Assembly (NCBI GenBank): GCA_964384995.1
Contig: CAYLMJ010000008.1
Location: forward strand, 1,158 to 65,157
Length of the DNA: 64,000 nt
Reading direction: 5' to 3'
From: an uncultured archaeon
Lineage (GTDB): Archaea; Thermoplasmatota; Poseidoniia; MGIII; CAYLMJ01
Program-made: the position numbers and the translations under genes
Part shown: positions 1-64,000 of the stretch, piece after piece
How the letters are laid out: each line of letters opens with the position of its first letter
Position numbering within the stretch: position 1 is the stretch's first letter
The notes under the pieces: generated by a model
What the model saw: the letters and a program-made list of their open reading frames with translations, nothing else
Told to the model about the DNA's origin: nothing
Database searches by the model: none

Positions 1-411
1 TCCACCATCCCGGACCTCAGCGTCCTGGACCATCGGCTCATCCAGCTCTGGCCGGGCATCCAGGAGAAGACCAGCAACTGCGTGGCCCTGGCCCTCAGCC
101 TGGCCCTGCCACCCCACCAGGTCCCAAAAGCAAGGGAGGCCATCCTGGACCATGTGGCCGCAAACTCAGCCTCACCCGAGGCGGCGGTGGCCCTCTACGA
201 AGGCATCCAGGTCCCCCATCAGCTCACCGACCTCACCCACACAGCCAGGAGAGAGCGCGTGACCCTGGAGGATGTCACCAAGATAGCCAGAGCAAATCGA
301 GTGGTGCTGGAGCCGGTGGTGGGCTCAAGAGGACTCATCGGAGCCACCGCCGCCCTGGGCGGTCTCGATCTGGGTCCCGACATGGCCGCACCAGCCACCG
401 GCGTCCATTGA
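1..411 (+). CDS. Hypothetical protein, C-terminal part (ORF open at the 5' window edge)
   Basis: Frame 1 is open from nt 1 (STIPDLSVLDHRLIQLWPG...) into the listed 82-411 ORF. Codons are GC3-rich. No family recognised. Confidence 0.45.
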   Translation, partial: STIPDLSVLDHRLIQLWPGIQEKTSNCVALALSLALPPHQVPKAREAILDHVAANSASPEAAVALYEGIQVPHQLTDLTHTARRERVTLEDVTKIARANRVVLEPVVGSRGLIGATAALGGLDLGPDMAAPATGVH

Positions 412-542
412 ACTGCCCAAAGTCTCACCTCCTCCTGCCATTTAAGCATAGAACAACGACCAAGCGAAAGAAAACAGGGCGGGTAAGATTGTTTATTGGC
501 AACTATCACATCCTTTTAATACAATAACGTATACAGGAGGGT

Positions 543-884
543 ATGAATTCCATCCAGCACATCGATGATAGCAACTTCGAGGCCTTCATGGAACACGACC
601 GCGTGGCCCTGCTTCTTACCCGGAGCACCTGCGGCAACTGCGTCAACTACACCCAGGAGATCCAGGAGCTCATCGAGAAGGGGCGACTGGAGGACCTTCA
701 CATCGGCAAGGTCATCCTGGACCAGGCCGGCTCGGTGAAGCTGAAGAAGGCCAATCCCTGGATCAAGGACCTGGATTTCGTGCCCTACACCGTGCTCTAC
801 GACAAGGGGCAGAAGGTGGAGGAGTTCGCCGCCTCCAGGGGCGACTATCTCAGGCTCAAGGCCAGCATCGTCTGGGCCGACTGA
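543..884 (+). CDS. Thioredoxin-fold protein (CxxC = CGNC)
   Basis: 113 aa. Contains LLLTRSTCGNCVNY redox-motif context. AGGAGG Shine-Dalgarno 5 nt upstream of the ATG. TATA-like TTTTAATA at about 515-522. Confidence 0.7.
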   Translation: MNSIQHIDDSNFEAFMEHDRVALLLTRSTCGNCVNYTQEIQELIEKGRLEDLHIGKVILDQAGSVKLKKANPWIKDLDFVPYTVLYDKGQKVEEFAASRGDYLRLKASIVWAD

Positions 885-1131
885 ACCGCCTCAGCCTGCC
901 TTGCCTTTCCCAAATGCACTTCCTCACATCATTTGCCTTAAGCAGACGAACCACATGTGCCTCCCTTGCCTTTGCCGATAGCACAGGTTCCAATGCCATG
1001 GCTTCCATCAGCTCCACCATAAGCAGGGGCAGGGCCTGGGCCTAAAGAACGGAACAGAACAACAAAGCATGCGCTGAACAAATCAAGTGAGCCGCCAGGT
1101 GAGGGTCCTCAGGAAAGTGTGAGATGCCGCC

Positions 1132-1365
1132 TTACATCCCCATGCGCAGGAATCCCTGGGGGTTGGAGACCAATGCCTCCCACTGGTTGGTGGGCGCGCC
1201 TTCCTCGTACTCGCCGTCGTCCTGCTCGATGATTATCTCCAGGAGCATGTTGACGGTGTTGCGCAGGGAGTCCACTTCCTCTCGCAGTTTGGAGATGGTA
1301 TCGTTCAACTCGTTGATATCTTTGGAAGGGGTACTCTTGCTTGGCATGGTGGCGCATCCTGGCAT
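1132..1365 (-). CDS. Small acidic coiled-coil protein, unknown function
   Basis: 77 aa with GC3-rich codons and a heptad-like segment (INELNDTISKLREEVDSLRNTVNMLLEII). TATA-like CCTTTTATAGGG on the coding strand about 33 nt upstream. Alternative start at 1347. Confidence 0.5.
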   Translation of the reverse strand: MPGCATMPSKSTPSKDINELNDTISKLREEVDSLRNTVNMLLEIIIEQDDGEYEEGAPTNQWEALVSNPQGFLRMGM

Positions 1366-1539
1366 TGCTATATTGATTGTAGTTTGGAGCCCTATAAAAG
1401 GACTATGTCAGTAGCCTTCACACATATGTGATATTCACGGTCGAGAACCTCCCGGGCCGAGGAGCATGTTCGCTCCCACCCTCACCATGGCCCAATGCAG
1501 GACCCCGCACGGATAGGCAGAGACCCAGAGCCAGGAGCC

Positions 1540-2124
1540 TCAGTTCCCGGCCATCTTTACCAGCAGTTCCCGGCTGGCTCCCGGACCCCGGGCGAAGAGA
1601 TTGTCACCGGCGAACAGATGCGTTCCAGAATCTGGGCCGATGATCCACTCACCGTCCCGCTGGATGGCCACCACCCGCGCACCGACCTCCGAGGCCAGGC
1701 GCTGTTCACCCAATGTGGTGCCGTCCATCGGCGAACCGCTGGCGATGCAGACCTGGTAGATGTTGGCGTCGGCCTCGGCCGTGGCCAGGCGCAATACCGG
1801 ATGGGGCCCCACGTCCCGCAGCACAACGTCGGCTATCTCCCGGGCGGCGTCGCCGATGGCCTCCAGTGACTCGGCCAGGCGGATGATGGTCAGCACCCGG
1901 TCTATCTCCTTGGAGGCCACGTTGGCCAGGGCCTGGCGCTGGAGCTTGAACTGCTGTTCATCCATCCAGACCTCCAGGTCCACCACGGCCTGGGCCAGCT
2001 GCTCGTTGTCAGCCAGCAGGGCCGAGTAGGCCAGGTCCAGCATGAGCTCCGAGCGGTTCTTCATGGCCAAAAGCTCGGTGCCGATGGGCCCCAGGTTGGG
2101 GTCTATCTCCCTGTCCGCGCTCAT
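1540..2124 (-). CDS. PhoU-like plus TrkA-C (RCK C-terminal) domain regulatory protein
   Basis: Start taken at the internal Met (MSADREIDPN...), whose ATG overlaps the upstream stop by 1 nt. N-terminal PhoU-like helices (MLDLAYSALLADN). C-terminal TrkA-C pattern (GSPMDGTTLGEQRLASEVGARVVAIQRDGEWIIGP). Confidence 0.7.
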   Translation of the reverse strand: MSADREIDPNLGPIGTELLAMKNRSELMLDLAYSALLADNEQLAQAVVDLEVWMDEQQFKLQRQALANVASKEIDRVLTIIRLAESLEAIGDAAREIADVVLRDVGPHPVLRLATAEADANIYQVCIASGSPMDGTTLGEQRLASEVGARVVAIQRDGEWIIGPDSGTHLFAGDNLFARGPGASRELLVKMAGN

Positions 2125-2747
2125 CACAACGCCTCCTCGCCCCGGGCGAAGCGGAGCAGATGGGCAAAGCCGTCGGCCGTCCCGGCGCAGAGCATGACAT
2201 CCCCCTCCAGCATCTGAAAGTGGGATTCGATGCCAAAGTGCCACTTATCCTGCCGGCGCACCGCCACCACCCGGTTGCCGGTCTCGGTCTCCAGCTGCAA
2301 CTCGCCCACCGTCCGACCGGAAAGGGGTGAACCTGACGCCACCGGAAGGCGGTTTATCTTCTCGTCGGCCTTGGCTATCAGTCCCGGGATGAACGACAGG
2401 TCCGACCCTGTGTCCACCAGCTGGGCGATGTCGCTGGCGGCGTTGGAGATGGACTCCACGGCCCGGGCCACCTGGAGCACTCCCGACAGGGCCTCGGCCT
2501 CGTCGATGTTCTGGGCGGCCAGCATGGCGCTGATGCGCATGTGGTAGAGCAGGGTGTCCATCCTGCGCTCAAGATAGGTCACCTCCTCGGCTATCTCCTT
2601 GTCGTCCAGCAGCAGGGCGGAGTAGGCCAGGTCGGCCACCAGCTTGGAGATGTCCAGCATCTCGGTCAACAGCTCCCTGACGGAGGTGGGCGTGTACTCT
2701 ATCTCGCGGAATTGCTCGCCCTTCTCTCTCTGCCAGAAGCCTCGCAT
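2124..2747 (-). CDS. PhoU-like plus TrkA-C domain regulatory protein (paralog of 1540-2124)
   Basis: Start at MRGFWQ..., 12 nt after the upstream stop. Same architecture as its neighbour (MLDISKLVADLAYSALLLDD ... GSPLSGRTVGELQLETETGNRVVAVRRQDKWHFG). Confidence 0.7.
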   Translation of the reverse strand: MRGFWQREKGEQFREIEYTPTSVRELLTEMLDISKLVADLAYSALLLDDKEIAEEVTYLERRMDTLLYHMRISAMLAAQNIDEAEALSGVLQVARAVESISNAASDIAQLVDTGSDLSFIPGLIAKADEKINRLPVASGSPLSGRTVGELQLETETGNRVVAVRRQDKWHFGIESHFQMLEGDVMLCAGTADGFAHLLRFARGEEAL

Positions 2748-2758
2748 TCGTTTCAGTT

Positions 2759-3316
2759 TCAAATTACCAGACCTACCATCATTACAAGACACACGATGCC
2801 CGCCACGTCGCAACCGGTGGTCACGGCGGGAGGCACCAGATTATCGGGATCGAAGCCCCGGCGATAGCCCCAGAGGGCCACACCCACGGCCAGGAAGACC
2901 ACAAAGAGGATCAGCAGGAGACCGGTACCGACCATTATCACCATCAGCTGGAAAAAGGAAAGTTCCAGTTCGATGGGTAAAACCAGGGCTCCAAGGTATA
3001 TAAGGATAGCCAGGCCGGTGTAGGCCAGCACCCCCAGCAGCCCCGCCTCCTGCATCTCCTTTCTCAACGCCTCTGCCGCCAGCTTTGGCTCCATGGTACC
3101 ACCGTGCAGACCCGAGCTCAGCCGCGCCCCCAGGATTGAACCAACATTGCCTCCGGTGGCGTTGAGCAGGGGTAGCAGGGCCAGCAGGGCGGCGGTCTCC
3201 AGCAGGGCCGAGGCCGAATGGAGCAGGACCCGGCCGGCCAGGAGCTCCAGCAGCAGGGTCACCATCAGCAGGGGCAGGCTCTCGGCCACTATCCTCTCCC
3301 ACCGGTAGGCGTTCAT
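2759..3316 (-). CDS. MgtE/SLC41-family divalent-cation transporter membrane domain (half-size)
   Basis: Start at MNAYRW..., an ATGA overlap with the upstream gene. Motifs: NATGGNVGSILGARLSS and the C-terminal RRGFDPDNLVPPAVTTGCDVAGI typical of the MgtE TM domain. Confidence 0.75.
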   Translation of the reverse strand: MNAYRWERIVAESLPLLMVTLLLELLAGRVLLHSASALLETAALLALLPLLNATGGNVGSILGARLSSGLHGGTMEPKLAAEALRKEMQEAGLLGVLAYTGLAILIYLGALVLPIELELSFFQLMVIMVGTGLLLILFVVFLAVGVALWGYRRGFDPDNLVPPAVTTGCDVAGIVCLVMMVGLVI

Positions 3317-3870
3317 GTCACACCCCCGAAGAAGAGGGCCACGGCCACCATCAGCCAGAAGAGGCCCACCATGTCCCCGGCGGTGGTCAGCATGGGGGCC
3401 GTCACGTTGTCGGGGTCCAGTCCCCGGCGATGGCTCAGCCACACCACGCCCACGGTCACGCCCATCAGGCTCACCCCGGCGCCCAGCCCCGCCATCAGGG
3501 CCACGGCCATGAACACCAGCAGACCAGTCTCGGTCCTCCCGTCCTGGGCCACCAGACCGTAGCCCAGCAGGCCCACCATCAGGGAGCCCACCAGGGTCAG
3601 GACCAGGGCCGCCAGCAGGTTCTGGGCCAGCTCCCGGTTCCAGAACCGGCCGGGACCCCAGAGACCCAGATGCAGGGTGGAGCCCAGACGCGAGCCCAGT
3701 GCCACCTCCACCGAACCCTTCAATCCCAGCAGCGCCGGCACCATCACCAGCAGTTCCGGCCGCTCCCTGAACGGCTCAACCAGAAGGCCCAGGAGCGTCC
3801 CCGAGCCCAGTTGCATCAACCCGGCCAGCACTACAAGAGGCAGGCTTTGACGCAGGAGGGGGCTCAACAT
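3313..3870 (-). CDS. MgtE/SLC41-family divalent-cation transporter membrane domain (half-size, paralog)
   Basis: Start at MLSPLLRQ... (ATG at 3868-3870). Motifs: PALLGLKGSVEVALGSRLGS and HRRGLDPDNVTAPMLTTAGDMVG. The long N-terminal extension of the listed ORF is translation of a tandem repeat. Confidence 0.75.
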   Translation of the reverse strand: MLSPLLRQSLPLVVLAGLMQLGSGTLLGLLVEPFRERPELLVMVPALLGLKGSVEVALGSRLGSTLHLGLWGPGRFWNRELAQNLLAALVLTLVGSLMVGLLGYGLVAQDGRTETGLLVFMAVALMAGLGAGVSLMGVTVGVVWLSHRRGLDPDNVTAPMLTTAGDMVGLFWLMVAVALFFGGVT

Positions 3871-4025
3871 CGGCGGGGTCTCCCATTGATTTCTACTGCC
3901 CGAAAGTACCCTCGTTATAAGGATTGCCGACCCGGGACCAAACCTTAAGGCGACCTGCCCGCCTTGCCCCTTGATGCTCTCCCGGGGTACCGACCAAAGC
4001 CGACCATGGCGCCCAGCCACCTCAT

Positions 4026-4151
4026 GCGGAACCTGCGGAACCTGCAGAACATGCGGAACACGAAGAACACGCGAATCACGCGGAACATGGAGCCCAACTA
4101 CCTCATGCGGAACCTGCGGAACATGGGGAACACGCAGGAAATGGAGAACTG
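4026..4151. repeat. Degenerate 9-bp tandem repeat (about 14 units, consensus GCGGAACMY) in a divergent promoter region
   Basis: Read directly: gcggaacct gcggaacct gcagaacat gcggaacac gaagaacac gcgaatcac gcggaacat ... gcggaacct gcggaacat ggggaacac gcaggaaat ggagaactg. The block CTCATGCGGAACCTGCGGAAC recurs at an 81-bp offset (4021 and 4102). Confidence 0.85.
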
Positions 4152-4154
4152 GGC

Positions 4155-4183
4155 CCACCCTTTCCACCCTTTCCACCCTTCCC
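4155..4183. repeat. 9-bp tandem repeat CCACCCTTT x3 (C-rich on plus strand, G-run-rich on minus strand)
   Basis: ccacccttt ccacccttt ccaccctt ccc read directly. The minus strand reads GGGAAGGGTGGAAAGGGTGGAAAGGGTGG. Confidence 0.85.
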
Positions 4184-4206
4184 ATCGTGAACGGGCCCGG
4201 GGGTGA

Positions 4207-5124
4207 GTGAAAATGGCCGGAGGCGCAAGGATCGTGGTCCTGGCGGCCCTCTTTGGCAACGGGGCCATCTTCATCGTCAAGCTCGCCGCGGCCCTTATCT
4301 CTGGCTCATCGGCCATGCTGGCGGAGGCCTTCCACTCGCTGTCGGACACCCTCAACCAGGTCCTCCTGCTCATCGGTCTCAAGCTGGCCACCCAGCCCCC
4401 CGACGAGCGCCATCCCTTCGGCTATGGCCCCGAGCAGTACTTCTGGTCCCTCATCGTGGCCATGGCCCTCTTTGGCATCGCCGGCGGGCTATCGGTCTTC
4501 GAGGGCATCAAGCGGCTGGCCGACCCCCACGAGATCGAGGACCTGAAACTGATCTACGGCGTCCTGGCCGTGAGCTTCATCTTCGAGAGCTTCACCTTGT
4601 ACGTGGCCTGGCGCGAGGTCCGCCACTTCCAGCACGAGAACGGCTACTCCACCATCCGCGAGGCGGTGGCCGGCTCCAAGGACCCCGTGACCACCACCGT
4701 TCTGGTGGAGGACTCGCTGGCCCTGAGCGGGCTGGCCATCGCCTTCGTGGCCATCCTGGGCGTGGACAAGCTGGACATCATCTGGCTGGATGGTCTGGCC
4801 TCCCTGGTCATCGGCCTCTTGCTCATGAGCTTCAGCCTCTTCCTGGCCCGCAAGGTCAAGGGCCTGCTCATCGGCGAGGCGGCACGACCCGAGAAGGTGG
4901 CGGCCCTCAAGGAGGCCATCACGGCCCTGGAGCAGGTGGACAAGATCGAGGAGCTCAGGACCATGCACCTGAGCCCCGACCTGGTCCTGGTGAACCTGGA
5001 GGTGGTCTACGTCGATGGCCTGGACACCGATGGCGTAGCCCACGCCGCCAAGCTGGTGGACCGCACGGTCAGCTCTATCTTCCCCCACAACCTCTGCTAC
5101 GTCGAGGGCCAGCAGGAGGATTGA
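4207..5124 (+). CDS. Cation diffusion facilitator (CDF) family metal efflux transporter
   Basis: 305 aa. Motifs: SGSSAMLAEAFHSLSDTLNQVLLLIG and PDERHPFGYGPEQYFWSLIVA, with six TM segments and a C-terminal cytoplasmic domain. GTG at 4207 or ATG at 4213. Confidence 0.85.
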   Translation: MKMAGGARIVVLAALFGNGAIFIVKLAAALISGSSAMLAEAFHSLSDTLNQVLLLIGLKLATQPPDERHPFGYGPEQYFWSLIVAMALFGIAGGLSVFEGIKRLADPHEIEDLKLIYGVLAVSFIFESFTLYVAWREVRHFQHENGYSTIREAVAGSKDPVTTTVLVEDSLALSGLAIAFVAILGVDKLDIIWLDGLASLVIGLLLMSFSLFLARKVKGLLIGEAARPEKVAALKEAITALEQVDKIEELRTMHLSPDLVLVNLEVVYVDGLDTDGVAHAAKLVDRTVSSIFPHNLCYVEGQQED

Positions 5125-5192
5125 ACCAACCCCCTTTCCCTTCCTTCATCCCCTTCCCATCATCCTCCCTTCCCTTCCCTTCCCATCATCCC
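5125..5192. repeat. 68-nt G-free polypyrimidine tract with CCCTT repeats
   Basis: No G between 5125 and 5192. CCCTTCCCTTCCCTTCCC lies at 5167-5184. The 15-mer CCCTTCCCATCATCC occurs twice (5151-5165 and 5177-5191). Confidence 0.85.
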
Positions 5193-5609
5193 GGGTCCAC
5201 TCATCTCATAAGCAAGGCTCAGGCCAGGGCAGGTCATCCTACCGGTCCGACCCCTTGTCAGGACCCGTCGTCGGTTCCAATTAACTAAACTCCTTCCTTC
5301 TCATGACTCGAGCTCCTCCTCTGCTCCTCCTCCGTTCCTCCTTCCATCATCACTTCCAATTTCTCATCCAAATCTCTCCTACACTAACTTTATATAAGAC
5401 GAAACCCAACAACCTCTTGCTGGTAGCAAATGTCCTACACCCGTGCGAGGCTATTGCCTCAATACAGCGGCGTTGCAGAGCGAAGGCGCCCCAAGCCCTC
5501 GCTGGCCGAGTTGGTCAAATATCAACTGGGTCTGCTCGCCCCCTACTTTCGCAAGACGTGATCGTTCAGCCAGCCAAAGGGCTATTAGCCCGGTCCGGCT
5601 GAAGGCGGC

Positions 5610-8387
5610 GTGAAACCCAAGACAACGGTCCGCCTGAAGGTCGGCACCCTGGGGCTCAACGAGCCCGAGAACCTGGGCGTGGTCCTGGCCCTGAAGAAGG
5701 CCGGCAAGAAGCGTCTGGTAAAGGTCGCTACCATCAAGGGCAAGGCCACCCTGGGCCGTGAGAGGATCAAGGCTGGCAAATTCCCCAACTACCAAGGAGA
5801 GCTTTCCGACGACAAGGATATAAAGGAACACCTGAGGCAGACAGCCCGGGCCAGTCCATCTACAACAGCCTCCAAAGGCCCCGGCCAGGCCAAAGTCCAG
5901 CTGACCGAGAGGGAGCTGTGGGAAAGGGTCCACCGTCACTCCCTCCAACAGGATTCCAAAAGCAAAGAAGAGCCGCCCAACCTGAGCCTGACCAACCTGG
6001 CCGCCATCTGGTTCGACTCCCCCTCCCCTTCCGGCGCCCAGGTGAACGAGCTCCAAACAGCCCTGCAGGAATGGCGCCAGCGCGGCTTCGAGCTCTTTGG
6101 TCCCCACGGTCGCGGCTTCGTACCCCTGACCGCAGACCAGCAGAAGGCGAATCGACGGCAGGCCCAGGAGCTGAAGGAGCTCATCGGCGTTTTCAGGCAG
6201 GCCCGGGGCCTGGCCGAGGAGGAACTGGAAGAACAGGAGGAGGCGGGCGAGAACGAGGCAGGCGGTGATGATGGGAAGGACAGGAAGGACAGGAAGGACG
6301 AGAAGGAGCAGGAGGAGGACCAGCGACGCGCCACCTTCGCCTTCCCGCTGAAGGAGGTGGCACTCTCACCGGACCAGGAAGAGCTGGTACGACGGCTGTG
6401 TCCCCTGATGGCCGCCCACGTTCAGGAGGGTCATTGGCCCGACCACGGCCCCTTCGGCCAGGGGTTGGCATTGGCCGCCGGCTTCGACTGGAGAACGGGT
6501 CTGGAACGGCTGGCCAAGCTCCAGTCGGGCTCCAGGTACACCACCGATGCCACCGCCAAGTTCCTGCTCTGGCAGGGCCACTGGGAACCCTTGCAGGCCA
6601 TCGCGGCCCTCACCGAGCGCCATGGTGGCAGCGAACTGTTCCCCTTTGACCTGGATTACCCCGGTTACCTGGTGGGTCACACCGATCGACTGCCCGAGTC
6701 CATCGACGATGAGACCATAAAGGACAGGACCGACCTGCGCCATCTGACCTGCTACACCATCGACCCCCCCACGGCCAGGGATTTCGATGATGCCATCGGC
6801 CTGGAGAGCGAAGCTGAGGGCCTGAAGGAGGGTCAGACCGCACTGTGGGTCCACATCGCCGATGTCTCCCACTACGTGGAACCCGAGACCGAGCTGGACC
6901 AGGAGGCCTATAGAAGGGCCACCTCGGTCTACCTGCCCGACCGGGTCCTGCCCATGCTGCCACCCCGGCTATCCGATGACCTCTGCTCCCTGAGAGCCCG
7001 GGTGGACCGATTGGCCATGTCGGTCAGACTGGTGGTGGATGAGGCGGGTCAGGTGGTTGACGCCCAACCCTGCGACTCCGTCATCCGTGTCACCGAGAAC
7101 CTGGCCTACGATGAGGCCCTTGAGCGCGCCCATGCTGGCGACCCTCACCTGACCCCGCTCTTCGAACTGGCGCGGCTGATGAGAGTTCCCCGGCAACGCC
7201 TGGAGGTTGAGAGCAAGGAGCGCAAGATCCATCTGGACCCTGACCTCATCCGGCTGGAATGGAAGGAGCCCACCGAGGCCACCGAGGCCATCGAGACCTT
7301 CATGGTGGCCGCCAACGAGGCGGTTGCAGATTGGTTGACCGGACGCAAGGTTCCGTTGCCCTATCGCTGTCACGACCGGCCGGGTCGCAGTGCCATCGAG
7401 GAGCTCAACGAGACCCTGCGACTGGCCCAGCTGGACCTGGAGGTGGACCTCGACTGGGAGGCCATAGAAAGACTGCGAGAGGAGCTGGAACAGACCGGTT
7501 CCAAGACCGATGGCACCGACGAGGAAGGCGGGGATCTGGGAGCTACCCTGGCCGAGATGGCCACCACTTTTGGCGGCAACATCTCCCTCAAGCTTCCCGA
7601 GGGGATGGAGCAGCTGCTGGGGGACTCGGACGAGGCCGATGGCGAGACCGGGAAGAGTGAGGCCGACCTCTATCCCTCGGAAACGGAACTGGCCCTGGCC
7701 GAACTCTACCGGCAGGGTCTGAACCGGACCCTGAACCATCTCTATTCCCATCTTCCAGCCGACCTGGTCCCGGTGGTCCTGGGCCGCGTCCTGCGCACTG
7801 CCGGGGAGGCCTACTACACCACCTCGAACACCGGACACTTCGGCCTGGGGTCCCGGGGCTACTGTCACTTCACCTCCCCCATTCGCCGCTACCCCGACCT
7901 GCTGGTCCATCGCCAGCTGAAGGCCGCCCTGAAGGATGATGGGCCGCCCCATTCCCTGGAGGAGCTGGCCGAGATGACCGACCACTGCTCCCAGCGCTCG
8001 CGCCAGGCGGCGGCCTTCGAGTATCAGATCATCGACATCTGCCTGGCCCTTTTGGGCCATCTGGAAGGTCTGGTTGGCCACACCATCTCGGGACGGGTTT
8101 CGGGACTCATCCCGGCTCGCGTCTTCCTTCAGCTGGAGAATGGTTGCGAGGGCGCCCTCTCCACAAGGTCATTGGGAGCCAACCTGGAGGTGGACGCCAG
8201 TGGCGCTCTGCTGCTGGGTCCCGATCGGGCGATGACCGACAAGATGAGCCACCTCCCTTCGGGCCGAGAGCATGAGATGGAAGGTCCCTTGACCGAGGCC
8301 GTCCTCCGTCTGGGTCAGAAGCTGACGCTAAGGGTCGTTGGCACGGATCTGCTGGAAGGCAGGCTGGAAGTGATACTGGTCAAATGA
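5610..8387 (+). CDS. rnr: RNase II/R-family 3'-5' exoribonuclease (RNB domain) with long N-terminal extension
   Basis: RNB motifs: DPPTARDFDDAIGLE, SVYLPDRVLPMLPPRLSDDLCSLRARVDRLAMSV and HFGLGSRGYCHFTSPIRRYPDLLVHRQL. C-terminal S1-like segment. GTG start; the true start is uncertain. Confidence 0.85.
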   Translation: MKPKTTVRLKVGTLGLNEPENLGVVLALKKAGKKRLVKVATIKGKATLGRERIKAGKFPNYQGELSDDKDIKEHLRQTARASPSTTASKGPGQAKVQLTERELWERVHRHSLQQDSKSKEEPPNLSLTNLAAIWFDSPSPSGAQVNELQTALQEWRQRGFELFGPHGRGFVPLTADQQKANRRQAQELKELIGVFRQARGLAEEELEEQEEAGENEAGGDDGKDRKDRKDEKEQEEDQRRATFAFPLKEVALSPDQEELVRRLCPLMAAHVQEGHWPDHGPFGQGLALAAGFDWRTGLERLAKLQSGSRYTTDATAKFLLWQGHWEPLQAIAALTERHGGSELFPFDLDYPGYLVGHTDRLPESIDDETIKDRTDLRHLTCYTIDPPTARDFDDAIGLESEAEGLKEGQTALWVHIADVSHYVEPETELDQEAYRRATSVYLPDRVLPMLPPRLSDDLCSLRARVDRLAMSVRLVVDEAGQVVDAQPCDSVIRVTENLAYDEALERAHAGDPHLTPLFELARLMRVPRQRLEVESKERKIHLDPDLIRLEWKEPTEATEAIETFMVAANEAVADWLTGRKVPLPYRCHDRPGRSAIEELNETLRLAQLDLEVDLDWEAIERLREELEQTGSKTDGTDEEGGDLGATLAEMATTFGGNISLKLPEGMEQLLGDSDEADGETGKSEADLYPSETELALAELYRQGLNRTLNHLYSHLPADLVPVVLGRVLRTAGEAYYTTSNTGHFGLGSRGYCHFTSPIRRYPDLLVHRQLKAALKDDGPPHSLEELAEMTDHCSQRSRQAAAFEYQIIDICLALLGHLEGLVGHTISGRVSGLIPARVFLQLENGCEGALSTRSLGANLEVDASGALLLGPDRAMTDKMSHLPSGREHEMEGPLTEAVLRLGQKLTLRVVGTDLLEGRLEVILVK

Positions 8388-8718
8388 TGGATGTCAGTCA
8401 GTTCCGTGGCACAGATCGGTGACGAACTCGGTGAGACTGGACCTCAATGGTAAATCATAAAATTCTTCCAACTTGAACGGACCCACGTTCGGTATGGGGC
8501 CCGTCACAAAACGGACTGGAACGTATGCTGGTCCCTACGGTGGTGCCACAGGAGGCCAATCTTCTTCAGATTTCTTGGCCTTGCGGAAGGATTCCTCATC
8601 GGGTTGATAGTGGAACATCAAACAAATCGTCGGCGGGTTCTTATTAAAGGCCTCTGCCCTGTTGTTTCACTTCACTCTGACGGATGTTTTCCTGCAAATG
8701 GCAGGCAGGCCCCCCCGG

Positions 8719-9672
8719 TTACTCCACAAGCTTTGCAAAATAGGGGATGGTGAGCTCAAGGCCCTCCTTCAGCGGCACCGTGGGCTCCCAGCCCAGTCGC
8801 TCTCTGGCCCTGGAGATATCCGGGCAACGGCGTACCGGGTCATCCTGGGGCAAGGGCTCGAACCTCAGCTCCGAACCGGACCCAGTCAGCTGGAGCACGT
8901 TCTCAGCCAGTTCCAGCATGGTGAACTCCACGGGATTGCCTATGTTCACCGGAAGGTGGGCCTCATCATCGGAGGGGCTCTCGAGAAGGGCGATCAGCCC
9001 CGCGATGAGGTCCGAGACGTAGCAGAAGGAGCGGGACTGCTCCCCGTCGCCGTAGATGGTCAGCGGCTCCCCGCGCAGGGCCTGGACGATGAAGTTGGAG
9101 ACCACCCGGCCGTCATCGAGGTCCATGAAGGGCCCGTAGGTGTTGAAGATGCGGGCCAGACGGATGTCCACCCCCTCCCGCTGATGGTAGGCCATGAAGA
9201 GGGCCTCGGCCACCCGCTTCCCCTCGTCGTAGCAGGCTCGCGGTCCGATGGGATTGACATTGCCCCAGTAGCCCTCGGTCTGGGGGTGGACCGCCGGGTC
9301 GCCGTAGACCTCCGAGGTGGAAGCCTGCAGGATGGGGAGGCCCAGGCGCCGGGCCATGCCCAGCACGTTGTAGATGGCCGTGGTCCCCATCTTCAGTGTC
9401 CGGATGGGATTGTACTGGTAGTGCACCGGTGAGGCCGGTGAGGCCAGATTGTAGATGGCCGCCAGGTCCTCGGGAAAGTAGGGGTCCACCAGGTCCCATT
9501 TGAGGAACTCGAAGCCCTCGCGGTTCTGCAACCGTTGAACATTGGACAGCTGACCCGTGGAGAGGTTGTCCAGGCAGAGCACCCGATGACCCCGGTCCAG
9601 CAGGGTCTCGCATAGATGGGTGCCCAGAAAGCCGGCCCCGCCGGTGACCAGGATCCTCTTCGCCTCAGTCAT
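8719..9672 (-). CDS. UDP-glucuronate decarboxylase (UDP-xylose synthase), SDR family
   Basis: Motifs: [40 protein letters not shown], and [14 protein letters not shown]. Confidence 0.85.
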
Positions 9673-10558
9673 GTTCCAGTCCCTTCAGATATTCAGCATA
9701 ATCCTTGCCATACTTCGAATCCAGCGATAGCTGGGTGTGGGCCGCCAGCCAATCGGGGATGTTGCCGATGTCGTATCGCTGGCCGGTGTAGGTCAAGGCC
9801 AGCATATCATGGTCGTGCTGGGTGGCGCAGGCCGCCATGGCATCGGTGAGCTGGATCTCGCCCCCCACCCCAGGTCCGGTCTTGCGCAGTTCGTCGAAGA
9901 TGCACGAAGTGAACAGGTAGCGACCCAGGATCCCCAGGTCGGAGGGGGCCTTCTCCGGCGGTGGTTTCTCCACCATGCGGTCCACCTTCATCAGGCCGTC
10001 ACCGACGGGTGTTCCGCCCACGATGCCAAAGGAGGTGGTCTTCATGGGCGGCACCTTGAATACCGAGAAGATCGGCTTCCGGTGTTCCTTGAAGACCTCC
10101 ACCAGCCTGCCCGTGCAGGGCTTGGAATCGATGCAGATGGTGTCACCCAGCATCACGGCGAATGGTCTGTCCCCGATATGGCGGGCACCACACAGGACGG
10201 CGTCACCAAGCCCCTTTTGTTCCTTCTGGCGAATGTAATGGATGTCAGCCAGCTCGGCCACGGCCCGGACCCGCTCCAGCTCCCTGGTCCGTCCCGCCTT
10301 TTCCAGGGCCAGCTCCAGCTCCACCGAGCGATCGAAATGGTCCTCGATGGCCCGCTTGCCCCGACCGGTGACGATGAGGATGTCGGTGATGCCCGAGGCC
10401 ACCGCCTCCTCCACCACCCATTGGATGGTCGGCTTATCCACCACTGGCAGCATCTCCTTGGGCTGGGACTTGGTCAGGGGCAGGAAGCGAGTGCCAAAAC
10501 CGGCGGCCGGTATCAGAGCCACCAGGTCCAGATCAGAGCTTGGCTTCGAGGAGGCCAT
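9665..10558 (-). CDS. galU: UTP--glucose-1-phosphate uridylyltransferase
   Basis: Motifs: [49 protein letters not shown], and VEKP. Overlaps the downstream SDR gene start by 8 nt. Confidence 0.85.
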
Positions 10559-10712
10559 AGGGGCCAGGCAGGGTCAGGGCTTACAAAGGCTTTTTCGCCT
10601 CCTGGTGAACCGAGCCACGATAGTTCATCGCAATACCACTCCATGGAACGGCCCCATCGACCGGCCGGGCAACAGGGGGTCATTATATCATCGAGCGGAC
10701 TGGCCAGGGACC

Positions 10713-12050
10713 TTGCCCCCACCCGAACCCGACAGCCCCTATGCCAATCCCAACGTCCGCTGGCTCCTTGTCGGCGGCTTTTTTCTGGCCATAGCCATCT
10801 CCATCTTCTGGTTCTCTCCCACCTGGCTGGTCTACAGCCTGGGCGGTTCCAATACCGACCTGGGTCTGGTCATGGGTCCGGCCATCCTGCTGGCCATCGC
10901 CCTCTCCATCGTCGCCTCCCGCATCGCCGACCGCTACCGCACCGACCTCGTCCTCTGGCTGGGAAGCCTCCTGGCGTTGGTCGGGGGTCTGACCCTCTCC
11001 ACGGCCCATAGCCTGGAGATGATCTTCGTTGGCGTGGTGGTGGCCCAGACCGGCTTTCTCACCCTTAGGGCCTCGGCCACCGCCCTGCTCTCCAACTCCC
11101 TGCCGGCCGCCGCCCGCAACCGGGTCTTTGGCACCCAGTTCCTCCTCAACACCTCCGGCTGGGCCATCGCCAGTCTCATCCTCTTTGTCATCTACCAGGG
11201 CCAGGGAACCGACATCGAAGAGCTGGACAGCGATCTCATCCGACTCTCCCTGCTCGTCGGTGCGGCCTTTGCCATGGTGGGCGTCACCCTGAACTTCCTG
11301 GTCCGGGACCGGCAGACCCTCAGCGAGGAGGATGAAGGCAGTGTGGCCACCGACCATGACCGCAACAGGCCATCGGGCGATGAGCCCGGGAGCACCGGCT
11401 GGCAGGCCCTCAGGGAACGTTTCGCTCCAGGGGCTTTGCCCATCATCATGATCAGTCTGACGGCCCTGGTGATTATCGGTTTCGGGGCTGGCACCTCGGT
11501 CCCCTACTTTCCCCGCTTCTTCTTCGACATCTACGAGCTGGACCTGTCGGAGCTCAGCCTGGCCTTCGCCGCCCTCACCGTGGCCACCGCCATCTGGGGC
11601 AAGATGACCGCCAATCTCGCCGATCGTTTCGGCCGGGTGGAGGTCATCGTGGCCAATCAGGTCGTGGCGGTGCTGCTGCTCTACTCCCTGGCCGCCTATC
11701 CCCCTTTCTGGCTGGCCCTCTCCACCCTCCTGTTGCGCAACGCCCTGATGAACGGGGCCTGGCCGGTGCAGAACTCGTTGCAGATGGAGTACACCCCCCG
11801 CCGCTATCGCAGCCAGATCTCGGCCCTCTCCCAGAACTGCTTCCAGGTCACCTTCGCCGTGGGGCAGATCAACGGTGGCCTCATCATCGATGGTCCTGGA
11901 TTCCGCTACGCCTTCATCATCACCGCCTCCACCTACCTTGTGGCCACCATGCTCATCTGGCGGATCAAGGGCCTCATGGCCGCGGCCTCGAAGGCCCGGA
12001 TCCCTCCCACCAGGAAGGGCCCCTCCGTTCTGAACCTTGCATCCAAATGA
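10713..12050 (+). CDS. MFS-type transporter (start uncertain)
   Basis: About 12 hydrophobic segments. The listed ORF opens at 10242 but is antisense to galU up to 10558. There is no in-frame ATG before the first TM helix, so TTG at 10713 is proposed. Confidence 0.6.
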   Translation: MPPPEPDSPYANPNVRWLLVGGFFLAIAISIFWFSPTWLVYSLGGSNTDLGLVMGPAILLAIALSIVASRIADRYRTDLVLWLGSLLALVGGLTLSTAHSLEMIFVGVVVAQTGFLTLRASATALLSNSLPAAARNRVFGTQFLLNTSGWAIASLILFVIYQGQGTDIEELDSDLIRLSLLVGAAFAMVGVTLNFLVRDRQTLSEEDEGSVATDHDRNRPSGDEPGSTGWQALRERFAPGALPIIMISLTALVIIGFGAGTSVPYFPRFFFDIYELDLSELSLAFAALTVATAIWGKMTANLADRFGRVEVIVANQVVAVLLLYSLAAYPPFWLALSTLLLRNALMNGAWPVQNSLQMEYTPRRYRSQISALSQNCFQVTFAVGQINGGLIIDGPGFRYAFIITASTYLVATMLIWRIKGLMAAASKARIPPTRKGPSVLNLASK

Positions 12051-12102
12051 GAACAGGTTCAGGTTCAAATATCAGGACCCGCTCATCAGGTCCGGTGAAC
12101 TG

Positions 12103-12819
12103 ATGCCGGAGATATCCGACTTCGAGGGCTTCCCTGAGGAGGCCATCGAGTTCTTTGCCGATCTGGCGGTGAACAACAACCGCGAGTGGTACAACCCCCG
12201 CAAGGAGCAGTACCGGGAACTGGTGCTCAAACCGGCCCAGGCTTTCGTGGTGGCCCTTGGCGAGGGTCTCCAGGAGCTCTCCGAGGATATCCAGTACGAC
12301 CCCCGCACCAGCGGCTCGGGCTCCATCAAGCGCATCTATCGCGACACCCGGTTCGCCAAGGACAAGACCCCCTACAAGACCCACCTGGGGATCCATTTCT
12401 GGAAGGGGTCCCACGATCGCAAGATGGACAATCCCGGCTTCTTCTTCCACATGGGTCTTGACGGCTCGTGGCTCTACGGCGGTCACTATAGGTTACCCAA
12501 ACCCCTTCTCGCGGCCTACAGGCAGGCCATAGTCGATGAACGGCTGGGCACCGAGGTGGTATCCATCATGGAACGAATCCTGGCCCAGAAGGGTTTCGAG
12601 ACCGGAGGCGAGCATTACAAACGGGTCCCCCAGGGGATCGACAAGGAGCACCCCCGGGCCGATTACTTGCGCTACAACGGTCTCTGGGCCGCCTCCGATT
12701 GGATCTCAAAGGAGGCTCTGACCTCGCCCGAACTGGTGGAAGTGTGCCTGGACCATGCTCGGATCATGCTGCCTCTGATAGACTGGCTCAACCGGGTTGA
12801 CAGAACAGCCCAATGGTAG
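12103..12819 (+). CDS. DUF2461 (TIGR02453) family protein
   Basis: Motifs: FFADLAVNNNREWYNPRKEQY and RIYRDTRFAKDKTPYKTHLGIHF. Start taken at MPEISDF. Confidence 0.7.
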   Translation: MPEISDFEGFPEEAIEFFADLAVNNNREWYNPRKEQYRELVLKPAQAFVVALGEGLQELSEDIQYDPRTSGSGSIKRIYRDTRFAKDKTPYKTHLGIHFWKGSHDRKMDNPGFFFHMGLDGSWLYGGHYRLPKPLLAAYRQAIVDERLGTEVVSIMERILAQKGFETGGEHYKRVPQGIDKEHPRADYLRYNGLWAASDWISKEALTSPELVEVCLDHARIMLPLIDWLNRVDRTAQW

Positions 12820-12884
12820 AATGCCCGTACACCAGGATAGATCCCGGGTGAACCAATAAATAACCGGCCGGGGCCTTGCTGTCC

Positions 12885-13700
12885 ATGGGTCGCGGAATCG
12901 GGACCGAGCTTGCCGTGCTGACAATGACAGCCTGCCTGCTTGTTGCCTGCTCCCTGTCCGAACCTGCCCTGGCCCACAGTGGTGATGAGATAGAAGGGCC
13001 CAATGGTTCGACACCCACCATCGATGGGCGGCCTGGAGCCAGCGAATGGGAGGATGCAGGGTCAATGACCATCACCGTCGAGGGCGACGACTGCGACATC
13101 CACTTCAAGCATGACCGGGAGAGCTTCTACGTGGCCTTCGACATCGATCACGGTCACAGCACCAACGTGCCCGACACCCGGGTCTACCTGGACGTGGACC
13201 ACGACGCCACCGATGAGCCCGAGACCGAGGACTTCCAGCTCTACATCAATCCCGACAACGGCGGCCTGAGGGAGCGCCGGGGCGATGGTTCGGGAGGCTG
13301 GGAGGAGGCCGACATCGAGGACTGGGACGGCGACTGGGACGACGGCGAGTCCGACCGCTGGTCCACCGAGTACGACATCCTGGCCGCCAAGCTCGACGAC
13401 CCCGAGGGAGAGAACGTCAGCTTCGGTCTGGCCTTCCTGGTCTACGGCAACTACGGCGGCGTCACCCTCTGGCCCGACAGCGCCGACCCCGACGATCCAT
13501 CCACATGGGGCGACATCACCCTGGCCCAGTGGGAGGACCCGCCCGACCCCGACCCGGAACCGGACCCCCAGGGCAACAACACCGACACCAACCAGACCGG
13601 CAACCAGACCGAAGAGGACGATGAGGAGGGGATGTTGCCGGCTGTGGGCGCTCTTGGAACGGCCATCATCCTGGTAGCGGTGGGCCGAAGGTCCTCTTAG
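12885..13700 (+). CDS. Secreted acidic protein with lipobox-like signal peptide and C-terminal LPxxG-TM-RR anchor
   Basis: N-terminal signal LAVLTMTACLLVAC|S. Very acidic body. NxT-rich linker. C-terminal MLPAVGALGTAIILVAVGRRSS. Confidence 0.65.
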   Translation: MGRGIGTELAVLTMTACLLVACSLSEPALAHSGDEIEGPNGSTPTIDGRPGASEWEDAGSMTITVEGDDCDIHFKHDRESFYVAFDIDHGHSTNVPDTRVYLDVDHDATDEPETEDFQLYINPDNGGLRERRGDGSGGWEEADIEDWDGDWDDGESDRWSTEYDILAAKLDDPEGENVSFGLAFLVYGNYGGVTLWPDSADPDDPSTWGDITLAQWEDPPDPDPEPDPQGNNTDTNQTGNQTEEDDEEGMLPAVGALGTAIILVAVGRRSS

Positions 13701-13734
13701 TCCCGTTTTTATCATCCTCTCCCCTTGCCCCTCC

Positions 13735-14115
13735 ATGTCCCGGCCTCCCCTCGCCAAGGCCTCCCTGGCCTCCAAGTTCGACCGAATAGATGAGCCCTGG
13801 CAGCCCAGGATAATCGCCAGGGTCAACGACACCCACGTGAAGCTGGTCAAGTTCCACGGTTCATTCGTCTGGCATCATCACGACACAGAGGACGAGATGT
13901 TCCTGGTGGTGAAGGGCCGCATGTCCATGGAGCTGAAGGGACAGGACCCGGAGGCGATGGGCGAGGGGGATTTCATCAACGTGCCCGCCGGAGTGGAGCA
14001 CAGACCCGTGGTCCCTGAAGGCGAGGAGGCCCAGGTCATGATGATCGAACCGGCGACGACGGTCAACACCGGTTCCACCGGCGGCGACAGGACCACCGAG
14101 GCCAAGTGGATCTGA
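13735..14115 (+). CDS. Cupin-domain protein
   Basis: 126 aa. Two-motif cupin pattern: WHHHDTEDEMFLVVKG ... GDFINVPAGVEHRP. Confidence 0.75.
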   Translation: MSRPPLAKASLASKFDRIDEPWQPRIIARVNDTHVKLVKFHGSFVWHHHDTEDEMFLVVKGRMSMELKGQDPEAMGEGDFINVPAGVEHRPVVPEGEEAQVMMIEPATTVNTGSTGGDRTTEAKWI

Positions 14116-14934
14116 TCAACCACCCCTGGGCCACAGGTAACAACCCACCTCGCAGTGGGCCTCGAATCCCAGCTTCCTGTACATCTCGATGGCTTCGCTG
14201 GAGGAGTACAAGACCCCTGTCCGACAGCCCCGACGCCTTGCCTCCCTCAGGGCCGCCTGAGTGATGGCCGAACCGATACCCCGACGCTGATACACCTCCC
14301 GGGTCCCCACGTAGGTGAGGCCCGCAACCTCACCGCTGACAAAGAGGGTGGCGGTGGCCACCGGCTCACCATCCAATCGGGCCAGCAGATGCTGCAAGGG
14401 CCGCCCCTCATCCAGACCCCGGGAGGCCAGCAGTTCGAACCAGGCCTCGCCGGCCAGGTCCGGGAACTCGTAGAGGGGAATGACGAGGTCGCACCAGGTC
14501 CTGAGGGTCTCTGCATCACGAACCGGCTCTATGGAGAGACCATCGGGTCCCATCTCACCGGTTGGCACCTCGGCCAGGTCCATGGCCATTCCCAGACCCG
14601 TGAACCACATCTCAAAGCCGACCGCCTCCAGTTGGCTGGCCAGATCAGGGGGGCGGGTTGAGGGGCCGATCCACCAGCGCAGAGGTACCTTGCGCGATCT
14701 GCCAAGGTCAAGGACACCATCGATGGCTGGCTTCACCCTATCGGGTCCCAGGTCGGCGAGGAAGACGTTGTTGAACAGGGCGAACGGGATGTTCGAAATG
14801 GTCCATGTGTATTCGTCCCCCTCGATCCATTCCACCTCCGACCATTGGGCCCAATGCCTCCAGTTCTCGATGTGGTTGGTCTCGATGATACGGGACATTT
14901 CGTCGATGGTCCTTGAATGCGCGTTGCAGGCCAT
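14116..14934 (-). CDS. GNAT-family N-acetyltransferase
   Basis: C-terminal acetyl-CoA motif VYQRRGIGSAITQAALREARRRG ... EMYRKLGF. Alternative start at 14898. Confidence 0.7.
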   Translation of the reverse strand: MACNAHSRTIDEMSRIIETNHIENWRHWAQWSEVEWIEGDEYTWTISNIPFALFNNVFLADLGPDRVKPAIDGVLDLGRSRKVPLRWWIGPSTRPPDLASQLEAVGFEMWFTGLGMAMDLAEVPTGEMGPDGLSIEPVRDAETLRTWCDLVIPLYEFPDLAGEAWFELLASRGLDEGRPLQHLLARLDGEPVATATLFVSGEVAGLTYVGTREVYQRRGIGSAITQAALREARRRGCRTGVLYSSSEAIEMYRKLGFEAHCEVGCYLWPRGG

Positions 14935-14936
14935 GG

Positions 14937-15407
14937 CTACCAGTAGTCGTTGAACCGGTAGGTCAGGGTCTCTGCGTCGTCACGCACCTTGGAGGCCACA
15001 ACCTCACCCACCACCAGGAAATGGTCCCCTGCCGGGAACTCGTCCACCAGCCGACACTCCATCCAGACACTGGCCTCATTCAGCAGGGGCACACCCCGCT
15101 GGGCTCCAGGCTCCCAATCCACCTGGGCCATCTTGTCCATCTTGCGACCCGAGTTCAGGCCGAAAAGCCGCCCCAGCTCGATGCCCCGCTCACCCTCGGC
15201 CATTACGTTGAGGCCAAAGCTCCCGGCCTTGCGGATGAGCTCCAGAGTGTATCGGGCCGGCGCGATGGAGACCACCACCATGGGCGGCTTGTGGGAGGCC
15301 TGGGTGACCCATGCGGCCGTGAGACCGTTGTGACGCTCCCCTGCCGAGGCGGTGATGACGTAGATGCCCAGCTTGAGGCGGCGCAGGGCTGTGGTGGTGA
15401 CGCTCAT
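14937..15407 (-). CDS. Flavin reductase-like FMN-binding protein
   Basis: 156 aa. Motifs: GIYVITASAGERHNGLTAAWVTQASHKPPMVVVSI and HFLVVGEVV. Confidence 0.75.
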   Translation of the reverse strand: MSVTTTALRRLKLGIYVITASAGERHNGLTAAWVTQASHKPPMVVVSIAPARYTLELIRKAGSFGLNVMAEGERGIELGRLFGLNSGRKMDKMAQVDWEPGAQRGVPLLNEASVWMECRLVDEFPAGDHFLVVGEVVASKVRDDAETLTYRFNDYW

Positions 15408-15470
15408 GATGCTCTAGGCTTCAATGATCTGACTCTTAAGACCTTGATGGAGGTCCCGATGATTAGCGGT

Positions 15471-17924
15471 TCAGCTGGACTCGCGCAGTTTTGCGGCCGG
15501 GGGTGTGTAGCCCTTCAGGAGCAGGGAAAGGGTGACCACGGTGACCGAGCTCAGGGCCATGGCCAGGCCGGCCAGTTCCGGTTCGAAGGTGAAGCCGTAG
15601 AAGGGATGCAGGAGGCCCGCGGCCGCCGGGATCAGGGCGGTGTTGTAGGCAAAGGCCCAGAAGAGGTTCTGCTTGATGCGGCCCATGACCTTGGTGCTCA
15701 GCTGAACCGCCGCCACGGCATCCAGCAGGTCATCCTTCATCAGCACGATCTCCCCGCTCTCAACCGCCACATCGGTGCCACTGCCAAGGGCGATCCCCAC
15801 ATCGGCCTGGGCCAGGGCGGGAGCGTCGTTGATCCCATCTCCCACAAAGGCCACCACCTCACCCCGCTCCTGAAGCTCCCTCACCTTCAGGGCCTTGTCA
15901 CCAGGCAGGACCTGGGCCAACACCTCGTCGATGCCCACCTGAGCGGCGATGGCTTTGGCCGTGCCGGATGCGTCCCCGGTTATCATCACCACATTCAGTC
16001 CCATCTGCTTGAACTGGGAGATGGCCTCCTTGGTGGTGGGCTTGAGTGGGTCGGCGATGGACAGGATCCCCGCCGGCTTGCCCTCCAGGGCCATCAGGAC
16101 CGTGGTCTTGCCCTCCCCTTCCAGCCGGTCCAGGTTGGCCAGGATCCCATCATCGATCTCGATGTTCCGCTCCTCCATCAGGGCGCGATTCCCCATCAGG
16201 ACCGGTCTCTGCTCCACCAGGGCCCCAACACCCAGGCCGCCGAAGGTGTCGAACTCCCGACTTTCGGCTGGTTCTATCCCGGCCTGGCTGGCCTTTCGGA
16301 CCACCGCCTTGGCCAGGGGATGCTGGGAGTTCCGCTCCACGCTGGCCGCCATCCTCAACAACTCCTTCTCATCGAGTCCCAGGCAGATGACCTCGGTGAC
16401 CTCGGGCCGTCCCAGGGTCAGGGTGCCGGTCTTGTCGAAGACCACTGTGGTCAGCTTCCCCGGGCTCTCCAGAGCGTCGCCGCTCTTGATCAGGACCCCC
16501 AGTTCGGCCCCCCGGCCCAGGCCCACCGTGACCGCCGTGGGGGTGGCAAGGCCCAGGGCGCAGGGACAGGCCACCACCAGGATGGCGATGAGGGCTGTCA
16601 GGGCAAAGAGCAGGGTCTCGTCGAAGATCAGGTACCAGCCGATGAAGGTCAGAAGGGCAATGGTCAACACCGCCGGGATGAAGTATCTCACCGCCCTGTC
16701 GGCGATGCGCTGGATGGGAGGCTTGGAGCCCTGGGCCTGCTCCACCAGCCTGATTATCTGGGCCAGGACCGTATCCCTGCCCACTTTTGTGGCCTCGAAC
16801 CTCAGGACGCTGTTGGTGTTCAGGGTGCCTCCCACCACCGGGTCGCCCTCCTGCTTGAGCACCGGGATGGGCTCGCCGGATATCATCGACTCGTCCACGT
16901 AGCTCTCACCCGAGAGCACCACTCCATCCACCGGTACCTTCTGCCCGGGTTTGACCAGCAGCACATCCTTGGCCCTGACCTTGGCGATGGGTCTCTCCAC
17001 TTCCTTTCCGTCCACCACCACCAGGGCGGTCCGGGGCTGCAGGCCCATGAGCTTGGTGATGGCCTGGGAGGTCTTGCCCTTGGCCCGCTTCTCAAGGTAG
17101 CGACCCATGGTGAGGAAGGCCGCCAGCATCACCGAGGTCTCGTAGAACAGGAAGTCGCCGTCAAGGATGATATCGAAGGTACCCATCAGGCTGGCGAGGT
17201 AGGCGGTTCCGATGCCCATGGAGTACATGACATCCATGTTCAGGGTCCCGTTGCGCAGGGCCCGGAAGGCGGCCTGAAAGATGGGTTGACTGAGATAGGC
17301 GAAGGGCAGAAGGGTGACGGCCAGCATGAAATGGGCCATGGAGAGGTCAAAGGGCGGCATCACCTCCAGCTGCATCATGGCCATCAGCGGGAAGGCCACC
17401 GCGAATCCAAGTAACGTCCGCGCCATCAGCCCCTTCAAGGCTCTTGTCTGCAGGAGGGCCTCCTCGTCCGGGCCCGTCTCCTGGTCCTCGCCTTCAAGTC
17501 CCAGGTACTGGTAGCCGGCCTCCTCGATGGCCGACCGGAGATCAGCTGGTCCCATCTGGCTGGAGTTGTAGACCACATTGACCTTCTCGGCGGCCAGGTT
17601 GACCTTGGCCTCCATGACCCCTTCCAGACCGTTCAGGGCCTTCTCGATGGCACCCGAGCACATGACACAGGTCATGCCTCCCACCTTGACCGTGACCTGG
17701 TCCCTGATGACCTGGTAGCCCGCCTCCTGGACGGCCTCTTCAAGTTGCGTAGCCTCGACCTTGCCGGGTTCGAACTCCACCGTCGCCGTCTCGTTCCCCA
17801 GATTCACCTGGGCGGAATGAACACCGTCCACCCTTCGAAGGGCCTTCTCCACCGCGCCCACGCAGTTCACACAGGTCATGCCTGAGACTTTCAGCCGGAC
17901 TTCTTGTTTGGTATCGGAGGCCAT
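15471..17924 (-). CDS. copA: Copper-translocating P1B-type ATPase
   Basis: Two HMA domains ([15 protein letters not shown] and [15 protein letters not shown]). CPC motif ([11 protein letters not shown]). [17 protein letters not shown]. Start taken at MASDTK. Confidence 0.9.
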
Positions 17925-18048
17925 CGGGCAACCATCGGGTGGGTTCACTTCATCGGTTCAAGGGTAAGAATCTTTGTGCGGATCATCAATGACTTGCGAT
18001 CATCCATTCTCCAGGTTATTCAGCCAAGGTCAGATGTGAACCTTGACC

Positions 18049-18906
18049 TCACGTCTCCAGGGGTTTGACCGCCTCGATGGTGGCCGATACCACATAGTCT
18101 GCCAGCGAGGTTCCCGGGGCCCATTCCTTCATCAGTTTGCCGCTGAACTCCTTGGGTGTTATCCGGATCTGGTGAAAACCGGCCTGGGCCAGCCAGCTCT
18201 CCTGGTTGGCGATGGTCTCGGCTCCCGCCACACAGCCGGTGAGCAGCTTCTCGTCGGCGCGCACCTCCGGCGGCAGTTCGGCGGTGGCCACGATATCGGA
18301 GATGGCCAGGCGGCCTCCCGGTCTCAGGACCCGAAAGGCATCCCGGTAAACGGCGGGCTTGTCGGGTGACAGGTTGACCACGCAGTTGGAGATGATGACA
18401 TCCACCTGACCGTCCTCCACCGGCATGCTCTCGATCTGACCCTTGCGAAATTCCACATTGTCAAAATCACCCTTGGCGGCGTTCTGGCGCGCCAGGTTCA
18501 GCATGTCATCGGTCATGTCCACGCCGATGACCTTGCCCGAGGCCCCTACCTTCCGGGCCGAGAGGAAGCAGTCGATGCCGGCCCCGCTACCAAGGTCCAG
18601 GACCGTCTCGCCCTCCTGAAGAGCGGCGATGGCCCCGGGATTCCCACAGCCGAGACCCAGGTTGGCCTCAGCAGGAATGGAATCCATAGTTTCGGCGTCG
18701 TATCCCAGGAGCTCATCCAGCCCCGGTCCACCGACCGCGGTGTCGCAGCATGAGGTCGGGGGTGTGGTGGGTCCGCAACACGATGGTTCGGCAGAAGGGG
18801 GGGTGCAGCAGCTCTCCGAATGAGCCTCTTGGGCCTGGGCCTCCTTGGCGGTCTGTCCGTATCTCTTCCTCACCAGCTCATGTACCTTGTCTTTGTCCAT
18901 GTTCAC
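18049..18906 (-). CDS. arsM: Arsenite S-adenosylmethionine methyltransferase
   Basis: Motifs: VRKRYGQTA, Cys-pair-rich N-terminus, LGCGNPGAIAALQEGETVLDLGSGAGIDCF, and VIISNCVVNLSPDK. Confidence 0.85.
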   Translation of the reverse strand: MNMDKDKVHELVRKRYGQTAKEAQAQEAHSESCCTPPSAEPSCCGPTTPPTSCCDTAVGGPGLDELLGYDAETMDSIPAEANLGLGCGNPGAIAALQEGETVLDLGSGAGIDCFLSARKVGASGKVIGVDMTDDMLNLARQNAAKGDFDNVEFRKGQIESMPVEDGQVDVIISNCVVNLSPDKPAVYRDAFRVLRPGGRLAISDIVATAELPPEVRADEKLLTGCVAGAETIANQESWLAQAGFHQIRITPKEFSGKLMKEWAPGTSLADYVVSATIEAVKPLET

Positions 18907-19244
18907 TCCTCGTGCGGATCATCGTACAGTTGAAAGAACCTGCTCAGCTTGATCAGAACATCCGGTTCCACCCAGCAGTCCACGTACTTGCCCTGCTTCT
19001 CCATCCGCAGCAGGCCCGCGATGCGCAACTCCTTTAGATGGTGGGACAGGGTCGAGGGCGCCACATCACAGCATCCGCTGATCTCGGAGACATGCCATGA
19101 AGCCTCATTCTGAGGTGATTCGCAACAAGGACCCGCGCTGCAGCACTGCTCCATCAATTGACGGAAGATGGTCAGGCGGTGGGGGTTGGAAAGGGCCTTG
19201 AACATGGCCGCGTAGTCTTCAACATCGTTTCGATGATTCGACAT
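18903..19244 (-). CDS. arsR: ArsR/SmtB-family metalloregulator
   Basis: Motifs: FKALSNPHRLTIFRQL and ISGCCDVAPSTLSHHLKELRIAGL (wHTH with Cys pair at the alpha-3 metal site). 4-nt overlap with arsM. Confidence 0.85.
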   Translation of the reverse strand: MSNHRNDVEDYAAMFKALSNPHRLTIFRQLMEQCCSAGPCCESPQNEASWHVSEISGCCDVAPSTLSHHLKELRIAGLLRMEKQGKYVDCWVEPDVLIKLSRFFQLYDDPHEE

Positions 19245-19256
19245 ATTTCGAAATAT
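19243..19256. promoter_or_regulatory. Perfect 14-bp palindrome ATATTTCGAAATAT at the arsR start codon (candidate ArsR operator)
   Basis: Read directly. Overlaps the last two bases (AT) of the arsR ATG. Confidence 0.5.
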
Positions 19257-19297
19257 AGAACTGAGTTACTTAAGTCTTTTCATGACGATCCCAGCAC

Positions 19298-20548
19298 CTA
19301 CATCCCGTCGACAACCACATCTCCACCCACGATCACCGTGCGAACCAGATTCACCCCGAAATGATAGGCGAGGTGGAGATGATTGGGGACCTTCAGAAGC
19401 AGAACATCGGCCCGCTTGCCTTGGGCCAGGCTCCCCCTGTCCGGGAGTCCCAGGGAATGGGCCGGGTTCAGGGTGGAGGCCACGATGGCCTCGGCCGGGG
19501 TCATCCTCATCCTGAAGACCCCCAGCTGAAGAGCCAACAGCATCGATTCGCTGTAGCAGTTGGGATTGAGGTCGGTGGCCAGGGCAACCGGAAGGCCCTC
19601 CTCGATCATGGTCCTGGCCTCCGGATAGTGGTCCGAAAAGAGGGCCAGGGGCGTCCCCGGCAGAAGGACACCCAAGGTACCCGCCTCCCTCATGGCCCCC
19701 ATGCTGGCCCGGGTGGTGAACTCCAGATGGTCGGCCGAGGCCGCACCCAGTTCGGCGGCCAGGCCACTGCCGCCCGAGTCGGCCAGCTCATCGGCGTGGA
19801 GCCTGGGGATCAGGCCAAGTTCCCGCCCCGTCTCAAGGATGCGCCTCGATTGGTCAACGGTGTAGACACCCTCCTCGCAGAAGACATCGCAATACCGAGC
19901 CAGCCCCTCCCGGGCTATCTGGGGGAGCATCTCGTTCACGACGAGATCTATATAAACCTCAGGTTCCACCTCAGGTGGAAATGCATGGGCTCCCAGGAAG
20001 GTGGGAACCAGCTCCACCGGCTGGTCCTGAGCCTCGTTCAGCGCTCTGACGACCCTCAGCTGTCGCACCTCGGTCTCCAGCTCAAGACCGTAGCCCGACT
20101 TGGCCTCGGCGGTGGTGGTGCCGTGGGCCAGCATGGTCTCCAATCGCTGGCGAGCCTGGGCTTCCAAGTCGGCCTGGGAGGCGGCCCGGGTCATCTTGAC
20201 GGTGGAGAGGATGCCGCCGCCCTCGGCCAGGATCTGGGAGTAGCTCTTGCCCTCCAGCTTCCATTGAAGTTCATGCTCCCGTGATCCGGCGAAGGGCAGA
20301 TGGGTATGACAGTCCACGAAGCCGGGCATGACCGTCATACCCGTGGCGTCCAGGACCCTCTCGGCCCGCCAACGAGCCTTCACCTCGTCGGTACCGCCCA
20401 CCTCCATGATGGTGTCGCCCCTGATTGCCAACGCCCCGTTGCGGATGATCTCCAGCTCTCCCTGGAGCTCACCTCCCTTGGCCTGACCGGGGTCGGGAAT
20501 GGTCAGCAGTTCGCTGGCGTTGCAGATGAGCAGGTCGCACTGGTCCAT
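19298..20548 (-). CDS. hutI: Imidazolonepropionase
   Basis: 416 aa. Motifs: PGFVDCHTHLPFAGSR and HGTTTAEAKSGYGL. Amidohydrolase fold. Confidence 0.85.
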   Translation of the reverse strand: MDQCDLLICNASELLTIPDPGQAKGGELQGELEIIRNGALAIRGDTIMEVGGTDEVKARWRAERVLDATGMTVMPGFVDCHTHLPFAGSREHELQWKLEGKSYSQILAEGGGILSTVKMTRAASQADLEAQARQRLETMLAHGTTTAEAKSGYGLELETEVRQLRVVRALNEAQDQPVELVPTFLGAHAFPPEVEPEVYIDLVVNEMLPQIAREGLARYCDVFCEEGVYTVDQSRRILETGRELGLIPRLHADELADSGGSGLAAELGAASADHLEFTTRASMGAMREAGTLGVLLPGTPLALFSDHYPEARTMIEEGLPVALATDLNPNCYSESMLLALQLGVFRMRMTPAEAIVASTLNPAHSLGLPDRGSLAQGKRADVLLLKVPNHLHLAYHFGVNLVRTVIVGGDVVVDGM

Positions 20549-20608
20549 GGCCGGTCATCCCCCAACCCATAAATAACGCCCACGGCCTGCCAACCCTCGA
20601 GGGCCCGC

Positions 20609-21898
20609 ATGCTCCCCATCAGCATCTTCCGCGATTCTCCCCAGCTGATCCTGGATGACCTGAAGAAACGAGGTCTCGCCCTCGAACTGGCCCAGGCGGT
20701 CATCGATGCCGACCTCCAATGGAGGCAATTCATCGATGAGGGCAACCATCTGCGCGCCCAGCGGAACAAGCTGTCCAAGCAGGTGGGACAGGCCTACAAG
20801 GATGGCGACACTGAAGCGGCCGAGGCCGGGAAGAACCAGATGGCCCAGATCAAGCAGAGACTGCCAGAGCTTGAAGGGGAGACCAAAGCGGCCCTGGAGA
20901 GCCGCGACGTCGCCAGGATGAACGTTCCCAACCTCCTTCACGAGTCGGTTCCGGTGGGCGAAGGAGAGGAGGACAACGTGGAACTGCGGCAGGTGGGCAA
21001 GAGACCCAGGTTCGACTTCGAGCCCCGGTCCCACAACGAGCTGTCGGATATGGTGGGCGGCGTTGACCTGGAGCGGGGGGCCAAGGTGGCCGGTGCCCGC
21101 TTCTTCTACCTGACCGGTGACCTGGCCCGACTGGACTTCGCCCTTCAGATGTACGCCATCGACCAACTTAGCCAGGCCGGCTACGGCCTGATCATCCCCC
21201 CCTATGTGATGAACCGGGACGCCTACGAGGGCGTCGTCTCCCTGGAGGATTTCCAGGAGGTGATGTACAAGGTTGAGGACCAGGACCTCTACCTCATCGC
21301 CACCTCCGAGCATCCCCTCATCGCCCGCTTCAAGGACGAGATCATCGAGCCCGCCTCTTTGCCCCTCAAATGCTGTGGCCTTTCAACCAATTTCCGCAAG
21401 GAGGCCGGGGCCCATGGCATGAGCGACCGGGGCATCTGGCGGGTGCGTCAGTTCAACAAGGTGGAACAGGTGGTCATCTGCGAGCCGGACGTATCATGGG
21501 ATATTCACGAGGAGCTACTGGCCAATGCCGAGGCCCTGTTCACCGGACTGGGACTGCCCTATCGCGTGGTCAACGTCTGCACCGGTGACATCGGCACCAT
21601 CGCCGCCAAAAAATACGACATGGAGGCCTGGATGCCCCACACCGGCGAGTACAAGGAGGTGGTCAGCGCCTCCAACTGCACCTCGTACCAAGCGGTCAGG
21701 CTCAACCTACGCTACCGGGGCAAGGGCGAGGAGGGCAATCCCCATCCTCACACCCTCAACTCAACGGCCATCGCCACCAGCCGGGCCCTGTGCGCCATCC
21801 TGGAGAACTGCCAGGAGGAGGACGGCGGCGTGGTGGTCCCCGAGGTGCTGAGGAGTTGGATGGGCGGGACTGAGAGGCTGGAACCCCTGTCCTGTTGA
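20609..21898 (+). CDS. serS: Seryl-tRNA synthetase
   Basis: N-terminal coiled-coil arm. Class II motifs: GARFFYLTGDLARLDFAL, FRKEAGAHG, and TLNSTAIATSRALCAILE. Confidence 0.9.
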   Translation: MLPISIFRDSPQLILDDLKKRGLALELAQAVIDADLQWRQFIDEGNHLRAQRNKLSKQVGQAYKDGDTEAAEAGKNQMAQIKQRLPELEGETKAALESRDVARMNVPNLLHESVPVGEGEEDNVELRQVGKRPRFDFEPRSHNELSDMVGGVDLERGAKVAGARFFYLTGDLARLDFALQMYAIDQLSQAGYGLIIPPYVMNRDAYEGVVSLEDFQEVMYKVEDQDLYLIATSEHPLIARFKDEIIEPASLPLKCCGLSTNFRKEAGAHGMSDRGIWRVRQFNKVEQVVICEPDVSWDIHEELLANAEALFTGLGLPYRVVNVCTGDIGTIAAKKYDMEAWMPHTGEYKEVVSASNCTSYQAVRLNLRYRGKGEEGNPHPHTLNSTAIATSRALCAILENCQEEDGGVVVPEVLRSWMGGTERLEPLSC

Positions 21899-21968
21899 AC
21901 CCGTCACCTGTGAACTGGCCGGGTCAGGATCCCTGGAAGCTGTCTGTCCCCATGAACGCCACAATCCC

Positions 21969-21978
21969 TTTTATTTTA
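21969..21978 (+). promoter_or_regulatory. TATA-like box (TTTTATTTTA) about 29 nt upstream of the ATG at 22003
   Basis: AT-rich element in GC-rich DNA at archaeal promoter spacing. Implies a leaderless or short-leader mRNA. Confidence 0.4.
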
Positions 21979-22002
21979 GGCCACCCTAAAACATTTGATA
22001 CA

Positions 22003-22560
22003 ATGGCCAGAACCTCAAAGCAACCATCACATGAACCGATAAACACCAGATTGCTGGGAGGCGCGACCCTCTCCGTCATCGGCGTGGTGGCAGTCGTCCT
22101 GCTGTTCGTCTCGCCCGGATACCTGCTGAGCTCGACCCCCGACGTGGGCGATCCCGCTCCCGACTTCACCGTGGCGACCTCCGATGGTGGCGAGTTCACC
22201 CTATCCCAGCAGAAGGGCAACGTGGTGGTCGTCGAGTTCATGGCCATCTACTGCAGTGTCTGCCGCAACCAGCAGGTGCCTGCCCTCATCGACCTTCAGG
22301 AGGAACTGGCCAACGAGTCCGTCATAATCGTCTCGGTCACAACCAAGGATGACGACACGGCCGGTGAGCTGGAGCAGTACAAGCAGGACACCGGCGCCAT
22401 GTGGCCCCACGGCCTCTACGACAGTGAGGCCAAGGACGATTATGGTGCCATCGGTACACCCACCATGGCCGTTGTGGACAGCGAGGGCGAGCTGGCCTTC
22501 ATTGAGCGGGGCTTTGTAGGCAAGGATGAGCTCACGAGTGTGATCGAACCATTGCTCTGA
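22003..22560 (+). CDS. Membrane-anchored TlpA/ResA-like thioredoxin (CSVC)
   Basis: Start at MARTSKQ. One TM helix. Motif: APDFTVATSDGGEFTLSQQKGNVVVVEFMAIYCSVC. Confidence 0.75.
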   Translation: MARTSKQPSHEPINTRLLGGATLSVIGVVAVVLLFVSPGYLLSSTPDVGDPAPDFTVATSDGGEFTLSQQKGNVVVVEFMAIYCSVCRNQQVPALIDLQEELANESVIIVSVTTKDDDTAGELEQYKQDTGAMWPHGLYDSEAKDDYGAIGTPTMAVVDSEGELAFIERGFVGKDELTSVIEPLL

Positions 22561-22925
22561 TGCGAATATGCGAAGATGCTATGATGCTGTTATCCCAGAA
22601 GTTTGTCCCACGATGTCGACTGGTCTCGATGCGCAATCTGCTACGCTTGTCCCCCCTTGTCATCCATATTTCCATCCCCGCTCCGTTGGATGTTCATGTC
22701 CAGCATTTTGAACAAACCCTTAACATCGAGAAGGCCCGATGAAGGTCCGATAGGATGAGCAAGTACCGTTCTCGTTCCGGTGCCCGTCCCCGCGCCCGCT
22801 CCCATCCCCCTCCCTCGGTGAGAAGCCGGCGGAGATCAGGTGGCAGGCCCGGTCATCCCTTCCCCCATACCCTTCAACAGCCATCCCGTCGGGGACGAGC
22901 GAGACAGGAGGCTCGCGAGTACCAC

Positions 22926-23468
22926 ATGAAGCGCGCAGGAATGCGCTGGGGGTCTGTCATCGGGGGCACATTGCTGACCCTGGTGCTCCTGGTGGCCCTC
23001 GCCGCTGGGGTCCAGTACTACCTGGATCTGCCGACCGATCCCGAGCCGGAGAAGGAGTATGCCATGGCCGCCGATTTCACCGTGCAGACCTCCGACGGTG
23101 GCTCCTTCACCCTTTCCCAGCAACGAGGCAAGGCCGTTCTCGTTGAGTTCATGTGGACCGGCTGTTCGGCCTGTGAAACCCAGTTGACGGCCCTGAAGAA
23201 CATCCATGCCGATTACCAGGATCGCGAGTTCGAGCTCTTCGCTCTGAGTGTCAGCACCTCGGACTCGGCACAGGACCTGGAGGACTACAAGTTCGACCAC
23301 GAGGCTTCCTGGCTTCACGGCCTCCACCAGTCACAGCCCGTGAATGATTACGGGGTCCAGGGCACACCCACCCTGGCACTTGTGGACCAGGAGGGCCATC
23401 TGGTCAAGAAGTGGAGCGGGGTCAGGTCAGAGGACGAACTGCGGGCCGCCATCGAGGAGCTAATGTGA
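22926..23468 (+). CDS. Membrane-anchored TlpA/ResA-like thioredoxin (CSAC), paralog
   Basis: Start at MKRAGMRW with ACAGGAGG upstream. One TM helix. Motif: ADFTVQTSDGGSFTLSQQRGKAVLVEFMWTGCSAC. Confidence 0.75.
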   Translation: MKRAGMRWGSVIGGTLLTLVLLVALAAGVQYYLDLPTDPEPEKEYAMAADFTVQTSDGGSFTLSQQRGKAVLVEFMWTGCSACETQLTALKNIHADYQDREFELFALSVSTSDSAQDLEDYKFDHEASWLHGLHQSQPVNDYGVQGTPTLALVDQEGHLVKKWSGVRSEDELRAAIEELM

Positions 23469-23548
23469 TATCCCTCGGTTGACCTATCGAACCACTGACC
23501 CATTTGATCCATTGATCCATTACACAATTGTTCCGTTGACCCCCAAGG

Positions 23549-23556
23549 TATAATAT
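23549..23556 (+). promoter_or_regulatory. TATA-like box (TATAATAT) about 24 nt upstream of the ATG at 23577
   Basis: Position and composition only. Confidence 0.4.
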
Positions 23557-23576
23557 CGAAACAGGCTGGCCTCCCC

Positions 23577-24305
23577 ATGTCCTGCCTGCTGGAGGCCCGG
23601 GGCCTCGGCTACACTACACCTGACAGAACCAGACTGCTCCATGAAGTGAACTTCGCCCTCCACCAGGGCGAGACCCTGGCAGTGGTCGGCCCTTCGGGTG
23701 GCGGCAAGACCACTCTCCTGCGCTGTCTCAACCGGCTGCTGGAGCCCACGACCGGCACCCTGCGGCTCCACGAGCGCGATTACGATGAGTATCCGGTGAC
23801 CCAACTCCGGCGCAAGATCGGCCTGGTCTTCCAGCTGCCGGCCCTCTTTCCAGGCACAGTGGCCGACAACGCCGCCTTCGGGCCCCGACTGCGGGGTCTC
23901 GAGGATGAGGCCGGGACCGAGCTGGCCCGCAAAGCCCTGGAGGATGTGGGACTGGCCGACCGGGCGGACCAGCAGGCCGACACTCTCTCGGTGGGGCAGG
24001 CCCAGCGGCTCTGCCTGGCCCGGGCCCTGGCCAACGGCCCCGAGGTCCTGCTTCTGGACGAGCCCACCGCCGCCCTGGACAAGGAGTCGGCGGCGACTGT
24101 CGAGGCCCTGCTGTTGAAGCTCAAGGCCGACTGGAACCTGGCCTGGGTGGTGGTCTCCCACGATGAGCCCCAGGGACTCCGCCTGGCCGACCGGGCCCTG
24201 CGTCTTGAGGAGGGCCGGATGGTAGCTGAGGGTCTTGCCGACGAGATTCTAAGGGTCGGCGGCACCGACGAGGGACCGTCCGATGGAAAGGGGGTCGGAC
24301 CATGA
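23577..24305 (+). CDS. ABC transporter ATP-binding protein (FetA/YbbL-like)
   Basis: Walker A GPSGGGKTT. Signature LSVGQAQR. Walker B LLLDEPTAALD. Confidence 0.85.
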   Translation: MSCLLEARGLGYTTPDRTRLLHEVNFALHQGETLAVVGPSGGGKTTLLRCLNRLLEPTTGTLRLHERDYDEYPVTQLRRKIGLVFQLPALFPGTVADNAAFGPRLRGLEDEAGTELARKALEDVGLADRADQQADTLSVGQAQRLCLARALANGPEVLLLDEPTAALDKESAATVEALLLKLKADWNLAWVVVSHDEPQGLRLADRALRLEEGRMVAEGLADEILRVGGTDEGPSDGKGVGP

Positions 24306-25105
24306 TCCCCGGCGACTGGTGGGATGGTGGCCTCTGGAATCTGGTGGTGACCCTGGCCCTGGCCATCACCGTGCTTCTGCTGGTCCGCTGGCGCAAGCTG
24401 CAGGTGGAGCCGGAGCTGGCCATCAGCGGCATCCGGGCCACGGTCCAGTTGCTGGCGATGGCCCTGCTCCTGGTGGCCATCTTCAACGCCGATTCCCTCT
24501 TCGAGCTCATGGGCACAGGGGCCGATATCTGGTTCTCGGTGGTGGTCCTCATCTGCATGGGTCTCTTCGCGGCCCACACCTCGGCCCAGCGGGCAAGGCC
24601 CATGCCCCGGCCCCTTCAACCCGCCCTTGTCGGGGTGTTATGCGGTCCCGGTCTGGTACTGCTCTTTCTGGCCCTCACCGGAGGCCTGCCCCTGAAGGCC
24701 ACCTTCATCATCCCCGTGGGCAGCATGGCCATCGGCAACGGCATGGTCATCAACAGCCTGACCCTGGACCGGCTCAAGGCCGAGGTCAGGTCCAACAGGG
24801 CCCGATTGGAGGCCACCCTGGCCCTGGGCGCAACCGGGGTCCAGGCCCTGGCCCCCCAGCAAAGGGAGGCTCTCCAGGCCTCGCTCATCCCCTACCTGGA
24901 CCGGCTAAAGACCCTGGGACTGGTGTGGATCCCGGGAGCCATGACCGGCATGCTCCTGGCCGGGGAGGACCCCATCTGGGCCGCCACCTTCCAGGTGCTC
25001 ATCATGTTCATGGTGATGCTCTCGGGCCTGGCCAGCGCCATGGCCACCGCCATCCTCATGGGACGGAAGCTCTTCACCGAGAACGAGCAGCTTGTGGAGT
25101 TCTGA
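24302..25105 (+). CDS. UPF0014/FetB (YbbM)-like ABC permease
   Basis: ATGA overlap with the ATPase gene. Motif: GSMAIGNGMVINSLTLDRL ... LGLVWIPGAMTGMLLAGEDP. Confidence 0.75.
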   Translation: MIPGDWWDGGLWNLVVTLALAITVLLLVRWRKLQVEPELAISGIRATVQLLAMALLLVAIFNADSLFELMGTGADIWFSVVVLICMGLFAAHTSAQRARPMPRPLQPALVGVLCGPGLVLLFLALTGGLPLKATFIIPVGSMAIGNGMVINSLTLDRLKAEVRSNRARLEATLALGATGVQALAPQQREALQASLIPYLDRLKTLGLVWIPGAMTGMLLAGEDPIWAATFQVLIMFMVMLSGLASAMATAILMGRKLFTENEQLVEF

Positions 25106-25220
25106 ACCAGGCCAGCAACGGCTGTATCGGTATCAGTAGGGAGGGAGGCTTCTGGATGATGGGGAGCCCTGGGTTTACGGGGGATCAGGGTGCTCACTGG
25201 CTGGGATGGACCCGGTCTGC

Positions 25221-27608
25221 CTAATCCTTCTCGTCCTCTTCGGCCTCGTCCCCTTCCAGGTAGTAGTAGCGGTCCTCGTAACCCGGGTCCAGGGGCAGGG
25301 CCACCTGCAGTTCCAGGGTGTCCAGGTCGTGGACGGTGACGCCGCCGGCGCCGATGGCGTAGATGTAGTCGCCCATGAAGATGGAGCGCCGGATGTTGTA
25401 ACCCCAGCTGTACTCCCAGAGCCGGTCGGTGTCATCGTAGAGGCCTGACTGGTCCACCTCGCCGTAGACCGTGAGGTTCTCGCCGGGCACCGCGTTGATG
25501 AGCATCAGCTTGCTGACGTACTCGTAGTGGTAGCGGTAGTAGCCCCGTTCATCATCGTAGTCGTAGTAGTAGTGATAGGTGGACAGGGGGATGGCCAGCA
25601 GGTCCTTGGGGGCCCAGTACTGGAAGGCCTTGTGCTCGTAGGTGGCCTCGCTGTTGGACCAGGACCACTCCTTGGTACCATCGTCCACCACCGGTGTCAG
25701 GGGCAGGGCGTTCATCAGCTGGGGGTCGGAGAAATCGGTGACATCGAACTGGGATACCTGGGTGATGCGCCAGTCCAGGTTGTCCCCCTCGGCGTTGGGG
25801 CCGATACCGATGGTCAGCAGGTGCTCGTCGCCCATGGGATGGATGTAGGTGGAGACCCCGGGGACCTCCAGCTCGCCCTTGATCTCGGGCTTCAGGGGGT
25901 TGGAGAGGTCGATGGTCCACAGGGGGTCGATGTTGCGGAAGGTGACCAGGTAGGCCTTCTCTCCCACGAAGCGGGAGGACCAGATGCGCTCGCCGATGGC
26001 GATGCCGCTAAGATGTGACATCTGGGCCAGGTAGCCCTCGCCCTCCTGGGTCTCATGCTGGGCCGGGGCCAGGACCCAGATGTGGTTCTCGGGTCCGGTC
26101 TGCTCCTCGGCGTCCAGCCACCAGCGGTTCCATTGACCGGAGGTGGTGGCGATGCGCAAGAAGCCCTGGTACTCGGAGAGGGAGAACTGGTCCAGCACCG
26201 TGCCTTTCACCCGGCCGCTGCCCACGTAGGTCGTGACACCAGGCTCCTTGATGTTGAAGCTGTGGATGTTGGTGGCCTCCTCGTAGGCGTCGTTGCGCCA
26301 GAACCACCACCAGTCCTGGGCCCGCTCGGCGATGAGCAGGGTGTCGGTGGAGGCGTAGACCTCGGCCCAGTTGGACATGATGTGGTCGGCCTCGTAGCCG
26401 AAGGCATCGCCGTAGAGGTCCAGGGTGAAGATGGAGGTGAATCCACGGCTCATGCCGTCCTCGGCGATGACGAAGTCGGAGCACTCGTTGGCCGTGTACT
26501 TGTGGATGTGGAGGTTGCCATCAGGCAGTCTCTCGTAGATCTGGGGCACCAGTTCGTCCAGGGTGTAGCCGGCGATGACCTCCTCGTTGTGGGCTATGGT
26601 GGCGGCGATGCTCTCATTCCAGGCACGGTCGAGCTCGTCCTCTTCCAGCTCCCAGTATCGCTCGGGCATGAATGAATAGGGTGAATAGTAAAGATCGTAG
26701 GTGTCCAGGTAGCCGTAGGTGACCATGCGCACTGTGCCCTCCACTTCCCGGGCCGTCTTGTACCAGCCCTCCATGTAGAGCTCCCGGGCCACCTGGGGAG
26801 TAGTGCGGTCGGTGACATCGATGACGGTGACCTTGGTGAGGGTGGTGGTGCGCCACCAGTACTGCTCATCGTCGCGGACCAGCAGGTCGCGCAGGGGACC
26901 CTCGGGAAGGTTGTAGCCGTAGACCGAGGAGAAGACCACCAGCCAGTCGTTGGCCATGAGCATCTGGGTGGGTGAGCCCTCCAGATCGGTGGTGGATTCG
27001 TGGTTCAGCTGGCCGAACTCGGGTACCCCCAGGATCTCCAGCTTGCGGCCGTTGATCATGTAGATGTAGTAGCCATCGGTCTTGACGAAGTCGGCCTCGT
27101 CCACGCCCTGCTCCTGGTTGTTGGTCCCTGAGTAGTCCTCGCCCTCGACGCGCTTCTCGCCGCCGCCGGCCTGGGGTGCGCCGCCATCCATGGCGTTCTC
27201 CTCAAGGTCACCCCCCAAGAAGACATCGTCATCGCCCCAGCGCCAGTAGCTGTAGCGGGAGGTGCCCACATCGACCAGCATCTCCTCGCGGATGTTCTCC
27301 CTGAGGTCCTCCTCCATCACCGCGCAGGAGTCGTAGCCCCTCAGGTTGGCCGAGCTCATCTGACGTTCGGCCAGCAGGGGGGCGATGATGTCGGCCGGGT
27401 CGTCCGCCGGTCCGAAGTAGGGTCCGTCCTCGTCGGAATCGAGGTAGTACATTACTCCCAGGCTGCTTGCCAGCAGGGTGACCAGCATGCAGGTGGCCAG
27501 CAGTTGGGTGAACTGGGGCCTGGGCCTGGGAACCGGCCAGGGATGTTCAGGGCGCATCGCTCGGGGGGTCTGGAGCGTTTCACCGAATATCTGGATGGGG
27601 TTGGACAT
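25221..27608 (-). CDS. Large membrane-anchored/secreted beta-propeller-domain protein
   Basis: Start at MSNPIQ with GGAGG upstream. N-terminal TM anchor. W/Y/D-rich repeats with an acidic C-terminus. Resembles the Beta_propel (PF09826-like) family, by eye only. Confidence 0.6.
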   Translation of the reverse strand: MSNPIQIFGETLQTPRAMRPEHPWPVPRPRPQFTQLLATCMLVTLLASSLGVMYYLDSDEDGPYFGPADDPADIIAPLLAERQMSSANLRGYDSCAVMEEDLRENIREEMLVDVGTSRYSYWRWGDDDVFLGGDLEENAMDGGAPQAGGGEKRVEGEDYSGTNNQEQGVDEADFVKTDGYYIYMINGRKLEILGVPEFGQLNHESTTDLEGSPTQMLMANDWLVVFSSVYGYNLPEGPLRDLLVRDDEQYWWRTTTLTKVTVIDVTDRTTPQVARELYMEGWYKTAREVEGTVRMVTYGYLDTYDLYYSPYSFMPERYWELEEDELDRAWNESIAATIAHNEEVIAGYTLDELVPQIYERLPDGNLHIHKYTANECSDFVIAEDGMSRGFTSIFTLDLYGDAFGYEADHIMSNWAEVYASTDTLLIAERAQDWWWFWRNDAYEEATNIHSFNIKEPGVTTYVGSGRVKGTVLDQFSLSEYQGFLRIATTSGQWNRWWLDAEEQTGPENHIWVLAPAQHETQEGEGYLAQMSHLSGIAIGERIWSSRFVGEKAYLVTFRNIDPLWTIDLSNPLKPEIKGELEVPGVSTYIHPMGDEHLLTIGIGPNAEGDNLDWRITQVSQFDVTDFSDPQLMNALPLTPVVDDGTKEWSWSNSEATYEHKAFQYWAPKDLLAIPLSTYHYYYDYDDERGYYRYHYEYVSKLMLINAVPGENLTVYGEVDQSGLYDDTDRLWEYSWGYNIRRSIFMGDYIYAIGAGGVTVHDLDTLELQVALPLDPGYEDRYYYLEGDEAEEDEKD

Positions 27609-27702
27609 GGAATGGCCTCCGCCAATGGTCAATTCAGCCCCTGGAACTATATAATAAAATGCCAAAGAATTTTGGAGGTCCGCAGGGGTGTCCAGCCCTA
27701 TA

Positions 27703-27728
27703 TAGCCCAATAGCCCAATTAGCCCAAT
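27703..27728. repeat. Tandem TAGCCCAA(T) x3 upstream of the beta-propeller gene promoter
   Basis: tagcccaa tagcccaat tagcccaat read directly. A TATA-like element (TTTTATTATATAG on the minus strand) lies at about 27644-27658. Confidence 0.8.
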
Positions 27729-27754
27729 AACAGCCCTCTAAGTGCCCAGGCCCT

Positions 27755-28165
27755 CTAGGGGTACTCGTCCCGCAGGCGGATGGTGAAGAGGCGCAGAAGG
27801 GTCAGTATGGACTCCTCCAGGACCTCGTTGTCGGGCACCGTCTTCTGGCTCAGGTCCAGTCCCCTGGCTATCTGCTCGATCATCTTCTGGGAGATGAGGG
27901 TCTTGGTCAGGTTCTTGTACAGCTTCCGGTCGGAGAAGGCCGCCTGGGCCCGGTACAGCTTGCCGTCGAAGAGCAGTTGACCGTTGGCCACCAGCTTGTC
28001 GATGTGGTAGTCCACCAGCTGGGAGGAGATGTCTGCAACCTCAGCAATGCGCCGCTTGGAGGCCGGCTCACCGAGCTTGATGGCGGCGAACAGTATCTTG
28101 AAGAGGGCGTCGCTCATCGGCGGCTGGTTGCGCAGGAGCAGTTCGATGTTACCTGACTCATCCAT
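27755..28165 (-). CDS. Winged-helix DNA-binding protein (putative transcription regulator)
   Basis: 136 aa. wHTH pattern: LFKILFAAIKLGEPASKRRIAEVADISSQLVDYHIDKLVANGQL. Confidence 0.55.
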   Translation of the reverse strand: MDESGNIELLLRNQPPMSDALFKILFAAIKLGEPASKRRIAEVADISSQLVDYHIDKLVANGQLLFDGKLYRAQAAFSDRKLYKNLTKTLISQKMIEQIARGLDLSQKTVPDNEVLEESILTLLRLFTIRLRDEYP

Positions 28166-28311
28166 GGTTGGATTCTACCCAAATGGCGACATTACCATTT
28201 GAAGTTTGCCAATGGACCCCGCGTTCAGCAAGGAAACCGGCCAACCGGCCTCCTGAGCCGCCTCCAATGCCCCCGAACCGCCCCATGAAAGGTTGCAATG
28301 CCGATCCGGCG

Positions 28312-29304
28312 ATGGACTCAAAGGTTAATGAGTGCCCGCCCTTGCCCTGGCTGATGCCCCCGGGCTCCCCCGATGTTGCCGATACTGCTGATGCCACCTA
28401 TCCGACCGAGATTGCCGACCCTGACCCCTCATCCAGCCCCGATTCCGATGCTGATGGTGATATCCATTCTGATGATGAGGCTGAACCCGAACCCGATCAA
28501 GATACTGAAGCAGATGCTGAACCCAAACCCGAAGCAGATGCCGAGGCTGATGCTGGTAGGGAAGCGGACACGGATACACCCTCCCGCGAAGAGAGCCCTG
28601 CACCTCCCGCCAACCTGGGGGAACAGCTGACCCGGGCCTGGCGCAGATTGCCCAAACGGCAGAAGGTCCTTGGGGCCATCTGCCTCTTCAACGGCGTGGT
28701 GGTGGCCATGATCATCGTGGCGCCCCTGATGCTCCCCGCTGATTCGGTGGACTTTGGCGATGAGGGTCTGGTCACCGGCAACGACTTTGCCCAACAGCGG
28801 GAGGCGGCGGGCATGGCCGGCTGGGTGGACTTCATCTACTGGATGGGGGACCTGAACTGCCACCAGAAGCACTCCCGCACCTACGAGCTCAAGGGCAACC
28901 AGATGCCCTTTTGCGTGCGAGACCTGGCCATATTCACCGGCCTGCTGGTGGGGATGCTGCTCTTCTTCCGCCGCTCCCACCCCCTGCCCTTCATCGCCAT
29001 CGTCGCCGGTCTGGTACCCCTGGCCATGGACGGCGGCACCCAGCTTGTGACCTCCTACGAGTCCACCAACAACATGCGCCTGCTCACGGGAATGGTGACC
29101 GGTGTGACCCTGGGAATGGTCATCGCCCACATCGGCACCGACATCTCCTACTCCCGCACCCTGCGCAAGGCCTGGGAGGAGGGCAAGCCCTTTGTCAAGC
29201 CGCCACCTGAGATGCCCCGGCGATACTACCATGTCTTCATCGGAATGATCGTCGCCTCCTGCTGGATGACCGCCCTCAACATCGGCTGGCAGGCCCTGAG
29301 CTGA
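28312..29304 (+). CDS. DUF2085-family membrane protein with acidic low-complexity N-terminus (start uncertain; ORF opens at 28168)
   Basis: Motifs: NCHQKHSRTYELKGNQMPFCVRDLAIFTGLLVG and PLAMDGGTQL. N-terminal E/A/D/P repeat. Confidence 0.6.
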   Translation: MDSKVNECPPLPWLMPPGSPDVADTADATYPTEIADPDPSSSPDSDADGDIHSDDEAEPEPDQDTEADAEPKPEADAEADAGREADTDTPSREESPAPPANLGEQLTRAWRRLPKRQKVLGAICLFNGVVVAMIIVAPLMLPADSVDFGDEGLVTGNDFAQQREAAGMAGWVDFIYWMGDLNCHQKHSRTYELKGNQMPFCVRDLAIFTGLLVGMLLFFRRSHPLPFIAIVAGLVPLAMDGGTQLVTSYESTNNMRLLTGMVTGVTLGMVIAHIGTDISYSRTLRKAWEEGKPFVKPPPEMPRRYYHVFIGMIVASCWMTALNIGWQALS

Positions 29305-29467
29305 GCCCCCATCGGCTCCCTGTCGCCTGGACCCTCCATTGCCCGAGCTCCGATGATCCGGGCCTAACTTTTTATCCCGGCCGGTCTCAACGGTATCATC
29401 CCGGTCCCCGTCCGCTCCGTTTTCCGGAACCTTGACGGCGACCCGACCTTCCCATCAACGTGATCCC

Positions 29468-30049
29468 ATGCACCCTGACAATCCCGCCGGCCTCAAGCCC
29501 GCCGCCTCCCCCAGATCGGCCCTGACGCTCCTGGCATTGGTGGCCTCATGCCTGCTCCTGCTCTCGCTGGGCGCCTCCGCCCGGGCCGAGACCCCCGAGT
29601 TCCTGGACGCCTTCCACGACCCCGATGACCCTGAGAAGAGCGATGATGTGGAGGTGACCCTGCTGATAGACAACGTGGATAACGTGACCGGGGTCGAAAT
29701 GTACGTCTGCTCCATCACCGAGGGGCAGTGCTACGCTCCGGTGGACATGACCAGCTCCGACGACGAGACCTGGGAGGTCTACAACGAGGCCACGCTGAAG
29801 CCGGGCCACACCTACGGCTACAAGTTCATCGTTGAGACCAACGACGGCAACGACACCGAGATACCCGACAAGGACAACCTGGGCGATTACAGCAGCTACG
29901 ACATCGAGGAGCTGTCGGGCACCTACTACTTCGGTTTCGAGATCGAGGCGGAGCCCGAGGACGATGACGACGGTGGTCTACCCGCCCCCGGCCTGCCCCT
30001 GGTCATCGGCGGTCTGGCCCTGGCCCTGGCCCTGCGGCGTCGCCGTTGA
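29468..30049 (+). CDS. Secreted acidic protein with C-terminal LPxxG-TM-RRRR anchor
   Basis: Signal peptide LTLLALVASCLLLLSLGASARA. C-terminal DDDDGGLPAPGLPLVIGGLALALALRRRR. Confidence 0.6.
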   Translation: MHPDNPAGLKPAASPRSALTLLALVASCLLLLSLGASARAETPEFLDAFHDPDDPEKSDDVEVTLLIDNVDNVTGVEMYVCSITEGQCYAPVDMTSSDDETWEVYNEATLKPGHTYGYKFIVETNDGNDTEIPDKDNLGDYSSYDIEELSGTYYFGFEIEAEPEDDDDGGLPAPGLPLVIGGLALALALRRRR

Positions 30050-30095
30050 ACAGACCTCTTAGCGCCTCCTCCCGTTTGTCGTCCGCGCGGTCGGA

Positions 30096-30132
30096 CTTGA
30101 GACGTGCTCTGCTGTTGTGTCGCAGTCTCAAG
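30096..30132. promoter_or_regulatory. 8-bp perfect inverted repeat CTTGAGAC-N21-GTCTCAAG just upstream of a TATA-like ATTTAAAC before copZ
   Basis: Read directly. The TATA-like element is at 30139-30146 and the copZ ATG at 30185. Confidence 0.4.
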
Positions 30133-30184
30133 ACTAGCATTTAAACACCCGGAAGGCCTGCCTGCCATTGACGGAGTAAATAGC

Positions 30185-30412
30185 ATGTTCTCAAAGCAAC
30201 AGGAATTCAAGCTCAAGGTGGGTGGCATGTCCTGCAACCACTGCGTCGGCCGGGTCTCCAAGGCCCTGGAGAGCGTCGAAGGCGTGACCAAGGTCAAGGT
30301 GGACCTGGAGGGTGGCCAGGCCACGGTCAAGGCCAGGGCCGATCAGACCAGCCGGGACGCCCTGATGAACTCGCTGTTGAAGCTGGGCTACCAGGTCAGT
30401 CCCCTGGAGTGA
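30185..30412 (+). CDS. copZ: Heavy-metal-associated (HMA) copper chaperone
   Basis: 75 aa from MFSKQQ. Motif: GMSCNHCVGRVSKAL. Confidence 0.8.
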   Translation: MFSKQQEFKLKVGGMSCNHCVGRVSKALESVEGVTKVKVDLEGGQATVKARADQTSRDALMNSLLKLGYQVSPLE

Positions 30413-30547
30413 GAGGCCTTCCCTCGGGCGCGGCCCCGTACTCATCGAATCCCCCGTTCCATCCCCGCTCGACCACCTCTTGTTCGTAACTCCTTCGTAG
30501 GTTGTTTGTAGCCGGTATGGCTTTCTCACTGCCTTTTCCTGAGTAGA

Positions 30548-30600
30548 CACGGATTACACTGATTTCACGGATAAGAATTATCTGTGTAATCCGTGAAATC
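30548..30600. repeat. Interlocked inverted repeats built on CACGGAT (two alternative 12-bp stems)
   Basis: CACGGATTACAC (30548-59) is complementary to GTGTAATCCGTG (30584-95). GATTTCACGGAT (30561-72) is complementary to ATCCGTGAAATC (30589-600). Confidence 0.8.
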
Positions 30601-30668
30601 TGTGTCAAGAACGAAACCACACCCCATCAACATCACCCCTCTCAAGTATCATGATCTGTTCGGTCGAT

Positions 30669-30685
30669 CTCGCCCGCAGGGCGAG
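30669..30685. terminator. 7-bp GC hairpin CTCGCCC-GCA-GGGCGAG downstream of the SRP RNA (possible 3' end or processing signal)
   Basis: Perfect stem read directly. Its function is inferred from position only. Confidence 0.3.
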
Positions 30686-30719
30686 CATCGGCCCACCACC
30701 GCGTATCGATTGAGCGGTC

Positions 30720-31070
30720 AATCGAGTGCCGGAAAGCCACCGTTGACACCCTGGTCACCAACAACGGGTCCCGCCCCCTTCCTCAGCCCCGTGACCCCGC
30801 AAGCGTCAGCAGTCCATAGTAAGGCTGCTCCCTTCCGGGCCTGACCCGATCCCTACGGCAAAGGCGGTATACTTGCCCTCCGGCAGGCAGGGACCTCCAC
30901 CTAAAACCAAGCGGGACAGGGCGTCGACGGTCAGAAGCGGATCGTTGAAGGCGCTGGTTGCGCCGCCGGTGGTGTTCGGCCCCTGCTGTAGACGATAGGG
31001 CAAGTCACAGGGCACGCCTAGCTCCCCGGCCTATTCCGGCCCCGCAGCATGACCGCCAGGGGTATTTGGC
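30720..31070 (-). ncRNA. Signal recognition particle (7S) RNA, archaeal type (ends approximate)
   Basis: Minus strand reads GGGUCAGGCCCGGAAGGGAGCAGCC (helix-8 consensus; GGAA loop is the complement of 30833-30836). 45 nt upstream is UGCC-GGAG-GGCA (helix-6 GNAR loop; complement of 30878-30881). The 5' CCCUGGCGGUCA can pair with the 3' UGACCAGGG. TATA-like GATAAAGG lies about 27 nt upstream. Confidence 0.75.
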
Positions 31071-31087
31071 CTTTTGCCATCCATGGG

Positions 31088-31096
31088 CCTTTATCG
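31088..31096 (-). promoter_or_regulatory. TATA-like box (CGATAAAGG on the minus strand) upstream of the SRP RNA
   Basis: Position relative to the predicted 5' end only. Confidence 0.35.
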
Positions 31097-31200
31097 TGAA
31101 CGCAGGGGCAGGCAAGCGGGCGGGCAGGCCGGCTTGTGCCAACTTCTTATTTAGGGTCCCCAATCCCTGGCGGTCTTCCCTCCCTCACCGGGTGCCATGC

Positions 31201-33528
31201 ATGACCTACGCCATCCTCATCACCGAAAGCCTGCAGAAGGATTTTGTGGGCCCCCTGGGCCGCTTCGACCCGCTCCCCAACTTTCTCCATGTGGGCCACG
31301 AGGAGGCCCGCCGGCTCATGGGCGAGAACCCGGCCGAGGGTCCCGTCTCCAAGGTCATCGAATGGGCCTACGGTCAGCCCGATAACAAGCTGGCCATCAT
31401 CCACATCCGGGACTGGCATGCCAGCGACGATGAGAGCGATGCCGAGCATATCGAGCGCTTCAAGCCCCACTGCATCGAGAACACCACCGGAGCCCAGTTC
31501 GCCTTCCCCATCTTCGACGAGCATCGCCATGTCGAGATCGTCAATTCCAAGAGCCTGAACGACTTTGTCGGCACCAACCTGGCCCAACTGCTGAAGCCCT
31601 ATCGCGGCCAGAAGGTCAAGGTGGGGCTGATGGGCGTCACCACCGATGCCAAGGTCACCTTCCTGGCCTACGAGCTTCACTCCCGCTACCCCCAGATGGA
31701 GATCGCCGTCTGCCCGGCCATCACCGCCAGCTCCTCCCGGGCCCAGCACTACTTCGCCCTGGAGCAGATGGAGCGTTTCTTCGGCGTCACCATCCTGCCC
31801 TCCATCGGCGAGTTCATCGATTTCCTGAGCAAGGAGGACACCGATTTCACCCTCCCCGCTCCCAAGATCCGCGACCTGCCCGAGCTGACCTTCGAGACCG
31901 AGCACGAGATATCCGACATCGACCGGGGCCTCGTCAGCTACCTCTTCCGCGACTGCTCCAGCGTCGTCCTCTTCGAGCTGTCTGGCGGCTACTCGGGCAA
32001 CATGGTCCTGGCGGCCGAGAGCATCGACCTCAACGGCCATCTGCAGGTGCCCCACGTGGTCAAGGTCGGCCATCACGGCCCCATGGGCCAGGAGCGGATG
32101 GTCTTCGAGCAGATCGAGGCCGTCCTGGGCAACAACGCCCCCCGCATCGTGGACTTCGCCGACTACGGCGACCGCGGCGCCCTCAAGTACCGCTACACGG
32201 CCATGGGCGGCGGCTTCTCCACCACCTTCGACAAGCTCTATCAGTCGGGACTGGAGGACGAGAAGGTCGAGCGCTACCTGCGGGCGGTCTTCCAGGACCA
32301 GCTGGGACGCCTCTACCGGGCGGGGCAGAAGGAGCACATCAACCTGCTGGAGTACTACGGCATCGACCCCGATTACGCCCCCCGGATGCGGGAGAAGGTG
32401 GAGCGGGTCTACGGTGCCCCTGCCGAGGGCAAGGTGCTTACCCTGCCCACCGGCCAGGAGTTCCCCAATCCCTGCGTCTTCTACGAGAAGCATTTAAAGG
32501 AGCTCTATCCCAAGGCCGACAAACCCACCTACCTGTCATTCATCCATGGCGACCTCAACGGCGCCAACATAATCATCGACGATTTCGAGAACGTCTGGAT
32601 CATCGACTTCTTCAGCACCCACCGCGGCCACATCCTGCGGGACTTCATCAAGCTGGAGAACGACCTGCTCTACATCTACACCCCGGTGAAGAACGAGGAG
32701 GACCTGCGGGAGGCCACCAAGCTCACCGACATACTGCTGGGCGTGCAGGACCTGAGCCGCATGCTGCCCCCGGTGGAGGAGACGGGACTGACCAACCCCG
32801 AGATGATCCGCACCTACAAGACCATCAGCCTGCTCCGCTCCATGTACGAGATCCTCATCCACGAGGACCGCAACACCCTGCAGATGCTGGTGGGTCAGCT
32901 GCGCTATGCCGGACACACCTTCTCCTTCTTCGAGGCTGATGAATGGCAGAAGAAATGGGCCCTCTACACCACGGGTCGCATCAGCCACATCCTGACCAAG
33001 CGACTGCGGGACCGGGGCCCCCTGCGCATCGAACTGGTCAAGGGGAAGTACGTTTTGCCCGGTCGGCTGGGGATCACCCTCCTGCCTGGACGCAAGGATT
33101 ACAACCGCAAGATCAGGGAGGACATGGCCACCATGCGGAACAAGGGGGTGACCCACGTGGTGACCCTCATCATGGGCGACGAGTTCGCCCAGTACGGTGT
33201 GGATGATCTGCTGGAGAATTACCGGGAGGGCGGTTTCACGGTCCGTCATTTCCCCATCAAGGACCAGCGCATCCCCACCGTGCGTCATGTCATGGAGCTG
33301 ATGGAGTGGATGGACGATATCATCCAGCAGGGCAACACCATCCTGGTCCACTGCGTGGGAGGCCTGGGCCGGGCGGGCCTGGTGGCGGCCTGCTACCTCA
33401 TCTACCGGGGTCAGACCCCCGAGGACGCCATCGCCGAGGTGCGGCGGGTCCGCTCCGCCAGGGCTGTCGAGACCAAGGTCCAGGAGGAGTTCGTCTACCA
33501 GTTCGCCAGGGAGCTCAAGGCTCGATAA
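31201..33528 (+). CDS. Three-domain fusion: isochorismatase/nicotinamidase-like (Cys to Lys) + APH/protein-kinase-like + dual-specificity phosphatase (HCX5R)
   Basis: Start at MTYAILITE. N-terminal motifs: LQKDF, IRDWH, KPHCIENTTGAQF, VNSKSLNDF, and GVTTDAKV. Middle: LSGGYSGNMV, VVKVG, and FIHGDLNGANIIIDDFENVWIIDF. C-terminal: VHCVGGLGRAGLVAACYL. Confidence 0.7.
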   Translation: MTYAILITESLQKDFVGPLGRFDPLPNFLHVGHEEARRLMGENPAEGPVSKVIEWAYGQPDNKLAIIHIRDWHASDDESDAEHIERFKPHCIENTTGAQFAFPIFDEHRHVEIVNSKSLNDFVGTNLAQLLKPYRGQKVKVGLMGVTTDAKVTFLAYELHSRYPQMEIAVCPAITASSSRAQHYFALEQMERFFGVTILPSIGEFIDFLSKEDTDFTLPAPKIRDLPELTFETEHEISDIDRGLVSYLFRDCSSVVLFELSGGYSGNMVLAAESIDLNGHLQVPHVVKVGHHGPMGQERMVFEQIEAVLGNNAPRIVDFADYGDRGALKYRYTAMGGGFSTTFDKLYQSGLEDEKVERYLRAVFQDQLGRLYRAGQKEHINLLEYYGIDPDYAPRMREKVERVYGAPAEGKVLTLPTGQEFPNPCVFYEKHLKELYPKADKPTYLSFIHGDLNGANIIIDDFENVWIIDFFSTHRGHILRDFIKLENDLLYIYTPVKNEEDLREATKLTDILLGVQDLSRMLPPVEETGLTNPEMIRTYKTISLLRSMYEILIHEDRNTLQMLVGQLRYAGHTFSFFEADEWQKKWALYTTGRISHILTKRLRDRGPLRIELVKGKYVLPGRLGITLLPGRKDYNRKIREDMATMRNKGVTHVVTLIMGDEFAQYGVDDLLENYREGGFTVRHFPIKDQRIPTVRHVMELMEWMDDIIQQGNTILVHCVGGLGRAGLVAACYLIYRGQTPEDAIAEVRRVRSARAVETKVQEEFVYQFARELKAR

Positions 33529-33607
33529 TGAGGGAACGGACCGTCGAGCTTTCGTGTTTTCGGACCATCGGTCATCAGAGGATCAAGCTATCGGATCATC
33601 GTTCGCT

Positions 33608-34471
33608 CTATTCCAGGACGGCGCTGATCACGTACCGGTCAACGTGGTAAGTCCCATCCAGTACCACGAAATCGGCCATGTTCCGCTCCTTCAGCTCGCA
33701 AAGGTGCTCGATGGGATACCAGTCCAGGAACCTCTCCCTGGCCCTGGCCACGATCTCCGGACGGTAACCCAGACGCCTCAGATTGTCCATGGACCGGTCC
33801 AGGCCGCACAATGAGCTGTGGACCAGGACCAGCCTGCCGCCGTCGGTCAGGAAATCCCTGGCCGACCGCTGGATGACCTCGTGGAAGCGGCGACCCTCGG
33901 GCCCTCCGTTGTAGGGAGGCGCCAGGTCCAGTTCCGGGGGGCAGGGCATGGAGGGTGGATTGGCGATTATCTGGTCGAACCGGCGGTCGGCCAGGGGTTC
34001 GAAGAGGTCCCCGATGATGATCTCGATGTCCTCCTGCCGGTTCAGGGCCATGTTCTGCAGGATATCCTCCCTGGCCGAGGGGACCACCTCCAGGGCCGTG
34101 ACGGATCCGGCCCCCAGCATCCTGGCGGCGAGGGCCACCGCCCCGGTCCCGGCTCCCAGGTCCAGCACCGCATCCCCCGGTGTGATATCCAGATTCTCGA
34201 TGGCCAGCTGGGTGCTCAGGGTGGGGCGCATGGTCTCATCGCTGTCGGCCAGTCGAAGGGTGACCTGGGTCCGCCCCGGCCTGTTTTGATACCGGTACTC
34301 GAGAGCCTGTTCTCCATCGACCCGCACCTCCATCGGCACCACTTTCATCGTACTGTTCAGCGGGGCATCGGCCAGCTCAGCAGGAGGCATATCGTGGTTC
34401 GCGGGATCGGTTATCCAAAGACCTCCATCGGAGTGCGCAGGACATGACCGTTGGGTTAAGTGCCTTGCCAT
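33608..34471 (-). CDS. Class I SAM-dependent methyltransferase (HemK/Mtq2-like, NPPS variant)
   Basis: Motifs: VLDLGAGTGAVALAA, FDQIIANPPSMP, and GGRLVLVHSS. Confidence 0.7.
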   Translation of the reverse strand: MARHLTQRSCPAHSDGGLWITDPANHDMPPAELADAPLNSTMKVVPMEVRVDGEQALEYRYQNRPGRTQVTLRLADSDETMRPTLSTQLAIENLDITPGDAVLDLGAGTGAVALAARMLGAGSVTALEVVPSAREDILQNMALNRQEDIEIIIGDLFEPLADRRFDQIIANPPSMPCPPELDLAPPYNGGPEGRRFHEVIQRSARDFLTDGGRLVLVHSSLCGLDRSMDNLRRLGYRPEIVARARERFLDWYPIEHLCELKERNMADFVVLDGTYHVDRYVISAVLE

Positions 34472-34498
34472 GACCTACCTGGTCAATCCCTGTACTTT

Positions 34499-34538
34499 CT
34501 TGCCTTGCCTTGTTTGCTTGCCTTGTTTGCTTGCCTGG
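34499..34538. repeat. 13-bp tandem repeat TTGCCTTGTTTGC x2.6 directly upstream of the methyltransferase start
   Basis: Full copies at 34505-17 and 34518-30, with partial copies flanking. Read directly. Confidence 0.85.
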
Positions 34539-34828
34539 TTCCGGGCCGGGGTTCGTTGGTGAACTCGAAAGGTGGTAATGCTGGAAAATGTGTGGAATCC
34601 TCCCCCTTCCCAGGTCAAAAATAGGTATTTTGTCGCACATACCTTAATATACCAGCCTTGGTGGTCTGGCGTCCACAAGGTCTTTTCCCTGACCGACGCC
34701 CGCCTCCGATAGCTTCTCGATTCAGTTTTTGGGATTTCGCTTTCACGACTCACTGTACTGCTCAATTGGCTTGAAGGCAGTTGGCATGAGGGGCCAGGAC
34801 CTTCGATCAACCGAGAAGGCTGACCGAT

Positions 34829-35155
<327 letters not shown>

Positions 35156-35306
35156 TACGGCATCGACACCATCCGATCCACAGACTCTCTCAATTGAAGC
35201 CAGGGAGCGGTCTTGCTCCTGGCAGTCATCCGTTCGAACCAGCATCAGCTGGAACGTTGTCGGTGAATTGCAACTCTCTCCCATTGCCCGGAGGGTCTCG
35301 TTACCT

Positions 35307-35317
35307 CATTTTTAACG
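35307..35317 (+). promoter_or_regulatory. TATA-like box (CATTTTTAACG) about 27 nt upstream of the ATG at 35339
   Basis: Position and composition only. Confidence 0.4.
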
Positions 35318-35338
35318 TTCCACTTCTGTGAGCGCCAC

Positions 35339-36082
35339 ATGACCGGTCCCGAGACCCTTGGCGCTCTGACGCCCGACCAGAAGAGGGAGCTGCCCACCCT
35401 CTACCTGCGATTGGTCCTCATCCACCACAGCCTCTGGTTCACCGAGACCCAGAAGCGCCTGGGTCTGGAGGCCGCCCTGGAGGCCGAGTCCCAGGCCTGG
35501 CGGCGTCTCCATCCCCGGGTCCGGAAGCGGATGACCCCCCATCTGCGTGCGGCCCTGCAGTCAAAGGACGATATCGAGGCGGATCCCTACCTATCCGACG
35601 AACGGCTGGAAGCCCTGTGTGTGGACCTGGCCAAGACCTGGCTGGCCATGGACGGGGTGTGGTTCCAGGCCGTTGAGAGCATGCAGGACATGGAGACCGC
35701 CATGGCCTGCAACGAGGCCTCCTGGCACAGCTTCGCCTTTGCCGAGGCCCGCCGCCTCCGTGACCTCCTGGACCTGGGACCCAACAGCGGACTGGACGGC
35801 CTGGCCCGGGCCCTGGACCATCGCCTCTACGCCTGGCTCAATCGCCAGAGCTGTCACCCGGTGGATGACCGGACCCTGGATTTCGAGATGAACGAGTGCC
35901 GGGTCCAGACGGCCCGGGAGCGACGGGGCTTGCCCGATTACCCCTGCAAGCAGGCCGGACTCATCGAATACACCCGCTTTGCCCAGGGACTCGACGACCG
36001 GCTCACCACCGAGTGTCTGGGCTGTCCTCCCGACCCCCACCCGAAGGACTGGTACTGCAGGTGGCGCTTCAGCCTTGAATGA
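35339..36082 (+). CDS. Hypothetical protein with Cys-rich C-terminus
   Basis: 247 aa with GC3-rich codons. Contains WLAMDGVWFQAVE and C-terminal C...C...CLGC...C cysteines. Family not recognised with confidence. Confidence 0.5.
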   Translation: MTGPETLGALTPDQKRELPTLYLRLVLIHHSLWFTETQKRLGLEAALEAESQAWRRLHPRVRKRMTPHLRAALQSKDDIEADPYLSDERLEALCVDLAKTWLAMDGVWFQAVESMQDMETAMACNEASWHSFAFAEARRLRDLLDLGPNSGLDGLARALDHRLYAWLNRQSCHPVDDRTLDFEMNECRVQTARERRGLPDYPCKQAGLIEYTRFAQGLDDRLTTECLGCPPDPHPKDWYCRWRFSLE

Positions 36083-36159
36083 AAGCCACATCGGTCCCTT
36101 CGACCCACCCCTCCAACCAATCCTTTAAAAGCCTCAGCACCCTCAACGCTCGAACAGCC

Positions 36160-36936
36160 ATGGTATCGGTCAACATCGAAGAGTGGGAGATGCTCGACTG
36201 CAAGGACGCGGTGATCATCGACGGCTTCCCCAGCGTGGGCGCCGTATCGACCATCGTCGCCTCCTACATCATCGACGCCCTGGGCTTGAAACAGGTGGGT
36301 GTCGTTGAGAGCGAGCTGGTGCCTCCGGTGGCCATCATCAAGGAGGGTCAGCCCCTGTCGCCCATTCGCATCTACGCCTCCCCCACCCGCGAGGGCGAGG
36401 ACCCCCAGTCCACCGAACGGACGGTGGTGGTCTTCATCTCCGAGTTCCCCCTCCTGGCCGAGATGGTCCGACCCATGGCCGAGGCCATGGTCAAGTGGGG
36501 TCTCAGCCGCGGATGCAGTCTGCTAATCTCTCCCGAGGGCGTGGGCAACCAGAACGGCGACGGTCCCGTGGAGAATGGCGATCGGGAGGTGGAGGCCTTC
36601 GGCGTGGCCTCGACGCCCCGGGCTCGCGAGCTGATGAAGGAGACCGATTGTCAGGGCTTCCGCTATGGCACCATCACCGGTGTCACCGGTGTGCTCCTGG
36701 GACTGGGTCGTCAGCACTCGTTCGATGTCATCGCCATGCTGGCCGAATCCCGGGAGGACATGCCCGACGCCCGCGCCGCGGCCAAGCTCATCGAGTGCAT
36801 CAACCCCCTGCTCTCCAAGGTCAACATCGTTCCCGGCCCATTGCTGGATGAGGCCTCCCGCATCGAAGACTCCATTCCCAAGGTCATGACCATTGGCCAG
36901 GTGGTGGAGGAGGACGAGGTCCCGCTGTACGGCTGA
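36160..36936 (+). CDS. PAC2-family proteasome-assembly chaperone (PbaA/PbaB-like) with C-terminal HbYX (LYG)
   Basis: Start at MVSVNIEEW, with TTTAAAA about 33 nt upstream. Motif: IIDGFPSVGAVSTIVASYIID. Protein ends ...EDEVPLYG. Confidence 0.7.
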   Translation: MVSVNIEEWEMLDCKDAVIIDGFPSVGAVSTIVASYIIDALGLKQVGVVESELVPPVAIIKEGQPLSPIRIYASPTREGEDPQSTERTVVVFISEFPLLAEMVRPMAEAMVKWGLSRGCSLLISPEGVGNQNGDGPVENGDREVEAFGVASTPRARELMKETDCQGFRYGTITGVTGVLLGLGRQHSFDVIAMLAESREDMPDARAAAKLIECINPLLSKVNIVPGPLLDEASRIEDSIPKVMTIGQVVEEDEVPLYG

Positions 36937-37062
36937 GGCAATTCCCACCTTGTCGTTCTTCGCCTTGAGCTTATAAGACATAGTATATAGCGGATTGCGG
37001 GAGTTTTAATAATCCGAAGTCCCTGAGCGGATAACTTTCCCTGTTTGCCGAGCGAGGGCCCT

Positions 37063-38385
37063 ATGGAAACAGACCACACGTTCCCCCTTTCACCAGCCCA
37101 GGTTCGCGAGGTGCTAAATGAGCTGCATTTCGATCCCGAACGCCTCTCCATCCGCGAGGTCAACCGCCTGGTCTTCAAGCTGGAACAGCAATTGGGTGTG
37201 CAATTCATCCGCATGGAGTTCGGCATCCCCAACCTCCCGGTATCCAATATCGCCACCCAGGCCGAGCAGGAGGCCATTGCCAAGGGCGTCGTGGCCCGCT
37301 ATCCCCCATTCGATGGCATCCCCGAGGTCAAGGAGGCCGGGGCGGCCTTCATCAAGGCCTTTTTGAACGTGGACCTGCCCATCCATTGCGTGGTCCCCAC
37401 CGTTGGCGCCATGCAGGGCGGCTTTGTGGCCCAGGCCATCGCCGGACGACGCTTCGATGATCGCAAGACCATCCTCTTCCTTGAGCCCAGCTTCCCGGTG
37501 ACCAAGCTCCAGACCTCGTTCCTGGGTCTGCGCTACGATGCCCTGGACCTCTACACCTACCGGGGCGAGGCCCTCATCGAGGCCGTGCGTCAGCGGTTCG
37601 AGGCGGGAGGCGTGGGGGGCATGATCTGGTCCAGTCCCAACAACCCCTCATGGATCTGCCTCCAGGAATCTGAGCTGGATGGTCTGGGAAAGCTCTGCGA
37701 CGAATTCGATGTGCTGGCCATCGAGGACCTGGCCTACATCGGGATGGACTTCCGCCGCGACTACAGCCAGCCCCATGAACCCCCCTTCGTCCCCACCATC
37801 GCCCGCCACACCCAGAACTACATCATGATCATCAGCAGTGCCAAGGTGTTCAACTACCCCGGCCAGCGCATCGGCATCGTGGGCATCTCGCCGGAGCTGT
37901 TCTACAAGTCCTACCCCGATCTGCGCCCCTGGTTCCAGACCGAGTTCCTGGGTCACGGTTACGTCCATGGCGGCATCTACTGCACCACCGCCGGGGTGGC
38001 CCACTCCGCCCAGTGGGGTCTGACGGCCCTGCTGAGAGCCGCGGTGTCGGGTGATATGGAGTTCCTTCAGGACGTCAAGGTCTACGGCGACCGGGCCCGC
38101 GAGTGCAAGAAGCTGTTCGCCGACCACGGTTTCAGCCTGGTCTACGACAATGACCTGGGCGAGCCCCTGGCCGACGGCTTCTACCTGACCCTGTCCTACC
38201 CCGGCATGGACGGCCGCAGGCTCCTGCTGGAGCTCATCCGCTATGGCATCAGCACCATCACCCTGGCCAGCACCGGCTCCATCAGGACCGAGGGGGTTCG
38301 CGCCTGCGTCTCCTTCACCACCGAGAACGAGTTCCCCCTGCTTCACGAACGTTTAAGCCAATTCCAGGAGGACCATCCGATATGA
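37063..38385 (+). CDS. PLP-dependent aminotransferase, class I/II
   Basis: Motifs: WSSPNNPSW and ISSAKVFNYPGQRIG (Lys-PLP motif). Alternative TTG start at 37045. Confidence 0.8.
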   Translation: METDHTFPLSPAQVREVLNELHFDPERLSIREVNRLVFKLEQQLGVQFIRMEFGIPNLPVSNIATQAEQEAIAKGVVARYPPFDGIPEVKEAGAAFIKAFLNVDLPIHCVVPTVGAMQGGFVAQAIAGRRFDDRKTILFLEPSFPVTKLQTSFLGLRYDALDLYTYRGEALIEAVRQRFEAGGVGGMIWSSPNNPSWICLQESELDGLGKLCDEFDVLAIEDLAYIGMDFRRDYSQPHEPPFVPTIARHTQNYIMIISSAKVFNYPGQRIGIVGISPELFYKSYPDLRPWFQTEFLGHGYVHGGIYCTTAGVAHSAQWGLTALLRAAVSGDMEFLQDVKVYGDRARECKKLFADHGFSLVYDNDLGEPLADGFYLTLSYPGMDGRRLLLELIRYGISTITLASTGSIRTEGVRACVSFTTENEFPLLHERLSQFQEDHPI

Positions 38386-39410
38386 TCCCGCCCGACAAGA
38401 TAGACTGGAACAGCCTGACCTTCTCCCACACCGCGACCCGCTCCATGTTCATGGCCCATTGCCAGCTGGATGGCGAGTGGGAATCCCAGGGAATCGTACC
38501 CTTTGGCGATATCAAGATCTCCCCGGCCGCAGGGGTGCTCAACTACGGCCAGGGCCTCTTCGAGGGCATGAAGGCCTATCGTTGCGAGGACGGACGGGTC
38601 CTGCTCTTCCGCCCCACGGAGAATGCCTTTCGTGCCGCCGCCGGCTGCCGCCGCCTCTGCATGCCAGAGGTATCGGAGGAGCTCTTCATGGAAGCGATCC
38701 ACAAGGTGGTCAAGGACAATTCAGACTACCTCCCCAAGCCCGGCAAGGGTGCCCTCTACATCCGCCCCGTGGTCTGGGGCACCGGACCCATTCTGGGCGT
38801 ATCACCGGCTCCATCGTACACCTTCTGCGTCTTCGTCAGTCCCGTGGGACCCTACTTCAAGACCGGCTTCCGCCCCATTCGCCTGCTGGTCACCACCGAT
38901 TATCATCGCGCCGCCCTGAAGGGCATCGGAGGCATCAAGGCCATCGGCAACTACTCCGCGGGGATGCTGCCGGCCAAGGGAGCCAAGGCCCAGGGCTATG
39001 CCGAGGTCATCTACCTCGATTCGGTCCGCGAGCGCTACGTTGAGGAGGTGGGCGCGGCCAACTTCTTCTGTCTCAACGACAACACGCTCATGACCCCCGC
39101 CCTCACCGGCTCCATCCTGCCCGGCGTGACCCGCAAGTCGGTGCTCCACCTGGGTCGCCACCGCTTCGGTCTTAACACGGTGGAGAAGCGCATCGACATC
39201 GATGAGGTCATGACCTCCGATGAGGCCTTCGGCACCGGAACGGCGGCCGTCATCACCCCCATCGGCTGGATTACCTATCGCGGCACCGAGCAGGCCATCA
39301 ACGAGGGCAAGGTTGGGGACATGTCACGAAAACTGTACGACGCCCTCACGGCCATCCAGACCGGTGAGGCCGAGGACGAGTTCGGCTGGACCGAAGAGGT
39401 GAAGGTCTAA
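38382..39410 (+). CDS. ilvE: Branched-chain amino acid aminotransferase (class IV)
   Basis: ATGA overlap with the upstream gene. Motifs: NYGQGLFEGMKAYR, LYIRP, GGIKAIGNYSAG, EVGAANFF, and ILPGVTR. Confidence 0.85.
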   Translation: MIPPDKIDWNSLTFSHTATRSMFMAHCQLDGEWESQGIVPFGDIKISPAAGVLNYGQGLFEGMKAYRCEDGRVLLFRPTENAFRAAAGCRRLCMPEVSEELFMEAIHKVVKDNSDYLPKPGKGALYIRPVVWGTGPILGVSPAPSYTFCVFVSPVGPYFKTGFRPIRLLVTTDYHRAALKGIGGIKAIGNYSAGMLPAKGAKAQGYAEVIYLDSVRERYVEEVGAANFFCLNDNTLMTPALTGSILPGVTRKSVLHLGRHRFGLNTVEKRIDIDEVMTSDEAFGTGTAAVITPIGWITYRGTEQAINEGKVGDMSRKLYDALTAIQTGEAEDEFGWTEEVKV

Positions 39411-39466
39411 TACCGGACCCTGGGACCCTGATATTCCATCCCGATCCGAACTGACAGTTCACTCCG

Positions 39467-39904
39467 CTACCTCGGGTCCCGGTCCCCAGATTCCTCGATG
39501 GCTTTGACCAGCTCCGCTTGGAGCTCTTCGGCTCGCCCCTTGGGATAGGGACTGCCCTTCCAGCCCCAGGGACGCTGGTCGTCCTTGTACCTGGGAAAGA
39601 GGTGGAAATGGATGTGGAACACCACCTGACCCGCCGCCGGTCCATTGTTTTGCAACAGGTTCACGCCATCGGCCCCCCAGCCCTTGAGCCCCCTGGTGAT
39701 CCTGGCCGCCGTGGTCATGCAGGCCTCAAGCACCTCGGTGGGAGCGTCGGTGAGGTCGGTGCAATGCTCCTTGGGGATGACCAGGGTGTGACCCTCCACC
39801 GCCGGACTGATGTCCAGGAAGGCCAGGGTGTGTTCATCCTCGTGGACCTTGGAGCAGGGTATCTCGCCGGCCACTATCTTGCAGAATATACAGTCAGTGC
39901 TCAT
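39467..39904 (-). CDS. HIT-family nucleotide hydrolase/transferase
   Basis: Start at MSTDCIFCKI. Histidine triad HIHFHLFP. Confidence 0.85.
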   Translation of the reverse strand: MSTDCIFCKIVAGEIPCSKVHEDEHTLAFLDISPAVEGHTLVIPKEHCTDLTDAPTEVLEACMTTAARITRGLKGWGADGVNLLQNNGPAAGQVVFHIHFHLFPRYKDDQRPWGWKGSPYPKGRAEELQAELVKAIEESGDRDPR

Positions 39905-39905
39905 G

Positions 39906-40454
39906 TTATTTCGCCTCATGTTCAGGGCCCTTAAAGGGCAGATGGACACCTGCTTTTACGAAAGCCCGGGTGACCTGCTCCAGGGTCTCATCGACGGTGC
40001 GGGCGGTCGTGACCCCTTCTATCTCCCAGCTGGAGAGGGCGATCACCGGCCGGCCGTAGATCTTGGCGAAGCCCAGCTCGGTGAGGGTGCCGTAAGCGCC
40101 CCCCACAGCCACCACCACATCACCGTTGAGGGCCACCATCTGGTTCCTGGCGTGGCCCAGGCCGGTGGCGATGCTAACCTCCACCCAGGGGTTCGCCTCC
40201 TCACGTTCAAAGCCCGGCAGGATCCCCAGGGTCAGGCCTCCCTCCTCCCTGGCCCCCCGGCAGACACCCTCCATGACCCCGTCCAAGCCACCGCAGACAA
40301 CTTCCACGCCCAACCGGGCCAGACCGCGTCCCAGCTGCCGGGCCAGCTCATAGAGCTCATCATCGGCCGAGCCGGCACCGATCACGGCAACCCTGGGGCG
40401 TGTGATGGACTCGCCCTCCCTGGGTCCAGAGGTCTCATCAAGTTCTGGGGTCAT
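39906..40454 (-). CDS. TIGR00725/LOG-like (SLOG) Rossmann-fold protein
   Basis: Motifs: VAVIGAGS, VVCGGLDGVMEGVCRGA, and VAVGGAYGTLTELG. Confidence 0.75.
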   Translation of the reverse strand: MTPELDETSGPREGESITRPRVAVIGAGSADDELYELARQLGRGLARLGVEVVCGGLDGVMEGVCRGAREEGGLTLGILPGFEREEANPWVEVSIATGLGHARNQMVALNGDVVVAVGGAYGTLTELGFAKIYGRPVIALSSWEIEGVTTARTVDETLEQVTRAFVKAGVHLPFKGPEHEAK

Positions 40455-40553
40455 GACCCCGCAGAGGTCTTCTGTCGATTAGCTTTGCGGATGTTGGTCC
40501 TTGGATTGCAACGGTCATTTTTCCAACGTTGACGCCCCAGGGCCCCTTCGGGT

Positions 40554-41675
40554 TCAGCAGATCCGGGGCAACTGCTCCCCCGACAGCATGTCCACGATGC
40601 GCGAGCCGCCGATCTTGGACCGCTGGACCACCTGGCCGGAATGGGCCGATACCACCCGCCCCACGGCGGCTGCCCCCTCACCACCGGGTACTTCCCGCAT
40701 GGCCCGCAGGACGGTTTCCGCCGAATCGGCTGGTACAAAGGCCACGAAGCGTCCCTCGTTGGCCACGTAGAGGGGGTCGAATCCCAGGATCTCACAGGCC
40801 CCCTGCACTTCCTCCCGAACCGGGATATCAGCCTCCTCGATCTCGATGCCCACACCGGCGGCAGTGGCTATCTCGTTGAGCCCGCTGGCCAGACCCCCCC
40901 GGGTAAGGTCTCGCAGGCAGTGGAGGGGCTCACCGGTGTTCAGCATGGCTTCAACCAGGGGCCACAGCGGAGCGGTGTCCGACTCGATGGAGGTCTCGAA
41001 CTCCAATCCCTCCCGCACCGAGATTATGGCCACGCCGTGGCTTCCGATATCACCCGATACGATCACCACATCACCTGGTCGTACCGACGAGGGATGGATG
41101 GTCTGACCATGCTCCACGACCCCTACCCCGGCGGTGTTGATGTAGACCCCGTCACCCTTGCCCTGGTCCACAACCTTGGTGTCTCCGGTGATGATGGTGA
41201 CCTTGGCTTCCAGGGCCGCCCGGGCCGTGGCTTCCACCACCCGTTGCAATGTCTCCATGGGCAGGCCCTCCTCCAGGATGAGACCCAGGCTGAGGTAGAG
41301 CGGACGGGCTCCACACATGGCCAGATCGTTGGCCGTTCCGTTGATGGCCAGATCGCCGATGGAGCCACCGGGAAAGAAGAGCGGATGGACCACGTAGGAG
41401 TCGGTGGAGAAGGCCAGGCGGCCGGTATCGCCGCCATCGCGGTCGGCAAGGCCAAGGGCCGCCTGGTCCAGCACCGCGCCATCGTGGGTATTGGTCAGAC
41501 CGATGTCGGTGGTGTCGGCGGGGGCGAAGGCCGGGCGCAGGAACTCCTCGATGAGCTCGTTCATCAGGTGTCCTCCGCCGCCATGGGCCAGCTGGACCTT
41601 GTCGTACCTTGAGATGGGCAGGGGACAGGAGATCCCGGCCATATCGGGCTTTTTAACCTCATCGTCGTGACTCAT
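40554..41675 (-). CDS. hypE: [NiFe] hydrogenase maturation protein HypE
   Basis: Start at MSHDDE, an ATGA overlap with hypD. Motif: [19 protein letters not shown]-synthase fold. C-terminal ...GEQLPRIC. Confidence 0.9.
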
Positions 41676-42775
41676 GCTCTCACCTCGGCCTCGGTTCCCC
41701 GGTATCGATAATAGGCCGCGCAGGCTCCCTCGGCCGATACCATCGTGGCTCCCAGGGGATTCTCGGGAGTGCATTTGGTCCCAAAGGCTGGACACTCGGG
41801 TGGCTTCAGGAGGCCCTGGAGCACCAGGCCGCTCTGGCATTCGGGAGGCTCGGGCACCTCGATGTCGGCCAAGCCAAATCGGGTCGAGGCATCATAGCTG
41901 GCGTACTCATCGGCCAGCCCCAGTCCAGAGCCCGGTATCTCACCGATGCCCCGCCACTTGCGGTTGACCACCACAAAGACCTTCTCGACCACACTCCGGG
42001 CCTGGGGATTCCCTTCGGCCTTCACCGCCCGCAGGTACTGGTTCTCCACCTCGGTGCGCCCCTCTTCCAGCTGACGCACGGTCATCAGAATGCCCTGGAG
42101 CAGGTCCAGTGGTTCGAAACCGGTGACCACTATGGGCACCTTGTACCTGGCGGCTATGGGCCGATACTCGGTGTATCCCATCACCGTGCAAACGTGTCCT
42201 GCCGCCAGAAATCCCTGGACCAGGCAATCGGGCGAGGACAGCAGGGCCTCCATGGCCGGAGGCACCAGGACATGGCTCATCAGCAGGGAGAAATTATCCA
42301 GCTTCTGCTGGGCCGCCTGCCACACCGCCATGGCGTTGGCCGGAGCCGTGGTCTCGAAGCCCACGGCAAAGAAGACCACCTGACGGTCGGGATTCTCACG
42401 GGCCAGCTTCACCGCCTCCAGGGGCGAGTAGAGGATCCGGATGTCGCCTCCCTCTGACTTGACGGTGAAGAGGTCCTTGGCCGAGCCTGGCACCCGCAGC
42501 ATGTCACCGAAGGTGGTGAAAATGACCTCGGGCCGGGAGGCGATGTCGATGGCGGCGTCGATGAGCTCCAGGGGTGTGACGCAGACGGGACAGCCCGGGC
42601 CATGGACCATGGTAATCTTGTCGGGCAACAGCTCGGGGATGCCGTAGCGCATCAGGGCATGGGTCTGCCCCCCGCACACCTCCATGATGGTCCACGGCCG
42701 GGTGGTTATCCGGTGCAGGGCCTCGCTGTACTCGCGGGCCTTGTCGGGGTCGCGGTACTCCTCCAGGTACTTCAT
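41672..42775 (-). CDS. hypD: [NiFe] hydrogenase maturation protein HypD
   Basis: Motifs: [20 protein letters not shown], and FETT. Confidence 0.9.
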
Positions 42776-43053
42776 TGGCCGCTCCCGCCATCCGCTCCGG
42801 TCTCAGCGGCCAGGGCCTCTTCCAGTTCACCCAGCTCCTCAAGGTAGGCGAAGACCTCGTTGGCCTCCTCCTCATCCAGCTTCTGCAGGGCAAACCCCAC
42901 ATGGACGATGACGTAGTCGTTCACCTCGACATCGGGTACTGCGGCGATGCAGACCTCCTTCAGGATGCCGCCGAAGCTGACCTTGGCCATTCGGCTTTCA
43001 GGGGGGGTTGAGGCGTCGATGGACACGACCTTGCCGGGCACTGCCAAGCACAT
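42772..43053 (-). CDS. hypC: [NiFe] hydrogenase maturation chaperone HypC
   Basis: N-terminal MCLAVPGKV, with essential Cys2. 4-nt overlap with hypD. Confidence 0.9.
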
Positions 43054-43192
43054 TCAGAGAACCTCCTGGTTCCAGGTTCTTCTGCATTCTGGGATTGGGC
43101 ACATGGTGAGAGGCACCGCCGATGAAGGCTCACTATCGGCTTTAATACTAACCCTGTCACAGTAAGGTCTTTTAGAACTCTTAGAGATCAAT

Positions 43193-45520
43193 TCAGGACT
43201 TGGAAATGTAGGCTCCGATCACAGCCTGACCCAGGGCGATGCCGCCGTCGTTGGGCGGTACCCGCTGATGGGTGTAGACCGCGAATCCCTCCTCATTGAG
43301 CCGTGTGACCGTCCGCTCCAGCAGGTAGCGGTTCTGAAAACAGCCTCCCGATAGCACCACGTTGTGTTCATCGATATGCTGGGCGGCGCTCACGATGCCC
43401 TCCACCAGGCCATTGTGGAAGCGGGCCGCTATCTTGGCCGGTTCGACCCCCTTGCCCAGGTCGTTCCTGACGTGTTCCACCATCCGCCACCATTCCAGCT
43501 GGAACCTGGCCTTCCGCCTGCTGGGAGAGATCGGCATGGGATAGGCCCACTGTTTGGCCGCCTCACTGGCCGGCGGCAGGATGAACTCCAGGGCCATGGC
43601 CGCCTGTCCCTCAAAGGCATTCTTCCGCTTTAGTCCCAGCAGAGCCGATACCCCATCGAATAGACGACCCGCGCTGGTGGTCACCGGGGCGTTGTAACCC
43701 TTTTCCAGCATCGCCGTGAGGGTGGCCAGTTCCGAGGCACCAAAGCCCAGGGCTTCAGTTCCCCCTTCGGCCTCGATATCCATCTCATGGAGCAGGGCCA
43801 GCGCCGATCGCCGGGGCTCCCTGGCCGCCATGTCGCCTCCCGGCAGACGGAAGGGTTGCAGGTGACCCACTCGCTCGAAACCGGTGGGGTCTCCCAGCAG
43901 GAACTCACCGCCCCACACCGTGCCATCGGGACCGTAGCCGGTGCCGTCCCAGGAGACTCCCAGCACCGGGCCGGTCAGGTCGTTCTCGGCCATGGCCGAG
44001 GCGATGTGGGCCTCGTGATGCTGGACCTTGATCAAGGTCAGGCCACGTTGGGTTGCAAGCTCCCGGGCAAAGCGGGAGCAGAGATGATCGGGATGCAGGT
44101 CGCAGGCCACCAGCCCGGGCTCGAACTCCAGCAGTTCGCTCAGGTCCTGGATGACCCGCTCGAAGGCGTTGTAGGCCTCGGTGGTGGCCAGGTCCCCGAT
44201 ATGCTGGGAGAGGAAGACCCGGCCGCCGGTGGCAAGGGCCACGCTGTTCTTCAGGTGGGCTCCCACCGCCAGGACCTCGCTGTTGGCCAGGGTGTCGGCC
44301 AAGAGGCCGGGACTGAAGGTCAGGGGCAGGGGAGCGTAACCGCGGGCCCGGCGGAGTACCAGCTCCCGTCCGTTGACGAAGCGCACGATGGAGTCATCCA
44401 CATGGCGCAGGATGGGCCTGTCGTGGACCAGGAACACATCGGCGATGCTTCCCAGCCGTTCCAGGGCCTCCCGCTCCCCGATGGCCATGGGTTCCTCCGA
44501 CAGGTTGCCCGAGGTGGCCACCACCGGGTAGCCCAGCTCGGTCATGAGCAGGTGATGCAGGGGGGTGTATGGCAGCATGACCCCCAGGTAGGGATTGCCC
44601 GGTGCCACATTGGGCGCCAGGCCCTCATGTTGGGCCCTCCTTCGCAAAAGAACGATGGGGCTCTCCGGGGCCTGGAGCGAGCGGGCCTCATCCACCGAGA
44701 CCCGGCAGGCCTCCTTCACACCCTTCATGTCAGGGAACATCAACGCCAGGGGCTTCTCCTCGCGATGCTTGCGCTCCCGCAGTCGTGCCACCGCCCTCTC
44801 ATCCCGCGCGTCCACCAGCAGTTGGTAGCCGCCAAGTCCCTTGAGGGCCACGATCCTGCCCTGGCCGATGGCGGTGGCAGCCTCCTCCAGGGCCTCCTCT
44901 CTCCGTGCCAGTACCTCACCCTGTTCATCCCATAGCTCCAACCGGGGTCCACAGGCCGGGCAGGCGTTGGGCTGGGCATGGAACCGGCGGTCCTCGGGAT
45001 TTTTATACTCATCGTCGCAAACAGGACATAACTTGAAACCAGCCATGGTGGTCATGGGCCGGTCGTATGGCAGACCCGAGATGATGGAGTAGCGGGGACC
45101 GCAGTTGGTGCAGTTGGTGAAGGGATAGCCACAGCGCCGGTTGCCCCTTTCGAGGATGTCGGAGCGGCAGTCGGCACAGGTGGCCACATCGGGCAGGACC
45201 AGCACCGTGGGCGCCCCTTCCCCCGCACTCTCTTCGATCCTGAATTCGGTGAAACCCACCGCGTCAAGCCATGAGGCCTCCAGGCTCAGGATGACGGCCA
45301 AGGGCGGCCTTTCGGCCTCCAGGCGGGACAGGAGATCCCGCAGCCGTTCGACCGGTCCTTCCACCTCGATCTGGACCCCGGAGGCGTCGTTGATGACCCA
45401 GCCGGCGAGGTCAAGCTCGGTGGCCAGACGGTAGACGAAGGGTCGAAAGCCGACACCCTGGACGGCCCCGTGGATGATGACCCTCAGCCGGTGTCCATGA
45501 CCTTCCTCGGGACCCATCAT
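43193..45520 (-). CDS. hypF: Carbamoyltransferase HypF
   Basis: Acylphosphatase domain (VQGVGFRPFVYRLA). Two CxxC-x18-CxxC zinc fingers. YrdC-like and Kae1-like domains. Confidence 0.9.
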   Translation of the reverse strand: MMGPEEGHGHRLRVIIHGAVQGVGFRPFVYRLATELDLAGWVINDASGVQIEVEGPVERLRDLLSRLEAERPPLAVILSLEASWLDAVGFTEFRIEESAGEGAPTVLVLPDVATCADCRSDILERGNRRCGYPFTNCTNCGPRYSIISGLPYDRPMTTMAGFKLCPVCDDEYKNPEDRRFHAQPNACPACGPRLELWDEQGEVLARREEALEEAATAIGQGRIVALKGLGGYQLLVDARDERAVARLRERKHREEKPLALMFPDMKGVKEACRVSVDEARSLQAPESPIVLLRRRAQHEGLAPNVAPGNPYLGVMLPYTPLHHLLMTELGYPVVATSGNLSEEPMAIGEREALERLGSIADVFLVHDRPILRHVDDSIVRFVNGRELVLRRARGYAPLPLTFSPGLLADTLANSEVLAVGAHLKNSVALATGGRVFLSQHIGDLATTEAYNAFERVIQDLSELLEFEPGLVACDLHPDHLCSRFARELATQRGLTLIKVQHHEAHIASAMAENDLTGPVLGVSWDGTGYGPDGTVWGGEFLLGDPTGFERVGHLQPFRLPGGDMAAREPRRSALALLHEMDIEAEGGTEALGFGASELATLTAMLEKGYNAPVTTSAGRLFDGVSALLGLKRKNAFEGQAAMALEFILPPASEAAKQWAYPMPISPSRRKARFQLEWWRMVEHVRNDLGKGVEPAKIAARFHNGLVEGIVSAAQHIDEHNVVLSGGCFQNRYLLERTVTRLNEEGFAVYTHQRVPPNDGGIALGQAVIGAYISKS

Positions 45521-45628
45521 GCCTCCTCTTGGTAACTTCTGCCGCCTCCCCCTCGGAGCCCGGTGACCTTGGCGCCTCGATCGCGTACAATGGATGTGAC
45601 AGCGACCAGAAGCACCGACGGGGACATC

Positions 45629-46009
45629 CTACTTTTCCAGCTCCAGCTCCATGTCCCGTACAATGACCCCTGAGCCGCCGATGACCTCGGGCACCTCGCC
45701 GCATTTGGGGCACTCCAGTGGAGGCAGGTTGTGATGGTCCTCCTCGGCGCCGGGCGGCAGCTCCACCGGACCCTTGTAGTCACAGGCCGAACAGCCCACG
45801 GTGGCCGGGACCCGGACTATCTCCAGCTCGCAGCCCTCCAAGGGCGAGTCGGGGGCGATCATCTCGAACGAGTGGCGCAGGGGCTCGTTGCCCACGAACG
45901 ACAGCTCCCCCACCTCCAGCTTGAGCCTGATGACCCGCAAAGCCTTGTGCTTCTTGGCCAGGGCCAGGGCCGAGTCAAAGACACTCTGGGCCATGGAATA
46001 CTCGTGCAT
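45629..46009 (-). CDS. hypA: Hydrogenase nickel-insertion protein HypA
   Basis: Start at MHEYSMAQSV. Zinc site CSAC...CPKC. TATA-like CTTTAAAG about 35 nt upstream. Confidence 0.85.
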   Translation of the reverse strand: MHEYSMAQSVFDSALALAKKHKALRVIRLKLEVGELSFVGNEPLRHSFEMIAPDSPLEGCELEIVRVPATVGCSACDYKGPVELPPGAEEDHHNLPPLECPKCGEVPEVIGGSGVIVRDMELELEK

Positions 46010-46122
46010 GTGTATCACGCAGGCCAGCGGCCCGGGAGGCTTTAAAGGGAGGTGGGCGCAGTTGTTTCCATCAGGGTCTTGCCTGGGACCTGGACCGCGT
46101 CCCACCCCAAAGCTTATTACGG

Positions 46123-46142
46123 ATTTCCCACTTGTGGGAAAT
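46123..46142. promoter_or_regulatory. Perfect palindrome ATTTCCCAC-TT-GTGGGAAAT in the hypA / RadB-like divergent intergenic region
   Basis: 9-bp arms read directly. Confidence 0.45.
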
Positions 46143-46286
46143 TCCGTGAAACCCGACAGTGAGACAACACCAGCCAGTATAGCCCGACAGCCGCCCCGCC
46201 GCAGTGGCAATGCGGGCCCCACCCTCGGCCCTGGGGCTGAGACGGCCTCCGACAACGATCCCGGAGAGGCTCCTTCGGAGACCGTC

Positions 46287-47114
46287 ATGAAGCGAGGGCG
46301 GTTGATGCCAGTGGCCCTGCCGGCGGCGGCCCTCTACCAGTGGCTGGCCCAGGGCGTCATGGAGCTGGACTGTCACGGAGTGATGGTGGACGGCGCCAGC
46401 ACCGCCAACCCCTACGCCCTGGTGGCGGCGGCCAAGGCCCTGGACCTTCCGGTGGACGAGGTGACCCGGCGGGTCCATGTGGTTCGGGGCTTCACCGCCC
46501 ACCAGCTGGAGCGGCTCTGCACCCATGACCTGCCCGAGCTGGCCCTGGAACTGGGAGCCCAGGGGCGGCGACTGGGCCTGGTCTGGCTCTCGGGGCTGAG
46601 CCTCTTCGAGGGCGATGACCAGCTCCAGCCCTTTGAGGGCGAGGCTCTGCGCGGCCGCTCCCTGAAGGCCATGGCCCGGCTGGTGAATCGGAACTGGGCC
46701 TTCGGCATCCTGACGGCCGCCGCCGGCCGCGGCTACGGCCACACCGGTCCGGGAGGGCCCGGGACCAGGTATCGGATAGAGTTCACACAGGAGGAGTGCA
46801 GAGTGGGACGTAGCTTACCCTCGTATCGCAATCAGCTTGAACACACCCTGGGCCGCTGGCAGGCCTACCGCCGGGCCCTCTCGCCCCGCGAGCGACCCTT
46901 CTTCGACCGGGTGACGGCCATGGCCCGGGCCCATGCCGCCCAGGGCGCTTACCTGGGCTCCGTGGACCCCATCGAGCCGGTGCTGCTGGCGGTCCTGGTG
47001 GAGCAGGAGAAGCGGCTGGAGGCCCTGGAGGGCCGACGGACCTTGGAGGCCCATTCGGCCCCGCGCACCGACGAGGAAACCCCGACCAGGGTGACTCCGG
47101 GCGACCGGGGATGA
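46287..47114 (+). CDS. RadA/RadB (RecA-superfamily)-like protein lacking Walker A and B, with helical C-terminal extension
   Basis: Pattern match to RadB. VMVDGASTANPYALVAAAKALDLPVDEVTRRVHVVRGFTAHQ resembles V.VDTEG.F.PERL...A...GL...E.L..I.V.RA....Q. GLVWLSGLSLF sits at the Walker B position. No GxxxxGK[ST] is present. Start at 46287 or 46305. Confidence 0.55.
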   Translation: MKRGRLMPVALPAAALYQWLAQGVMELDCHGVMVDGASTANPYALVAAAKALDLPVDEVTRRVHVVRGFTAHQLERLCTHDLPELALELGAQGRRLGLVWLSGLSLFEGDDQLQPFEGEALRGRSLKAMARLVNRNWAFGILTAAAGRGYGHTGPGGPGTRYRIEFTQEECRVGRSLPSYRNQLEHTLGRWQAYRRALSPRERPFFDRVTAMARAHAAQGAYLGSVDPIEPVLLAVLVEQEKRLEALEGRRTLEAHSAPRTDEETPTRVTPGDRG

Positions 47115-47180
47115 GGGGCGGGGGGCGAGGCCATCGAGGGCTGGCTGCTGGACGTCCACGCTCTGCCCCGCCGGGAGAAG

Positions 47181-49415
47181 ATGGCCCTGTGGCTCTGGCG
47201 CGGTCCCGGCGATGTTGTGCGACTTCTGGAGGACCATGACAACACCTTCTACGTCCAGGCCCTGGAGGGAGATCACCGGGAGCTGGAGCGGCTCTGCACC
47301 GAGGCCGGGGCGCCTTGCGAGCGGGTGGGTGTCAAGCTGGAGCTGGGCCGTGAGAGGGAGACCGAGGTCCTGAAGGTCCACCTGGGCCTGCGGGACGAGC
47401 GCAGCTTCGTGCGGGCCCTGAACCAGCGGGGAGGGTTCGGTCGCTACCGTTTCTTCGGTCTGGACCCCGATCTGGAACAGCGCTTCCTCCAGTCCCTGGG
47501 ACTCTATCCCCTGGCCCGGGTCAGTTGCTACCGCCACCGCTACGAGACCCTGGGCAGCCGACGGGGAATGGTGCGGCCCCCGCCCCTGCAGGTGGCCGAG
47601 CTGACCGTGGAGCCACGCATGATGACCAGCGCGCCCCACCTGCTGGACCCCCTGGGCCGGCTGGAGCTGGTCCGCCTGCCCTCTCCCGGCCTTGCCGGCG
47701 ACGGGACCAGCAGTTCGGCCCCTCGGACCGGGAGCAGGGCCGACCGCTGGGAATGGCTGGCCCCTGAAGGGGAACATGGGGGGCGCGGCCCCACCACACC
47801 CGCCGAGAGCGAGGCCCTGGAGCAACTGCAGGAGGTCCTGGACGAATGGGAGGTGGACGTGGTGGTGACATGCGGTGGTGACCAGTTCGACCTGGGCTAC
47901 CTCTGGGCCCGGGCCGACCTGGCCGGCCTGAGGTCCTTTCGCCTGGGCCGTCAGTGGCAGCCTCCCCGGCCCCGGCGCGGCGCCAGCTCCTACACCACCT
48001 ACGGCGAGGTGCGCTACCAGGCCCCGGCCTGGCACCTTCACGGCCGGCTTCACATCGACGTGCGCAACTCCTTCTTCTTCCAGGAGGGAGGCGTCTCGGG
48101 GCTCATCCACCTGGCCCGGCTCTCGGGAGTGCCCCTTCAGACCCTGGCCCGCTCCATGCCCGGCACCGCCATCTCCACCATCCAGATCCACGAGGCGGCG
48201 CGGCGGGGCTATCCCGTGCTCTGGAAGAAGAACCATCCCGAGCAGCCCAAGACCATGGCCGACCTGGCCTGCGCCGACCGCGGCGGCTACATCTGCGACC
48301 CGCAGGTGGGGGTCCATGGCAACGTGGCCGAGGTGGATTTCATCTCCCTCTACCCCTCCATCATGGTCCAGTACAACATCTCCCCCGAGACCCTGGACTG
48401 CCCCTGCTGTCCCGATTCGAGGCTGGCCATCCCCGGACTGCCCTATCGCTATTGCGAGCGCCAGGAGGGCATCGTCCCGGCCTCGCTGCGCCCCCTGCTG
48501 GCCACCCGCCGGGTGTGCAAGGCCCTGAGCAAGTCTCCCGACGACCACTATAAAAAGGTGGCCGATGTCCTGAAGTGGTTGTTGGTGTGCAGTTTCGGCT
48601 ACCAGGGCTACCGCAACGCCCGCTATGGCCGCATCGAGTGCCACGAGGCCATCCAGGCCGCGGCCCGGGAGACCATGGTGATCTCCATCGAGCTGGCCGA
48701 GGAGGCCGGCTACCGGGTGCTCCACGGCATCGTGGACTCCCTCTGGCTCCAGGGTCCGAAGAGGGACCTGCCGGCCCTGGTGGGCCGCATCAGCAAGGCC
48801 ACGGAACTGCCCCTGGCCCTGGAGGCCCTCTACCACTGGATCGCCTTCCTGCCCAACCGCTCCACCGGCCAGGGCTCCCTGACCCACTACTACGGCCTGA
48901 AGGTGACGGGCCAGGTGAAGTACCGGGGCATCGAGCTGCGCCAGCACGACACCCCCGCCTACCATCAGCGGGCCCAGAAGGCCATGCTGGCGGCTCTGGC
49001 CCGGGCCGACACCGTCGATGGCTTCCACCGCCAGATACCCGAGGCGGTGGCCGTGTTGCGCGACCATGCCGGCCCCCTGCGCCGCGGGGAGGTGGAACCG
49101 GGGGAACTGCTGATGCGCCGCCGCCTGACCCGCTCCCTGGAGGCCTACCACAACTTCAGCGACAACAGCGCGGCCATGGAGCAGCTGCTGGAGGCGGGCG
49201 TGGAGGCCCGACCGGGCCAGAGGGTGCGCTACCTGGTGGCCAACACCCGCGGCCGCACCCACCTGGAACGGGTCCGCATCGAACAGCTCATGCGGGGTGA
49301 CGAGACCTACGATAGGGCTTATTATTACAAGACCCTCCTGCGCTGTGGCGAGTCGCTGTTGTTGCCCTTCGGCTGGGACGTCGAGCGGCTGGACGCGGCG
49401 GTCCGCAGTCAGTAA
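47181..49415 (+). CDS. polB: Family-B DNA polymerase, PolB2-like with degenerate Exo I, Exo III and motif C (annotated from the first ATG; homology begins upstream at about 47127)
   Basis: Motif A DFISLYPSIMVQYNISPETL. Motif B KWLLVCSFGYQGYRNARYG. Motif C position reads VLHGIVDSLWL where Y.DTD is expected. Exo I position reads LTVEP where DIE is expected. Exo II GGDQFDLGYL is retained. Confidence 0.8.
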   Translation: MALWLWRGPGDVVRLLEDHDNTFYVQALEGDHRELERLCTEAGAPCERVGVKLELGRERETEVLKVHLGLRDERSFVRALNQRGGFGRYRFFGLDPDLEQRFLQSLGLYPLARVSCYRHRYETLGSRRGMVRPPPLQVAELTVEPRMMTSAPHLLDPLGRLELVRLPSPGLAGDGTSSSAPRTGSRADRWEWLAPEGEHGGRGPTTPAESEALEQLQEVLDEWEVDVVVTCGGDQFDLGYLWARADLAGLRSFRLGRQWQPPRPRRGASSYTTYGEVRYQAPAWHLHGRLHIDVRNSFFFQEGGVSGLIHLARLSGVPLQTLARSMPGTAISTIQIHEAARRGYPVLWKKNHPEQPKTMADLACADRGGYICDPQVGVHGNVAEVDFISLYPSIMVQYNISPETLDCPCCPDSRLAIPGLPYRYCERQEGIVPASLRPLLATRRVCKALSKSPDDHYKKVADVLKWLLVCSFGYQGYRNARYGRIECHEAIQAAARETMVISIELAEEAGYRVLHGIVDSLWLQGPKRDLPALVGRISKATELPLALEALYHWIAFLPNRSTGQGSLTHYYGLKVTGQVKYRGIELRQHDTPAYHQRAQKAMLAALARADTVDGFHRQIPEAVAVLRDHAGPLRRGEVEPGELLMRRRLTRSLEAYHNFSDNSAAMEQLLEAGVEARPGQRVRYLVANTRGRTHLERVRIEQLMRGDETYDRAYYYKTLLRCGESLLLPFGWDVERLDAAVRSQ

Positions 49416-49430
49416 CTAACCGGCGTTGCC

Positions 49431-49820
49431 ATGTACGACAACGAGGTCCTGGGTACCGGATTCATCGATCGCATCTACCGCATCGTGGTGCCCCGCAAGG
49501 CCCGGGACCTGGTGAAGCTGGAGGCTGGCCGCAACAGCGCCGTCTGGTTCGTGGACGAGTTCGACCTCTGTGTGAAGTTCCTGGAAGGAGCGGAGGAGGT
49601 GGAGCTGGCCCGGGACCGGTACGAGGTTCTGGACACCTCCACCATGGATGGCAAGTTCCGTCTGGTCGTGCCCAAGAGGATCCGCAGCCAGGTGGGGCTC
49701 TCCACCGAGGACCAGGTGGTGTGGTACACCGACGGCTTCAACCTCTGTGTCAAGTTCCTGTCGGCCAGGGACATGCACCGCCTGCTGGTGGCCATGGACC
49801 GGGAGCGGGAGCGCCATTGA
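49431..49820 (+). CDS. Tandem SpoVT/AbrB-domain (MraZ-like) protein
   Basis: Internal duplication: IDRIYRIVVPRKARDLVKL..AVWFVDEFDLCVKFL versus MDGKFRLVVPKRIRSQVGL..VVWYTDGFNLCVKFL. Confidence 0.65.
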   Translation: MYDNEVLGTGFIDRIYRIVVPRKARDLVKLEAGRNSAVWFVDEFDLCVKFLEGAEEVELARDRYEVLDTSTMDGKFRLVVPKRIRSQVGLSTEDQVVWYTDGFNLCVKFLSARDMHRLLVAMDRERERH

Positions 49821-49894
49821 CGGCGAGTTGGACCCCATCTCCTGGAGTTGAAAAGAAAGGGTGATTAACCAGATGTTGTTGGGGGGCCGAACCC

Positions 49895-52048
49895 ATGTCC
49901 GAAGAGACCCGTGAGGTATTCTGGAACATCCCGGATATCGGCCGTCCCATCATCTACCTCTTGAGTTTGGTGGCGATGGCCCTCTTTGCCTGGGGGATGC
50001 ATCACCGGTTCGTACGGTACTGGATGCGGGGCAAGGGGGCGCCCGAGGGACTGAGAGCTCAGGTGGGCCTTCTGTTGAGCGAGCTCAGGCGGGAGCCCCG
50101 GCGGCGGTTGAGCCGGTTGCGCAGGTTCGCCCTCTGCCAGTCTTGGTCGGGCCGCAGGCTCCTGGGCCGCATCATGCACCTGATGATCTTCTGGGGCTTT
50201 GTGGCCCTGTTCATCGGCACCCTCATCATCACCATCCAGGAGGACCTCACCCTCCCGCTCTTCGACTACGAGTTCTGGAAGGGCACCTTCTACCTGGTCT
50301 ACGCCGTCATACTGGACCTGCTGGGTCTCTTCTTCATGCTGGGCCTGCTCATCGCCCTGTGGCGGCGCTACGTTGCCAGGGCCCCCGAGCTGGAGCGGGG
50401 CATCGACGATCTGGTGGCCATGGGCCTGCTCTTCGTCATCGGCCTGACCGGCTACCTGGTGGAGGGTCTGCGCATCGCCGCCCGGGACCCGGTGAACTCG
50501 GATGTGGGGGCCTGGGAGTTCGCCGGCCAGGGCTTTGCCGCCCTCTGCACGGCCCTGGGGATGTCCGAGGGGGCGGCCGAGCTGCCCCATGCCATCCTGT
50601 GGTGGTCCCACTTCCTCCTGGCCATGGCCTTCATCGTCTACCTGCCCCACAGCAAGCTGATGCACATCATCACCGGGCCGGCCAGCATCCTCTTTGCCGA
50701 TCTCAAGCCTCGGGGACAGCTCACCAAACCCAGCGACCTGATGGCCCTGATGGAGCAGGACGACTTCGAGGAGGAGGACCTGATGATCGGAGCCGGGAAG
50801 CTGGAGGACCTCACCTGGCAGGAGCATCTGAGCTTCGACGCCTGCACCATGTGCGGCCGCTGTCAGGCGGCCTGCCCCGCGTATGCCAGCGACAAGCCCC
50901 TGAACCCCAAACGGCTGGTCCTGGACCTGAGAGGACTGCAGGAGACCAGCTACGGCAGGCTCTGGCGTTCACCGCCCGCCCCCGAACCCGTGGACCTCCA
51001 TGGCGCAACCATCGCCGCCGACACCCTGTGGGCCTGCACCACCTGCATGGGCTGTGTCGAGGCCTGCCCGGTGCTCATCCCCCACGTGGACCTCATCGTC
51101 GCCATGCGGCGCCACCTGACCATGACCGGCGATATCGTCGGCGAGCTCCAGGGGGTCTACCGCAACCTGGAGAACAACGGCAATCCCTGGGGCCTCGGCT
51201 GGGCCGAGCGGGCCGACTGGACCGAGGAGCTGGAGACCCCGGTGAAGCTGGCCTCGGAGGGCGATTTCGACTACTTGCTCTGGGTGGGATGTGCCGGGTC
51301 GTTCGATGCCCGGGCCCGCAAGGTGACGGTGGCCCTGGTGAAACTGCTCCAGGCCGCCAGGGTGGACTTCGCCATCCTGGGCACCGAGGAGAAGTGCAAC
51401 GGCGAGTTCGCCCGCCGCATGGGCAACGAACTGCTGTTCCAGATGCTGGTCACCGAGAACGTGGCCAACCTCAACGGCCATGGCGTGAAGAGGATCATCA
51501 CCGCCTGCCCCCACTGCTTCAACACCCTGAGCCACGATTACCCCCAGTTCGGCGGACATTACGAGGTGGTCCACCATTCCCGGTTCCTTCAAGACCTCAT
51601 CGATGTGGGAAAGCTCAAGGTGGACCCGGAAGCCGCTCGAGTCACCGGAACCGACGGACCCCTAACCTTCCACGACCCCTGCTACCTGGGCCGCTACAAT
51701 GGGGAGTACGAGGCCCCCCGTCGGGTCCTGAAAAGGGCTGGGATCGATATGGTGGAGATGGAACGCTCACGGACCGATTCCTTTTGCTGTGGCGCGGGGG
51801 GCGGCCGCATGTGGCTGGAGGAGGAGGCCCACCAGCGGGTCAACACCCTGCGGGTCAGGGAGGCTCTGGCCACAGGAGCCGGCACCATCGGCGTGGGCTG
51901 TCCGTTCTGCCTCACCATGCTGGAGGATGGCGTGAAGGAACAGGAACAGGGACAGGAGCAAGAGCGGGAGCTGGGGCGGGAAGGGGCCCCGGAGGGTGCA
52001 GTTAAGGTTTTAGACCTGGCCGAGCTTCTGGCCTTCAATATCCAATGA
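49895..52048 (+). CDS. Membrane-anchored Fe-S oxidoreductase (NarI/DsrM-like TM domain fused to 2x[4Fe-4S] and CCG domains; COG0247/DsrK/HdrD-like)
   Basis: About 5 N-terminal TM helices with conserved His (WWSHFLLAMAFIVYLPHSKLMH). Motifs: CTMCGRCQAACP, CTTCMGCVEACP, DPCYLGRYN, and CCGAGGG. Confidence 0.8.
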   Translation: MSEETREVFWNIPDIGRPIIYLLSLVAMALFAWGMHHRFVRYWMRGKGAPEGLRAQVGLLLSELRREPRRRLSRLRRFALCQSWSGRRLLGRIMHLMIFWGFVALFIGTLIITIQEDLTLPLFDYEFWKGTFYLVYAVILDLLGLFFMLGLLIALWRRYVARAPELERGIDDLVAMGLLFVIGLTGYLVEGLRIAARDPVNSDVGAWEFAGQGFAALCTALGMSEGAAELPHAILWWSHFLLAMAFIVYLPHSKLMHIITGPASILFADLKPRGQLTKPSDLMALMEQDDFEEEDLMIGAGKLEDLTWQEHLSFDACTMCGRCQAACPAYASDKPLNPKRLVLDLRGLQETSYGRLWRSPPAPEPVDLHGATIAADTLWACTTCMGCVEACPVLIPHVDLIVAMRRHLTMTGDIVGELQGVYRNLENNGNPWGLGWAERADWTEELETPVKLASEGDFDYLLWVGCAGSFDARARKVTVALVKLLQAARVDFAILGTEEKCNGEFARRMGNELLFQMLVTENVANLNGHGVKRIITACPHCFNTLSHDYPQFGGHYEVVHHSRFLQDLIDVGKLKVDPEAARVTGTDGPLTFHDPCYLGRYNGEYEAPRRVLKRAGIDMVEMERSRTDSFCCGAGGGRMWLEEEAHQRVNTLRVREALATGAGTIGVGCPFCLTMLEDGVKEQEQGQEQERELGREGAPEGAVKVLDLAELLAFNIQ

Positions 52049-52076
52049 TCCCTCATTGAAACCCCGAGGAGATTGC

Positions 52077-52832
52077 ATGCAGATCGTAGTTTGTGTCAAA
52101 CAGGTACCCGATTCGGAGTCCAAGATAACCATCAAGGAGGACCAGGTCGACGACAGCGGTTTCTCCTTCATCCTCAATCCCTATGACGAGTACGCCATCG
52201 AGGAGGCGGTACGGCTGAAGGAGCAGCATGGCGGCCAGGTGACCCTGGTCTCCCTGGGCTCGGCCGACCCCGGCATCGTCATCAAGAACGGCCTGGCCCT
52301 GGGCGCCGACGAGGCCCTGATCCTCAAGGACAGCGCCTACGACCGCTTCAACAGCGACACCGCCGCTCGCCAGCTGGCCGAGGCCATCAAGCCCCTGAAC
52401 CCCGACCTTGTCCTTTGCGGTCAGTCGGGCATCGATTTCAACCTGGGGCTCACCGGTCCGGCCCTGGCCGAGCACCTGGACCTGCCCCACGTGAGCTTCA
52501 TCCAGAAGCTGGAGGTGGAGGGTGGCAAGGCCGAGGCCCACCGCCAGATCGAGGGCGGCCACGAGGTGGTCGAGACCTCCCTGCCCGCTCTCGTCACCTG
52601 CCAGAAGGGTCTCAACGAACCCCGCTTCCCCTCCCTCATGGACATCATGAAGGCCAAGAAGAAGCCGGTCAACGAGCCCGAGGCGGCGGCCGGGGGTGAG
52701 CCCACGGCGATCATCGGCAAGGCCCGGATGCCCGAGGCCCGCACCGGCGGCTACCTCATTGAGGGCGAGACGGCCGCCGAGAAGGTGGTCAAACTGGTCG
52801 GCCATCTCAAGACCGATGCGAAGGTGATCTAG
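52077..52832 (+). CDS. etfB: Electron transfer flavoprotein beta subunit
   Basis: Start at MQIVVCVKQVPD with GAGGAG upstream. Motif: NPYDEYAIEEAVRLKE. Confidence 0.85.
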   Translation: MQIVVCVKQVPDSESKITIKEDQVDDSGFSFILNPYDEYAIEEAVRLKEQHGGQVTLVSLGSADPGIVIKNGLALGADEALILKDSAYDRFNSDTAARQLAEAIKPLNPDLVLCGQSGIDFNLGLTGPALAEHLDLPHVSFIQKLEVEGGKAEAHRQIEGGHEVVETSLPALVTCQKGLNEPRFPSLMDIMKAKKKPVNEPEAAAGGEPTAIIGKARMPEARTGGYLIEGETAAEKVVKLVGHLKTDAKVI

Positions 52833-53792
52833 ATGAGCCACCACGATCTGGTCGTGGCCGAGCAGAAGGAGGGCGTCCTGCGCCCGGTGACCGCAGAGAT
52901 CATCGGCCAGCTGGCGACCCAGGGCTCCGTCGAGGCGGTGATCGTAGGTGACGGAGCGTCCATCGAGGCGGTGGCACCTCAGCTGGCCGCCTTGCCGGTG
53001 GAGCGGGTCCACACCATCGACAACGCGGCATTCTCCCATTATCAGATGGAAGGTTACATGGCCGCCCTGAACGGCCTGGTGCAGGCCAACCAGCCCGAGG
53101 CCGTCTGGATGGGCGCCACGGCCCGGGGCCGTGATCTGGCCCCCCGCCTGGCCACCCGCCTGGGAGGGGCCTACATCCCCGACATCATCGGTTTCGAGGA
53201 GGGCCACTACCTGCGCTCGGTGTACGGTGGCAAGGCCCAGATCCTGGTGAACCGGAACGGGACCGGAGGCGCTCCGGTCCTGACCCTGCGACCCAACATC
53301 TTCCCGGCCGCGGAAGCTTCGGGCGGTGACGCGCCCATCGAGCCCTTTGCCTTCGAGATGCCCGACCTGCGGGCCCAGGTGAAGGAGGTGCTGCTCTCGG
53401 CCGAGGGCGGTGTCGACCTCACCGAGGCCAGGGTCATAGTTTCCGGTGGACGGGGCATCAAGGGACCCGAGAACTACAAGATCATCGAGGAGCTGGCCAG
53501 CCTGCTGGGCGGTTCCGCCGGCGCCTCCCGGGCCGTGGTGGATGCCGGCTGGGTACCCCACGCCAATCAGGTGGGTCAGACCGGCAAGGTGGTCAGTCCC
53601 GACCTCTACATCGCACTGGGTATATCGGGGGCCATCCAGCATCTGGCGGGCATGAACTCATCCAAGTGCATCGTGGCGGTCAACAAGGACCCCGAGGCTC
53701 CCATCTTCAAGATCGCCGATTACGGCATCGTGGGCGACCTGTTCGAGGTGGCCCCCATCCTGCAGGAAGAGCTGGCCAAAGTGGTGAACTAG
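52833..53792 (+). CDS. etfA: Electron transfer flavoprotein alpha subunit
   Basis: Motifs: [54 protein letters not shown], and [13 protein letters not shown]. Confidence 0.85.
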
Positions 53793-53837
53793 GGCGGGTA
53801 TGAACTAGGGCGGGTAAGCCCCCAATCCCTAGTTCAC
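53784..53837. terminator. Direct repeat GAACTAGGGCGGGTA x2 plus inverted CCCTAGTTCAC (hairpin spanning the etfA stop codon)
   Basis: Direct copies at 53786-53800 and 53802-53816. The complement arm is at 53827-53837. Terminator role is inferred only. Confidence 0.35.
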
Positions 53838-54237
53838 GCTCGTCCCTGTTGGCCAGGTCACCCCTCTTCGCTGAACGGCCCGGTCAGTGAGTAGCCCGGC
53901 CCAGTACCATCCCAGGGCATTGACAGTTGAGCCCAAGGCTCCAGGATTTTCCAAGCTCATTGATGGGTTTTTCAATTGCCCGACCCGAGATCCTGGCTGA
54001 TGGTGTGATAGAAACGAGTGAGATCCCGATCCTTCCACGATCATTGCCCAAAACATCGCCAGAACATCCGGCGAGGGCACTGATGAAATTAGCATCCCAA
54101 TAATATCATCAAATAAAAAGCATTTACTGTAAATAAATCGTGAGCTCTGCACTCCCTAGTGTACAATAATATGCGGGAATCGTAAATACATTAGTGACAA
54201 GGAGTTCTTATTAACTTTAAGAATTGCTCGAACCGAA

Positions 54238-54267
54238 CAACGATGGAGCTTAGACTCTCTATCGTTG
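54238..54267. promoter_or_regulatory. 11-bp imperfect inverted repeat CAACGATGGAG-N8-CTCTATCGTTG upstream of the etf/hdr/mvh operon
   Basis: One mismatch. Lies 28 nt before the ATG at 54295, inside a low-GC spacer. Confidence 0.4.
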
Positions 54268-54294
54268 CATTGCAGCAGCCGGGGGTTTCCTATA

Positions 54295-55536
54295 ATGCAA
54301 GACGAGCCGACTACCCAATCTTTACTTCCGGAGATTACCATAGACCCCGCCTCCAAGGAGGCCACCCGAGATTATCTACGCCGAGTGATCGCTCTGCCGG
54401 AAGGCCAGAAGATCCAGAACTGCATCCAGTGTGGGACCTGCACCGGCGGGTGTCCCCACGGCCATGTGATGGATTTCGCCCCCCGGAAGATGATCGCCGC
54501 CCTGCGAGCGGGATGGATCGATGAGATCCTGACCAGCGACACCATCTGGCTGTGCGTGGCCTGTTACACCTGCGCCCACCGTTGCCATGCCGGGATCGAA
54601 CTGGTGGACCACATGATCACCTCCATGCGCGAGGAGTTCCTGATCAAGGGCGCCGGTGTCCCCACCGAGTTGCAATCCGCTTTCGAGCGTTCAGGCCGCT
54701 ACGGCAACCCATTCGGCGAGTCTCCGCGCAAGCGGGGCAAATGGACCAAGGGCACCGACCTCGAGGTCAGGGAGCTCAAGGCCGGCGATTCGGCCGATGT
54801 GCTCTGGTTCGTGGAGTGCTTCCCAGCCTTCCACAAGCGCAACCAGGAGGCCTCCCGCGACTTCGCCCGGATCCTCAATGCCCTCAAGGTCGATTACGGC
54901 ACCCTGGGCAAGGACGAATGGTGCACCGGCGACGGCCGACGCCTGGGCGGTGAAAAGGGACTCTTCGAGGTGCTGTACGAGCACAACGCCGCCGAGCTGG
55001 CCAAGCGGGAGTTCAACGAGATCCTGGTCACCGACCCCCACGCCTACAACGCCCTGGTCCGTGAATACCCGACTCTGGGCAGCACCTACAAGGTCACCCA
55101 CTACTCCCAGTTCCTGATGGACCGCATCGAGGAGCTGAAACCCCTGATGACCAAGTCCCTTGACCTCAAGGTCACCTACCATGATCCCTGTTACCTGGGC
55201 CGGCGCAACGACATCTACGAGCCTCCCCGCGAGCTCCTGGCCAGCATCCCCGGCGTCAAGCTGGTGGAGATGGACCGCAATCGCGAGGACGCCCTCTGCT
55301 GTGGTGGCGGCGGCGGCGGAGTCTGGCTGGACAGCTTCATCTGGGAGCACACCGAGGTCCCTCTGCCCGAACAGCGGGTGAAGGAGGCGGCCCGAACCGG
55401 TGCCGATGTGATGGCTGTGGCCTGCCCCCTGGAGGTGTCCCGTTTCGAGGACGCTGTGAAGACCGCGGGGCTGGAAGGTCAGCTGGCGGTCAAGGAGATA
55501 ACCGAGTTGATAGCAGAGGCTATGGAACCCTCATGA
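54295..55536 (+). CDS. Soluble Fe-S oxidoreductase, HdrD/GlpC-like (2x[4Fe-4S] plus CCG domains)
   Basis: Start at MQDEPT. Motifs: CIQCGTCTGGCP, CVACYTCAHRC, HDPCYLGRRN, and CCGGGGG. Confidence 0.8.
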   Translation: MQDEPTTQSLLPEITIDPASKEATRDYLRRVIALPEGQKIQNCIQCGTCTGGCPHGHVMDFAPRKMIAALRAGWIDEILTSDTIWLCVACYTCAHRCHAGIELVDHMITSMREEFLIKGAGVPTELQSAFERSGRYGNPFGESPRKRGKWTKGTDLEVRELKAGDSADVLWFVECFPAFHKRNQEASRDFARILNALKVDYGTLGKDEWCTGDGRRLGGEKGLFEVLYEHNAAELAKREFNEILVTDPHAYNALVREYPTLGSTYKVTHYSQFLMDRIEELKPLMTKSLDLKVTYHDPCYLGRRNDIYEPPRELLASIPGVKLVEMDRNREDALCCGGGGGGVWLDSFIWEHTEVPLPEQRVKEAARTGADVMAVACPLEVSRFEDAVKTAGLEGQLAVKEITELIAEAMEPS

Positions 55537-55546
55537 GGTGAGTCAA

Positions 55547-56314
55547 ATGGATCTGATAGTTCTGATGAAACAGGTGCCCGATGTGGTGGAGGAGCTGGTA
55601 ATCGATGATGATGGCAAGGCTCTCGACACCGACGAGGTAATGTACATCCCCAACGAGCTGGACGAGCACGCCCTGGAGCAGGCCCTGCTGCTAAAGGAGC
55701 AGCATGGCGGCAAGATCACTGTGATATCCGTGGGCGGCGACGAGGCCAAGGATGCCCTGGCTTCCGCCGTGGCCAAGGGTGCCGATGAGGCGGTCTACGT
55801 CGAGGCCGAGATGGAGGGCCAGTGCGACAACCACAAGCTGGCCTCCCACCTCGATGGGATCATCAAGGGCCGCACTTTCGACATGCTCCTCACCGGTGTC
55901 CAGGCCGTGGACGATATCGACGGCAGTGTGGGCAGCCTCCTGGCCACCCATATGGACCTGCCCTACGTGGGAGGGCTGGCCAAGGTCAGCGCCGACCCCG
56001 GCCGGCGCGTCACAACCGTCGAGAAGGAGTTTCCCGGCGGCCTGCTGGGCGAGATGGAAGTGACCTTCCCCGCCATCCTGGGCGTCCAGTCGGCCGAGCA
56101 GCCTCCCCGCTACGTCCCGGTCAGCAAGGTCATGCAGACCAAGAAGACCCTGGAGGTCGAGGAGCTTGGTGACGAGCTTCCCGAGGTCTCGGGCCTGGCC
56201 ATCCAGGAGATGGTCCTGCCAGAACCCGCCGAGCGCGCCGAGATGCTTGAGGGCGACGGGGAAGATGTGGCTGCGAGGATCGTCGAGCTCTTGCAGGAGC
56301 GTGGTTTGTTATGA
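55547..56314 (+). CDS. etfB: Electron transfer flavoprotein beta-subunit-like (divergent)
   Basis: Start at MDLIVLMKQVPD with GAGGTGA upstream. Motif: NELDEHALEQALLLKE. Confidence 0.75.
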   Translation: MDLIVLMKQVPDVVEELVIDDDGKALDTDEVMYIPNELDEHALEQALLLKEQHGGKITVISVGGDEAKDALASAVAKGADEAVYVEAEMEGQCDNHKLASHLDGIIKGRTFDMLLTGVQAVDDIDGSVGSLLATHMDLPYVGGLAKVSADPGRRVTTVEKEFPGGLLGEMEVTFPAILGVQSAEQPPRYVPVSKVMQTKKTLEVEELGDELPEVSGLAIQEMVLPEPAERAEMLEGDGEDVAARIVELLQERGLL

Positions 56315-57288
56315 GCCAGTCCGATATTGTTGTTATCGCCGAGCACCGGCAGGGCCAGATAGCCGAGATAACCTACGAGCTGGTGGCCTGCGGTCGCAAG
56401 CTGGCCTCCGACCTTTCGGGGACCTTGACCTGCCTGCTGCTCACCAGTGCGCCTGACACCTTCAAGGGTTGCAACCTCAACGTTGATCGGCTTGAGGTGA
56501 TCGAGGATGCCAGCCTGGGCGAGTTCAACCCGGAGGCCTATCACAAGGTCCTCGCCCCCATGCTGAAGGGGCTGGCCCCAGGCCTGGTCATCCTGGGCAA
56601 CACCGGCTCAGGCATGGACCTGGCCTCTTCCCTTTCCCTGGCCTGCGACGCCACCCTCATCGCCAACTGCACCGAGATCACCGCGGCGGGAGGCGCTCTC
56701 TCCGCCACCAGCCAGCTCTACGGCGGCAAGGTCATGGCCACCAGCCAGTTCTCCTCCCCCATGGGCATCGCCCTGCTGATGCCGGGCAACTACGCCCAGG
56801 AGGAGGGCCAGGCGGCTCCCGGAGCGGTCAATGTCCAGGCACCCCCTGAGCCCCTGGGAACCCTGCGAACAACCTTCAAGCGTTTCATCGAACCCGAGGT
56901 CACCGATGTGGACATCACCAAGGTCCCGGTGCTCATCGCCGCCGGTCGAGGCGTCGATGGTGAGGACAACCTGGAGGACATCGAAGAACTGGCCGAGGCA
57001 CTTGGCGGGGCCACCTGCGCCTCCCGGCCTGTGGTGGACCAGGGCTGGATGGACCGCGCTCGCCAGGTGGGTCGTTCCGGCATGATCGTCAAGCCCAGGT
57101 TCTACCTGGCCCTTGGCCTCTCCGGAGCCCCCGAGCACGTGGAGGGCATGAAGGACTCCGAGCTCATCATCGCCATCAACACCGACGAGACCGCCCCCAT
57201 CTTCGACGTGGCCCACTTCGGCTCAACCGAGGACCTGTTTGACGTGGTCGAGCCCCTGGCCGAGAAGATCGAGGAGCTGCGAGGTTAA
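56311..57288 (+). CDS. etfA: Electron transfer flavoprotein alpha-subunit-like (divergent FAD motif)
   Basis: ATGA overlap with the upstream gene. Motifs: ASRPVVDQGW, QVGRSGMIVKPRFYLALGLSGAPEHVEGM, and IIAINTDETAPIF. Confidence 0.75.
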   Translation: MSQSDIVVIAEHRQGQIAEITYELVACGRKLASDLSGTLTCLLLTSAPDTFKGCNLNVDRLEVIEDASLGEFNPEAYHKVLAPMLKGLAPGLVILGNTGSGMDLASSLSLACDATLIANCTEITAAGGALSATSQLYGGKVMATSQFSSPMGIALLMPGNYAQEEGQAAPGAVNVQAPPEPLGTLRTTFKRFIEPEVTDVDITKVPVLIAAGRGVDGEDNLEDIEELAEALGGATCASRPVVDQGWMDRARQVGRSGMIVKPRFYLALGLSGAPEHVEGMKDSELIIAINTDETAPIFDVAHFGSTEDLFDVVEPLAEKIEELRG

Positions 57289-57291
57289 TTG

Positions 57292-59370
57292 ATGTCCGCT
57301 CAGGAGGGCCCGGACATCGGTCGTGAGGCCTTCGACCATTTCCCCCACTGGATGCACCTGAGCTTCTACGCCATCTCGGCCCTGGCGGTGGTCATTTTCC
57401 TCTTCGGGATATGGCTTCACGCCCGGCGCTACTGGGCGGCCCGGCGCAACATCGGCCGGTTCGATCTTCGCAGCATGCCCCTGAAGCTCTGGGTGGCGTT
57501 CCAGAAGTTGACCCTGCAGCGCTCACGGCTCTGGCGCAACGACCGCTTTGCCGGCATCGCCCACGACCTGGTGCTTTGGGGCTTTGTGGTCCTCGTCATC
57601 GGCACCGTCATAATGACCCTGGAGGAGGATGTGGCCGAGCTGTTCTTCGGGGTCCACTTCCTCAAGGGCACCTTGTACCTTGTCTACTCGTTCGTGCTGG
57701 ACGTCTTCGGCATAGTCTTCATCGTCGGCATGATGATGATGTTCTACCGCCGCTCGGGCGACCGCACCCCCAGGCTCGATTACAGCGACGAGGACAGCAC
57801 CGATGGGTCCGAGGGCAGGGGTGCCTCCCTGGGCACCTTCCTGATGGACGACAAGCTCTTCCTGTTCCTGCTGGTTATCGCGGGTTTCACCGGCTACTTC
57901 GCCGAGGGCATCCGCATCTACCGTGATGATACTCCCTTCGCCGACGAGTGGTCCCCCATCGGTGTGGGTCTGGCGGCCCTCGTGGGTGTGGCGAACCTGA
58001 GCGCAGATACGGCTACCGACATCCACCAGGTGTTGTGGTGGATCCACGCCATCGGCGCCCTGGCCTTCGTGGCCTACATCCCCCACTCCAAGGCCATGCA
58101 CATGCTGTCCGGATTCGGCAGCCTCGTGTTCCACGATGAGCAGGCCGGCAAGCGCCTGGAAGCCCCGATCAACGAGGAGCCCTCCGGCTTCACCCAGCTG
58201 TCAGACTTCTCCTGGGTCCAGCTGATGCAGATGGACGCCTGCGTCCGATGTGGGCGCTGTCACGAGAGCTGTCCCGCCCAGGCCAGCGGCCTGCCCCTGT
58301 CGCCCCGGGGTCTCGTCCTCAACTTCAAGGCCCACAGTCAGGGCCTCAACGGCAATGGCGGCGAAACCCAGCCCCTGGTTGGGGACTCCATCGGGCAGAC
58401 CACCCTCTGGTCCTGCACCACCTGCATGGCCTGCATGGACGCCTGCCCCTTGCACATCGAGCATCTGCCCCTCATCGTCGAGGGCCGTCGCTACCTGGTG
58501 AACCAGGGGATGCTCGACGGTGGCGTGCAGACCGCCCTGGAGGCCCTGGGACGCTACGGCAACTCGTTCAAGCGTCCGGCCAAGGGTCGTGCCAAGTGGT
58601 CCAAGAAGGCCGAACCGGCCGTCAAGGACGCTCGCAAGGAGCCGGTGGAATACCTGTGGTACCTGGGTGACTACGCCACCTACGACAAGCGGTGCCAGGA
58701 TGTGACCAAGGTCACCGCCGGTGTCATGGTCAAACTGGGTATCGACTTTGGCACCCTGAAGGAGGGCGAGAAGAACTCCGGCAACGATGCTCGACGCATC
58801 GGCGAGGAAGGGCTCTTCGACATGCTCCAGGAGCAGAACCTGGAAGCCCTCCAGGCGGCCGAGTACACCCATCTGGTGACCACCGATCCCCATACCTATC
58901 ATACCTTCAAACATGAGTATCCGACCCTCAACAAGGGCCGGATCCTTCATTCCAGTGAGCTACTGGCCGAACTCCTCCAAAACGGTCAACTAAAGTTCAC
59001 TAACCAACTCAAAGGCAAAGTGACCTTCCATGACCCCTGTTATCTGGGGCGCTACAACTCGGTGTACGACGCACCCAGAGATGTGCTGAAGGCCACCGGC
59101 CTCGATCTGATCGAGATGGAACGCTGTCGCTCCAACAGCTACTGTTGCGGGGCCGGCGGTGGCCGCATATGGATGGAGGAGTTGGAGGGCGAGACCGAGC
59201 GTCCCGCCGAAAGCAGGGTCAAGGAGGCCGCCAGTCTTGGAGACGTGGACACGTTGGTCGTGGCCTGTCCCAAGGACTATGTGATGTTCCAGGACGCGGT
59301 GAAGACCGCTGGCCTGGAGGATTCCCTCCAGATCAAAGACCTGTTCGAACTAGTGGAGGAGGCGTTATGA
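57292..59370 (+). CDS. Membrane-anchored Fe-S oxidoreductase (DsrM/NarI-like TM + DsrK/HdrD-like), paralog of 49895-52048
   Basis: TM helices with WWIHAIGALAFVAYIPHSKAMH. Motifs: CVRCGRCHESCP, CTTCMACMDACP, HDPCYLGRYN, and CCGAGGG. Confidence 0.8.
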   Translation: MSAQEGPDIGREAFDHFPHWMHLSFYAISALAVVIFLFGIWLHARRYWAARRNIGRFDLRSMPLKLWVAFQKLTLQRSRLWRNDRFAGIAHDLVLWGFVVLVIGTVIMTLEEDVAELFFGVHFLKGTLYLVYSFVLDVFGIVFIVGMMMMFYRRSGDRTPRLDYSDEDSTDGSEGRGASLGTFLMDDKLFLFLLVIAGFTGYFAEGIRIYRDDTPFADEWSPIGVGLAALVGVANLSADTATDIHQVLWWIHAIGALAFVAYIPHSKAMHMLSGFGSLVFHDEQAGKRLEAPINEEPSGFTQLSDFSWVQLMQMDACVRCGRCHESCPAQASGLPLSPRGLVLNFKAHSQGLNGNGGETQPLVGDSIGQTTLWSCTTCMACMDACPLHIEHLPLIVEGRRYLVNQGMLDGGVQTALEALGRYGNSFKRPAKGRAKWSKKAEPAVKDARKEPVEYLWYLGDYATYDKRCQDVTKVTAGVMVKLGIDFGTLKEGEKNSGNDARRIGEEGLFDMLQEQNLEALQAAEYTHLVTTDPHTYHTFKHEYPTLNKGRILHSSELLAELLQNGQLKFTNQLKGKVTFHDPCYLGRYNSVYDAPRDVLKATGLDLIEMERCRSNSYCCGAGGGRIWMEELEGETERPAESRVKEAASLGDVDTLVVACPKDYVMFQDAVKTAGLEDSLQIKDLFELVEEAL

Positions 59371-61346
59371 CAGACGAACTGAAAATAGGTGTCTATGTCT
59401 GTGACTGTGGCACGAACATCGCTGGCGTCGTTGACGTTCCAGCGGTAGTAGAGCATGCAAAAGGGCTCGCGGGAGTGGCTGTGGCCAGGGAGTACAAGTA
59501 CATGTGCTCCAGCCCGGGACAGGACCTGATCAAGGATGACATCCGGGATCTGGGGATCAACCGCGTGGTTGTCGCCTCCTGTTCACCCCACCTCCATGAG
59601 ACCACTTTCCGAAATGCCGTGGAAGAGGCTGGAGGCAATGCCTTCATCATGCACATGGTGAACATCCGCGAGCAGGTCTCGTGGGTCACAACCGACCATG
59701 CCGAGGCCACCGAGAAGGCCAAGTCCCTGGTCAGTGCAGGAGTGGCCCGGGTGGGTCACCATGAGGCCCTGGACCGTCGGCAGGTCTCGGTGCGGGACGA
59801 GATCCTCGTCCTCGGCGGGGGTATCGCCGGCATCCAGGCCGCGCTGACAGCGGCCGAGGCCGGTCGTCAGGTCTACCTGGTGGAGAAGGAACCCACCATC
59901 GGCGGCCACATGGCCAAGTTCGACAAGACCTTCCCCACCCTGGACTGTTCGGCCTGTATCCTGACCCCCAAGATGACCACCGTGGGCAGCCATCCCAACA
60001 TCAACATGCTGACCTACTCCGAGGTCACCGAGGTCGAGGGTTACACTGGCAACTACAATGTCACCATCAAGCGCAAGCCCCGCTACATCAAGGAGGACGC
60101 CTGTATCGGCTGCTTCCAGTGTGTAGAGGACTGCGTCTTCAAGGAAGCCAAGGTCCCCAGCGAGTTCGACGAGGGCCTGGGCAAGCGCAAGCCGGTCTAC
60201 ATATCCTTCCCCCAGGCTGTGCCCCAGATCGTCACCATCGATCCCGCCACATGTCTGCAGCTCAAGGTCGGCAAGTGCAAGCAGACCTGCGTGGACGCCT
60301 GTGGCGAGCGCAACGCCATTGACTTCGACATGCAGGAGGAGCTCATGGAGGTGGAGGTGGGAGCCATCATCGTCACCACCGGCTTCAAGACCTTCGACGC
60401 GGCCCAGACCACCAATTACGGCTACGGCAAGTATCCCGAGGTCTACACCGGCCTGGAGATCGAGCGCGTCCTGTCCTCAAGCGGACCCACCGGCGGCGAG
60501 CTGGTCATGAAGAACGGGGAGGCCCCCGAGACCGTGGCCATCATCCACTGTGTCGGCTCCCGGGACGAGAATTACAACATCTACTGCTCCAAGGTCTGCT
60601 GCATGTACTCGCTGAAGTACGCACACCTGGTCAAGGAGCGCACCGGTGCCGAGGTCCACGAGTTCTACATCGACATGCGGACCCCCGGCAAGGGCTACGA
60701 GGAGTTCTACCTCCGTCTGATGGAGGAGGGCACCAACATGGTCCGGGGCAAGATCGCCCATATCACCGACATCGCCCAGACCGACGAGGAGGAGGGCAAG
60801 CTGGTGGTCGTGGGTGAGGACACCCTGCTGGGCGTGGTTCGCCGAACCCCGGTGGACATGGTCATCCTGAGCACCGGCCTGGAGGCCTCACCCGAGAAGG
60901 AGGATGTCCGTCGGATGCTCAACATGTCCTGCTCCTCTGAGGGCTTCTTCATGGAGAAGCACCCCAAGCTGGCTCCGGTCAACACCGTCAACGACGGCAT
61001 CTACATCGCCGGCGCCTGCCAGGGTCCCAAGGACATCCCCGAGACCGTGGCCCAGGCCGAGGCCGCGGCCGCAGAGGCCATCGCCCTGACCTCCAAGGGT
61101 TTCATCACCCTAGAGCCCAACCTGGCCTCGGTGAACGAGGACCTTTGTTCCGGTTGCCACGTATGTATCTCGCTCTGTCCCTACACGGCCATCGAGTACG
61201 ACGAGGAGAAGAAGGTCTCGGTGATCAACGACGTGCTCTGCAAGGGTTGCGGCGTCTGCGTGGCGGCCTGTCCCAGTGGAGCCATCAGCCAGAAGCTGTT
61301 CGAGTATGACCAGATCATGGATGAACTGAAGGCGGTGCTAGCATGA
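59367..61346 (+). CDS. hdrA: Heterodisulfide reductase subunit A-like flavoprotein
   Basis: Start at MTDELKIGVYVCDCGTNIAG, an ATGA overlap with the upstream gene. Motifs: ILVLGGGIAGIQAAL, FPTLDCSACILTPKM, and multiple ferredoxin CxxCxxCxxxCP motifs. Confidence 0.9.
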   Translation: MTDELKIGVYVCDCGTNIAGVVDVPAVVEHAKGLAGVAVAREYKYMCSSPGQDLIKDDIRDLGINRVVVASCSPHLHETTFRNAVEEAGGNAFIMHMVNIREQVSWVTTDHAEATEKAKSLVSAGVARVGHHEALDRRQVSVRDEILVLGGGIAGIQAALTAAEAGRQVYLVEKEPTIGGHMAKFDKTFPTLDCSACILTPKMTTVGSHPNINMLTYSEVTEVEGYTGNYNVTIKRKPRYIKEDACIGCFQCVEDCVFKEAKVPSEFDEGLGKRKPVYISFPQAVPQIVTIDPATCLQLKVGKCKQTCVDACGERNAIDFDMQEELMEVEVGAIIVTTGFKTFDAAQTTNYGYGKYPEVYTGLEIERVLSSSGPTGGELVMKNGEAPETVAIIHCVGSRDENYNIYCSKVCCMYSLKYAHLVKERTGAEVHEFYIDMRTPGKGYEEFYLRLMEEGTNMVRGKIAHITDIAQTDEEEGKLVVVGEDTLLGVVRRTPVDMVILSTGLEASPEKEDVRRMLNMSCSSEGFFMEKHPKLAPVNTVNDGIYIAGACQGPKDIPETVAQAEAAAAEAIALTSKGFITLEPNLASVNEDLCSGCHVCISLCPYTAIEYDEEKKVSVINDVLCKGCGVCVAACPSGAISQKLFEYDQIMDELKAVLA

Positions 61347-61765
61347 GTCCCGACAACTTCGAACCCAACATCGTGGCCTTCGTGTGCAACTGGTGCACCT
61401 ACATCGCCGCCGATACCGCCGGGGTCTCCCGGGCCAAGTACGCTCCCAACGTGAAGCTGATCCGAACCATGTGCTCGGGTCGGGTCGATCCCCAATTCGT
61501 TCTGACCGCCCTGCAGAAAGGGGCCGACGGCGTCCTGGTCTGCGGCTGCCATCCCGGCGACTGCCACTACAAGGAGGGCAACTACAAGGCCCTCCGGCGC
61601 CACACCCTGCTGAAGAAGATGCTGGGACAGCTCGGTGTCGAGGACCAGAGGGTGCGACTGGAATGGATATCGGCTTCCGAGCCGGAGAAGTTCAAGGAAG
61701 TGGCCAATGAGATCACCGAGCAGATCAGACAGCTTGGCCCATTCCAGAACAACGGAGGTGAATAG
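61343..61765 (+). CDS. mvhD: Methyl-viologen-reducing hydrogenase delta subunit (MvhD/FlpD)
   Basis: Motifs: IVAFVCNWCTY, MCSGRVDP, and VLVCGCHPGDCHY. ATGA overlap with hdrA. Confidence 0.9.
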   Translation: MSPDNFEPNIVAFVCNWCTYIAADTAGVSRAKYAPNVKLIRTMCSGRVDPQFVLTALQKGADGVLVCGCHPGDCHYKEGNYKALRRHTLLKKMLGQLGVEDQRVRLEWISASEPEKFKEVANEITEQIRQLGPFQNNGGE

Positions 61766-62770
61766 ATGGCTGAGAAATTGAAAGTGGCACTTCACTGGCT
61801 GGCCTCCTGCGGCGGCTGTGAAGTGGCCGTGGTCGATGTGGACGAGAAGATCCTGGATGTCGTGGCTCTCATGGACATCCTGTTCTGGCCCGTGGCCCTG
61901 GACGGCAAGTACTCCGACATCAAGGCCATGGAGGACAACTTCCTGGACATCGCCATCATCAACGGCGGGGTCCGTACCACGGAACAGGAGGAGCACGCCA
62001 AGCTCTTCCGTGACAAGGCCAAGGTGGTCGTGTCCTTCGGCTCCTGCGCCTGCACCGGCGGAGTTCCGGGGCTGGCCAACTGCACCACCAAGGAGGCCAT
62101 CCTCCAGACCGCCTACCACGACACCGTGTCCACCTCCAACGAGGCCGGGACCCGCCCGCAACCCAAGTGGGATGATGAGGTCACCGGTGAGACCATGACC
62201 CTCCCGACCCTGTACGAGGAGGTCAAACCGTTGGACCAGGTCATCGATGTGGATTACTACCTGCCGGGATGCCCCCCCTCGGAAGCCCGTATCCTGGACC
62301 TGGTCGGCGTGGCCGCCAATTTCGCCGAGACCGGTGAACTGCCCCCCAAGGGCGCCATCATCGCCGCCGAGAAGTCGGTGTGCGACGAGTGTGAGCGCGA
62401 GAAGGGCGAGAAGAACATCACAGAGATCAAACGGCCTCACAGTTTCGACGCCGACCGCGAGCAGTGCCTGCTGGAACAGGGCATCATCTGCCTGGGCCCT
62501 GCCACCCGGGGCGGATGCGGCGCCCCCTGCATGGACGCCAACATGCCCTGCCGGGGCTGTCAAGGCAAACCCGAGCAGGTCGATGATCAGGGACTCAAGA
62601 TGCTCTCGGCCCTGGCTTCCATCATGGGCGTGGAGAACGAGGAGGAGAGATCCTTTGAGGAGGTCGAAGAGATGATCGACCAGGTGGTCGATCCACTGGG
62701 AACCTTCTATCGCTTCAATCTCCCGGTGGCGATAATCAACAAGACCCAAGCTAAGACGGAGGTGAAATGA
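61766..62770 (+). CDS. mvhG: [NiFe] hydrogenase small subunit (MvhG-like)
   Basis: Motifs: LASCGGCEVAVVD and SFGSCACTGGVPG, with C-terminal Cys clusters. GGAGGTGA upstream. Confidence 0.85.
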   Translation: MAEKLKVALHWLASCGGCEVAVVDVDEKILDVVALMDILFWPVALDGKYSDIKAMEDNFLDIAIINGGVRTTEQEEHAKLFRDKAKVVVSFGSCACTGGVPGLANCTTKEAILQTAYHDTVSTSNEAGTRPQPKWDDEVTGETMTLPTLYEEVKPLDQVIDVDYYLPGCPPSEARILDLVGVAANFAETGELPPKGAIIAAEKSVCDECEREKGEKNITEIKRPHSFDADREQCLLEQGIICLGPATRGGCGAPCMDANMPCRGCQGKPEQVDDQGLKMLSALASIMGVENEEERSFEEVEEMIDQVVDPLGTFYRFNLPVAIINKTQAKTEVK

Positions 62771-64000
62771 TGACCGAGGACCTAGAGAAGCAGGCCCGCG
62801 AGACCAAGCGGGTCACCATCGACCCCATCACCCGACTCGAGGGTCACGGCAAGATCGAGATATTCCTCAATGACGCAGGCAACGTGGCCAACGCCTACCT
62901 GCAGGTTCCTGAACTGCGCGGTTTCGAGCGTTTCTGCGTGGGCCGTCCCGGCGAGGAGATGCCCCGCATCACCCCCCGCATCTGCGGGGTCTGCCCCATC
63001 GCCCACCACTTCGCCTCCACCAAGGCCCTGGACGCCTGTTACAGCACCCCGCCCACCTCGGCCGCCGCCAAGTTGCGGGAGCTCATGTACGCAGGCGCCT
63101 ACCTCTACGACCACACCCTGCACTTCTACTTCCTGGGGGGTCCCGACTTCGTTGTCGGTCCCACGGCACCCAAGCTGGAGCGCAACATCCTGGGAGTGAT
63201 CGGCAAGGTGGGCCTGGACATCGCCGGCGAGGTCATCAAGCATCGCTCCTACGGTCAGAACATCCAGACCATCCTGGGAGGCAAGGCGACCCATCCGGTC
63301 AACGGCATCCCGGGCGGGGTGTCGAAGGGGTTGAACGATGAGGAGGTGGCCCAGATCAAGGAGTGGGCCGATTCCTCCGTGAAGTTCGCCCAGTTCACCC
63401 TGCAGGTATTCAACGATGTGGTCCTGAAGAACAAGGATTACGTGGATGTCATCCTGTCCAAGGCCTACAACTTCCCCACCTACTACATGGGGATGGTGGA
63501 CGAGAACAACAAGGTAAACTTCTACGACGGCAAGATCCGCGTGGTCGACCCCGAAGGCAAGGAGTTCGCCAAGTTCGAGGCGAAAGATTACCTGGACCAC
63601 ATCGCCGAGGCCGTGGAGCCCTGGACCTATGTGAAGATCCCCTACCTGAAGCAGGTGGGCTACAAGGGCCACGTCACCGGCATGGATTCGGGCATCTACC
63701 GGGTCGCCCCGCTGGCACGGCTGAACGCCTCGGACGGCATGGCCACACCCCTGGCCCAGGAGGCTCACGATCAGATGTACGAGGTGCTGGGAGGCAAGCC
63801 GGTCCACGCGACCCTGGCCACCCATTGGGCCCGCCTGGTGGAGTTGCTGTACGCAACCGAGCGGTTGCAGGAGCTGATCAACGACCCCCAGATAACCTCG
63901 GATGACCTGCGCGCACCCCTGGGCAAACCGGGGGAGGGTGTGGGCGTCATCGAGGCGGCCCGGGGTACCCTGTGGCACCACTACAAGCTCGATGACAACG
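62767..64000 (+). CDS. mvhA: [NiFe] hydrogenase large subunit (MvhA-like), N-terminal about 411 aa; continues past the window
   Basis: Not in the ORF track because there is no stop in the window. Own translation: MMTEDLEKQARETKRVTIDPITRLEGHGKIEIFL...RITPRICGVCPIAHH (N-terminal Ni-binding RxCGxC motif). ATGA overlap with mvhG. Confidence 0.85.
   Translation, partial: MMTEDLEKQARETKRVTIDPITRLEGHGKIEIFLNDAGNVANAYLQVPELRGFERFCVGRPGEEMPRITPRICGVCPIAHHFASTKALDACYSTPPTSAAAKLRELMYAGAYLYDHTLHFYFLGGPDFVVGPTAPKLERNILGVIGKVGLDIAGEVIKHRSYGQNIQTILGGKATHPVNGIPGGVSKGLNDEEVAQIKEWADSSVKFAQFTLQVFNDVVLKNKDYVDVILSKAYNFPTYYMGMVDENNKVNFYDGKIRVVDPEGKEFAKFEAKDYLDHIAEAVEPWTYVKIPYLKQVGYKGHVTGMDSGIYRVAPLARLNASDGMATPLAQEAHDQMYEVLGGKPVHATLATHWARLVELLYATERLQELINDPQITSDDLRAPLGKPGEGVGVIEAARGTLWHHYKLDDN

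What the first reader, a model, noticed from the sequence alone, without database searches (positions are those of the whole stretch)
31201..33528. 775-aa fusion of a nucleophile-less nicotinamidase-like domain, a kinase-like domain and an HCX5R phosphatase
Seen in sequence: the N-terminal domain follows the isochorismatase/PncA pattern (LQKDF, IRDWH, KPHCIENTTGAQF, VNSKSLNDF). However, the canonical TD-x-C-V nucleophile reads TDAKV (Lys codon at 31651-31653). The middle region has APH/eukaryote-like-kinase hallmarks: the Gly-rich LSGGYSGN, VVKVG, and HGDLNGANIIID plus IIDF (32545-32610). The C-terminal domain has a dual-specificity or CDKN3-like phosphatase P-loop, VHCVGGLGRAG (33346-33378). 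Established knowledge: isochorismatase-fold hydrolases use an Asp-Lys-Cys triad, so this domain is probably a ligand sensor for a nicotinamide- or NAD-derived molecule rather than an enzyme. Inference: this is a self-contained sensor plus opposing kinase and phosphatase switch. I do not recognise this architecture.
Basis: partly seen in the sequence, partly recalled or inferred. Interest (0 to 1): 0.7.

Follow-up and report, generated by a model that had tools for sequence, protein, structure and literature searches.

The report
Remodelled nicotinamidase–kinase–phosphatase fusion protein
An uncultured archaeon encodes a real 775-residue protein that joins a nicotinamidase-like domain with all three usual catalytic residues replaced, an intact kinase and an intact phosphatase; it belongs to a widespread family that nobody has studied experimentally, so it is a good uncharacterised target but not a one-off oddity.

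Summary
ORF 31201-33528(+) encodes an N-terminal nicotinamidase-fold domain, a TCAD9/APH-type kinase-like domain and a KAP/CDKN3-like Cys phosphatase. All quoted motifs and codon coordinates are correct.

All three canonical triad positions are replaced: Asp to Ser10 (Cys in most relatives), Lys to Ser116, and Cys to Lys151 (invariant). The nicotinamidase metal ligands D71/H73/H90 are kept. Kinase and phosphatase catalytic residues are invariant across the family.

The architecture is not unique. More than 1,000 protein clusters and at least 293 species genomes carry it (bacteria, archaea, some amoebae). They have only generic names, and I found no experimental study.

The conserved core is the Lys-variant domain plus the kinase; the phosphatase is an accessory. 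There is no universal gene partner. About 10% of loci sit beside a MoxR-type block, and none of that block is in this window.

Best reading, at moderate confidence: a ligand-recognising pseudo-nicotinamidase coupled to an opposing kinase and phosphatase, possibly acting on an NAD-related molecule. Function remains untested.

The parts
31148..31155 (+). TATA-like box (TTATTTAG) 46-53 bp upstream of the ATG, in the 159-bp spacer shared divergently with the SRP RNA gene
   Evidence: Read directly from the sequence. Its function as a promoter element is inferred, not tested.
31201..33528 (+). Complete CDS, 775 codons plus stop; apparently monocistronic (SRP RNA divergent upstream, methyltransferase gene convergent downstream)
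   Evidence: The same synteny is seen around the 86%-identical orthologue P0002.
31201..31845 (+). N-terminal nicotinamidase-fold (isochorismatase-like) domain, aa 1-215, Lys-variant clade
   Evidence: Pfam PF00857 1.4e-6. Profile against PDB: 3s2s 1.5e-7. Domain model pLDDT 90.8, pTM 0.90. Foldseek: PncA 5zn8 9.5e-12, TMq 0.69, TMt 0.81.
31228..31230 (+). Ser10 codon, at the position of the canonical catalytic Asp (Cys in 101/121 relatives, Ser in 14, Gly in 4)
31411..31470 (+). Stretch holding the retained nicotinamidase metal ligands D71 (31411-31413), H73 (31417-31419) and H90 (31468-31470)
   Evidence: RDWH aligns with RDWHPEN and PHC with PRHCV of P. horikoshii PncA. Conservation is 111/121, 111/121 and 120/121.
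31546..31548 (+). Ser116 codon, at the position of the canonical catalytic Lys (S/A/T/G across the family)
   Evidence: HMM alignments to 3s2s and 3hb7; conservation counts.
31651..31653 (+). Lys151 codon, at the position of the canonical catalytic Cys; invariant in the family
31846..33015 (+). TCAD9/APH-type protein-kinase-like domain, aa 216-605. Gly-rich loop 262-267, K288 (32062-32064), E298/E303, catalytic loop H449-N456 (32545-32568), D469 (32605-32607)
   Evidence: Pfam TCAD9 2.3e-56, APH 5e-4. All catalytic residues are 121/121. Foldseek APH(3')-IIIa 2.8e-6, Rv3168 3.2e-6. No significant sequence match to any solved kinase (best RIO2, E=0.014).
33016..33525 (+). KAP/CDKN3-like Cys-dependent dual-specificity phosphatase domain, aa 606-775. 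P-loop H717-R724 (33349-33372); candidate general acid D688 (33262-33264)
   Evidence: Pfam CDKN3 2e-19, Tc-R-P 1e-18, PTP-SAK 1.5e-14, DSPc 2.3e-9, PTP-NADK 6.3e-9. PDB profile 1fpz 1.4e-29. Foldseek 1fpz 2.3e-11, TMt 0.88. H717/C718/R724 are 121/121; D688 is 112/121.

Best explanation
The gene encodes a member of a widespread, experimentally uncharacterised enzyme family. Its constant core is a remodelled nicotinamidase-fold domain fused directly to a TCAD9/APH-type kinase. In this subfamily a KAP-like cysteine phosphatase is added at the C-terminus.

The N-domain keeps the nicotinamidase metal and pyridine-binding pocket but has lost the Asp-Lys-Cys triad, so it cannot carry out the classical thioester amidase reaction. 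I infer that it serves as the recognition or regulatory module for a pyridine-type ligand (nicotinamide, nicotinate or an NAD-derived nucleotide). The Lys at the old Cys position is well placed to contact a carboxylate or carboxamide.

The kinase transfers phosphate from ATP and the phosphatase removes it. Together they would set the phosphorylation level of one target. I favour a small NAD-related molecule held by the N-domain over a protein, but only slightly.

Shown: the three folds, the triad replacement, retention of the metal ligands, invariance of the kinase and phosphatase catalytic residues, purifying selection on all domains, and the obligate pairing of N-domain and kinase. Inferred: ligand binding, ligand identity, that kinase and phosphatase share a target, and the nature of that target.
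For: **Folds and motifs.**

**Triad fully replaced, metal ligands kept.**

**A small, distinct clade.** The Lys-variant domain matches only 513 of 1.84 billion representatives. The old Cys position is never Cys in the top 150.

**Almost always next to a kinase.** It precedes TCAD9 with the phosphatase (about 770 aa) or without it (about 610 aa; P0152 is a complete 624-aa gene with no PTP nearby). It also occurs with extra HD, CH or rubrerythrin domains, and once C-terminal to a Hanks-type Pkinase, the usual position of a sensor domain.

**Kinase and phosphatase look active.** K288, E298/E303, H449-G-D451, N456, D469, H717, C718 and R724 are invariant in 121 proteins and 80 genomic loci.

**All domains are maintained.** dN/dS against the 86% orthologue is 0.16 (N-domain), 0.08 (kinase) and 0.23 (phosphatase).

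**Hints of a small-molecule, NAD-related target.**
- The kinase is APH/choline-kinase-like. Kaur et al. [quoted passage not shown]
- The phosphatase also hits Pfam PTP-NADK and PTP-SAK.
- A related PTP domain is fused to an ADP-ribosylglycohydrolase.
- NadR-like NMN adenylyltransferase/ribosylnicotinamide kinase genes flank 4 of 80 loci (TIGR01526 5.7e-43).

**Precedent.** A kinase/phosphatase fusion acting on a pyridine nucleotide exists: M. jannaschii NADP phosphatase/NAD kinase (PMC4518329).
Against: - There is no direct evidence for any ligand or substrate.
- The pocket is conserved as strongly as a catalytic site. A Cys/Ser alternates at position 10 next to the invariant Lys, which is what a relocated nucleophile would look like.
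- Four Bacteroidota loci have lost two metal ligands while keeping everything else, so the metal site is not essential to the family's common function.
- The best phosphatase relatives (KAP, SsoPTP, Tk-PTP) are protein phosphatases.
- The commonest neighbours are protein-signalling genes: response regulators, STAS, SpoIIE-HATPase and cNMP-binding proteins.
- The NAD hints are each weak. NadR appears in only 4 of 80 loci, and the PTP-NADK hit is the weakest of five overlapping phosphatase models.
Confidence: 0.35

Rival explanations
1. Protein-directed signalling switch, essentially the first reader's model. The N-domain is an allosteric sensor. The kinase phosphorylates itself or a partner protein, and the KAP-like phosphatase resets it, as KAP resets CDK2.
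For: - The closest relative of the phosphatase is KAP/CDKN3, followed by archaeal protein tyrosine phosphatases.
- The kinase catalytic loop aligns best with RIO2 protein kinase/ATPase.
- Neighbours are enriched for signalling proteins. STAS lies directly upstream on the same strand in 7 Bacteroidota loci, with SpoIIE-HATPase_c_2. Response regulators flank 6 loci, and cNMP-binding channels 4.
- The same Lys-variant domain is fused behind a Hanks-type Pkinase in P0188.
Against: - Overall the kinase is APH/choline-kinase-like. After the DFG-like Asp it has the short segment typical of small-molecule kinases (read from the sequence; Pfam).
- No protein partner is conserved across phyla: the maximum is 10 of 80 loci.
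- In this window there is no signalling partner at all.
- A whole subfamily lacks the phosphatase, and none is encoded nearby.
Confidence: 0.3
2. Three-activity pathway enzyme. The N-domain is still a hydrolase but uses a relocated nucleophile (Cys or Ser at position 10, activated by Lys151, assisted by the metal). It acts in sequence with the kinase and phosphatase on one metabolite.
For: - Position 10 is Cys in 101/121 members and Ser in 14. It sits at the old catalytic-Asp position, which in nicotinamidases is adjacent to the nucleophile (established structural knowledge).
- K151 is invariant, and the metal ligands are 92-99% conserved.
- Pocket conservation is at catalytic-site level, with dN/dS 0.16.
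- Some neighbours are metabolic: ALDH in 3-4 loci, FAA hydrolase, and a PaaK-like ligase.
Against: - Position 10 is Gly in 4 family members, and other residues occur in distant members.
- Position 116 varies freely between S, A, T and G.
- The metal ligands are lost in 4 otherwise intact Bacteroidota proteins.
- No known isochorismatase-fold enzyme uses such a triad, to my knowledge.
Confidence: 0.2
3. Component or effector of a vWA-MoxR type 'ternary' conflict (immunity) system, as the Pfam name TCAD9 implies.
For: - Pfam names the kinase 'Ternary complex associated domain 9'. Another paper glosses TCAD9 as 'associated with vWA-MoxR-VMAP' (PMC10910872).
- 10 of 80 loci from six phyla place the gene next to a rearranging block: MoxR (AAA_3), an unknown protein, a putative vWA protein, another unknown, a PaaK-like ligase and sometimes a radical SAM enzyme.
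- AAA_3 is the commonest direct neighbour, in 8 loci; bpMoxR is in 3.
Against: - None of these partners exists in the 64-kb window (tblastn found 0 hits).
- About 88% of loci lack them.
- There is no PADLOC hit for the protein or the partners, apart from a weak viperin-like radical SAM match.
- There are no phage hits and no full-length plasmid hit.
- The window neighbours are housekeeping genes (SRP RNA, HMA, methyltransferase, PAC2, aminotransferases, HypF), and synteny is stable in the orthologue.
- The 'vWA' label on the partner is weak (Pfam VWA E=0.32).
Confidence: 0.1

Closest known systems
Nicotinamidase/pyrazinamidase PncA (isochorismatase-like hydrolase superfamily, PF00857), e.g. 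P. horikoshii 1ilw, S. mutans 3s2s, B. subtilis 5zn8, S. pneumoniae 3o90
   Same: - Same fold (Foldseek E about 1e-11, TMt about 0.8).
- Same N-terminal xQxDF motif.
- Same RDWH...PHC metal-ligand motifs, and the same GVxT(D/E)x-[C]-V helix start.
   Different: - All three catalytic positions are replaced: Asp to Cys/Ser, Lys to Ser/Ala, Cys to Lys.
- A roughly 30-residue insertion follows the first strand (residues 16-48).
- It is never found alone with a canonical triad, but is fused to a kinase.
- The clade is tiny and distinct: 513 of 1.84 billion representatives.
TCAD9 (PF19974) / aminoglycoside-choline-kinase-type (APH, PF01636) protein-kinase-like domains
   Same: - Scores far above the TCAD9 gathering cut-off (192 bits against 40).
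- Brenner-type HGDxxxxN catalytic loop, DFG-like Asp, and beta3 Lys with helix-C Glu are all invariant.
- Structural matches to APH(3')-IIIa and Rv3168.
   Different: - In this window it is not associated with any vWA-MoxR-VMAP system.
- It has no significant sequence match to any solved kinase.
- It is preceded by an obligate nicotinamidase-like domain, which I did not find described in Kaur et al. 2020 (0 occurrences of 'isochorismatase' or 'nicotinamidase' in the main text and in the one supplementary file held as text).
KAP/CDKN3 (PF05706) and archaeal or small dual-specificity phosphatases (SsoPTP, Tk-PTP, VHZ/DUSP23)
   Same: HCX5R P-loop, a candidate general-acid Asp, and the same fold (1fpz: 31% identity, TMt 0.88).
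   Different: It is covalently fused to a kinase-like domain and does not act in trans. It also hits the Pfam models PTP-SAK and PTP-NADK, and a relative is fused to an ADP-ribosylglycohydrolase, so the substrate may not be a protein.
Bifunctional kinase/phosphatase 'set-point' enzymes, e.g. M. jannaschii MJ0917 NADP phosphatase/NAD kinase (PMC4518329) and PFK-2/FBPase-2 (own knowledge)
   Same: The logic is the same: opposing kinase and phosphatase activities in one polypeptide that could fix the level of a phosphorylated metabolite.
   Different: There is no homology. Here the kinase is APH-like and the phosphatase is a Cys-PTP, not NADK plus IMPase or PFK-2 plus a His-phosphatase (no such Pfam hits). 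A shared substrate is unproven.

Membership tests
Isochorismatase-like hydrolases / nicotinamidase PncA (PF00857) | Isochorismatase-like alpha/beta fold | tested here: met
   Pfam 29 bits against a cut-off of 27. Profile against PDB: 3s2s 1.5e-7. Foldseek PncA 9.5e-12, TMq 0.69, TMt 0.81.
Isochorismatase-like hydrolases / nicotinamidase PncA (PF00857) | Asp-Lys-Cys catalytic triad | tested here: not met
   Asp aligns to S10 (C in 101/121), Lys to S116 (S/A/T/G), Cys to K151 (121/121). The register of the Asp rests on a P. horikoshii PncA sequence recalled from memory; 106 of its 180 residues were verified against the output.
Isochorismatase-like hydrolases / nicotinamidase PncA (PF00857) | Nicotinamidase metal site (Asp-x-His plus the His of PxHC) | tested here: met
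   D71, H73 and H90 align with RDWH and PRHC of 1ilw. Conservation is 111, 111 and 120 of 121. Actual metal binding was not tested.
Isochorismatase-like hydrolases / nicotinamidase PncA (PF00857) | Amidase activity on nicotinamide or pyrazinamide | not testable with these tools
   Requires an enzyme assay.
TCAD9 (PF19974) / protein-kinase-like fold | Profile match above the curated threshold | tested here: met
   192.3 bits against a cut-off of 40, E 2.3e-56.
TCAD9 (PF19974) / protein-kinase-like fold | Complete set of kinase catalytic residues (Gly-rich loop, beta3 Lys, helix-C Glu, HxD...N loop, DFG-like Asp) | tested here: met
   G262, G263, S265, G266, K288, E298/E303, H449, D451, N456 and D469 are invariant in 121 sequences and 80 loci. 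The catalytic loop aligns with RIO2 IHGDFNEFN...IDF.
TCAD9 (PF19974) / protein-kinase-like fold | Genomic association with a vWA-MoxR(-VMAP) ternary system | tested here: not met
   0 tblastn hits for any partner in the 64-kb window. The association is present in only about 10 of 80 related loci.
CDKN3/KAP-like dual-specificity phosphatases (PF05706, PTP superfamily) | HCX5R phosphate-binding loop with the catalytic Cys and Arg | tested here: met
   VHCVGGLGRAG at 716-726. H717, C718 and R724 are 121/121.
CDKN3/KAP-like dual-specificity phosphatases (PF05706, PTP superfamily) | PTP/DSP fold, closest to KAP | tested here: met
   Pfam CDKN3 70.4 bits against a cut-off of 20.7. 1fpz 1.4e-29. Foldseek TMt 0.88, rmsd 2.1.
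CDKN3/KAP-like dual-specificity phosphatases (PF05706, PTP superfamily) | General-acid Asp on the loop preceding the P-loop | tested here: inconclusive
   D688 (PIxDQ) is Asp in 112/121 and Asn in 9. Its equivalence to the KAP general acid was not checked residue by residue.
Bifunctional metabolite kinase/phosphatases (MJ0917 NADP phosphatase/NAD kinase type) | Homologous NADK and IMPase-type domains | tested here: not met
   No such Pfam or NCBIfam hits. This is an analogy only.
Bifunctional metabolite kinase/phosphatases (MJ0917 NADP phosphatase/NAD kinase type) | Kinase and phosphatase act on the same small molecule | not testable with these tools
   Requires biochemistry.
Known anti-phage defence systems (PADLOC-DB) | Match to a defence-system protein model, or carriage on mobile elements | tested here: not met
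   0 PADLOC families. No phage hit. One partial plasmid hit, to the PTP domain only.

The most novel reading that the evidence does not exclude
The family is an unrecognised enzyme of pyridine-nucleotide metabolism or signalling. The nicotinamidase-derived domain holds the nicotinamide or nicotinate end of an NAD-related molecule (NR, NMN, NAD(H), ADP-ribose or a derivative). An APH-type kinase phosphorylates a ribose hydroxyl and the Cys-phosphatase removes the phosphate. This would be a non-NADK kinase/phosphatase pair that sets the level of a phosphorylated NAD-derived metabolite. One possibility is an alternative NAD(H) kinase/NADP(H) phosphatase. No dedicated NADP phosphatase had been isolated as of the 2015 review (PMC4518329).
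Probability: 0.12. Interest if true: 0.8.

Novelty: new variant of a known kind. Interest (0 to 1): 0.5.

Why it matters
If the reading holds, this is a compact single-polypeptide device found in bacteria, archaea and some amoebae. It would couple recognition of a pyridine-type metabolite to reversible phosphorylation.

It would add three things:
- A clear natural example of an enzyme fold (nicotinamidase) turned into a kinase-coupled module by swapping all three catalytic residues while keeping the ligand pocket.
- A first functional handle on the TCAD9 kinase family, for which I found no experimental study and no solved structure with significant sequence similarity (best PDB E = 0.014).
- Possibly a missing activity in NAD/NADP homeostasis or NAD-derived signalling.

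The family is highly conserved (about 50-60% identity across phyla, 115 near-invariant residues) and occurs in culturable Leptospira and Flavobacteriaceae, so it can be tested directly. If it turns out to be an ordinary regulatory kinase, the value is more modest: correcting hundreds of misleading 'isochorismatase family protein' or 'nicotinamidase-related amidase' annotations.

Tried and rejected
1. **D14 as the catalytic Asp.** This was my first assumption. Motif register and a MAFFT alignment with PncA sequences show the catalytic Asp maps to position 10.
2. **A Ser116-Lys151 catalytic dyad.** Rejected because position 116 varies freely between S, A, T, G and C.
3. **The second 775-aa ORF (43193-45520, -) as a paralogue.** It is HypF, so the equal length is a coincidence.
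4. **The longer ORF from TTG 30958.** It overlaps the archaeal SRP RNA gene.
5. **Partner genes in the window.** tblastn with all recurrent neighbours (MoxR, putative vWA, ligase, radical SAM, NadR, ALDH, STAS, SpoIIE) found 0 hits.
6. **PADLOC on the protein and its partners.** Nothing meaningful.
7. **Literature.** Searches for TCAD9, the architecture and DSP-PTPase found no description of this fusion. The one supplementary file of Kaur et al. 2020 held as text does not contain TCAD or isochorismatase.
8. **A 41-residue N-terminal query against PDB to fix the Asp register.** No useful hit.
9. **A kinase-only profile against PDB.** No significant relative.
10. **Pocket and interface geometry.** Model coordinates are not exposed to the script environment, so these could not be analysed.
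11. **The 'vWA' label for the 603-aa partner.** Only weakly supported (Pfam VWA E=0.32), so it is reported as putative.
12. **Loss of metal ligands tracking the STAS context.** Only partly: 3 of the 4 loci that lost the ligands have STAS, but other STAS loci keep them.


Full report
**1. Observation**

Window 31201-33528 (+) is an uninterrupted 775-codon ORF.

The longer ORF starting at TTG 30958 is not real. It overlaps a full-length archaeal SRP RNA gene at 30727-31041 (-) (Rfam RF01857, 168.5 bits), and homologues start at the same Met-x-x-(A/S)-I-L-I-T. A TATA-like TTATTTAG lies 46-53 bp upstream of the ATG.

The host is therefore an archaeon. The HypF gene in the window is 74% identical to one from an 'uncultured archaeon' MAG.

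**2. Domain identities**

- **Profile searches.** Pfam gives TCAD9 (PF19974, 2.3e-56), CDKN3 (2e-19, with overlapping Tc-R-P, PTP-SAK, DSPc and PTP-NADK hits) and Isochorismatase (1.4e-6, just above the curated cut-off).
- **Solved structures by sequence.** A 57-sequence family profile hits KAP/CDKN3 1fpz at 1.4e-29. An N-domain-only profile hits nicotinamidase 3s2s at 1.5e-7.
- **Structure models.** The AlphaFold2 model of the whole protein is confident (pLDDT 88.9, pTM 0.73), as is the N-domain alone (pLDDT 90.8, pTM 0.90).
- **Fold comparison.** Foldseek against PDB finds KAP (TMt 0.88), nicotinamidases from four species (TMt about 0.8; TMq 0.69 for the isolated domain) and APH(3')-IIIa/Rv3168 for the middle domain.
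- **The kinase is remote.** The kinase domain has no significant sequence relative among solved structures. The best hit is RIO2 at E=0.014, over the catalytic loop only.

**3. The N-domain active site is remodelled more deeply than reported**

HMM alignments place K151 exactly on the catalytic Cys of 3s2s (GVLTDICV), 3hb7 (GVWTNVCV) and 1ilw (GVATEYCV). They place S116 on the catalytic Lys of 3s2s and 3hb7. So the Cys is not merely shifted.

I added P. horikoshii and M. tuberculosis PncA to the family alignment. I recalled these sequences from memory; for the P. horikoshii sequence, 106 of its 180 residues were verified against tool output. In that alignment the catalytic Asp of V-D-x-Q-x-D-F falls on position 10, not on D14.

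Position 10 is Cys in 101/121 relatives, Ser in 14 (including this protein) and Gly in 4. The triad Asp/Lys/Cys has therefore become Cys(Ser)/Ser(Ala,Thr,Gly)/Lys.

The nicotinamidase metal ligands are retained: D71 in 111/121, H73 in 111/121 and H90 in 120/121. Also invariant or nearly so are R70, W55, H68, H83, D121, F122, Y157, C171, S179 and H183.

**4. The family**

- **Size.** A search of 5.8 billion proteins gave 1,157 hits at E<=1e-5. The top 120 are all full length (769-791 aa, or about 937-960 aa with an N-terminal rubrerythrin/ferritin-like domain) at >=49% identity. Source names are only generic: 'isochorismatase family protein', 'phosphotransferase', 'dual specificity protein phosphatase family protein', 'protein-tyrosine phosphatase/nicotinamidase-related amidase'.
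- **Spread.** At least 293 GTDB species genomes encode it. They include Chloroflexota, Acidobacteriota, Verrucomicrobiota, Bacteroidota, Pseudomonadota, Myxococcota, Sericytochromatia, Planctomycetota, Elusimicrobiota, Leptospira spp., Thermoplasmata and Bathyarchaeota.
- **Conservation.** 115 positions are invariant or nearly so. These include every kinase and phosphatase catalytic residue.
- **The N-domain clade.** Searching 1.84 billion cluster representatives with the N-domain profile gave only 513 hits. In the top 150 the old-Cys position is almost always Lys and never Cys.
- **Architectures.** The domain is nearly always immediately N-terminal to TCAD9, with the phosphatase or without it. 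P0152 from Planctomycetota is a complete 624-aa gene with no PTP gene nearby. Variants add HD or CH domains, and in one case the domain follows a Hanks-type Pkinase.
- **Eukaryotes.** Members occur in amoebozoan transcriptomes (Luapelamoeba, intact signature) and in Naegleria gruberi (XP_002681824.1, degenerate signature). Contamination of the transcriptomes cannot be excluded.
- **This lineage.** The N-domain here is more diverged than most (C10S, Q80D, G88K, W147T, S172P and others). All three domains are nevertheless under purifying selection against the 86%-identical orthologue: dN/dS 0.16, 0.08 and 0.23.

**5. Genomic context**

In the window the gene appears to stand alone, between the divergent SRP RNA and a convergent methyltransferase gene. 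The surrounding genes are housekeeping: beta-propeller, DUF2085, HMA, DUF6125, PAC2, aminotransferases and HypF. The same synteny holds for the orthologue.

Across 80 loci no neighbour is universal; the maximum is 10 of 80.

- **MoxR-type block.** Ten loci from six phyla carry, in varying order and orientation, this block: MoxR-type AAA_3 ATPase, an unknown 335-aa protein, a putative vWA protein (weak, E=0.32), an unknown 216-aa protein, a PaaK/DVU1553-like AMP ligase and sometimes a radical SAM enzyme. Four of them also have a NadR-like NMN adenylyltransferase/ribosylnicotinamide kinase.
- **Bacteroidota.** Seven loci have a STAS protein directly upstream, five of them also with a SpoIIE-HATPase_c_2 protein.
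- **Nearest-neighbour census.** Among the nearest genes on each side, MoxR (8) and signalling proteins dominate: response regulators (6), STAS (4), cNMP-binding channels (4) and cyclases (3).
- **This window.** None of these partners is present.
- **Mobile elements.** There is no PADLOC hit and no phage hit. The only plasmid hit is partial: a related PTP domain fused to an ADP-ribosylglycohydrolase in Leisingera.

**6. Interpretation**

These points are shown:
- three folds;
- a fully replaced triad with a retained metal pocket;
- intact kinase and phosphatase catalytic machinery;
- an obligate pairing of N-domain and kinase;
- an accessory phosphatase;
- purifying selection on all domains;
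- no fixed partner.

My best inference (confidence 0.35 for the full statement, about 0.55 for its target-agnostic core) is this. The N-domain is a non-amidase ligand-recognition module for a pyridine-type compound. The kinase and phosphatase antagonistically set the phosphorylation state of one target.

I slightly favour a small NAD-related molecule as the target, for four reasons:
- the kinase is APH/choline-kinase-like;
- the phosphatase hits the PTP-NADK and PTP-SAK models;
- a related PTP domain is fused to an ADP-ribosylglycohydrolase;
- NadR-like genes are neighbours in 4 loci.

A precedent exists in the M. jannaschii NADP phosphatase/NAD kinase fusion (PMC4518329).

The rivals are:
- a protein-directed switch (0.3), backed by KAP similarity, signalling neighbours and the Pkinase fusion;
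- a still-catalytic N-domain with a relocated Cys/Ser nucleophile (0.2);
- a vWA-MoxR conflict-system component (0.1), which fits only about 10% of loci and not this window.

**7. Comparison with the known, and novelty**

The protein fails membership of functional nicotinamidases because the triad is not met. It meets the tested fold and motif criteria for TCAD9/APH-like kinases and for KAP-like phosphatases.

It is a member of an existing, automatically annotated but experimentally uncharacterised family.

I found no paper that describes the fusion or the triad replacement. Kaur et al. [quoted passage not shown]

I rate it a new variant of a known kind, with interest 0.5. It is a well-conserved, testable unknown with an unusual active-site rearrangement, but it is neither rare nor mechanistically established.

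Noticed in passing
window 30727-31041 (-): Full-length archaeal signal recognition particle RNA (RF01857, 168.5 bits). It shows the window is archaeal and fills the apparently empty stretch upstream of the gene.
   Followed up: partly
window 30104-30412 (+): Small HMA/CopZ-like heavy-metal-associated protein (Pfam HMA 3.2e-15, GMSCNHC motif). It is conserved in the same position in the orthologous contig L126.
   Followed up: partly
window 29432-30049 (+): 205-aa acidic protein that looks secreted (signal-like N-terminus, C-terminal hydrophobic segment followed by RRRR, read by eye). It has only a weak CBM_48 hit (E=0.048); it may be an archaeal surface-anchored protein.
   Followed up: no
window 43193-45520 (-): HypF carbamoyltransferase (hydrogenase maturation), by coincidence also exactly 775 aa. 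It is 74% identical to a MAG labelled 'uncultured archaeon' from study SRP077602.
   Followed up: partly
window 25221-27710 (-), 28168-29304 (+), 35339-36936 (+): Other neighbours: a large Beta_propel (PF09826) protein, a DUF2085 membrane protein, DUF6125 and a PAC2-family protein. These are housekeeping or unknown genes, with no defence or signalling genes near the finding.
   Followed up: no
L023:590-8696, L029:12339-20659, L041:12526-17934, L050:12417-20773 and six other loci: A conserved, apparently undescribed gene block found in six bacterial phyla next to the family. It comprises a MoxR-type AAA_3 ATPase, an unknown 335-aa protein, a roughly 600-aa protein with an HExxH-like N-terminus and a MIDAS-like DCSGS motif (Pfam VWA only E=0.32), an unknown 216-aa protein, a PaaK/DVU1553-like AMP ligase, and sometimes a MoaA/viperin-like radical SAM enzyme.
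   Followed up: partly
L005, L008, L011, L012, L014, L016, L038 (Bacteroidota): A STAS anti-sigma-antagonist-like gene lies directly upstream on the same strand. A SpoIIE (PP2C)-HATPase_c_2 fusion is found in five of these loci and a cNMP-binding ion channel in four. This is a partner-switching context specific to this phylum. Three of these loci (L005, L008, L038), plus L017, have lost metal ligands D71/H73.
   Followed up: partly
L129:3977-5545 (Leisingera thetidis plasmid pBMJM1_5, WP_264214654.1): A KAP-like PTP domain (36% identical to residues 607-770) is fused to an ADP-ribosylglycohydrolase. The gene lies in an island with AAA ATPase, WYL, PD-(D/E)XK nuclease and UvrD genes, which looks like a defence island.
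   Followed up: no
P0160 (Luapelamoeba hula), P0156 (Flabellula baltica), P0219/P0271 (Naegleria gruberi XP_002681824.1): Eukaryotic (amoeboid) proteins carry the Lys-variant domain plus TCAD9. The Naegleria protein (1,412 aa) has a degenerate signature (K151 replaced by T). Contamination of the transcriptome-derived entries cannot be excluded.
   Followed up: no
P0051, P0064, P0069, P0075, P0079, P0082, P0101: A subfamily of about 937-960 aa adds an N-terminal rubrerythrin/ferritin-like domain (PF02915, PF13668) to the three-domain core. This hints at a redox or iron input.
   Followed up: no

Follow-up and report, generated by a model that had tools for sequence, protein, structure and literature searches.

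The operon and its host

Three open reading frames lie one after another on the plus strand (46287-47114, 47181-49415 and 49431-49820) of a 64,000-nucleotide stretch of DNA, here called the window, and the question is what they encode together. An earlier note described them as a three-gene module consisting of a P-loop-less RadB-like protein, a catalytically degenerate family B polymerase and an MraZ-like protein, and proposed a possible role in damage tolerance or recombination. The window carries an archaeal SRP RNA (168 bits), which bears out an archaeal host. The region very likely represents a PolB2 mutasome operon from an uncultured archaeon and is of the type in which two of the components, iRadA and PPB2, are fused. 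The iRadA-PPB2-PolB2 module itself is not new: the operon of PolB2, inactivated RadA and arCOG07300 and its association with the damage response were described by Makarova & Koonin 2013/2014 (PMC4104785), and a heteropentameric iRadA-PPB2(3)-PolB2 mutasome has been modeled by Timinskas, Timinskas & Venclovas 2025 (PMC11791011). What appears to be undescribed so far is the tandem-AbrB gene, the palindrome in the promoter, the probable leaderless GTG start of gene 1 and the probable ATC start of PolB2. The features discussed below are as follows.

46106..46119, plus strand: BRE/TATA-like element CCCAAAGCTTATTA, putative promoter, centered about 30 nt before GTG 46146
46124..46141, no strand: 18-bp palindrome TTTCCCAC-TT-GTGGGAAA, candidate operator, lying after the TATA box and before the start codon
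46146..47114, plus strand: gene 1, iRadA-PPB2 fusion, 322 aa when counted from the probable start GTG 46146
46146-46286, plus strand: predicted variable, low-complexity N-terminal tail of gene 1, about 47 residues
46287-46802, plus strand: RadA/Rad51-like ATPase-dead core of gene 1 (profile, fold, absence of motifs)
46790..46796, plus strand: internal Shine-Dalgarno sequence GGAGGAG, read in the sequence, 6 nt before GTG 46803
46803..47114, plus strand: PPB2 module (arCOG07300 / DUF8156 / PF26485; phmmer, alignment, AF2 helices)
47133..49415, plus strand: PolB2-type family B DNA polymerase, 760 aa from the probable start ATC 47133, 744 aa from the annotated ATG 47181
49431..49820, plus strand: gene 3, two AbrB/SpoVT-type repeats and a C-terminal helix, 129 aa, last gene of the operon

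Gene 1 is an ATPase-dead RadA fused to PPB2

A motif scan of gene 1 found neither GxxxxGK[ST] nor any GK[ST], and no hhhhD in the ATPase region; Walker A was likewise absent from all 80 iRadA open reading frames scanned. When a profile of the N-terminal 172 residues was compared with the PDB, it matched the ATPase cores of RadA, Rad51 and DMC1 with E = 6e-14, while RadB reached only E = 0.63. The AlphaFold2 model (mean pLDDT 88.9) had RadA/Rad51 cores as its sole Foldseek matches (E about 3e-9, probability 1.0). The fold of gene 1 is thus that of a RadA/Rad51 ATPase core without nucleotide-binding motifs. The P-loop-less RecA-superfamily protein of the earlier note is thereby confirmed by both profile and structure searches, while its RadB-like label has to be replaced by RadA/Rad51-like.

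The C-terminal third of gene 1 is a PPB2 module, the defining third component of the mutasome, which had been overlooked in the three-gene description. These 103 residues begin with a (V/M)GRSLPSYR arm that is followed by a helical body, and gene 1 is therefore an iRadA-PPB2 fusion. An exhaustive phmmer search gave 393 matches; the best 150 of them were mostly proteins of 80-120 aa whose residue 1 aligned to residue 173 of gene 1, and the alignment had the consensus MGRT(V/L)PT(Y/F)R. Residues 180-257 are helical in the AF2 model, and in locus L007 a separate DUF8156 gene of 86 aa lies between a Rad51-family gene and PolB2. GTG 46803 and the internal Shine-Dalgarno sequence are placed exactly where the free-standing PPB2 proteins start. 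All fusions examined have a similar sequence ahead of their internal start, among them L084, an independent fusion in Thermoplasmata, with GGAGGTGAT, and enrichment of Shine-Dalgarno sequences at this position of fusions has been reported (PMC11791011). Free PPB2 of 103 aa can thus probably also be produced from gene 1.

For comparison, 80 archaeal PolB2 loci from GTDB outside the clade of the window were used. In 66 of these, iRadA and PPB2 are separate open reading frames, and only L084 has them fused (1/80). All 12 clade loci have the fusion, as do the window itself and L006. Eleven of the 12 clade loci have gene 3; the contig of the remaining one, L002, ends inside PolB2. The flanks vary: L003 lacks the hyp operon, and L003 and L009 have an inserted gene downstream, encoding an M14 peptidase or a YhcG nuclease. 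The iRadA-PPB2-PolB2 arrangement is syntenic in every relative examined. The pairing of the RadA-like gene with the polymerase thus holds up, as does the view of a conserved module tied to DNA-damage tolerance, the damage link being that of the described operon (PMC4104785).

Gene 2 is a typical PolB2

Gene 2 matched the NCBIfam models NF004416 and NF004418 (E about 1e-117) and PolB structures in the PDB (E = 8e-45). Its nearest named homologues, with about 40% identity, are PolB2 proteins from Thermoplasmata and Methanomassiliicoccales that adjoin iRadA and PPB2. The motifs were called by alignment to Thermococcus PolB as reference. Motif A (DFISLYPS) and Exo II (GGDQFD) are intact, while Exo I has changed from FDIET to LTVEP, so its Asp is lost, and the stretch bearing Exo III has 61 residues versus 105 in Thermococcus. 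Motif C reads HGIVD instead of YSDTD, with Ile at the first Asp, and motif B has Val for Asn and Phe for Tyr. The exonuclease remnant also contains an insertion of about 45 residues. Both the assignment to the PolB2 group and the reading of motifs A and C and Exo I to III in the earlier note agree with these results. HGIVD is invariant across 9 aligned PolB2 sequences, and judged from the alignment the motif changes are traits of the PolB2 family. Gene 2 is a typical PolB2, with Ile-x-Asp as its motif C and an exonuclease domain that has decayed.

Does this mean that the operon encodes a set of inactivated proteins, as the earlier note had it, and that the polymerase is dead and has no more than a scaffolding or regulatory role in repair or replication? 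The Ile in place of the first metal-ligand Asp of motif C, the two motif B substitutions and the decayed exonuclease motifs all point that way, and in 2008-2014 inactivity was the accepted interpretation (PMC4104785). However, Dpo2 of S. islandicus and S. solfataricus, with the equivalent IID motif, incorporates nucleotides and extends mismatches robustly in vitro, has no exonuclease or proofreading activity and was assigned an extender role (PMC8764526), and damage-induced mutagenesis in vivo requires Dpo2 (PMC7390963). Since a Sulfolobus PolB2 with the same Ile-x-Asp motif is an active, damage-induced translesion extender, "catalytically degenerate" is outdated as a description. In addition, the Asp of motif A and the second Asp of motif C are invariant in all aligned PolB2 sequences, which suggests selection on the active site. 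We therefore regard a dead polymerase as very improbable; activity of the present enzyme would be expected by analogy with the Sulfolobales PolB2 proteins, which are distant relatives.

Start codons of gene 1 and PolB2

The probable start of gene 1 is a leaderless GTG at 46146, which is 141 nt upstream of the earlier start at 46287. This GTG is kept in 4 lineages, and the reading frame remains open despite in-frame indels. Third codon positions make up 7 of the 10 variable columns in the extension, and L009 has neither of the two downstream ATGs. Upstream of it, the window shares an identical block, CCCCAAAG(C/T)TTATTAC, with L001, L003 and L009, and the DNA further upstream is unrelated. Archaeal promoter geometry suggests that the BRE/TATA-like element is a promoter.

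The PolB2 start is probably not the annotated ATG 47181 but ATC 47133, 18 nt past the stop codon of gene 1. Translation from this ATC gives IEGWLLDVH, which aligns with the M-x-GWLLD N-terminus of PolB2 homologues, and no ATG, GTG or TTG occurs between the in-frame stop and the ATC in any of 4 lineages. The alternative is that PolB2 starts at the annotated ATG and that the 16 codons before it (IEGWLLDVHALPRREK) are untranslated and conserved for some other purpose, for instance as an RNA structure or ribosome-binding region. This ATG is the choice of all gene callers and has GGGAG 3-4 nt upstream, and ATC is a very rare start codon. Nevertheless, the 16 codons match the N-terminal strand of all other PolB2 proteins residue for residue and contain a near-invariant Trp, absent only from one protein (P0006) that was called from the same downstream ATG. 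Their 48 nt show a divergence of 6-12% versus 20-37% at the third codon positions of the gene, third positions account for 5 of their 9 variable columns, and they are free of indels, while the adjacent spacer has them. Finally, in all four lineages a Shine-Dalgarno-like G-run stops about 7 nt short of the ATC. Initiation at ATG 47181 is thus possible but rather doubtful. Read-through of the gene 1 stop codon into PolB2 was also considered and is ruled out, since gene 1 and PolB2 are in different frames in L001 and L009.

A tandem-AbrB gene and a palindrome in the promoter

Gene 3 contains an internal duplication, with AbrB-type units at residues about 8-55 and 65-112, each of which matched a half-unit HMM with E about 1e-27. 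The protein scored 29.6 bits with the AbrB domain model TIGR01439 (cut-off 28.3), and its PDB profile matches were all AbrB-family N-domains, covering both repeats with weak E-values of 0.17-0.5; the AF2 model reached a pLDDT of only 47. The repeats retain the basic residues of the AbrB DNA-binding hairpin (..DRIYRIVVPRKAR.. and ..DGKFRLVVPKRIR..). One near-threshold domain match together with weak profile matches thus suggests an AbrB-type tandem-repeat protein, predicted to bind DNA. Of the "MraZ-like" assignment the tandem-AbrB architecture stands, but membership of the MraZ family does not, as the MraZ models gave 19 bits versus a threshold of 98.

In all 11 clade loci with downstream DNA, gene 3 directly follows PolB2, whereas it does so in none of the 80 other archaeal PolB2 loci. 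The spacing is 15-18 nt except in L005 (4-nt overlap) and L009 (2-nt gap). Within the 64 kb window the palindrome has no second match even when 3 mismatches are allowed, and the exact TTTCCCACNNGTGGGAAA is found at the equivalent place in all ten clade loci with upstream DNA, also in L003 and L009 despite their different flanking genes. This conservation refers to the closer part of the clade; the upstream DNA of L005, the most divergent gene 3 locus, is missing. L006 has neither the palindrome nor gene 3. The putative link between the two features is one of co-occurrence within a single clade with little independent sampling. The extra AbrB gene and the conserved palindrome are confined to a small uncultured lineage.

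Autoregulation of the operon by the gene 3 protein through the palindrome seems the most plausible explanation, and we offer it as inference only. Gene 3 could instead be an unrelated passenger, for example one that acts as an orphan AbrB-type antitoxin or regulates other genes, and would seem tied to PolB2 only because the sampled relatives are close. Its restriction to one narrow clade fits this, as does a word-indexed search of a 5.8-billion-protein database, which returned only two 90%-identity clusters and missed even the L005 copy. Furthermore, AbrB domains are very common small modules, the term AbrB is absent from the searched text of PMC11791011 and its supplements, and AbrB and PolB2 are not mentioned together in the literature searched. 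On the other hand, L005 keeps the adjacency at 53% identity of PolB2 and 39% of gene 3, the adjacency outlasts the change of both flanks, and the spacing stays tight enough for coupling. No toxin gene adjoins gene 3 in the loci examined. A passenger is therefore rather unlikely. The tight spacing in L005 and L009 and the lack of a Shine-Dalgarno sequence of its own in the window point to translational coupling of gene 3 to PolB2, typical of subunits made together. This would suit a fourth structural subunit or DNA-binding accessory, with some other regulator binding the palindrome. As a search of the other subunits gave no clamp-binding motif, an alternative DNA tether would be plausible. Yet AbrB-type swapped-hairpin domains are mainly known from sequence-reading transcription factors and antitoxins, and 80 other PolB2 loci do without such a subunit, so we consider this role unlikely as well.

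Comparison with related systems

The operon has the same modules in the same order (iRadA, PPB2, PolB2) as known PolB2 mutasome operons, of which S. islandicus Dpo2 with the neighboring arCOG07300 and radA-like genes is the studied example. Shared features are an iRadA without N-terminal domain and ATPase motifs, the conserved N-terminal GR(T/S) arm of PPB2 with Arg at positions 3 and 9, and a PolB2 in which Ile-x-Asp replaces DxD and the exonuclease domain has decayed; a fused iRadA-PPB2 carrying an internal Shine-Dalgarno sequence has been reported before as a variant. The present operon differs in the fourth gene, coupled to the PolB2 3' end, in the palindrome that separates TATA box and start codon, and in the absence of an adjacent orc1/cdc6 gene. 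None of its three proteins showed a terminal PCNA-binding motif. Further differences are the probable ATC start of PolB2, the low-complexity tail predicted for iRadA and the insertion in the exonuclease remnant.

Beyond archaea, E. coli Pol V (UmuD'2C-RecA) and eukaryotic Pol zeta have been compared with PolB2 as multisubunit, damage-induced translesion or extender polymerases without proofreading (PMC11791011). As in the PolB2 model, Pol V binds a RecA-family protein via an oligomerisation-like motif and has a small-subunit arm near the active site. Its catalytic subunit, however, belongs to the Y family, its small subunits are not homologous to those of the PolB2 mutasome, and its RecA is an active recombinase rather than a dedicated ATPase-dead paralogue. 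The earlier note had instead drawn an analogy to bacterial ImuA-ImuB-DnaE2. The concept is similar, as a RecA-like protein without recombinase function is encoded beside a specialised polymerase for damage-induced mutagenesis, but the polymerases are not homologous (ImuB is Y-family and DnaE2 C-family). Moreover, that system separates an inactive ImuB from an active DnaE2, while here a single B-family enzyme would be active, judging from Sulfolobus. The published Pol V and Pol zeta analogies are closer. MraZ also has two AbrB-type repeats in one chain, whereas gene 3 does not head a division and cell-wall gene cluster. From the MraZ, AbrB and SpoVT transcription factors gene 3 further differs in being a 129-aa protein with a C-terminal helix whose relatives found all adjoin PolB2 in one archaeal clade.

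A model of the operon

Taken from the published model (PMC11791011) and the Sulfolobus experiments, assembly and function might proceed as follows. A single mRNA starting at or beside GTG 46146 would give the iRadA-PPB2 fusion and, through internal initiation at GTG 46803 with the Shine-Dalgarno sequence in front of it, free PPB2. The PPB2 trimer would consist of one fused and two free copies, the fused copy contributing the conserved GRS..YR arm, which would reach in between iRadA and PolB2 close to the primer terminus. PolB2 would bind iRadA through a motif resembling that of RadA oligomerisation. If these proteins assemble as in the published models, the complex would act in damage tolerance as a polymerase without proofreading, extending primer ends that are mismatched or paired with a lesion. 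The weak ATC start, so close behind the gene 1 stop codon, could hold down the amount of the mutagenic PolB2 or tie its production to that of gene 1. The final gene would yield the predicted DNA-binding tandem-AbrB protein, which may control its own operon at the palindrome. In Sulfolobus, the induction of dpo2 depends on Orc1-2 (PMC6061795). If the gene 3 protein is indeed an autoregulator, it would be the local counterpart of LexA in bacterial PolB2 operons and of Orc1-2 in Sulfolobales.

Organization and host of the operon

The operon is a PolB2 mutasome, a published system, and its novelty is limited to extras that are specific to the clade of the window. The three adjacent plus-strand genes described in the earlier note were confirmed, and the features of the operon and its promoter region are as follows.

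Promoter region: conserved BRE/TATA-like block CCCCAAAG(C/T)TTATTAC, followed by the palindrome and then by GTG 46146
46124-46141: 18-bp palindrome, TTTCCCAC-(A/T)T-GTGGGAAA, between the TATA box and the putative leaderless start
46146-46286 (+): N-terminal tail of gene 1 if begun at GTG 46146; variable, low-complexity, rich in Pro, Gly, Ser, Thr and Asp
46287-47114 (+): gene 1 ORF (iRadA-PPB2 fusion), with the start given in the earlier note
47181-49415 (+): gene 2 ORF (PolB2 polymerase), annotated start
49431-49820 (+): gene 3 ORF (putative tandem-AbrB protein), the last of three tightly spaced ORFs

The association of PolB2 with an inactivated RadA and arCOG07300 was tied to the damage response by Makarova and Koonin (PMC4104785). 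Timinskas et al. modeled a PolB2-iRadA-PPB2(3) heteropentamer, noted iRadA-PPB2 fusions and likened the complex to Pol V and Pol zeta (PMC11791011). The heteropentamer model and the DNA-damage-inducible expression come from work on other organisms (PMC11791011, PMC6061795, PMC7390963). The window shares with this system PolB2, an iRadA (RadA-like protein) devoid of ATPase motifs, the small helical partner PPB2 (typically about 90 aa), the adjacency of their genes and a Shine-Dalgarno (SD) sequence before PPB2. Side-by-side, co-oriented iRadA, PPB2 and PolB2 were observed in the window and in all clade loci, and an HMM scan found the same adjacency in 80 GTDB archaeal PolB2 loci. Among these 80, iRadA and PPB2 are separate ORFs in 66 and fused in one; the fusion is fixed in the clade of the window (the window, 12 clade loci and the more distant relative L006). 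The bacterial ImuA-ImuB-DnaE2 cassette, proposed as an analog in the earlier note, combines a Y-family ImuB and a C-family DnaE2 with ImuA; the only polymerase of the window belongs to family B, so this is not such a cassette. The overall interpretation in that note was partly right, but it missed PPB2 and overestimated the novelty.

The operon is flanked by a divergent hypA-F operon upstream and by Fe-S oxidoreductase/ETF genes downstream. The latter form two successive clusters (49874-61346, +), each with a CCG-domain Fe-S oxidoreductase, EtfB and EtfA, after which come another Fe-S oxidoreductase gene and an HdrA2-like gene. The first downstream Fe-S gene probably starts at ATG 49874, with the Shine-Dalgarno sequence GGTGAT, and not at 49895. 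In L006, a 48%-identical relative, a SRAP (SOS-response-associated peptidase) gene (L006:2-475) lies directly upstream of the iRadA-PPB2 fusion, in agreement with the reported enrichment of SRAP genes near PolB2 operons (PMC11791011).

A full-length archaeal SRP RNA at 30727-31041 (-), scoring 168 bits against Rfam RF01857, identifies the contig, which has a G+C content of 63%, as archaeal. No close relative of the window genome was found among the GTDB species representatives, where the nearest PolB2 proteins, those of Thermoplasmata and Methanomassiliicoccales, reach about 40% identity. The bacterial-pattern gene order of the iRadA-PPB2 fusion and an RNase R-like gene had prompted us to consider a bacterial origin, which was ruled out by the archaeal SRP RNA and the archaeal nearest PolB2 relatives. 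The RNase R-like gene is a 925-aa ORF at 5610-8387 (+) that matches RNase R / RNase II (TIGR02063, E = 1e-109, below cut-off), a family not known to be common in archaea other than halophiles. A scan for sigma-70 promoters and terminators was uninformative for an archaeon.

Gene 1 encodes an iRadA-PPB2 fusion

Searches of the standard libraries with gene 1 gave no significant match. Comparison of the PDB with a profile built from residues 1-172 and homologous sequences retrieved the ATPase cores of RadA, Rad51 and DMC1 with E = 6e-14, against E = 0.63 for RadB (2cvf). The AlphaFold2 (AF2) model of gene 1 (35 sequences, mean pLDDT 88.9) matched exclusively RadA/Rad51 cores in Foldseek (E about 3e-9, probability 1.0). 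Neither Walker A nor Walker B was found in gene 1, and all 80 iRadA ORFs of the other archaea likewise lack Walker A. In place of an HhH domain, the N-terminus carries a low-complexity tail. The presence of a P-loop-less RecA-superfamily protein upstream of the polymerase, noticed earlier, was thus borne out, but its description as RadB-like was not, as RadB has an intact Walker A and gene 1 lacks one and is far closer to RadA/Rad51. The N-terminal module of gene 1 is a RadA/Rad51-like iRadA.

With gene 1 as the query, phmmer was run exhaustively against 1.8 billion representative proteins and produced 393 hits. Most of the best 150 of these are proteins of 80-120 aa, residue 1 of which aligns to gene 1 residue 173; their consensus begins with an arm, MGRT(V/L)PT(Y/F)R, and continues as a helical body. 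The window sequence, (V)GRSLPSYR, keeps R3 and R9 of the arm, and its PPB2 module (residues 173-275) is helical in the AF2 model. PF26485 is a precomputed annotation on gene 1 homologues, and in the 43%-identical locus L007 an 86-aa DUF8156 gene is located between a Rad51-family gene and the polymerase. Gene 1 consists of two modules, iRadA and PPB2 (arCOG07300, Pfam DUF8156). Residue 173 is encoded by GTG 46803, with GGAGGAG 6 nt upstream, and in each of the seven fusions inspected, among them the independent Thermoplasmata fusion L084, the PPB2 part begins at an ATG or GTG preceded by an SD-like sequence. The SD sequence upstream of PPB2 in fusions has been proposed to let a single mRNA yield free PPB2 as well as the fusion (PMC11791011).

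The start of gene 1 was reassessed in four lineages, i.e., the window and its relatives L001, L003, and L009. The ORF of gene 1 extends in frame up to GTG 46146 and remains open in all four despite in-frame indels, seven of the ten variable columns of the extension are third codon positions, and L009 lacks both downstream ATGs of gene 1. Therefore, gene 1 most likely begins at GTG 46146, 141 nt upstream of the ATG 46287 chosen in the earlier note. This GTG lies about 30 nt past the center of the TATA box, and the mRNA would have little or no leader. The first 15 residues of the tail, (K/R)PDSETTPASIARQ, are kept in three of the four lineages.

Gene 2 encodes a PolB2-group polymerase

The motifs of gene 2 were read from an alignment to Thermococcus PolB.

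Polymerase and exonuclease motifs of gene 2 (reference: KOD sequence)
Motif A: reference DFRSLYPS; window DFISLYPS (kept)
Motif B: reference Lys, Asn, Tyr; window Lys kept, Asn to Val, Tyr to Phe
Motif C: reference YSDTD; window HGIVD
Exo I: reference FDIET; window LTVEP (Asp replaced by Thr)
Exo II: reference NGDNFD; window GGDQFD (kept)
Exo III-carrying stretch: reference 105 residues; window 61 residues

The alignment upheld the earlier motif readings (motif A and Exo II kept, Exo I Asp lost, first Asp of motif C replaced): the motif A Asp is retained and the exonuclease active site is lost. HGIVD is invariant among the PolB2 sequences aligned, indicating that the motif changes are signatures of the family and not private decay. 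Gene 2 matches NF004416 and NF004418 with E about 1e-117, but below the NCBI equivalog cut-offs, and judging from its sequence it is a typical PolB2-group family B polymerase. Dpo2 of S. islandicus, with the equivalent IID motif, polymerizes robustly, lacks proofreading and can extend mismatched as well as lesion-paired termini (PMC8764526), and it is the damage-inducible enzyme behind targeted mutagenesis (PMC7390963). Given the activity of Dpo2, to call gene 2 catalytically degenerate, as the earlier note did, is unsafe. A regular-expression search for a PCNA-binding motif found none at any terminus, and the only match was an internal QGSLTHYY in PolB2. The exonuclease-remnant domain carries a low-complexity insertion of about 45 residues (LPSPGLAGDG...GRGPTTPAESE, about 47680-47815) that is shared only with the 90%-identical relatives and absent in other PolB2 proteins.

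Based on the published models and on studies of Sulfolobus, the PPB2 trimer would be made up of the fusion and two free copies of PPB2. According to the models, the iRadA-tethered arm would sit in the cleft beside the PolB2 active site, and the complex would extend distorted primer termini following DNA damage.

PolB2 homologues begin with M-x-GWLLD, and in the window the codons just before the annotated PolB2 ATG spell IEGWLLDVHALPRREK, with ATC 47133 aligned to the Met of the homologues. The gene offers no canonical start codon for this conserved N-terminal strand. This ATC, located 18 nt after the gene 1 TGA, is conserved in the four lineages (window 47115-47183). All four have a G-run about 7 nt upstream of it and an in-frame stop 4-7 codons upstream, and in none of them does an ATG, GTG, or TTG occur between this stop and the ATC. 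The N-terminal extension contains no indels, five of its nine variable columns are third positions, and it diverges by 6-12% compared to 20-37% at the third codon positions of the gene; the substitution pattern upstream of ATG 47181 thus looks like that of coding sequence. In more distant relatives PolB2 starts with an ATG overlapping the gene 1 stop (L005, the most divergent clade locus with gene 3) or with TTG (L006).

The gene 1 TGA is in frame with PolB2 in the window and L003, and stop-codon read-through or a triple fusion was considered, but L001 and L009 have the two genes in different frames, and read-through is hence not a conserved feature. An ATGA-overlap start could be hidden by a sequencing indel within the G-run, yet, read from the junction sequences, the indel required differs between the relatives and is therefore not a consistent explanation. 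The best, though unproven, reading of the alignment is that PolB2 starts at ATC 47133 or by reinitiation 18 nt past the gene 1 stop.

Gene 3 encodes a putative tandem-AbrB protein

Gene 3 is predicted to encode a protein of 129 aa with two AbrB-type repeats and a C-terminal helix. A half-unit HMM matched the stop-to-stop ORF at residues 10-57 and 70-116 (E about 1e-27 each). Repeat 2 scored 29.6 bits against TIGR01439 (cut-off 28.3), and gene 3 scored 19.5 against Pfam PF04014 (cut-off 24.7). In the PDB, the gene 3 profile weakly matched AbrB N-domains alone and no MraZ (E = 0.17-0.5), and the AF2 model (pLDDT 47) was too poor for a fold search. These matches, though thin, point to an AbrB/SpoVT swapped-hairpin DNA-binding domain protein. 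The label "MraZ-like" given earlier covers the architecture only: gene 3, like MraZ, has two AbrB-like repeats per polypeptide, but its scores against the MraZ models are far below threshold (TIGR00242, 19 bits, cut-off 98.35; PF02381, 14.8, cut-off 23). Moreover, MraZ heads the dcw (mraZ-rsmH-ftsL) cluster, whereas gene 3 follows PolB2, in an archaeon.

Gene 3 was observed directly 3' of PolB2 in the 11 clade loci that have DNA downstream of PolB2; the two genes overlap by 4 nt at the closest and lie 18 nt apart at the widest. They are still adjacent where identity has fallen to 53% for PolB2 and 39% for gene 3. Both flanks vary around them: L003 has no hyp operon, and an inserted gene, for a peptidase in L003 and for a nuclease in L009, lies downstream of gene 3. 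The HMM scan found no gene 3 in any of the 80 other archaeal PolB2 loci, in which the genes downstream of PolB2 are heterogeneous. A word-indexed protein search returned only two clusters of homologues. A metagenome scan with the gene 3 alignment gave no match, and one with the gene 1 alignment matched only PPB2 genes of other lineages. In the literature searched, AbrB was not found mentioned together with PolB2.

Four Thermoplasmatales loci (L036, L072, L082, L085) carry a conserved 157-aa ORF directly downstream of PolB2. Judged by eye, its sequence (..HIGFCRADLVA..VVAIELK..) looks like a PD-(D/E)xK nuclease, and it may be another lineage-specific addition to the PolB2 operon.

A conserved palindrome and possible regulation of the operon

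All ten clade loci with upstream DNA carry an exact copy of the promoter palindrome, and a search of the 64 kb window that allowed three mismatches found no second copy. L006 has neither the palindrome nor gene 3, and its upstream region is different and AT-rich. In place of the palindrome, the L006 intergenic region (476-598) contains two copies of the direct repeat CATTTAGGGT. The Orc1-2 element of Sulfolobus is ANTTTC (PMC6061795); read by eye, the palindrome does not contain it.

What gene 3 does in the operon can be read in several ways. Its co-occurrence with the palindrome suggests, tentatively, that the gene 3 protein binds this site as an autoregulator. A fuller and equally speculative proposal is that the protein is a dedicated regulator which, bound to TTTCCCAC-N2-GTGGGAAA, would repress the operon until DNA damage relieves it, with the weak ATC start as a second layer of control. 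An extra mutasome subunit and a passenger are both live alternatives. An AbrB-type antitoxin was rejected, as no toxin family such as PIN/VapC or MazF adjoins gene 3; its neighbors are PolB2 upstream and a gene for an Fe-S oxidoreductase, an M14 peptidase, or a YhcG nuclease downstream.

As its core is the published system again, the operon leaves the knowledge of archaeal damage tolerance unchanged. It adds one further lineage with a fused iRadA-PPB2 and possibly free PPB2 made by internal initiation, in keeping with the proposed stoichiometry, in which a complex holds three PPB2 and only one of these protomers bears the arm. As the start codon of the polymerase, the conserved ATC would be a rare documented non-canonical start in archaea, limiting a mutagenic enzyme. 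An AbrB-type protein in the operon together with an operator-like palindrome provides a concrete hypothesis for the control of PolB2 operons outside Sulfolobales, and, if it is true, archaea would have a mutagenic polymerase under a LexA-like, self-contained circuit of autoregulation.

Follow-up and report, generated by a model that had tools for sequence, protein, structure and literature searches.

We propose that the PolB2-type family B DNA polymerase of an uncultured MGIII archaeon (Thermoplasmatota) is initiated at an AUC codon (ATC, 47133..47135), so that little of this translesion polymerase is made; from sequence comparison, we put the probability of this reading at about 0.6. The window analysed here is a 64,000-nt stretch of contig CAYLMJ010000008.1 (assembly GCA_964384995.1, forward strand, 1,158–65,157), and coordinates are those of the window, with all features on the + strand. 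In the mechanism that we envisage, the switch of the initiator codon to ATC would date from the common ancestor of the genus, the initiator Met-tRNA would pair with this near-cognate AUC at 47133, where translation would begin, and initiation is probably assisted by a G-rich Shine-Dalgarno-like element 7 nt upstream. The outcome would be a full-length PolB2 of 760 residues, which retains its first β-strand and has the predicted N-terminus (M)EGWLLDVHALPR. Since near-cognate starts are weak, expression of the mutagenic polymerase would stay low, and since gene callers disallow ATC, they place the start at Met17 (47181) and make the protein 16 residues short. That the AUC start has been fixed since the species split (dS about 0.6), as a built-in brake on the mutagenic PolB2, is a more tentative proposition, which we hold at a little under even odds.

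An earlier, sequence-only reading of this locus had noted that the upstream and polymerase ORFs share a frame and are separated only by the TGA at 47112..47114, that no ATG, GTG or TTG occurs in the 22 codons before the first ATG, and that an ATG at 47111 forms an ATGA overlap in the adjacent frame; a re-check of the sequence agrees with all of this. [quoted passage not shown] The 22 codons that follow it (47115–47180) read GAGGEAIEGWLLDVHALPRREK, and the first canonical start in the PolB2 frame is thus the ATG at 47181..47183, an internal Met17 that is common to most homologs. Read from the ATC, the gene spans 47133..49415 and encodes 760 aa, of which codons 2–16 (47136..47180), comprising the first β-strand (EGWLLDVH) and a loop of the PolB N-terminal domain, are omitted by the gene calls. 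The ATG at 47111..47113 is in a frame one base behind that of PolB2 and opens an out-of-frame ORF of 42 codons, from which the PolB2 frame would be reached by a +1 shift, such as one on GGGGCGGGGGGC (47115–47126). The codon that matches the Met1 of homologs, ATC at 47133–47135, and a near-cognate start at this codon had been absent from that reading.

First of all, the protein itself points to an N-terminus upstream of the first ATG. The 42 homologs, which are 36–55% identical to the window protein, start M-x-G-W-[ILV]-[LFI]-D, and the ATC at 47133 occupies the same alignment column as their Met1. Asp7 is invariant in an alignment of 44 sequences, as is Trp20 in the homolog alignment, in the family-profile alignment GWLLDV falls on the first strand of Pyrococcus abyssi PolB, and AlphaFold2 models residues 2–11 as a β-strand with a pLDDT of about 95. 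These data back the earlier view of WLLDV as the conserved first strand, and with it the core inference that the true N-terminus precedes the first ATG. In both the window and its sister species, conserved N-terminal residues thus lie ahead of the first canonical start and behind an in-frame stop, with no canonical start between. Elsewhere in the Thermoplasmatota, all of the PolB2 loci surveyed (33/33) have a canonical start at the consensus Met or at most 15 codons before it; at least 8 of the 33 have only GTG or TTG there, and weak starts are therefore common in the PolB2 gene. Gene callers mis-start at least one relative too: in P0102, the database start is an internal Met, although the consensus position holds an ordinary TTG that was overlooked, and this locus was rejected as a second independent case.

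It is unlikely, but not negligibly so, that the original start was lost and that PolB2 is made only from Met17, beginning MALWLWR and without the first strand, in which case the upstream 48 nt would be a conserved untranslated leader. No canonical start other than ATG 47181 is available, every gene caller chose it, and AUC is a very weak initiator, working in E. coli at 1–2% of AUG with an N-terminal Met as the result (bioRxiv 10.1101/063800). Furthermore, the two closest outgroups carry Val or Ile at this position, and Met17 could thus be a compensating gain. Against this, Met17 is the family consensus in the homolog alignment rather than a novelty, the invariant Asp7 is retained upstream of it, and the strand is confidently modelled by AlphaFold2 as part of the N-terminal domain.

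Second, the pattern of divergence speaks to a translated segment. DNA of diverged lineages at the junction comes from two only, the window population and a sister species, the latter represented by two assemblies (L035 and L070) that are identical to each other at the junction. The sister species is 83% identical to the window in amino acids and 81% in nucleotides, at a dS of 0.64. It keeps the ATC at the same column, so that a near-cognate codon is conserved at the Met1 position in the window and in both assemblies, with an in-frame TAG only 4 codons upstream. From the upstream stop to Met17, the sister species is free of ATG, GTG and TTG in every frame, and in both species the segment from the upstream stop to the ATC holds no canonical start. 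The 48 nt from the ATC to the last codon before Met17 (ATC..AAG, 47133–47180) are 90% identical between the species with no indel, compared with 54% for the hypA spacer and 63%, with a 45-nt indel, for the tail of the upstream gene; four-fold sites have diverged by 34%, a rate under which five or fewer changes in 48 nt would have P of about 2e-4. The nine strand codons show one synonymous change, and the three replacements all fall in loop codons. Conservation thus peaks over the strand codons, 20–48 nt from the ATG, and is lowest beside the ATG, which is the opposite of what an untranslated leader should show, as constraint on a leader should peak next to the ATG; the pattern argues for a protein. 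Neither does the junction look like a structured leader, since folding predicts no stability beyond that of shuffled sequences (z = +1.9 and −0.4). Within the 16 codons, only 2 of 12.5 synonymous sites have changed, which is unusually few and shows a constraint on the nucleotides themselves that might also stem from a non-coding role. A peptide-pattern scan of JGI metagenome proteins found no relative, and exact-DNA scans gave mostly unrelated GC-rich bacterial matches, together with the sister-species contig L035 and a distant PolB2 (L025/L028), which has a GTGA-coupled GTG start.

Third, the sequence before the ATC resembles a ribosome-binding site. The 3′ end of the 16S rRNA is GGAUCACCUCCU, and the Shine-Dalgarno motifs of this genome have a spacing peak at 7 nt (6–9 nt). 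The element GGGGGGCGAGG (47120..47130), which is the same in the sister species, contains a conserved G6 run that ends 7 nt before the ATC and thus sits at the modal spacing; its predicted anti-Shine-Dalgarno duplex of −11.1 kcal/mol in both species is the strongest among the candidate starts. ATG 47181 also has a G-rich stretch in both species (duplexes of −7.1 and −6.2 kcal/mol), which favours initiation there, but its spacing of 3–4 nt is outside the genome peak. Given this stretch, a truncated Met17 product may coexist with the long form. The median duplex energy is equal at real starts and at internal control sites, so that the genome-wide Shine-Dalgarno signal is weak and this argument carries little weight. 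As regards an unusual initiator tRNA, the 44 tRNAs that aragorn identifies in the 90%-complete MAG are uninformative, with one tRNA-Met(CAT) and one tRNA-Ile(GAT) among them.

The same data bear on another near-cognate start within the stretch, at the CTG codons 47145 or 47148 (the LL of WLLD), which we regard as very unlikely. The sister species has retained both CTG codons, and CUG is a near-cognate of a strength similar to that of AUC in E. coli (bioRxiv 10.1101/063800). Nevertheless, a start at either would be misaligned with the Met1 of homologs and would cost the protein its conserved Gly-Trp, the distance back to the G6 element would be 19–22 nt, beyond the spacing peak, and both codons are already accounted for as conserved Leu codons.

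Assembly error, frameshifting, gene fusion and gene decay, which the sequence-only reading had offered as the explanations of the missing start, are excluded by the comparative data. An artefact, be it a wrong G count or an ATG misread as ATC, or else a pseudogene, is highly improbable. G-rich homopolymers are prone to error, and the polymerase is without the canonical DTD motif. However, over 47040–47200, the window sequence recurs without any difference in six more contigs, each from a different sample (contig L018 begins later, and its match covers 47052 onward), and these, the window and the two sister-species assemblies agree at the G-runs and at the ATC; a comparison of G counts in orthologs, which had been put forward as a check, thus finds the same six-G run and no difference. 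The gene is under purifying selection, with a dN/dS of 0.19 and no internal stop over 760 codons, which goes against the decay once suggested. The motif HGIVDS is, moreover, found family-wide in PolB2, and the Sulfolobus PolB2 has catalytic activity (PMC8764526, PMC11791011).

Programmed +1 frameshifting, in which translation would start at ATG 47111, coupled via ATGA, and slip on the G-run to yield the junction peptide MRGGGGEAIEGW, we consider just as improbable. The ATGA overlap is present, GGG GGG lets tRNA-Gly re-pair after a +1 slip, and the sister species retains the G6 run; an out-of-frame ATG followed by a homopolymer for a +1 slip is also what likens the locus to prfB-type frameshifting and archaeal recoding (PMC8211752). 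The conservation, on the other hand, extends to the G6 run only, since the sister-species position homologous to ATG 47111 is no start codon and the only starts of that frame lie 118 and 247 nt upstream, within the upstream gene. The locus further differs from the prfB type in having no stop-codon or rare-codon pause and an N-terminal extension that is almost unmatched in homologs (of the 33 loci surveyed, a single one has a far-upstream start, 15 codons ahead of the consensus Met), and a frameshift would leave the conservation of the ATC to chance.

Even less probable is read-through of the TGA to give an iRadA::PPB2::PolB2 fusion protein, the RadB-like::PolB fusion of the earlier reading. 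The window ORFs are in the same frame with a single TGA between them, and fusions among components of PolB2 operons do exist (PMC11791011). This layout is not conserved in relatives, however: in the sister species, the TAG that closes the upstream gene belongs to another frame, and the PolB2 frame has a separate TAG. In a lineage of 90% identity, for which gene coordinates only are at hand, the spacer is 65 or 66 nt depending on the strain, so that the frame relation of the two genes varies and the 65-nt spacer sets them out of frame. In more distant relatives, the two genes are separate and overlapping, by 8 nt in L021 and as GTGA in L025; comparison of fused with separate genes among orthologs thus comes out as separate. 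The tail of the upstream gene is also poorly conserved and carries a 45-nt indel.

The polymerase belongs to the known iRadA-PPB2-PolB2 operon module. It matches PF00136 at 2e-17 and NF004416 at 1e-117, and its AlphaFold2 model (pLDDT 89.7) has a TM of 0.73–0.74 to archaeal PolB structures (9N, KOD, Tgo). Motif A is intact (DFISLYPS, residue 402), while in motif C (HGIVDS, residues 531–536), the first Asp of DxD is replaced; H531, G532 and D535 are invariant across the 44 homologs. Substitution of the first Asp in DxD (YGDTDS) is the criterion for the PolB2 group (PMC11791011); PolB2 is a damage-induced mutagenic polymerase (PMC11791011, PMC8764526, PMC7390963), with translesion or mismatch-extension activity known only for Sulfolobus Dpo2 (PMC8764526, PMC7390963). 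The upstream gene (46305..47114, 269 aa, with an alternative ATG at 46287) probably encodes an iRadA::PPB2 fusion, formed by a P-loop-less RadA-like core and a C-terminal helical PPB2/DUF8156 part. Pfam, NCBIfam and PDB sequence searches of this protein returned nothing, and RadA was identified by fold search only: the top Foldseek matches of its AlphaFold2 model (pLDDT 85) are RadA ATPase cores at E of about 1e-7, which bears out the earlier description of the protein as RadB-like, and it contains no Walker A motif. Gene calls on the identical contigs assign it PF26485 (DUF8156), and its residues 167–245 match stand-alone proteins of 80–120 aa from their first residue. Such small DUF8156 proteins, matching its C-terminal 80 residues, adjoin PolB2 elsewhere, and DUF8156 would correspond to PPB2 (arCOG07300). 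The third module gene in this lineage (49431..49820) encodes an AbrB/MraZ-like protein of 129 aa (TIGR01439 AbrB at 4e-7, with weak MazE and MraZ matches besides) and follows PolB2 in all related contigs. The module is like the PolB2 mutasome operon of Sulfolobus islandicus Dpo2 (PMC11791011, PMC8764526) in its HGIVDS polymerase, in the order iRadA-PPB2-PolB2 and in placing the polymerase directly after a P-loop-less RadA-like protein with a PPB2-like helical part. It differs in that iRadA and PPB2 appear fused in the window, the AbrB/MraZ-like gene follows PolB2, and the canonical PolB2 start codon is missing, in this genus only.

How an AUC start might operate can be considered against known systems. 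In E. coli, infC and pcnB have AUU start codons, near-cognates that limit or regulate expression. The PolB2 locus shares with them an AUN near-cognate codon at the proposed N-terminus that is conserved among relatives and preceded by a Shine-Dalgarno-like element, as well as the low expression expected for a protein harmful in excess; it differs in that the codon is AUC, not AUU. Initiation in the archaeal host is of the aIF1/aIF2 type, and the IF3-based autoregulation of infC therefore cannot apply. To our knowledge, natural starts other than ATG, GTG and TTG occur extremely seldom in prokaryotes, with hardly any documented in Archaea, and a natural AUC start with good support is not known to us from any other archaeal gene. 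Ribosome profiling in Haloferax assigns about 30% of putative alternative start sites to near-cognate codons (PMC7261190), archaeal aIF1 selects against non-canonical starts (PMC8211752), and in a survey of 61,358 ancestral AUG starts, three had switched outside GUG/UUG and none to AUC (PMC5622118). Termination-reinitiation coupling (PMC6728339, PMC10666635) is suggested by the PolB2 starts of distant relatives, which overlap the upstream stop; the overlaps in L021 and L025 are typical of subunits of one complex. This genus, on the other hand, has its stop 18–20 nt before the ATC, a distance at which coupling is nearly abolished in Haloferax and E. coli (PMC10666635). Coupling as a rescue of the weak start was thus down-weighted, and independent initiation of PolB2 is more likely. 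We infer that ribosomes initiate at this AUC, and the weak start would then serve to throttle expression.

An annotation error has spread, in that every public copy of the protein is 16 residues short and is without the invariant Asp and the first strand. The locus, furthermore, is a clean, comparatively supported candidate for a natural start that is neither ATG, GTG nor TTG. If the proposal is true, archaeal initiation would be tolerant enough of AUC to sustain a functional gene that relies on it, and start-codon strength would be linked to the control of a mutagenic polymerase, so that PolB2 operons, whose transcription is known to be induced by damage, would be controlled at translation as well.

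The product of the polymerase gene (47133–49415 on the forward strand, if read from an ATC) belongs to family B, with hits to PF00136 and, at 1e-117, NF004416; a database search returned 470 homologs of it, mostly from Thermoplasmatota with some from ANME/Methanoperedens and typically 715–755 aa long. Their N-termini are uniform, M-R/K/E-G-W-[ILV]-[LFI]-D-x-Y-P-D...M-V-x-W, and in a 44-sequence alignment, where Asp7 and Trp20 are invariant, I-E-G-W-L-L-D-V-H of the window matches them gap-free, so that the Met1 column falls on the Ile codon ATC at 47133–47135. Counted from the ATC, the annotated Met is residue 17, and most homologs carry an internal Met there as well. WLLDV had been taken in the sequence-only reading for the conserved first PolB strand, rightly so, since the homolog alignment is joined by a family profile that places GWLLDV on the first strand of Pyrococcus abyssi PolB and by an AlphaFold2 model (mean pLDDT 89.7; TM 0.73–0.74 against full-length archaeal PolB structures) with one strand at residues 2–11 (pLDDT about 95) and the next at 16–24. 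The junction is also as first described: TGA 47112–47114 ends the upstream ORF in the frame of the polymerase, the following 22 codons (47115–47180, GAGGEAIEGWLLDVHALPRREK) hold no ATG, GTG or TTG, ATG 47181 is the first canonical start of the polymerase ORF, and an ATG at 47111 overlaps the stop as ATGA, one base behind the polymerase frame. We propose, with a probability of about 0.6, that PolB2 in this genus is initiated at low level from a putative AUC start at 47133, giving a full-length product of 760 residues.

The explanations offered earlier for this arrangement fare poorly. First of all, a homopolymer indel in the assembly is very improbable. The 744-aa protein is encoded on many contigs, and 47040–47200 recurs base for base, with both G-runs and the ATC, in five contigs, each from a different sample (four JGI, one ENA), and in a sixth with a variant protein; L018, one of these contigs, starts later and was compared from 47052. 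The sister species G001, which alone represents the genus beside the window's genome in a 199,900-species set (PolB2 83% identical in protein, 81% in DNA), shares the G6 run and the ATC in its junction, TAG-GGG-GGC-GAG-GCT-ATC-GAG-GGC-TGG, and L070, an independent contig of the species from JGI, is identical. Second, a programmed +1 frameshift from ATG 47111, the sole start in its frame, is scarcely credible, as the route is not conserved: from the upstream stop to Met17, G001 has no ATG, GTG or TTG in any frame, and the nearest starts in the frame requiring the shift lie 118 and 247 nt upstream, within the upstream gene. From ATG 47111 an out-of-frame ORF of 42 codons (47111–47239) runs through the region where PolB2 begins, and the sister species does not conserve it; ribosomes reinitiating at this ATG via the ATGA overlap, if any, would pass over the ATC. 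Third, read-through of the TGA into a fusion protein, for which the shared frame speaks, is highly unlikely, since that layout is peculiar to the window. In G001 the upstream gene stops at a separate TAG in a different frame and another TAG stands in frame four codons ahead of the ATC; in a third lineage (90% identity; gene coordinates), the spacer measures 66 nt in some strains, which keeps the frame, and 65 nt in others, which breaks it; and in more distant relatives the two genes are separate, the stop of one overlapping the start of the next by 8 nt (L021, the P0130 contig) or as GTGA (L025/L028). Finally, decay of the gene can be largely dismissed, as the 760 codons compared between window and sister species contain no internal stop and give dS 0.64, dN 0.12 and dN/dS 0.19. 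High-scoring PolB2 matches in G244, G273, G377, G149 and G107 (genus g75) and in G399 contain TGA, TAA or TAG, which may lie at match edges or interrupt genes.

The main rival, a truncated protein initiated at Met17, alone or beside the long form, would make use of the canonical ATG, and we regard it as unlikely. The 48 nt from ATC to AAG are 90% identical between the two species with no indel, compared with 81% for the PolB2 body, 63% plus a 45-nt indel for the upstream gene tail, 54% with many gaps for the hypA spacer and 27% after the third gene. Four-fold degenerate sites of PolB2 differ at 34%, and P is about 2e-4 for ≤5 changes among 48 neutral sites. The nine strand codons (I-E-G-W-L-L-D-V-H) show one synonymous change only, and all three amino-acid replacements sit in the loop that follows, which is also variable family-wide. 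For a leader serving ATG 47181, conservation should peak beside that codon; the conserved strand and varied loop are the reverse of that pattern. RNA structure over the junction showed nothing standing out.

In terms of initiation signals, the 3′ end of the 16S rRNA is GGAUCACCUCCU, and in 705 genes of the genome taken for their unambiguous ATG start, GGAGG and GAGG occur most often 7 nt (range 6–9) from the start; the ATC begins 7 nt after the conserved G6 run. The anti-Shine–Dalgarno duplex upstream of the ATC is predicted at −11.1 kcal/mol in both species, in the top 8% of real starts, with −7.1 and −6.2 kcal/mol upstream of Met17 and −4.7 kcal/mol upstream of ATG 47111. The median duplex energy is, however, the same for real starts and internal control sites, and only some of the genes use Shine–Dalgarno motifs, which leaves the argument weak. 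The ATC lies 18 nt from the upstream stop (20 nt in the sister species), and at about 20 nt termination–reinitiation coupling is nearly lost in Haloferax and E. coli (PMC10666635), which would favour independent initiation at the ATC over coupling.

An AUC-started PolB2 would be a new case of something known but rarely seen. AUC in E. coli gives 1–2% of AUG initiation, with Met at the product N-terminus, and confirmed non-canonical E. coli starts are infC and pcnB only, both AUU (bioRxiv 10.1101/063800); CUG or AUU replaced only three of 61,358 reconstructed AUG starts, and AUC replaced none (PMC5622118). In Archaea, aIF1 selects against non-canonical starts (PMC8211752), and near-cognate codons made up ~30% of putative alternative start sites in Haloferax ribosome profiling, set aside by the authors (PMC7261190). 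We located the consensus-Met codon in 33 other Thermoplasmatota PolB2 loci (a 400-genome sample gave 30, to which L021, L025 and L038 were added), and all 33 have a canonical start there or shortly upstream, mostly within 2 codons and once 15 codons upstream; the window's genus, with its two loci, is alone in lacking one. At least 8 of the 33 offer only GTG or TTG, and weak starts are thus common in the family. The database protein P0102 is called from an internal Met (MVSW...); 48 nt before it, where the upstream gene overlaps, the DNA (L038:913-963 and L039) reads TTG-GAA-GGA-TGG, with an overlooked TTG in the consensus start position. Mis-called PolB2 starts occur in other lineages too.

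Motif C reads HGIVDS in 44/44 aligned homologs, the hallmark of PolB2, a group formerly believed inactive that acts in Sulfolobus as a translesion or mismatch-extending polymerase induced by damage (PMC2527604, PMC8764526, PMC7390963). PolB2 shares operons with iRadA, a P-loop-less RadA homolog, and PPB2 (arCOG07300), often in the order iRadA-PPB2-PolB2 and fused at times (PMC11791011). The upstream protein (46305–47114) lacks Walker A, its AlphaFold2 model (pLDDT 85) matches RadA ATPase cores at E about 1e-7, and its residues 167–245 match, from their first residue, hundreds of stand-alone 80–120 aa proteins of the kind labelled DUF8156, which adjoin PolB2 in other contigs and are probably PPB2; it is thus most likely an iRadA::PPB2 fusion of a RadA core (residues about 1–165) and a helical part (167–245). 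The two parts are separate genes in L038/L039. Unlike the published trio, the module includes an AbrB/MraZ-like protein of 129 aa (49431–49820), which may be an operon regulator; its gene comes after PolB2 here, in every contig of the genus and in a 53%-identity lineage. GC is 0.66–0.68 at 44001–52000 and about 0.62 in the rest of the window. The flanks vary among close strains, as the window and some contigs have hypF-hypA upstream and other contigs have aminotransferase/HIT genes; SRAP, an integrase and BrxB flank the module in the 53%-identity lineage, and the module may move between genomic sites. At 49810–51859, the Fer4/CCG membrane protein gene that comes after the module is missing from the syntenic position in the sister species, and similarity picks up again at about 51859. 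If true, the AUC start at 47133 corrects a systematic annotation error, and the low-level product predicted from it would suit a mutagenic polymerase.
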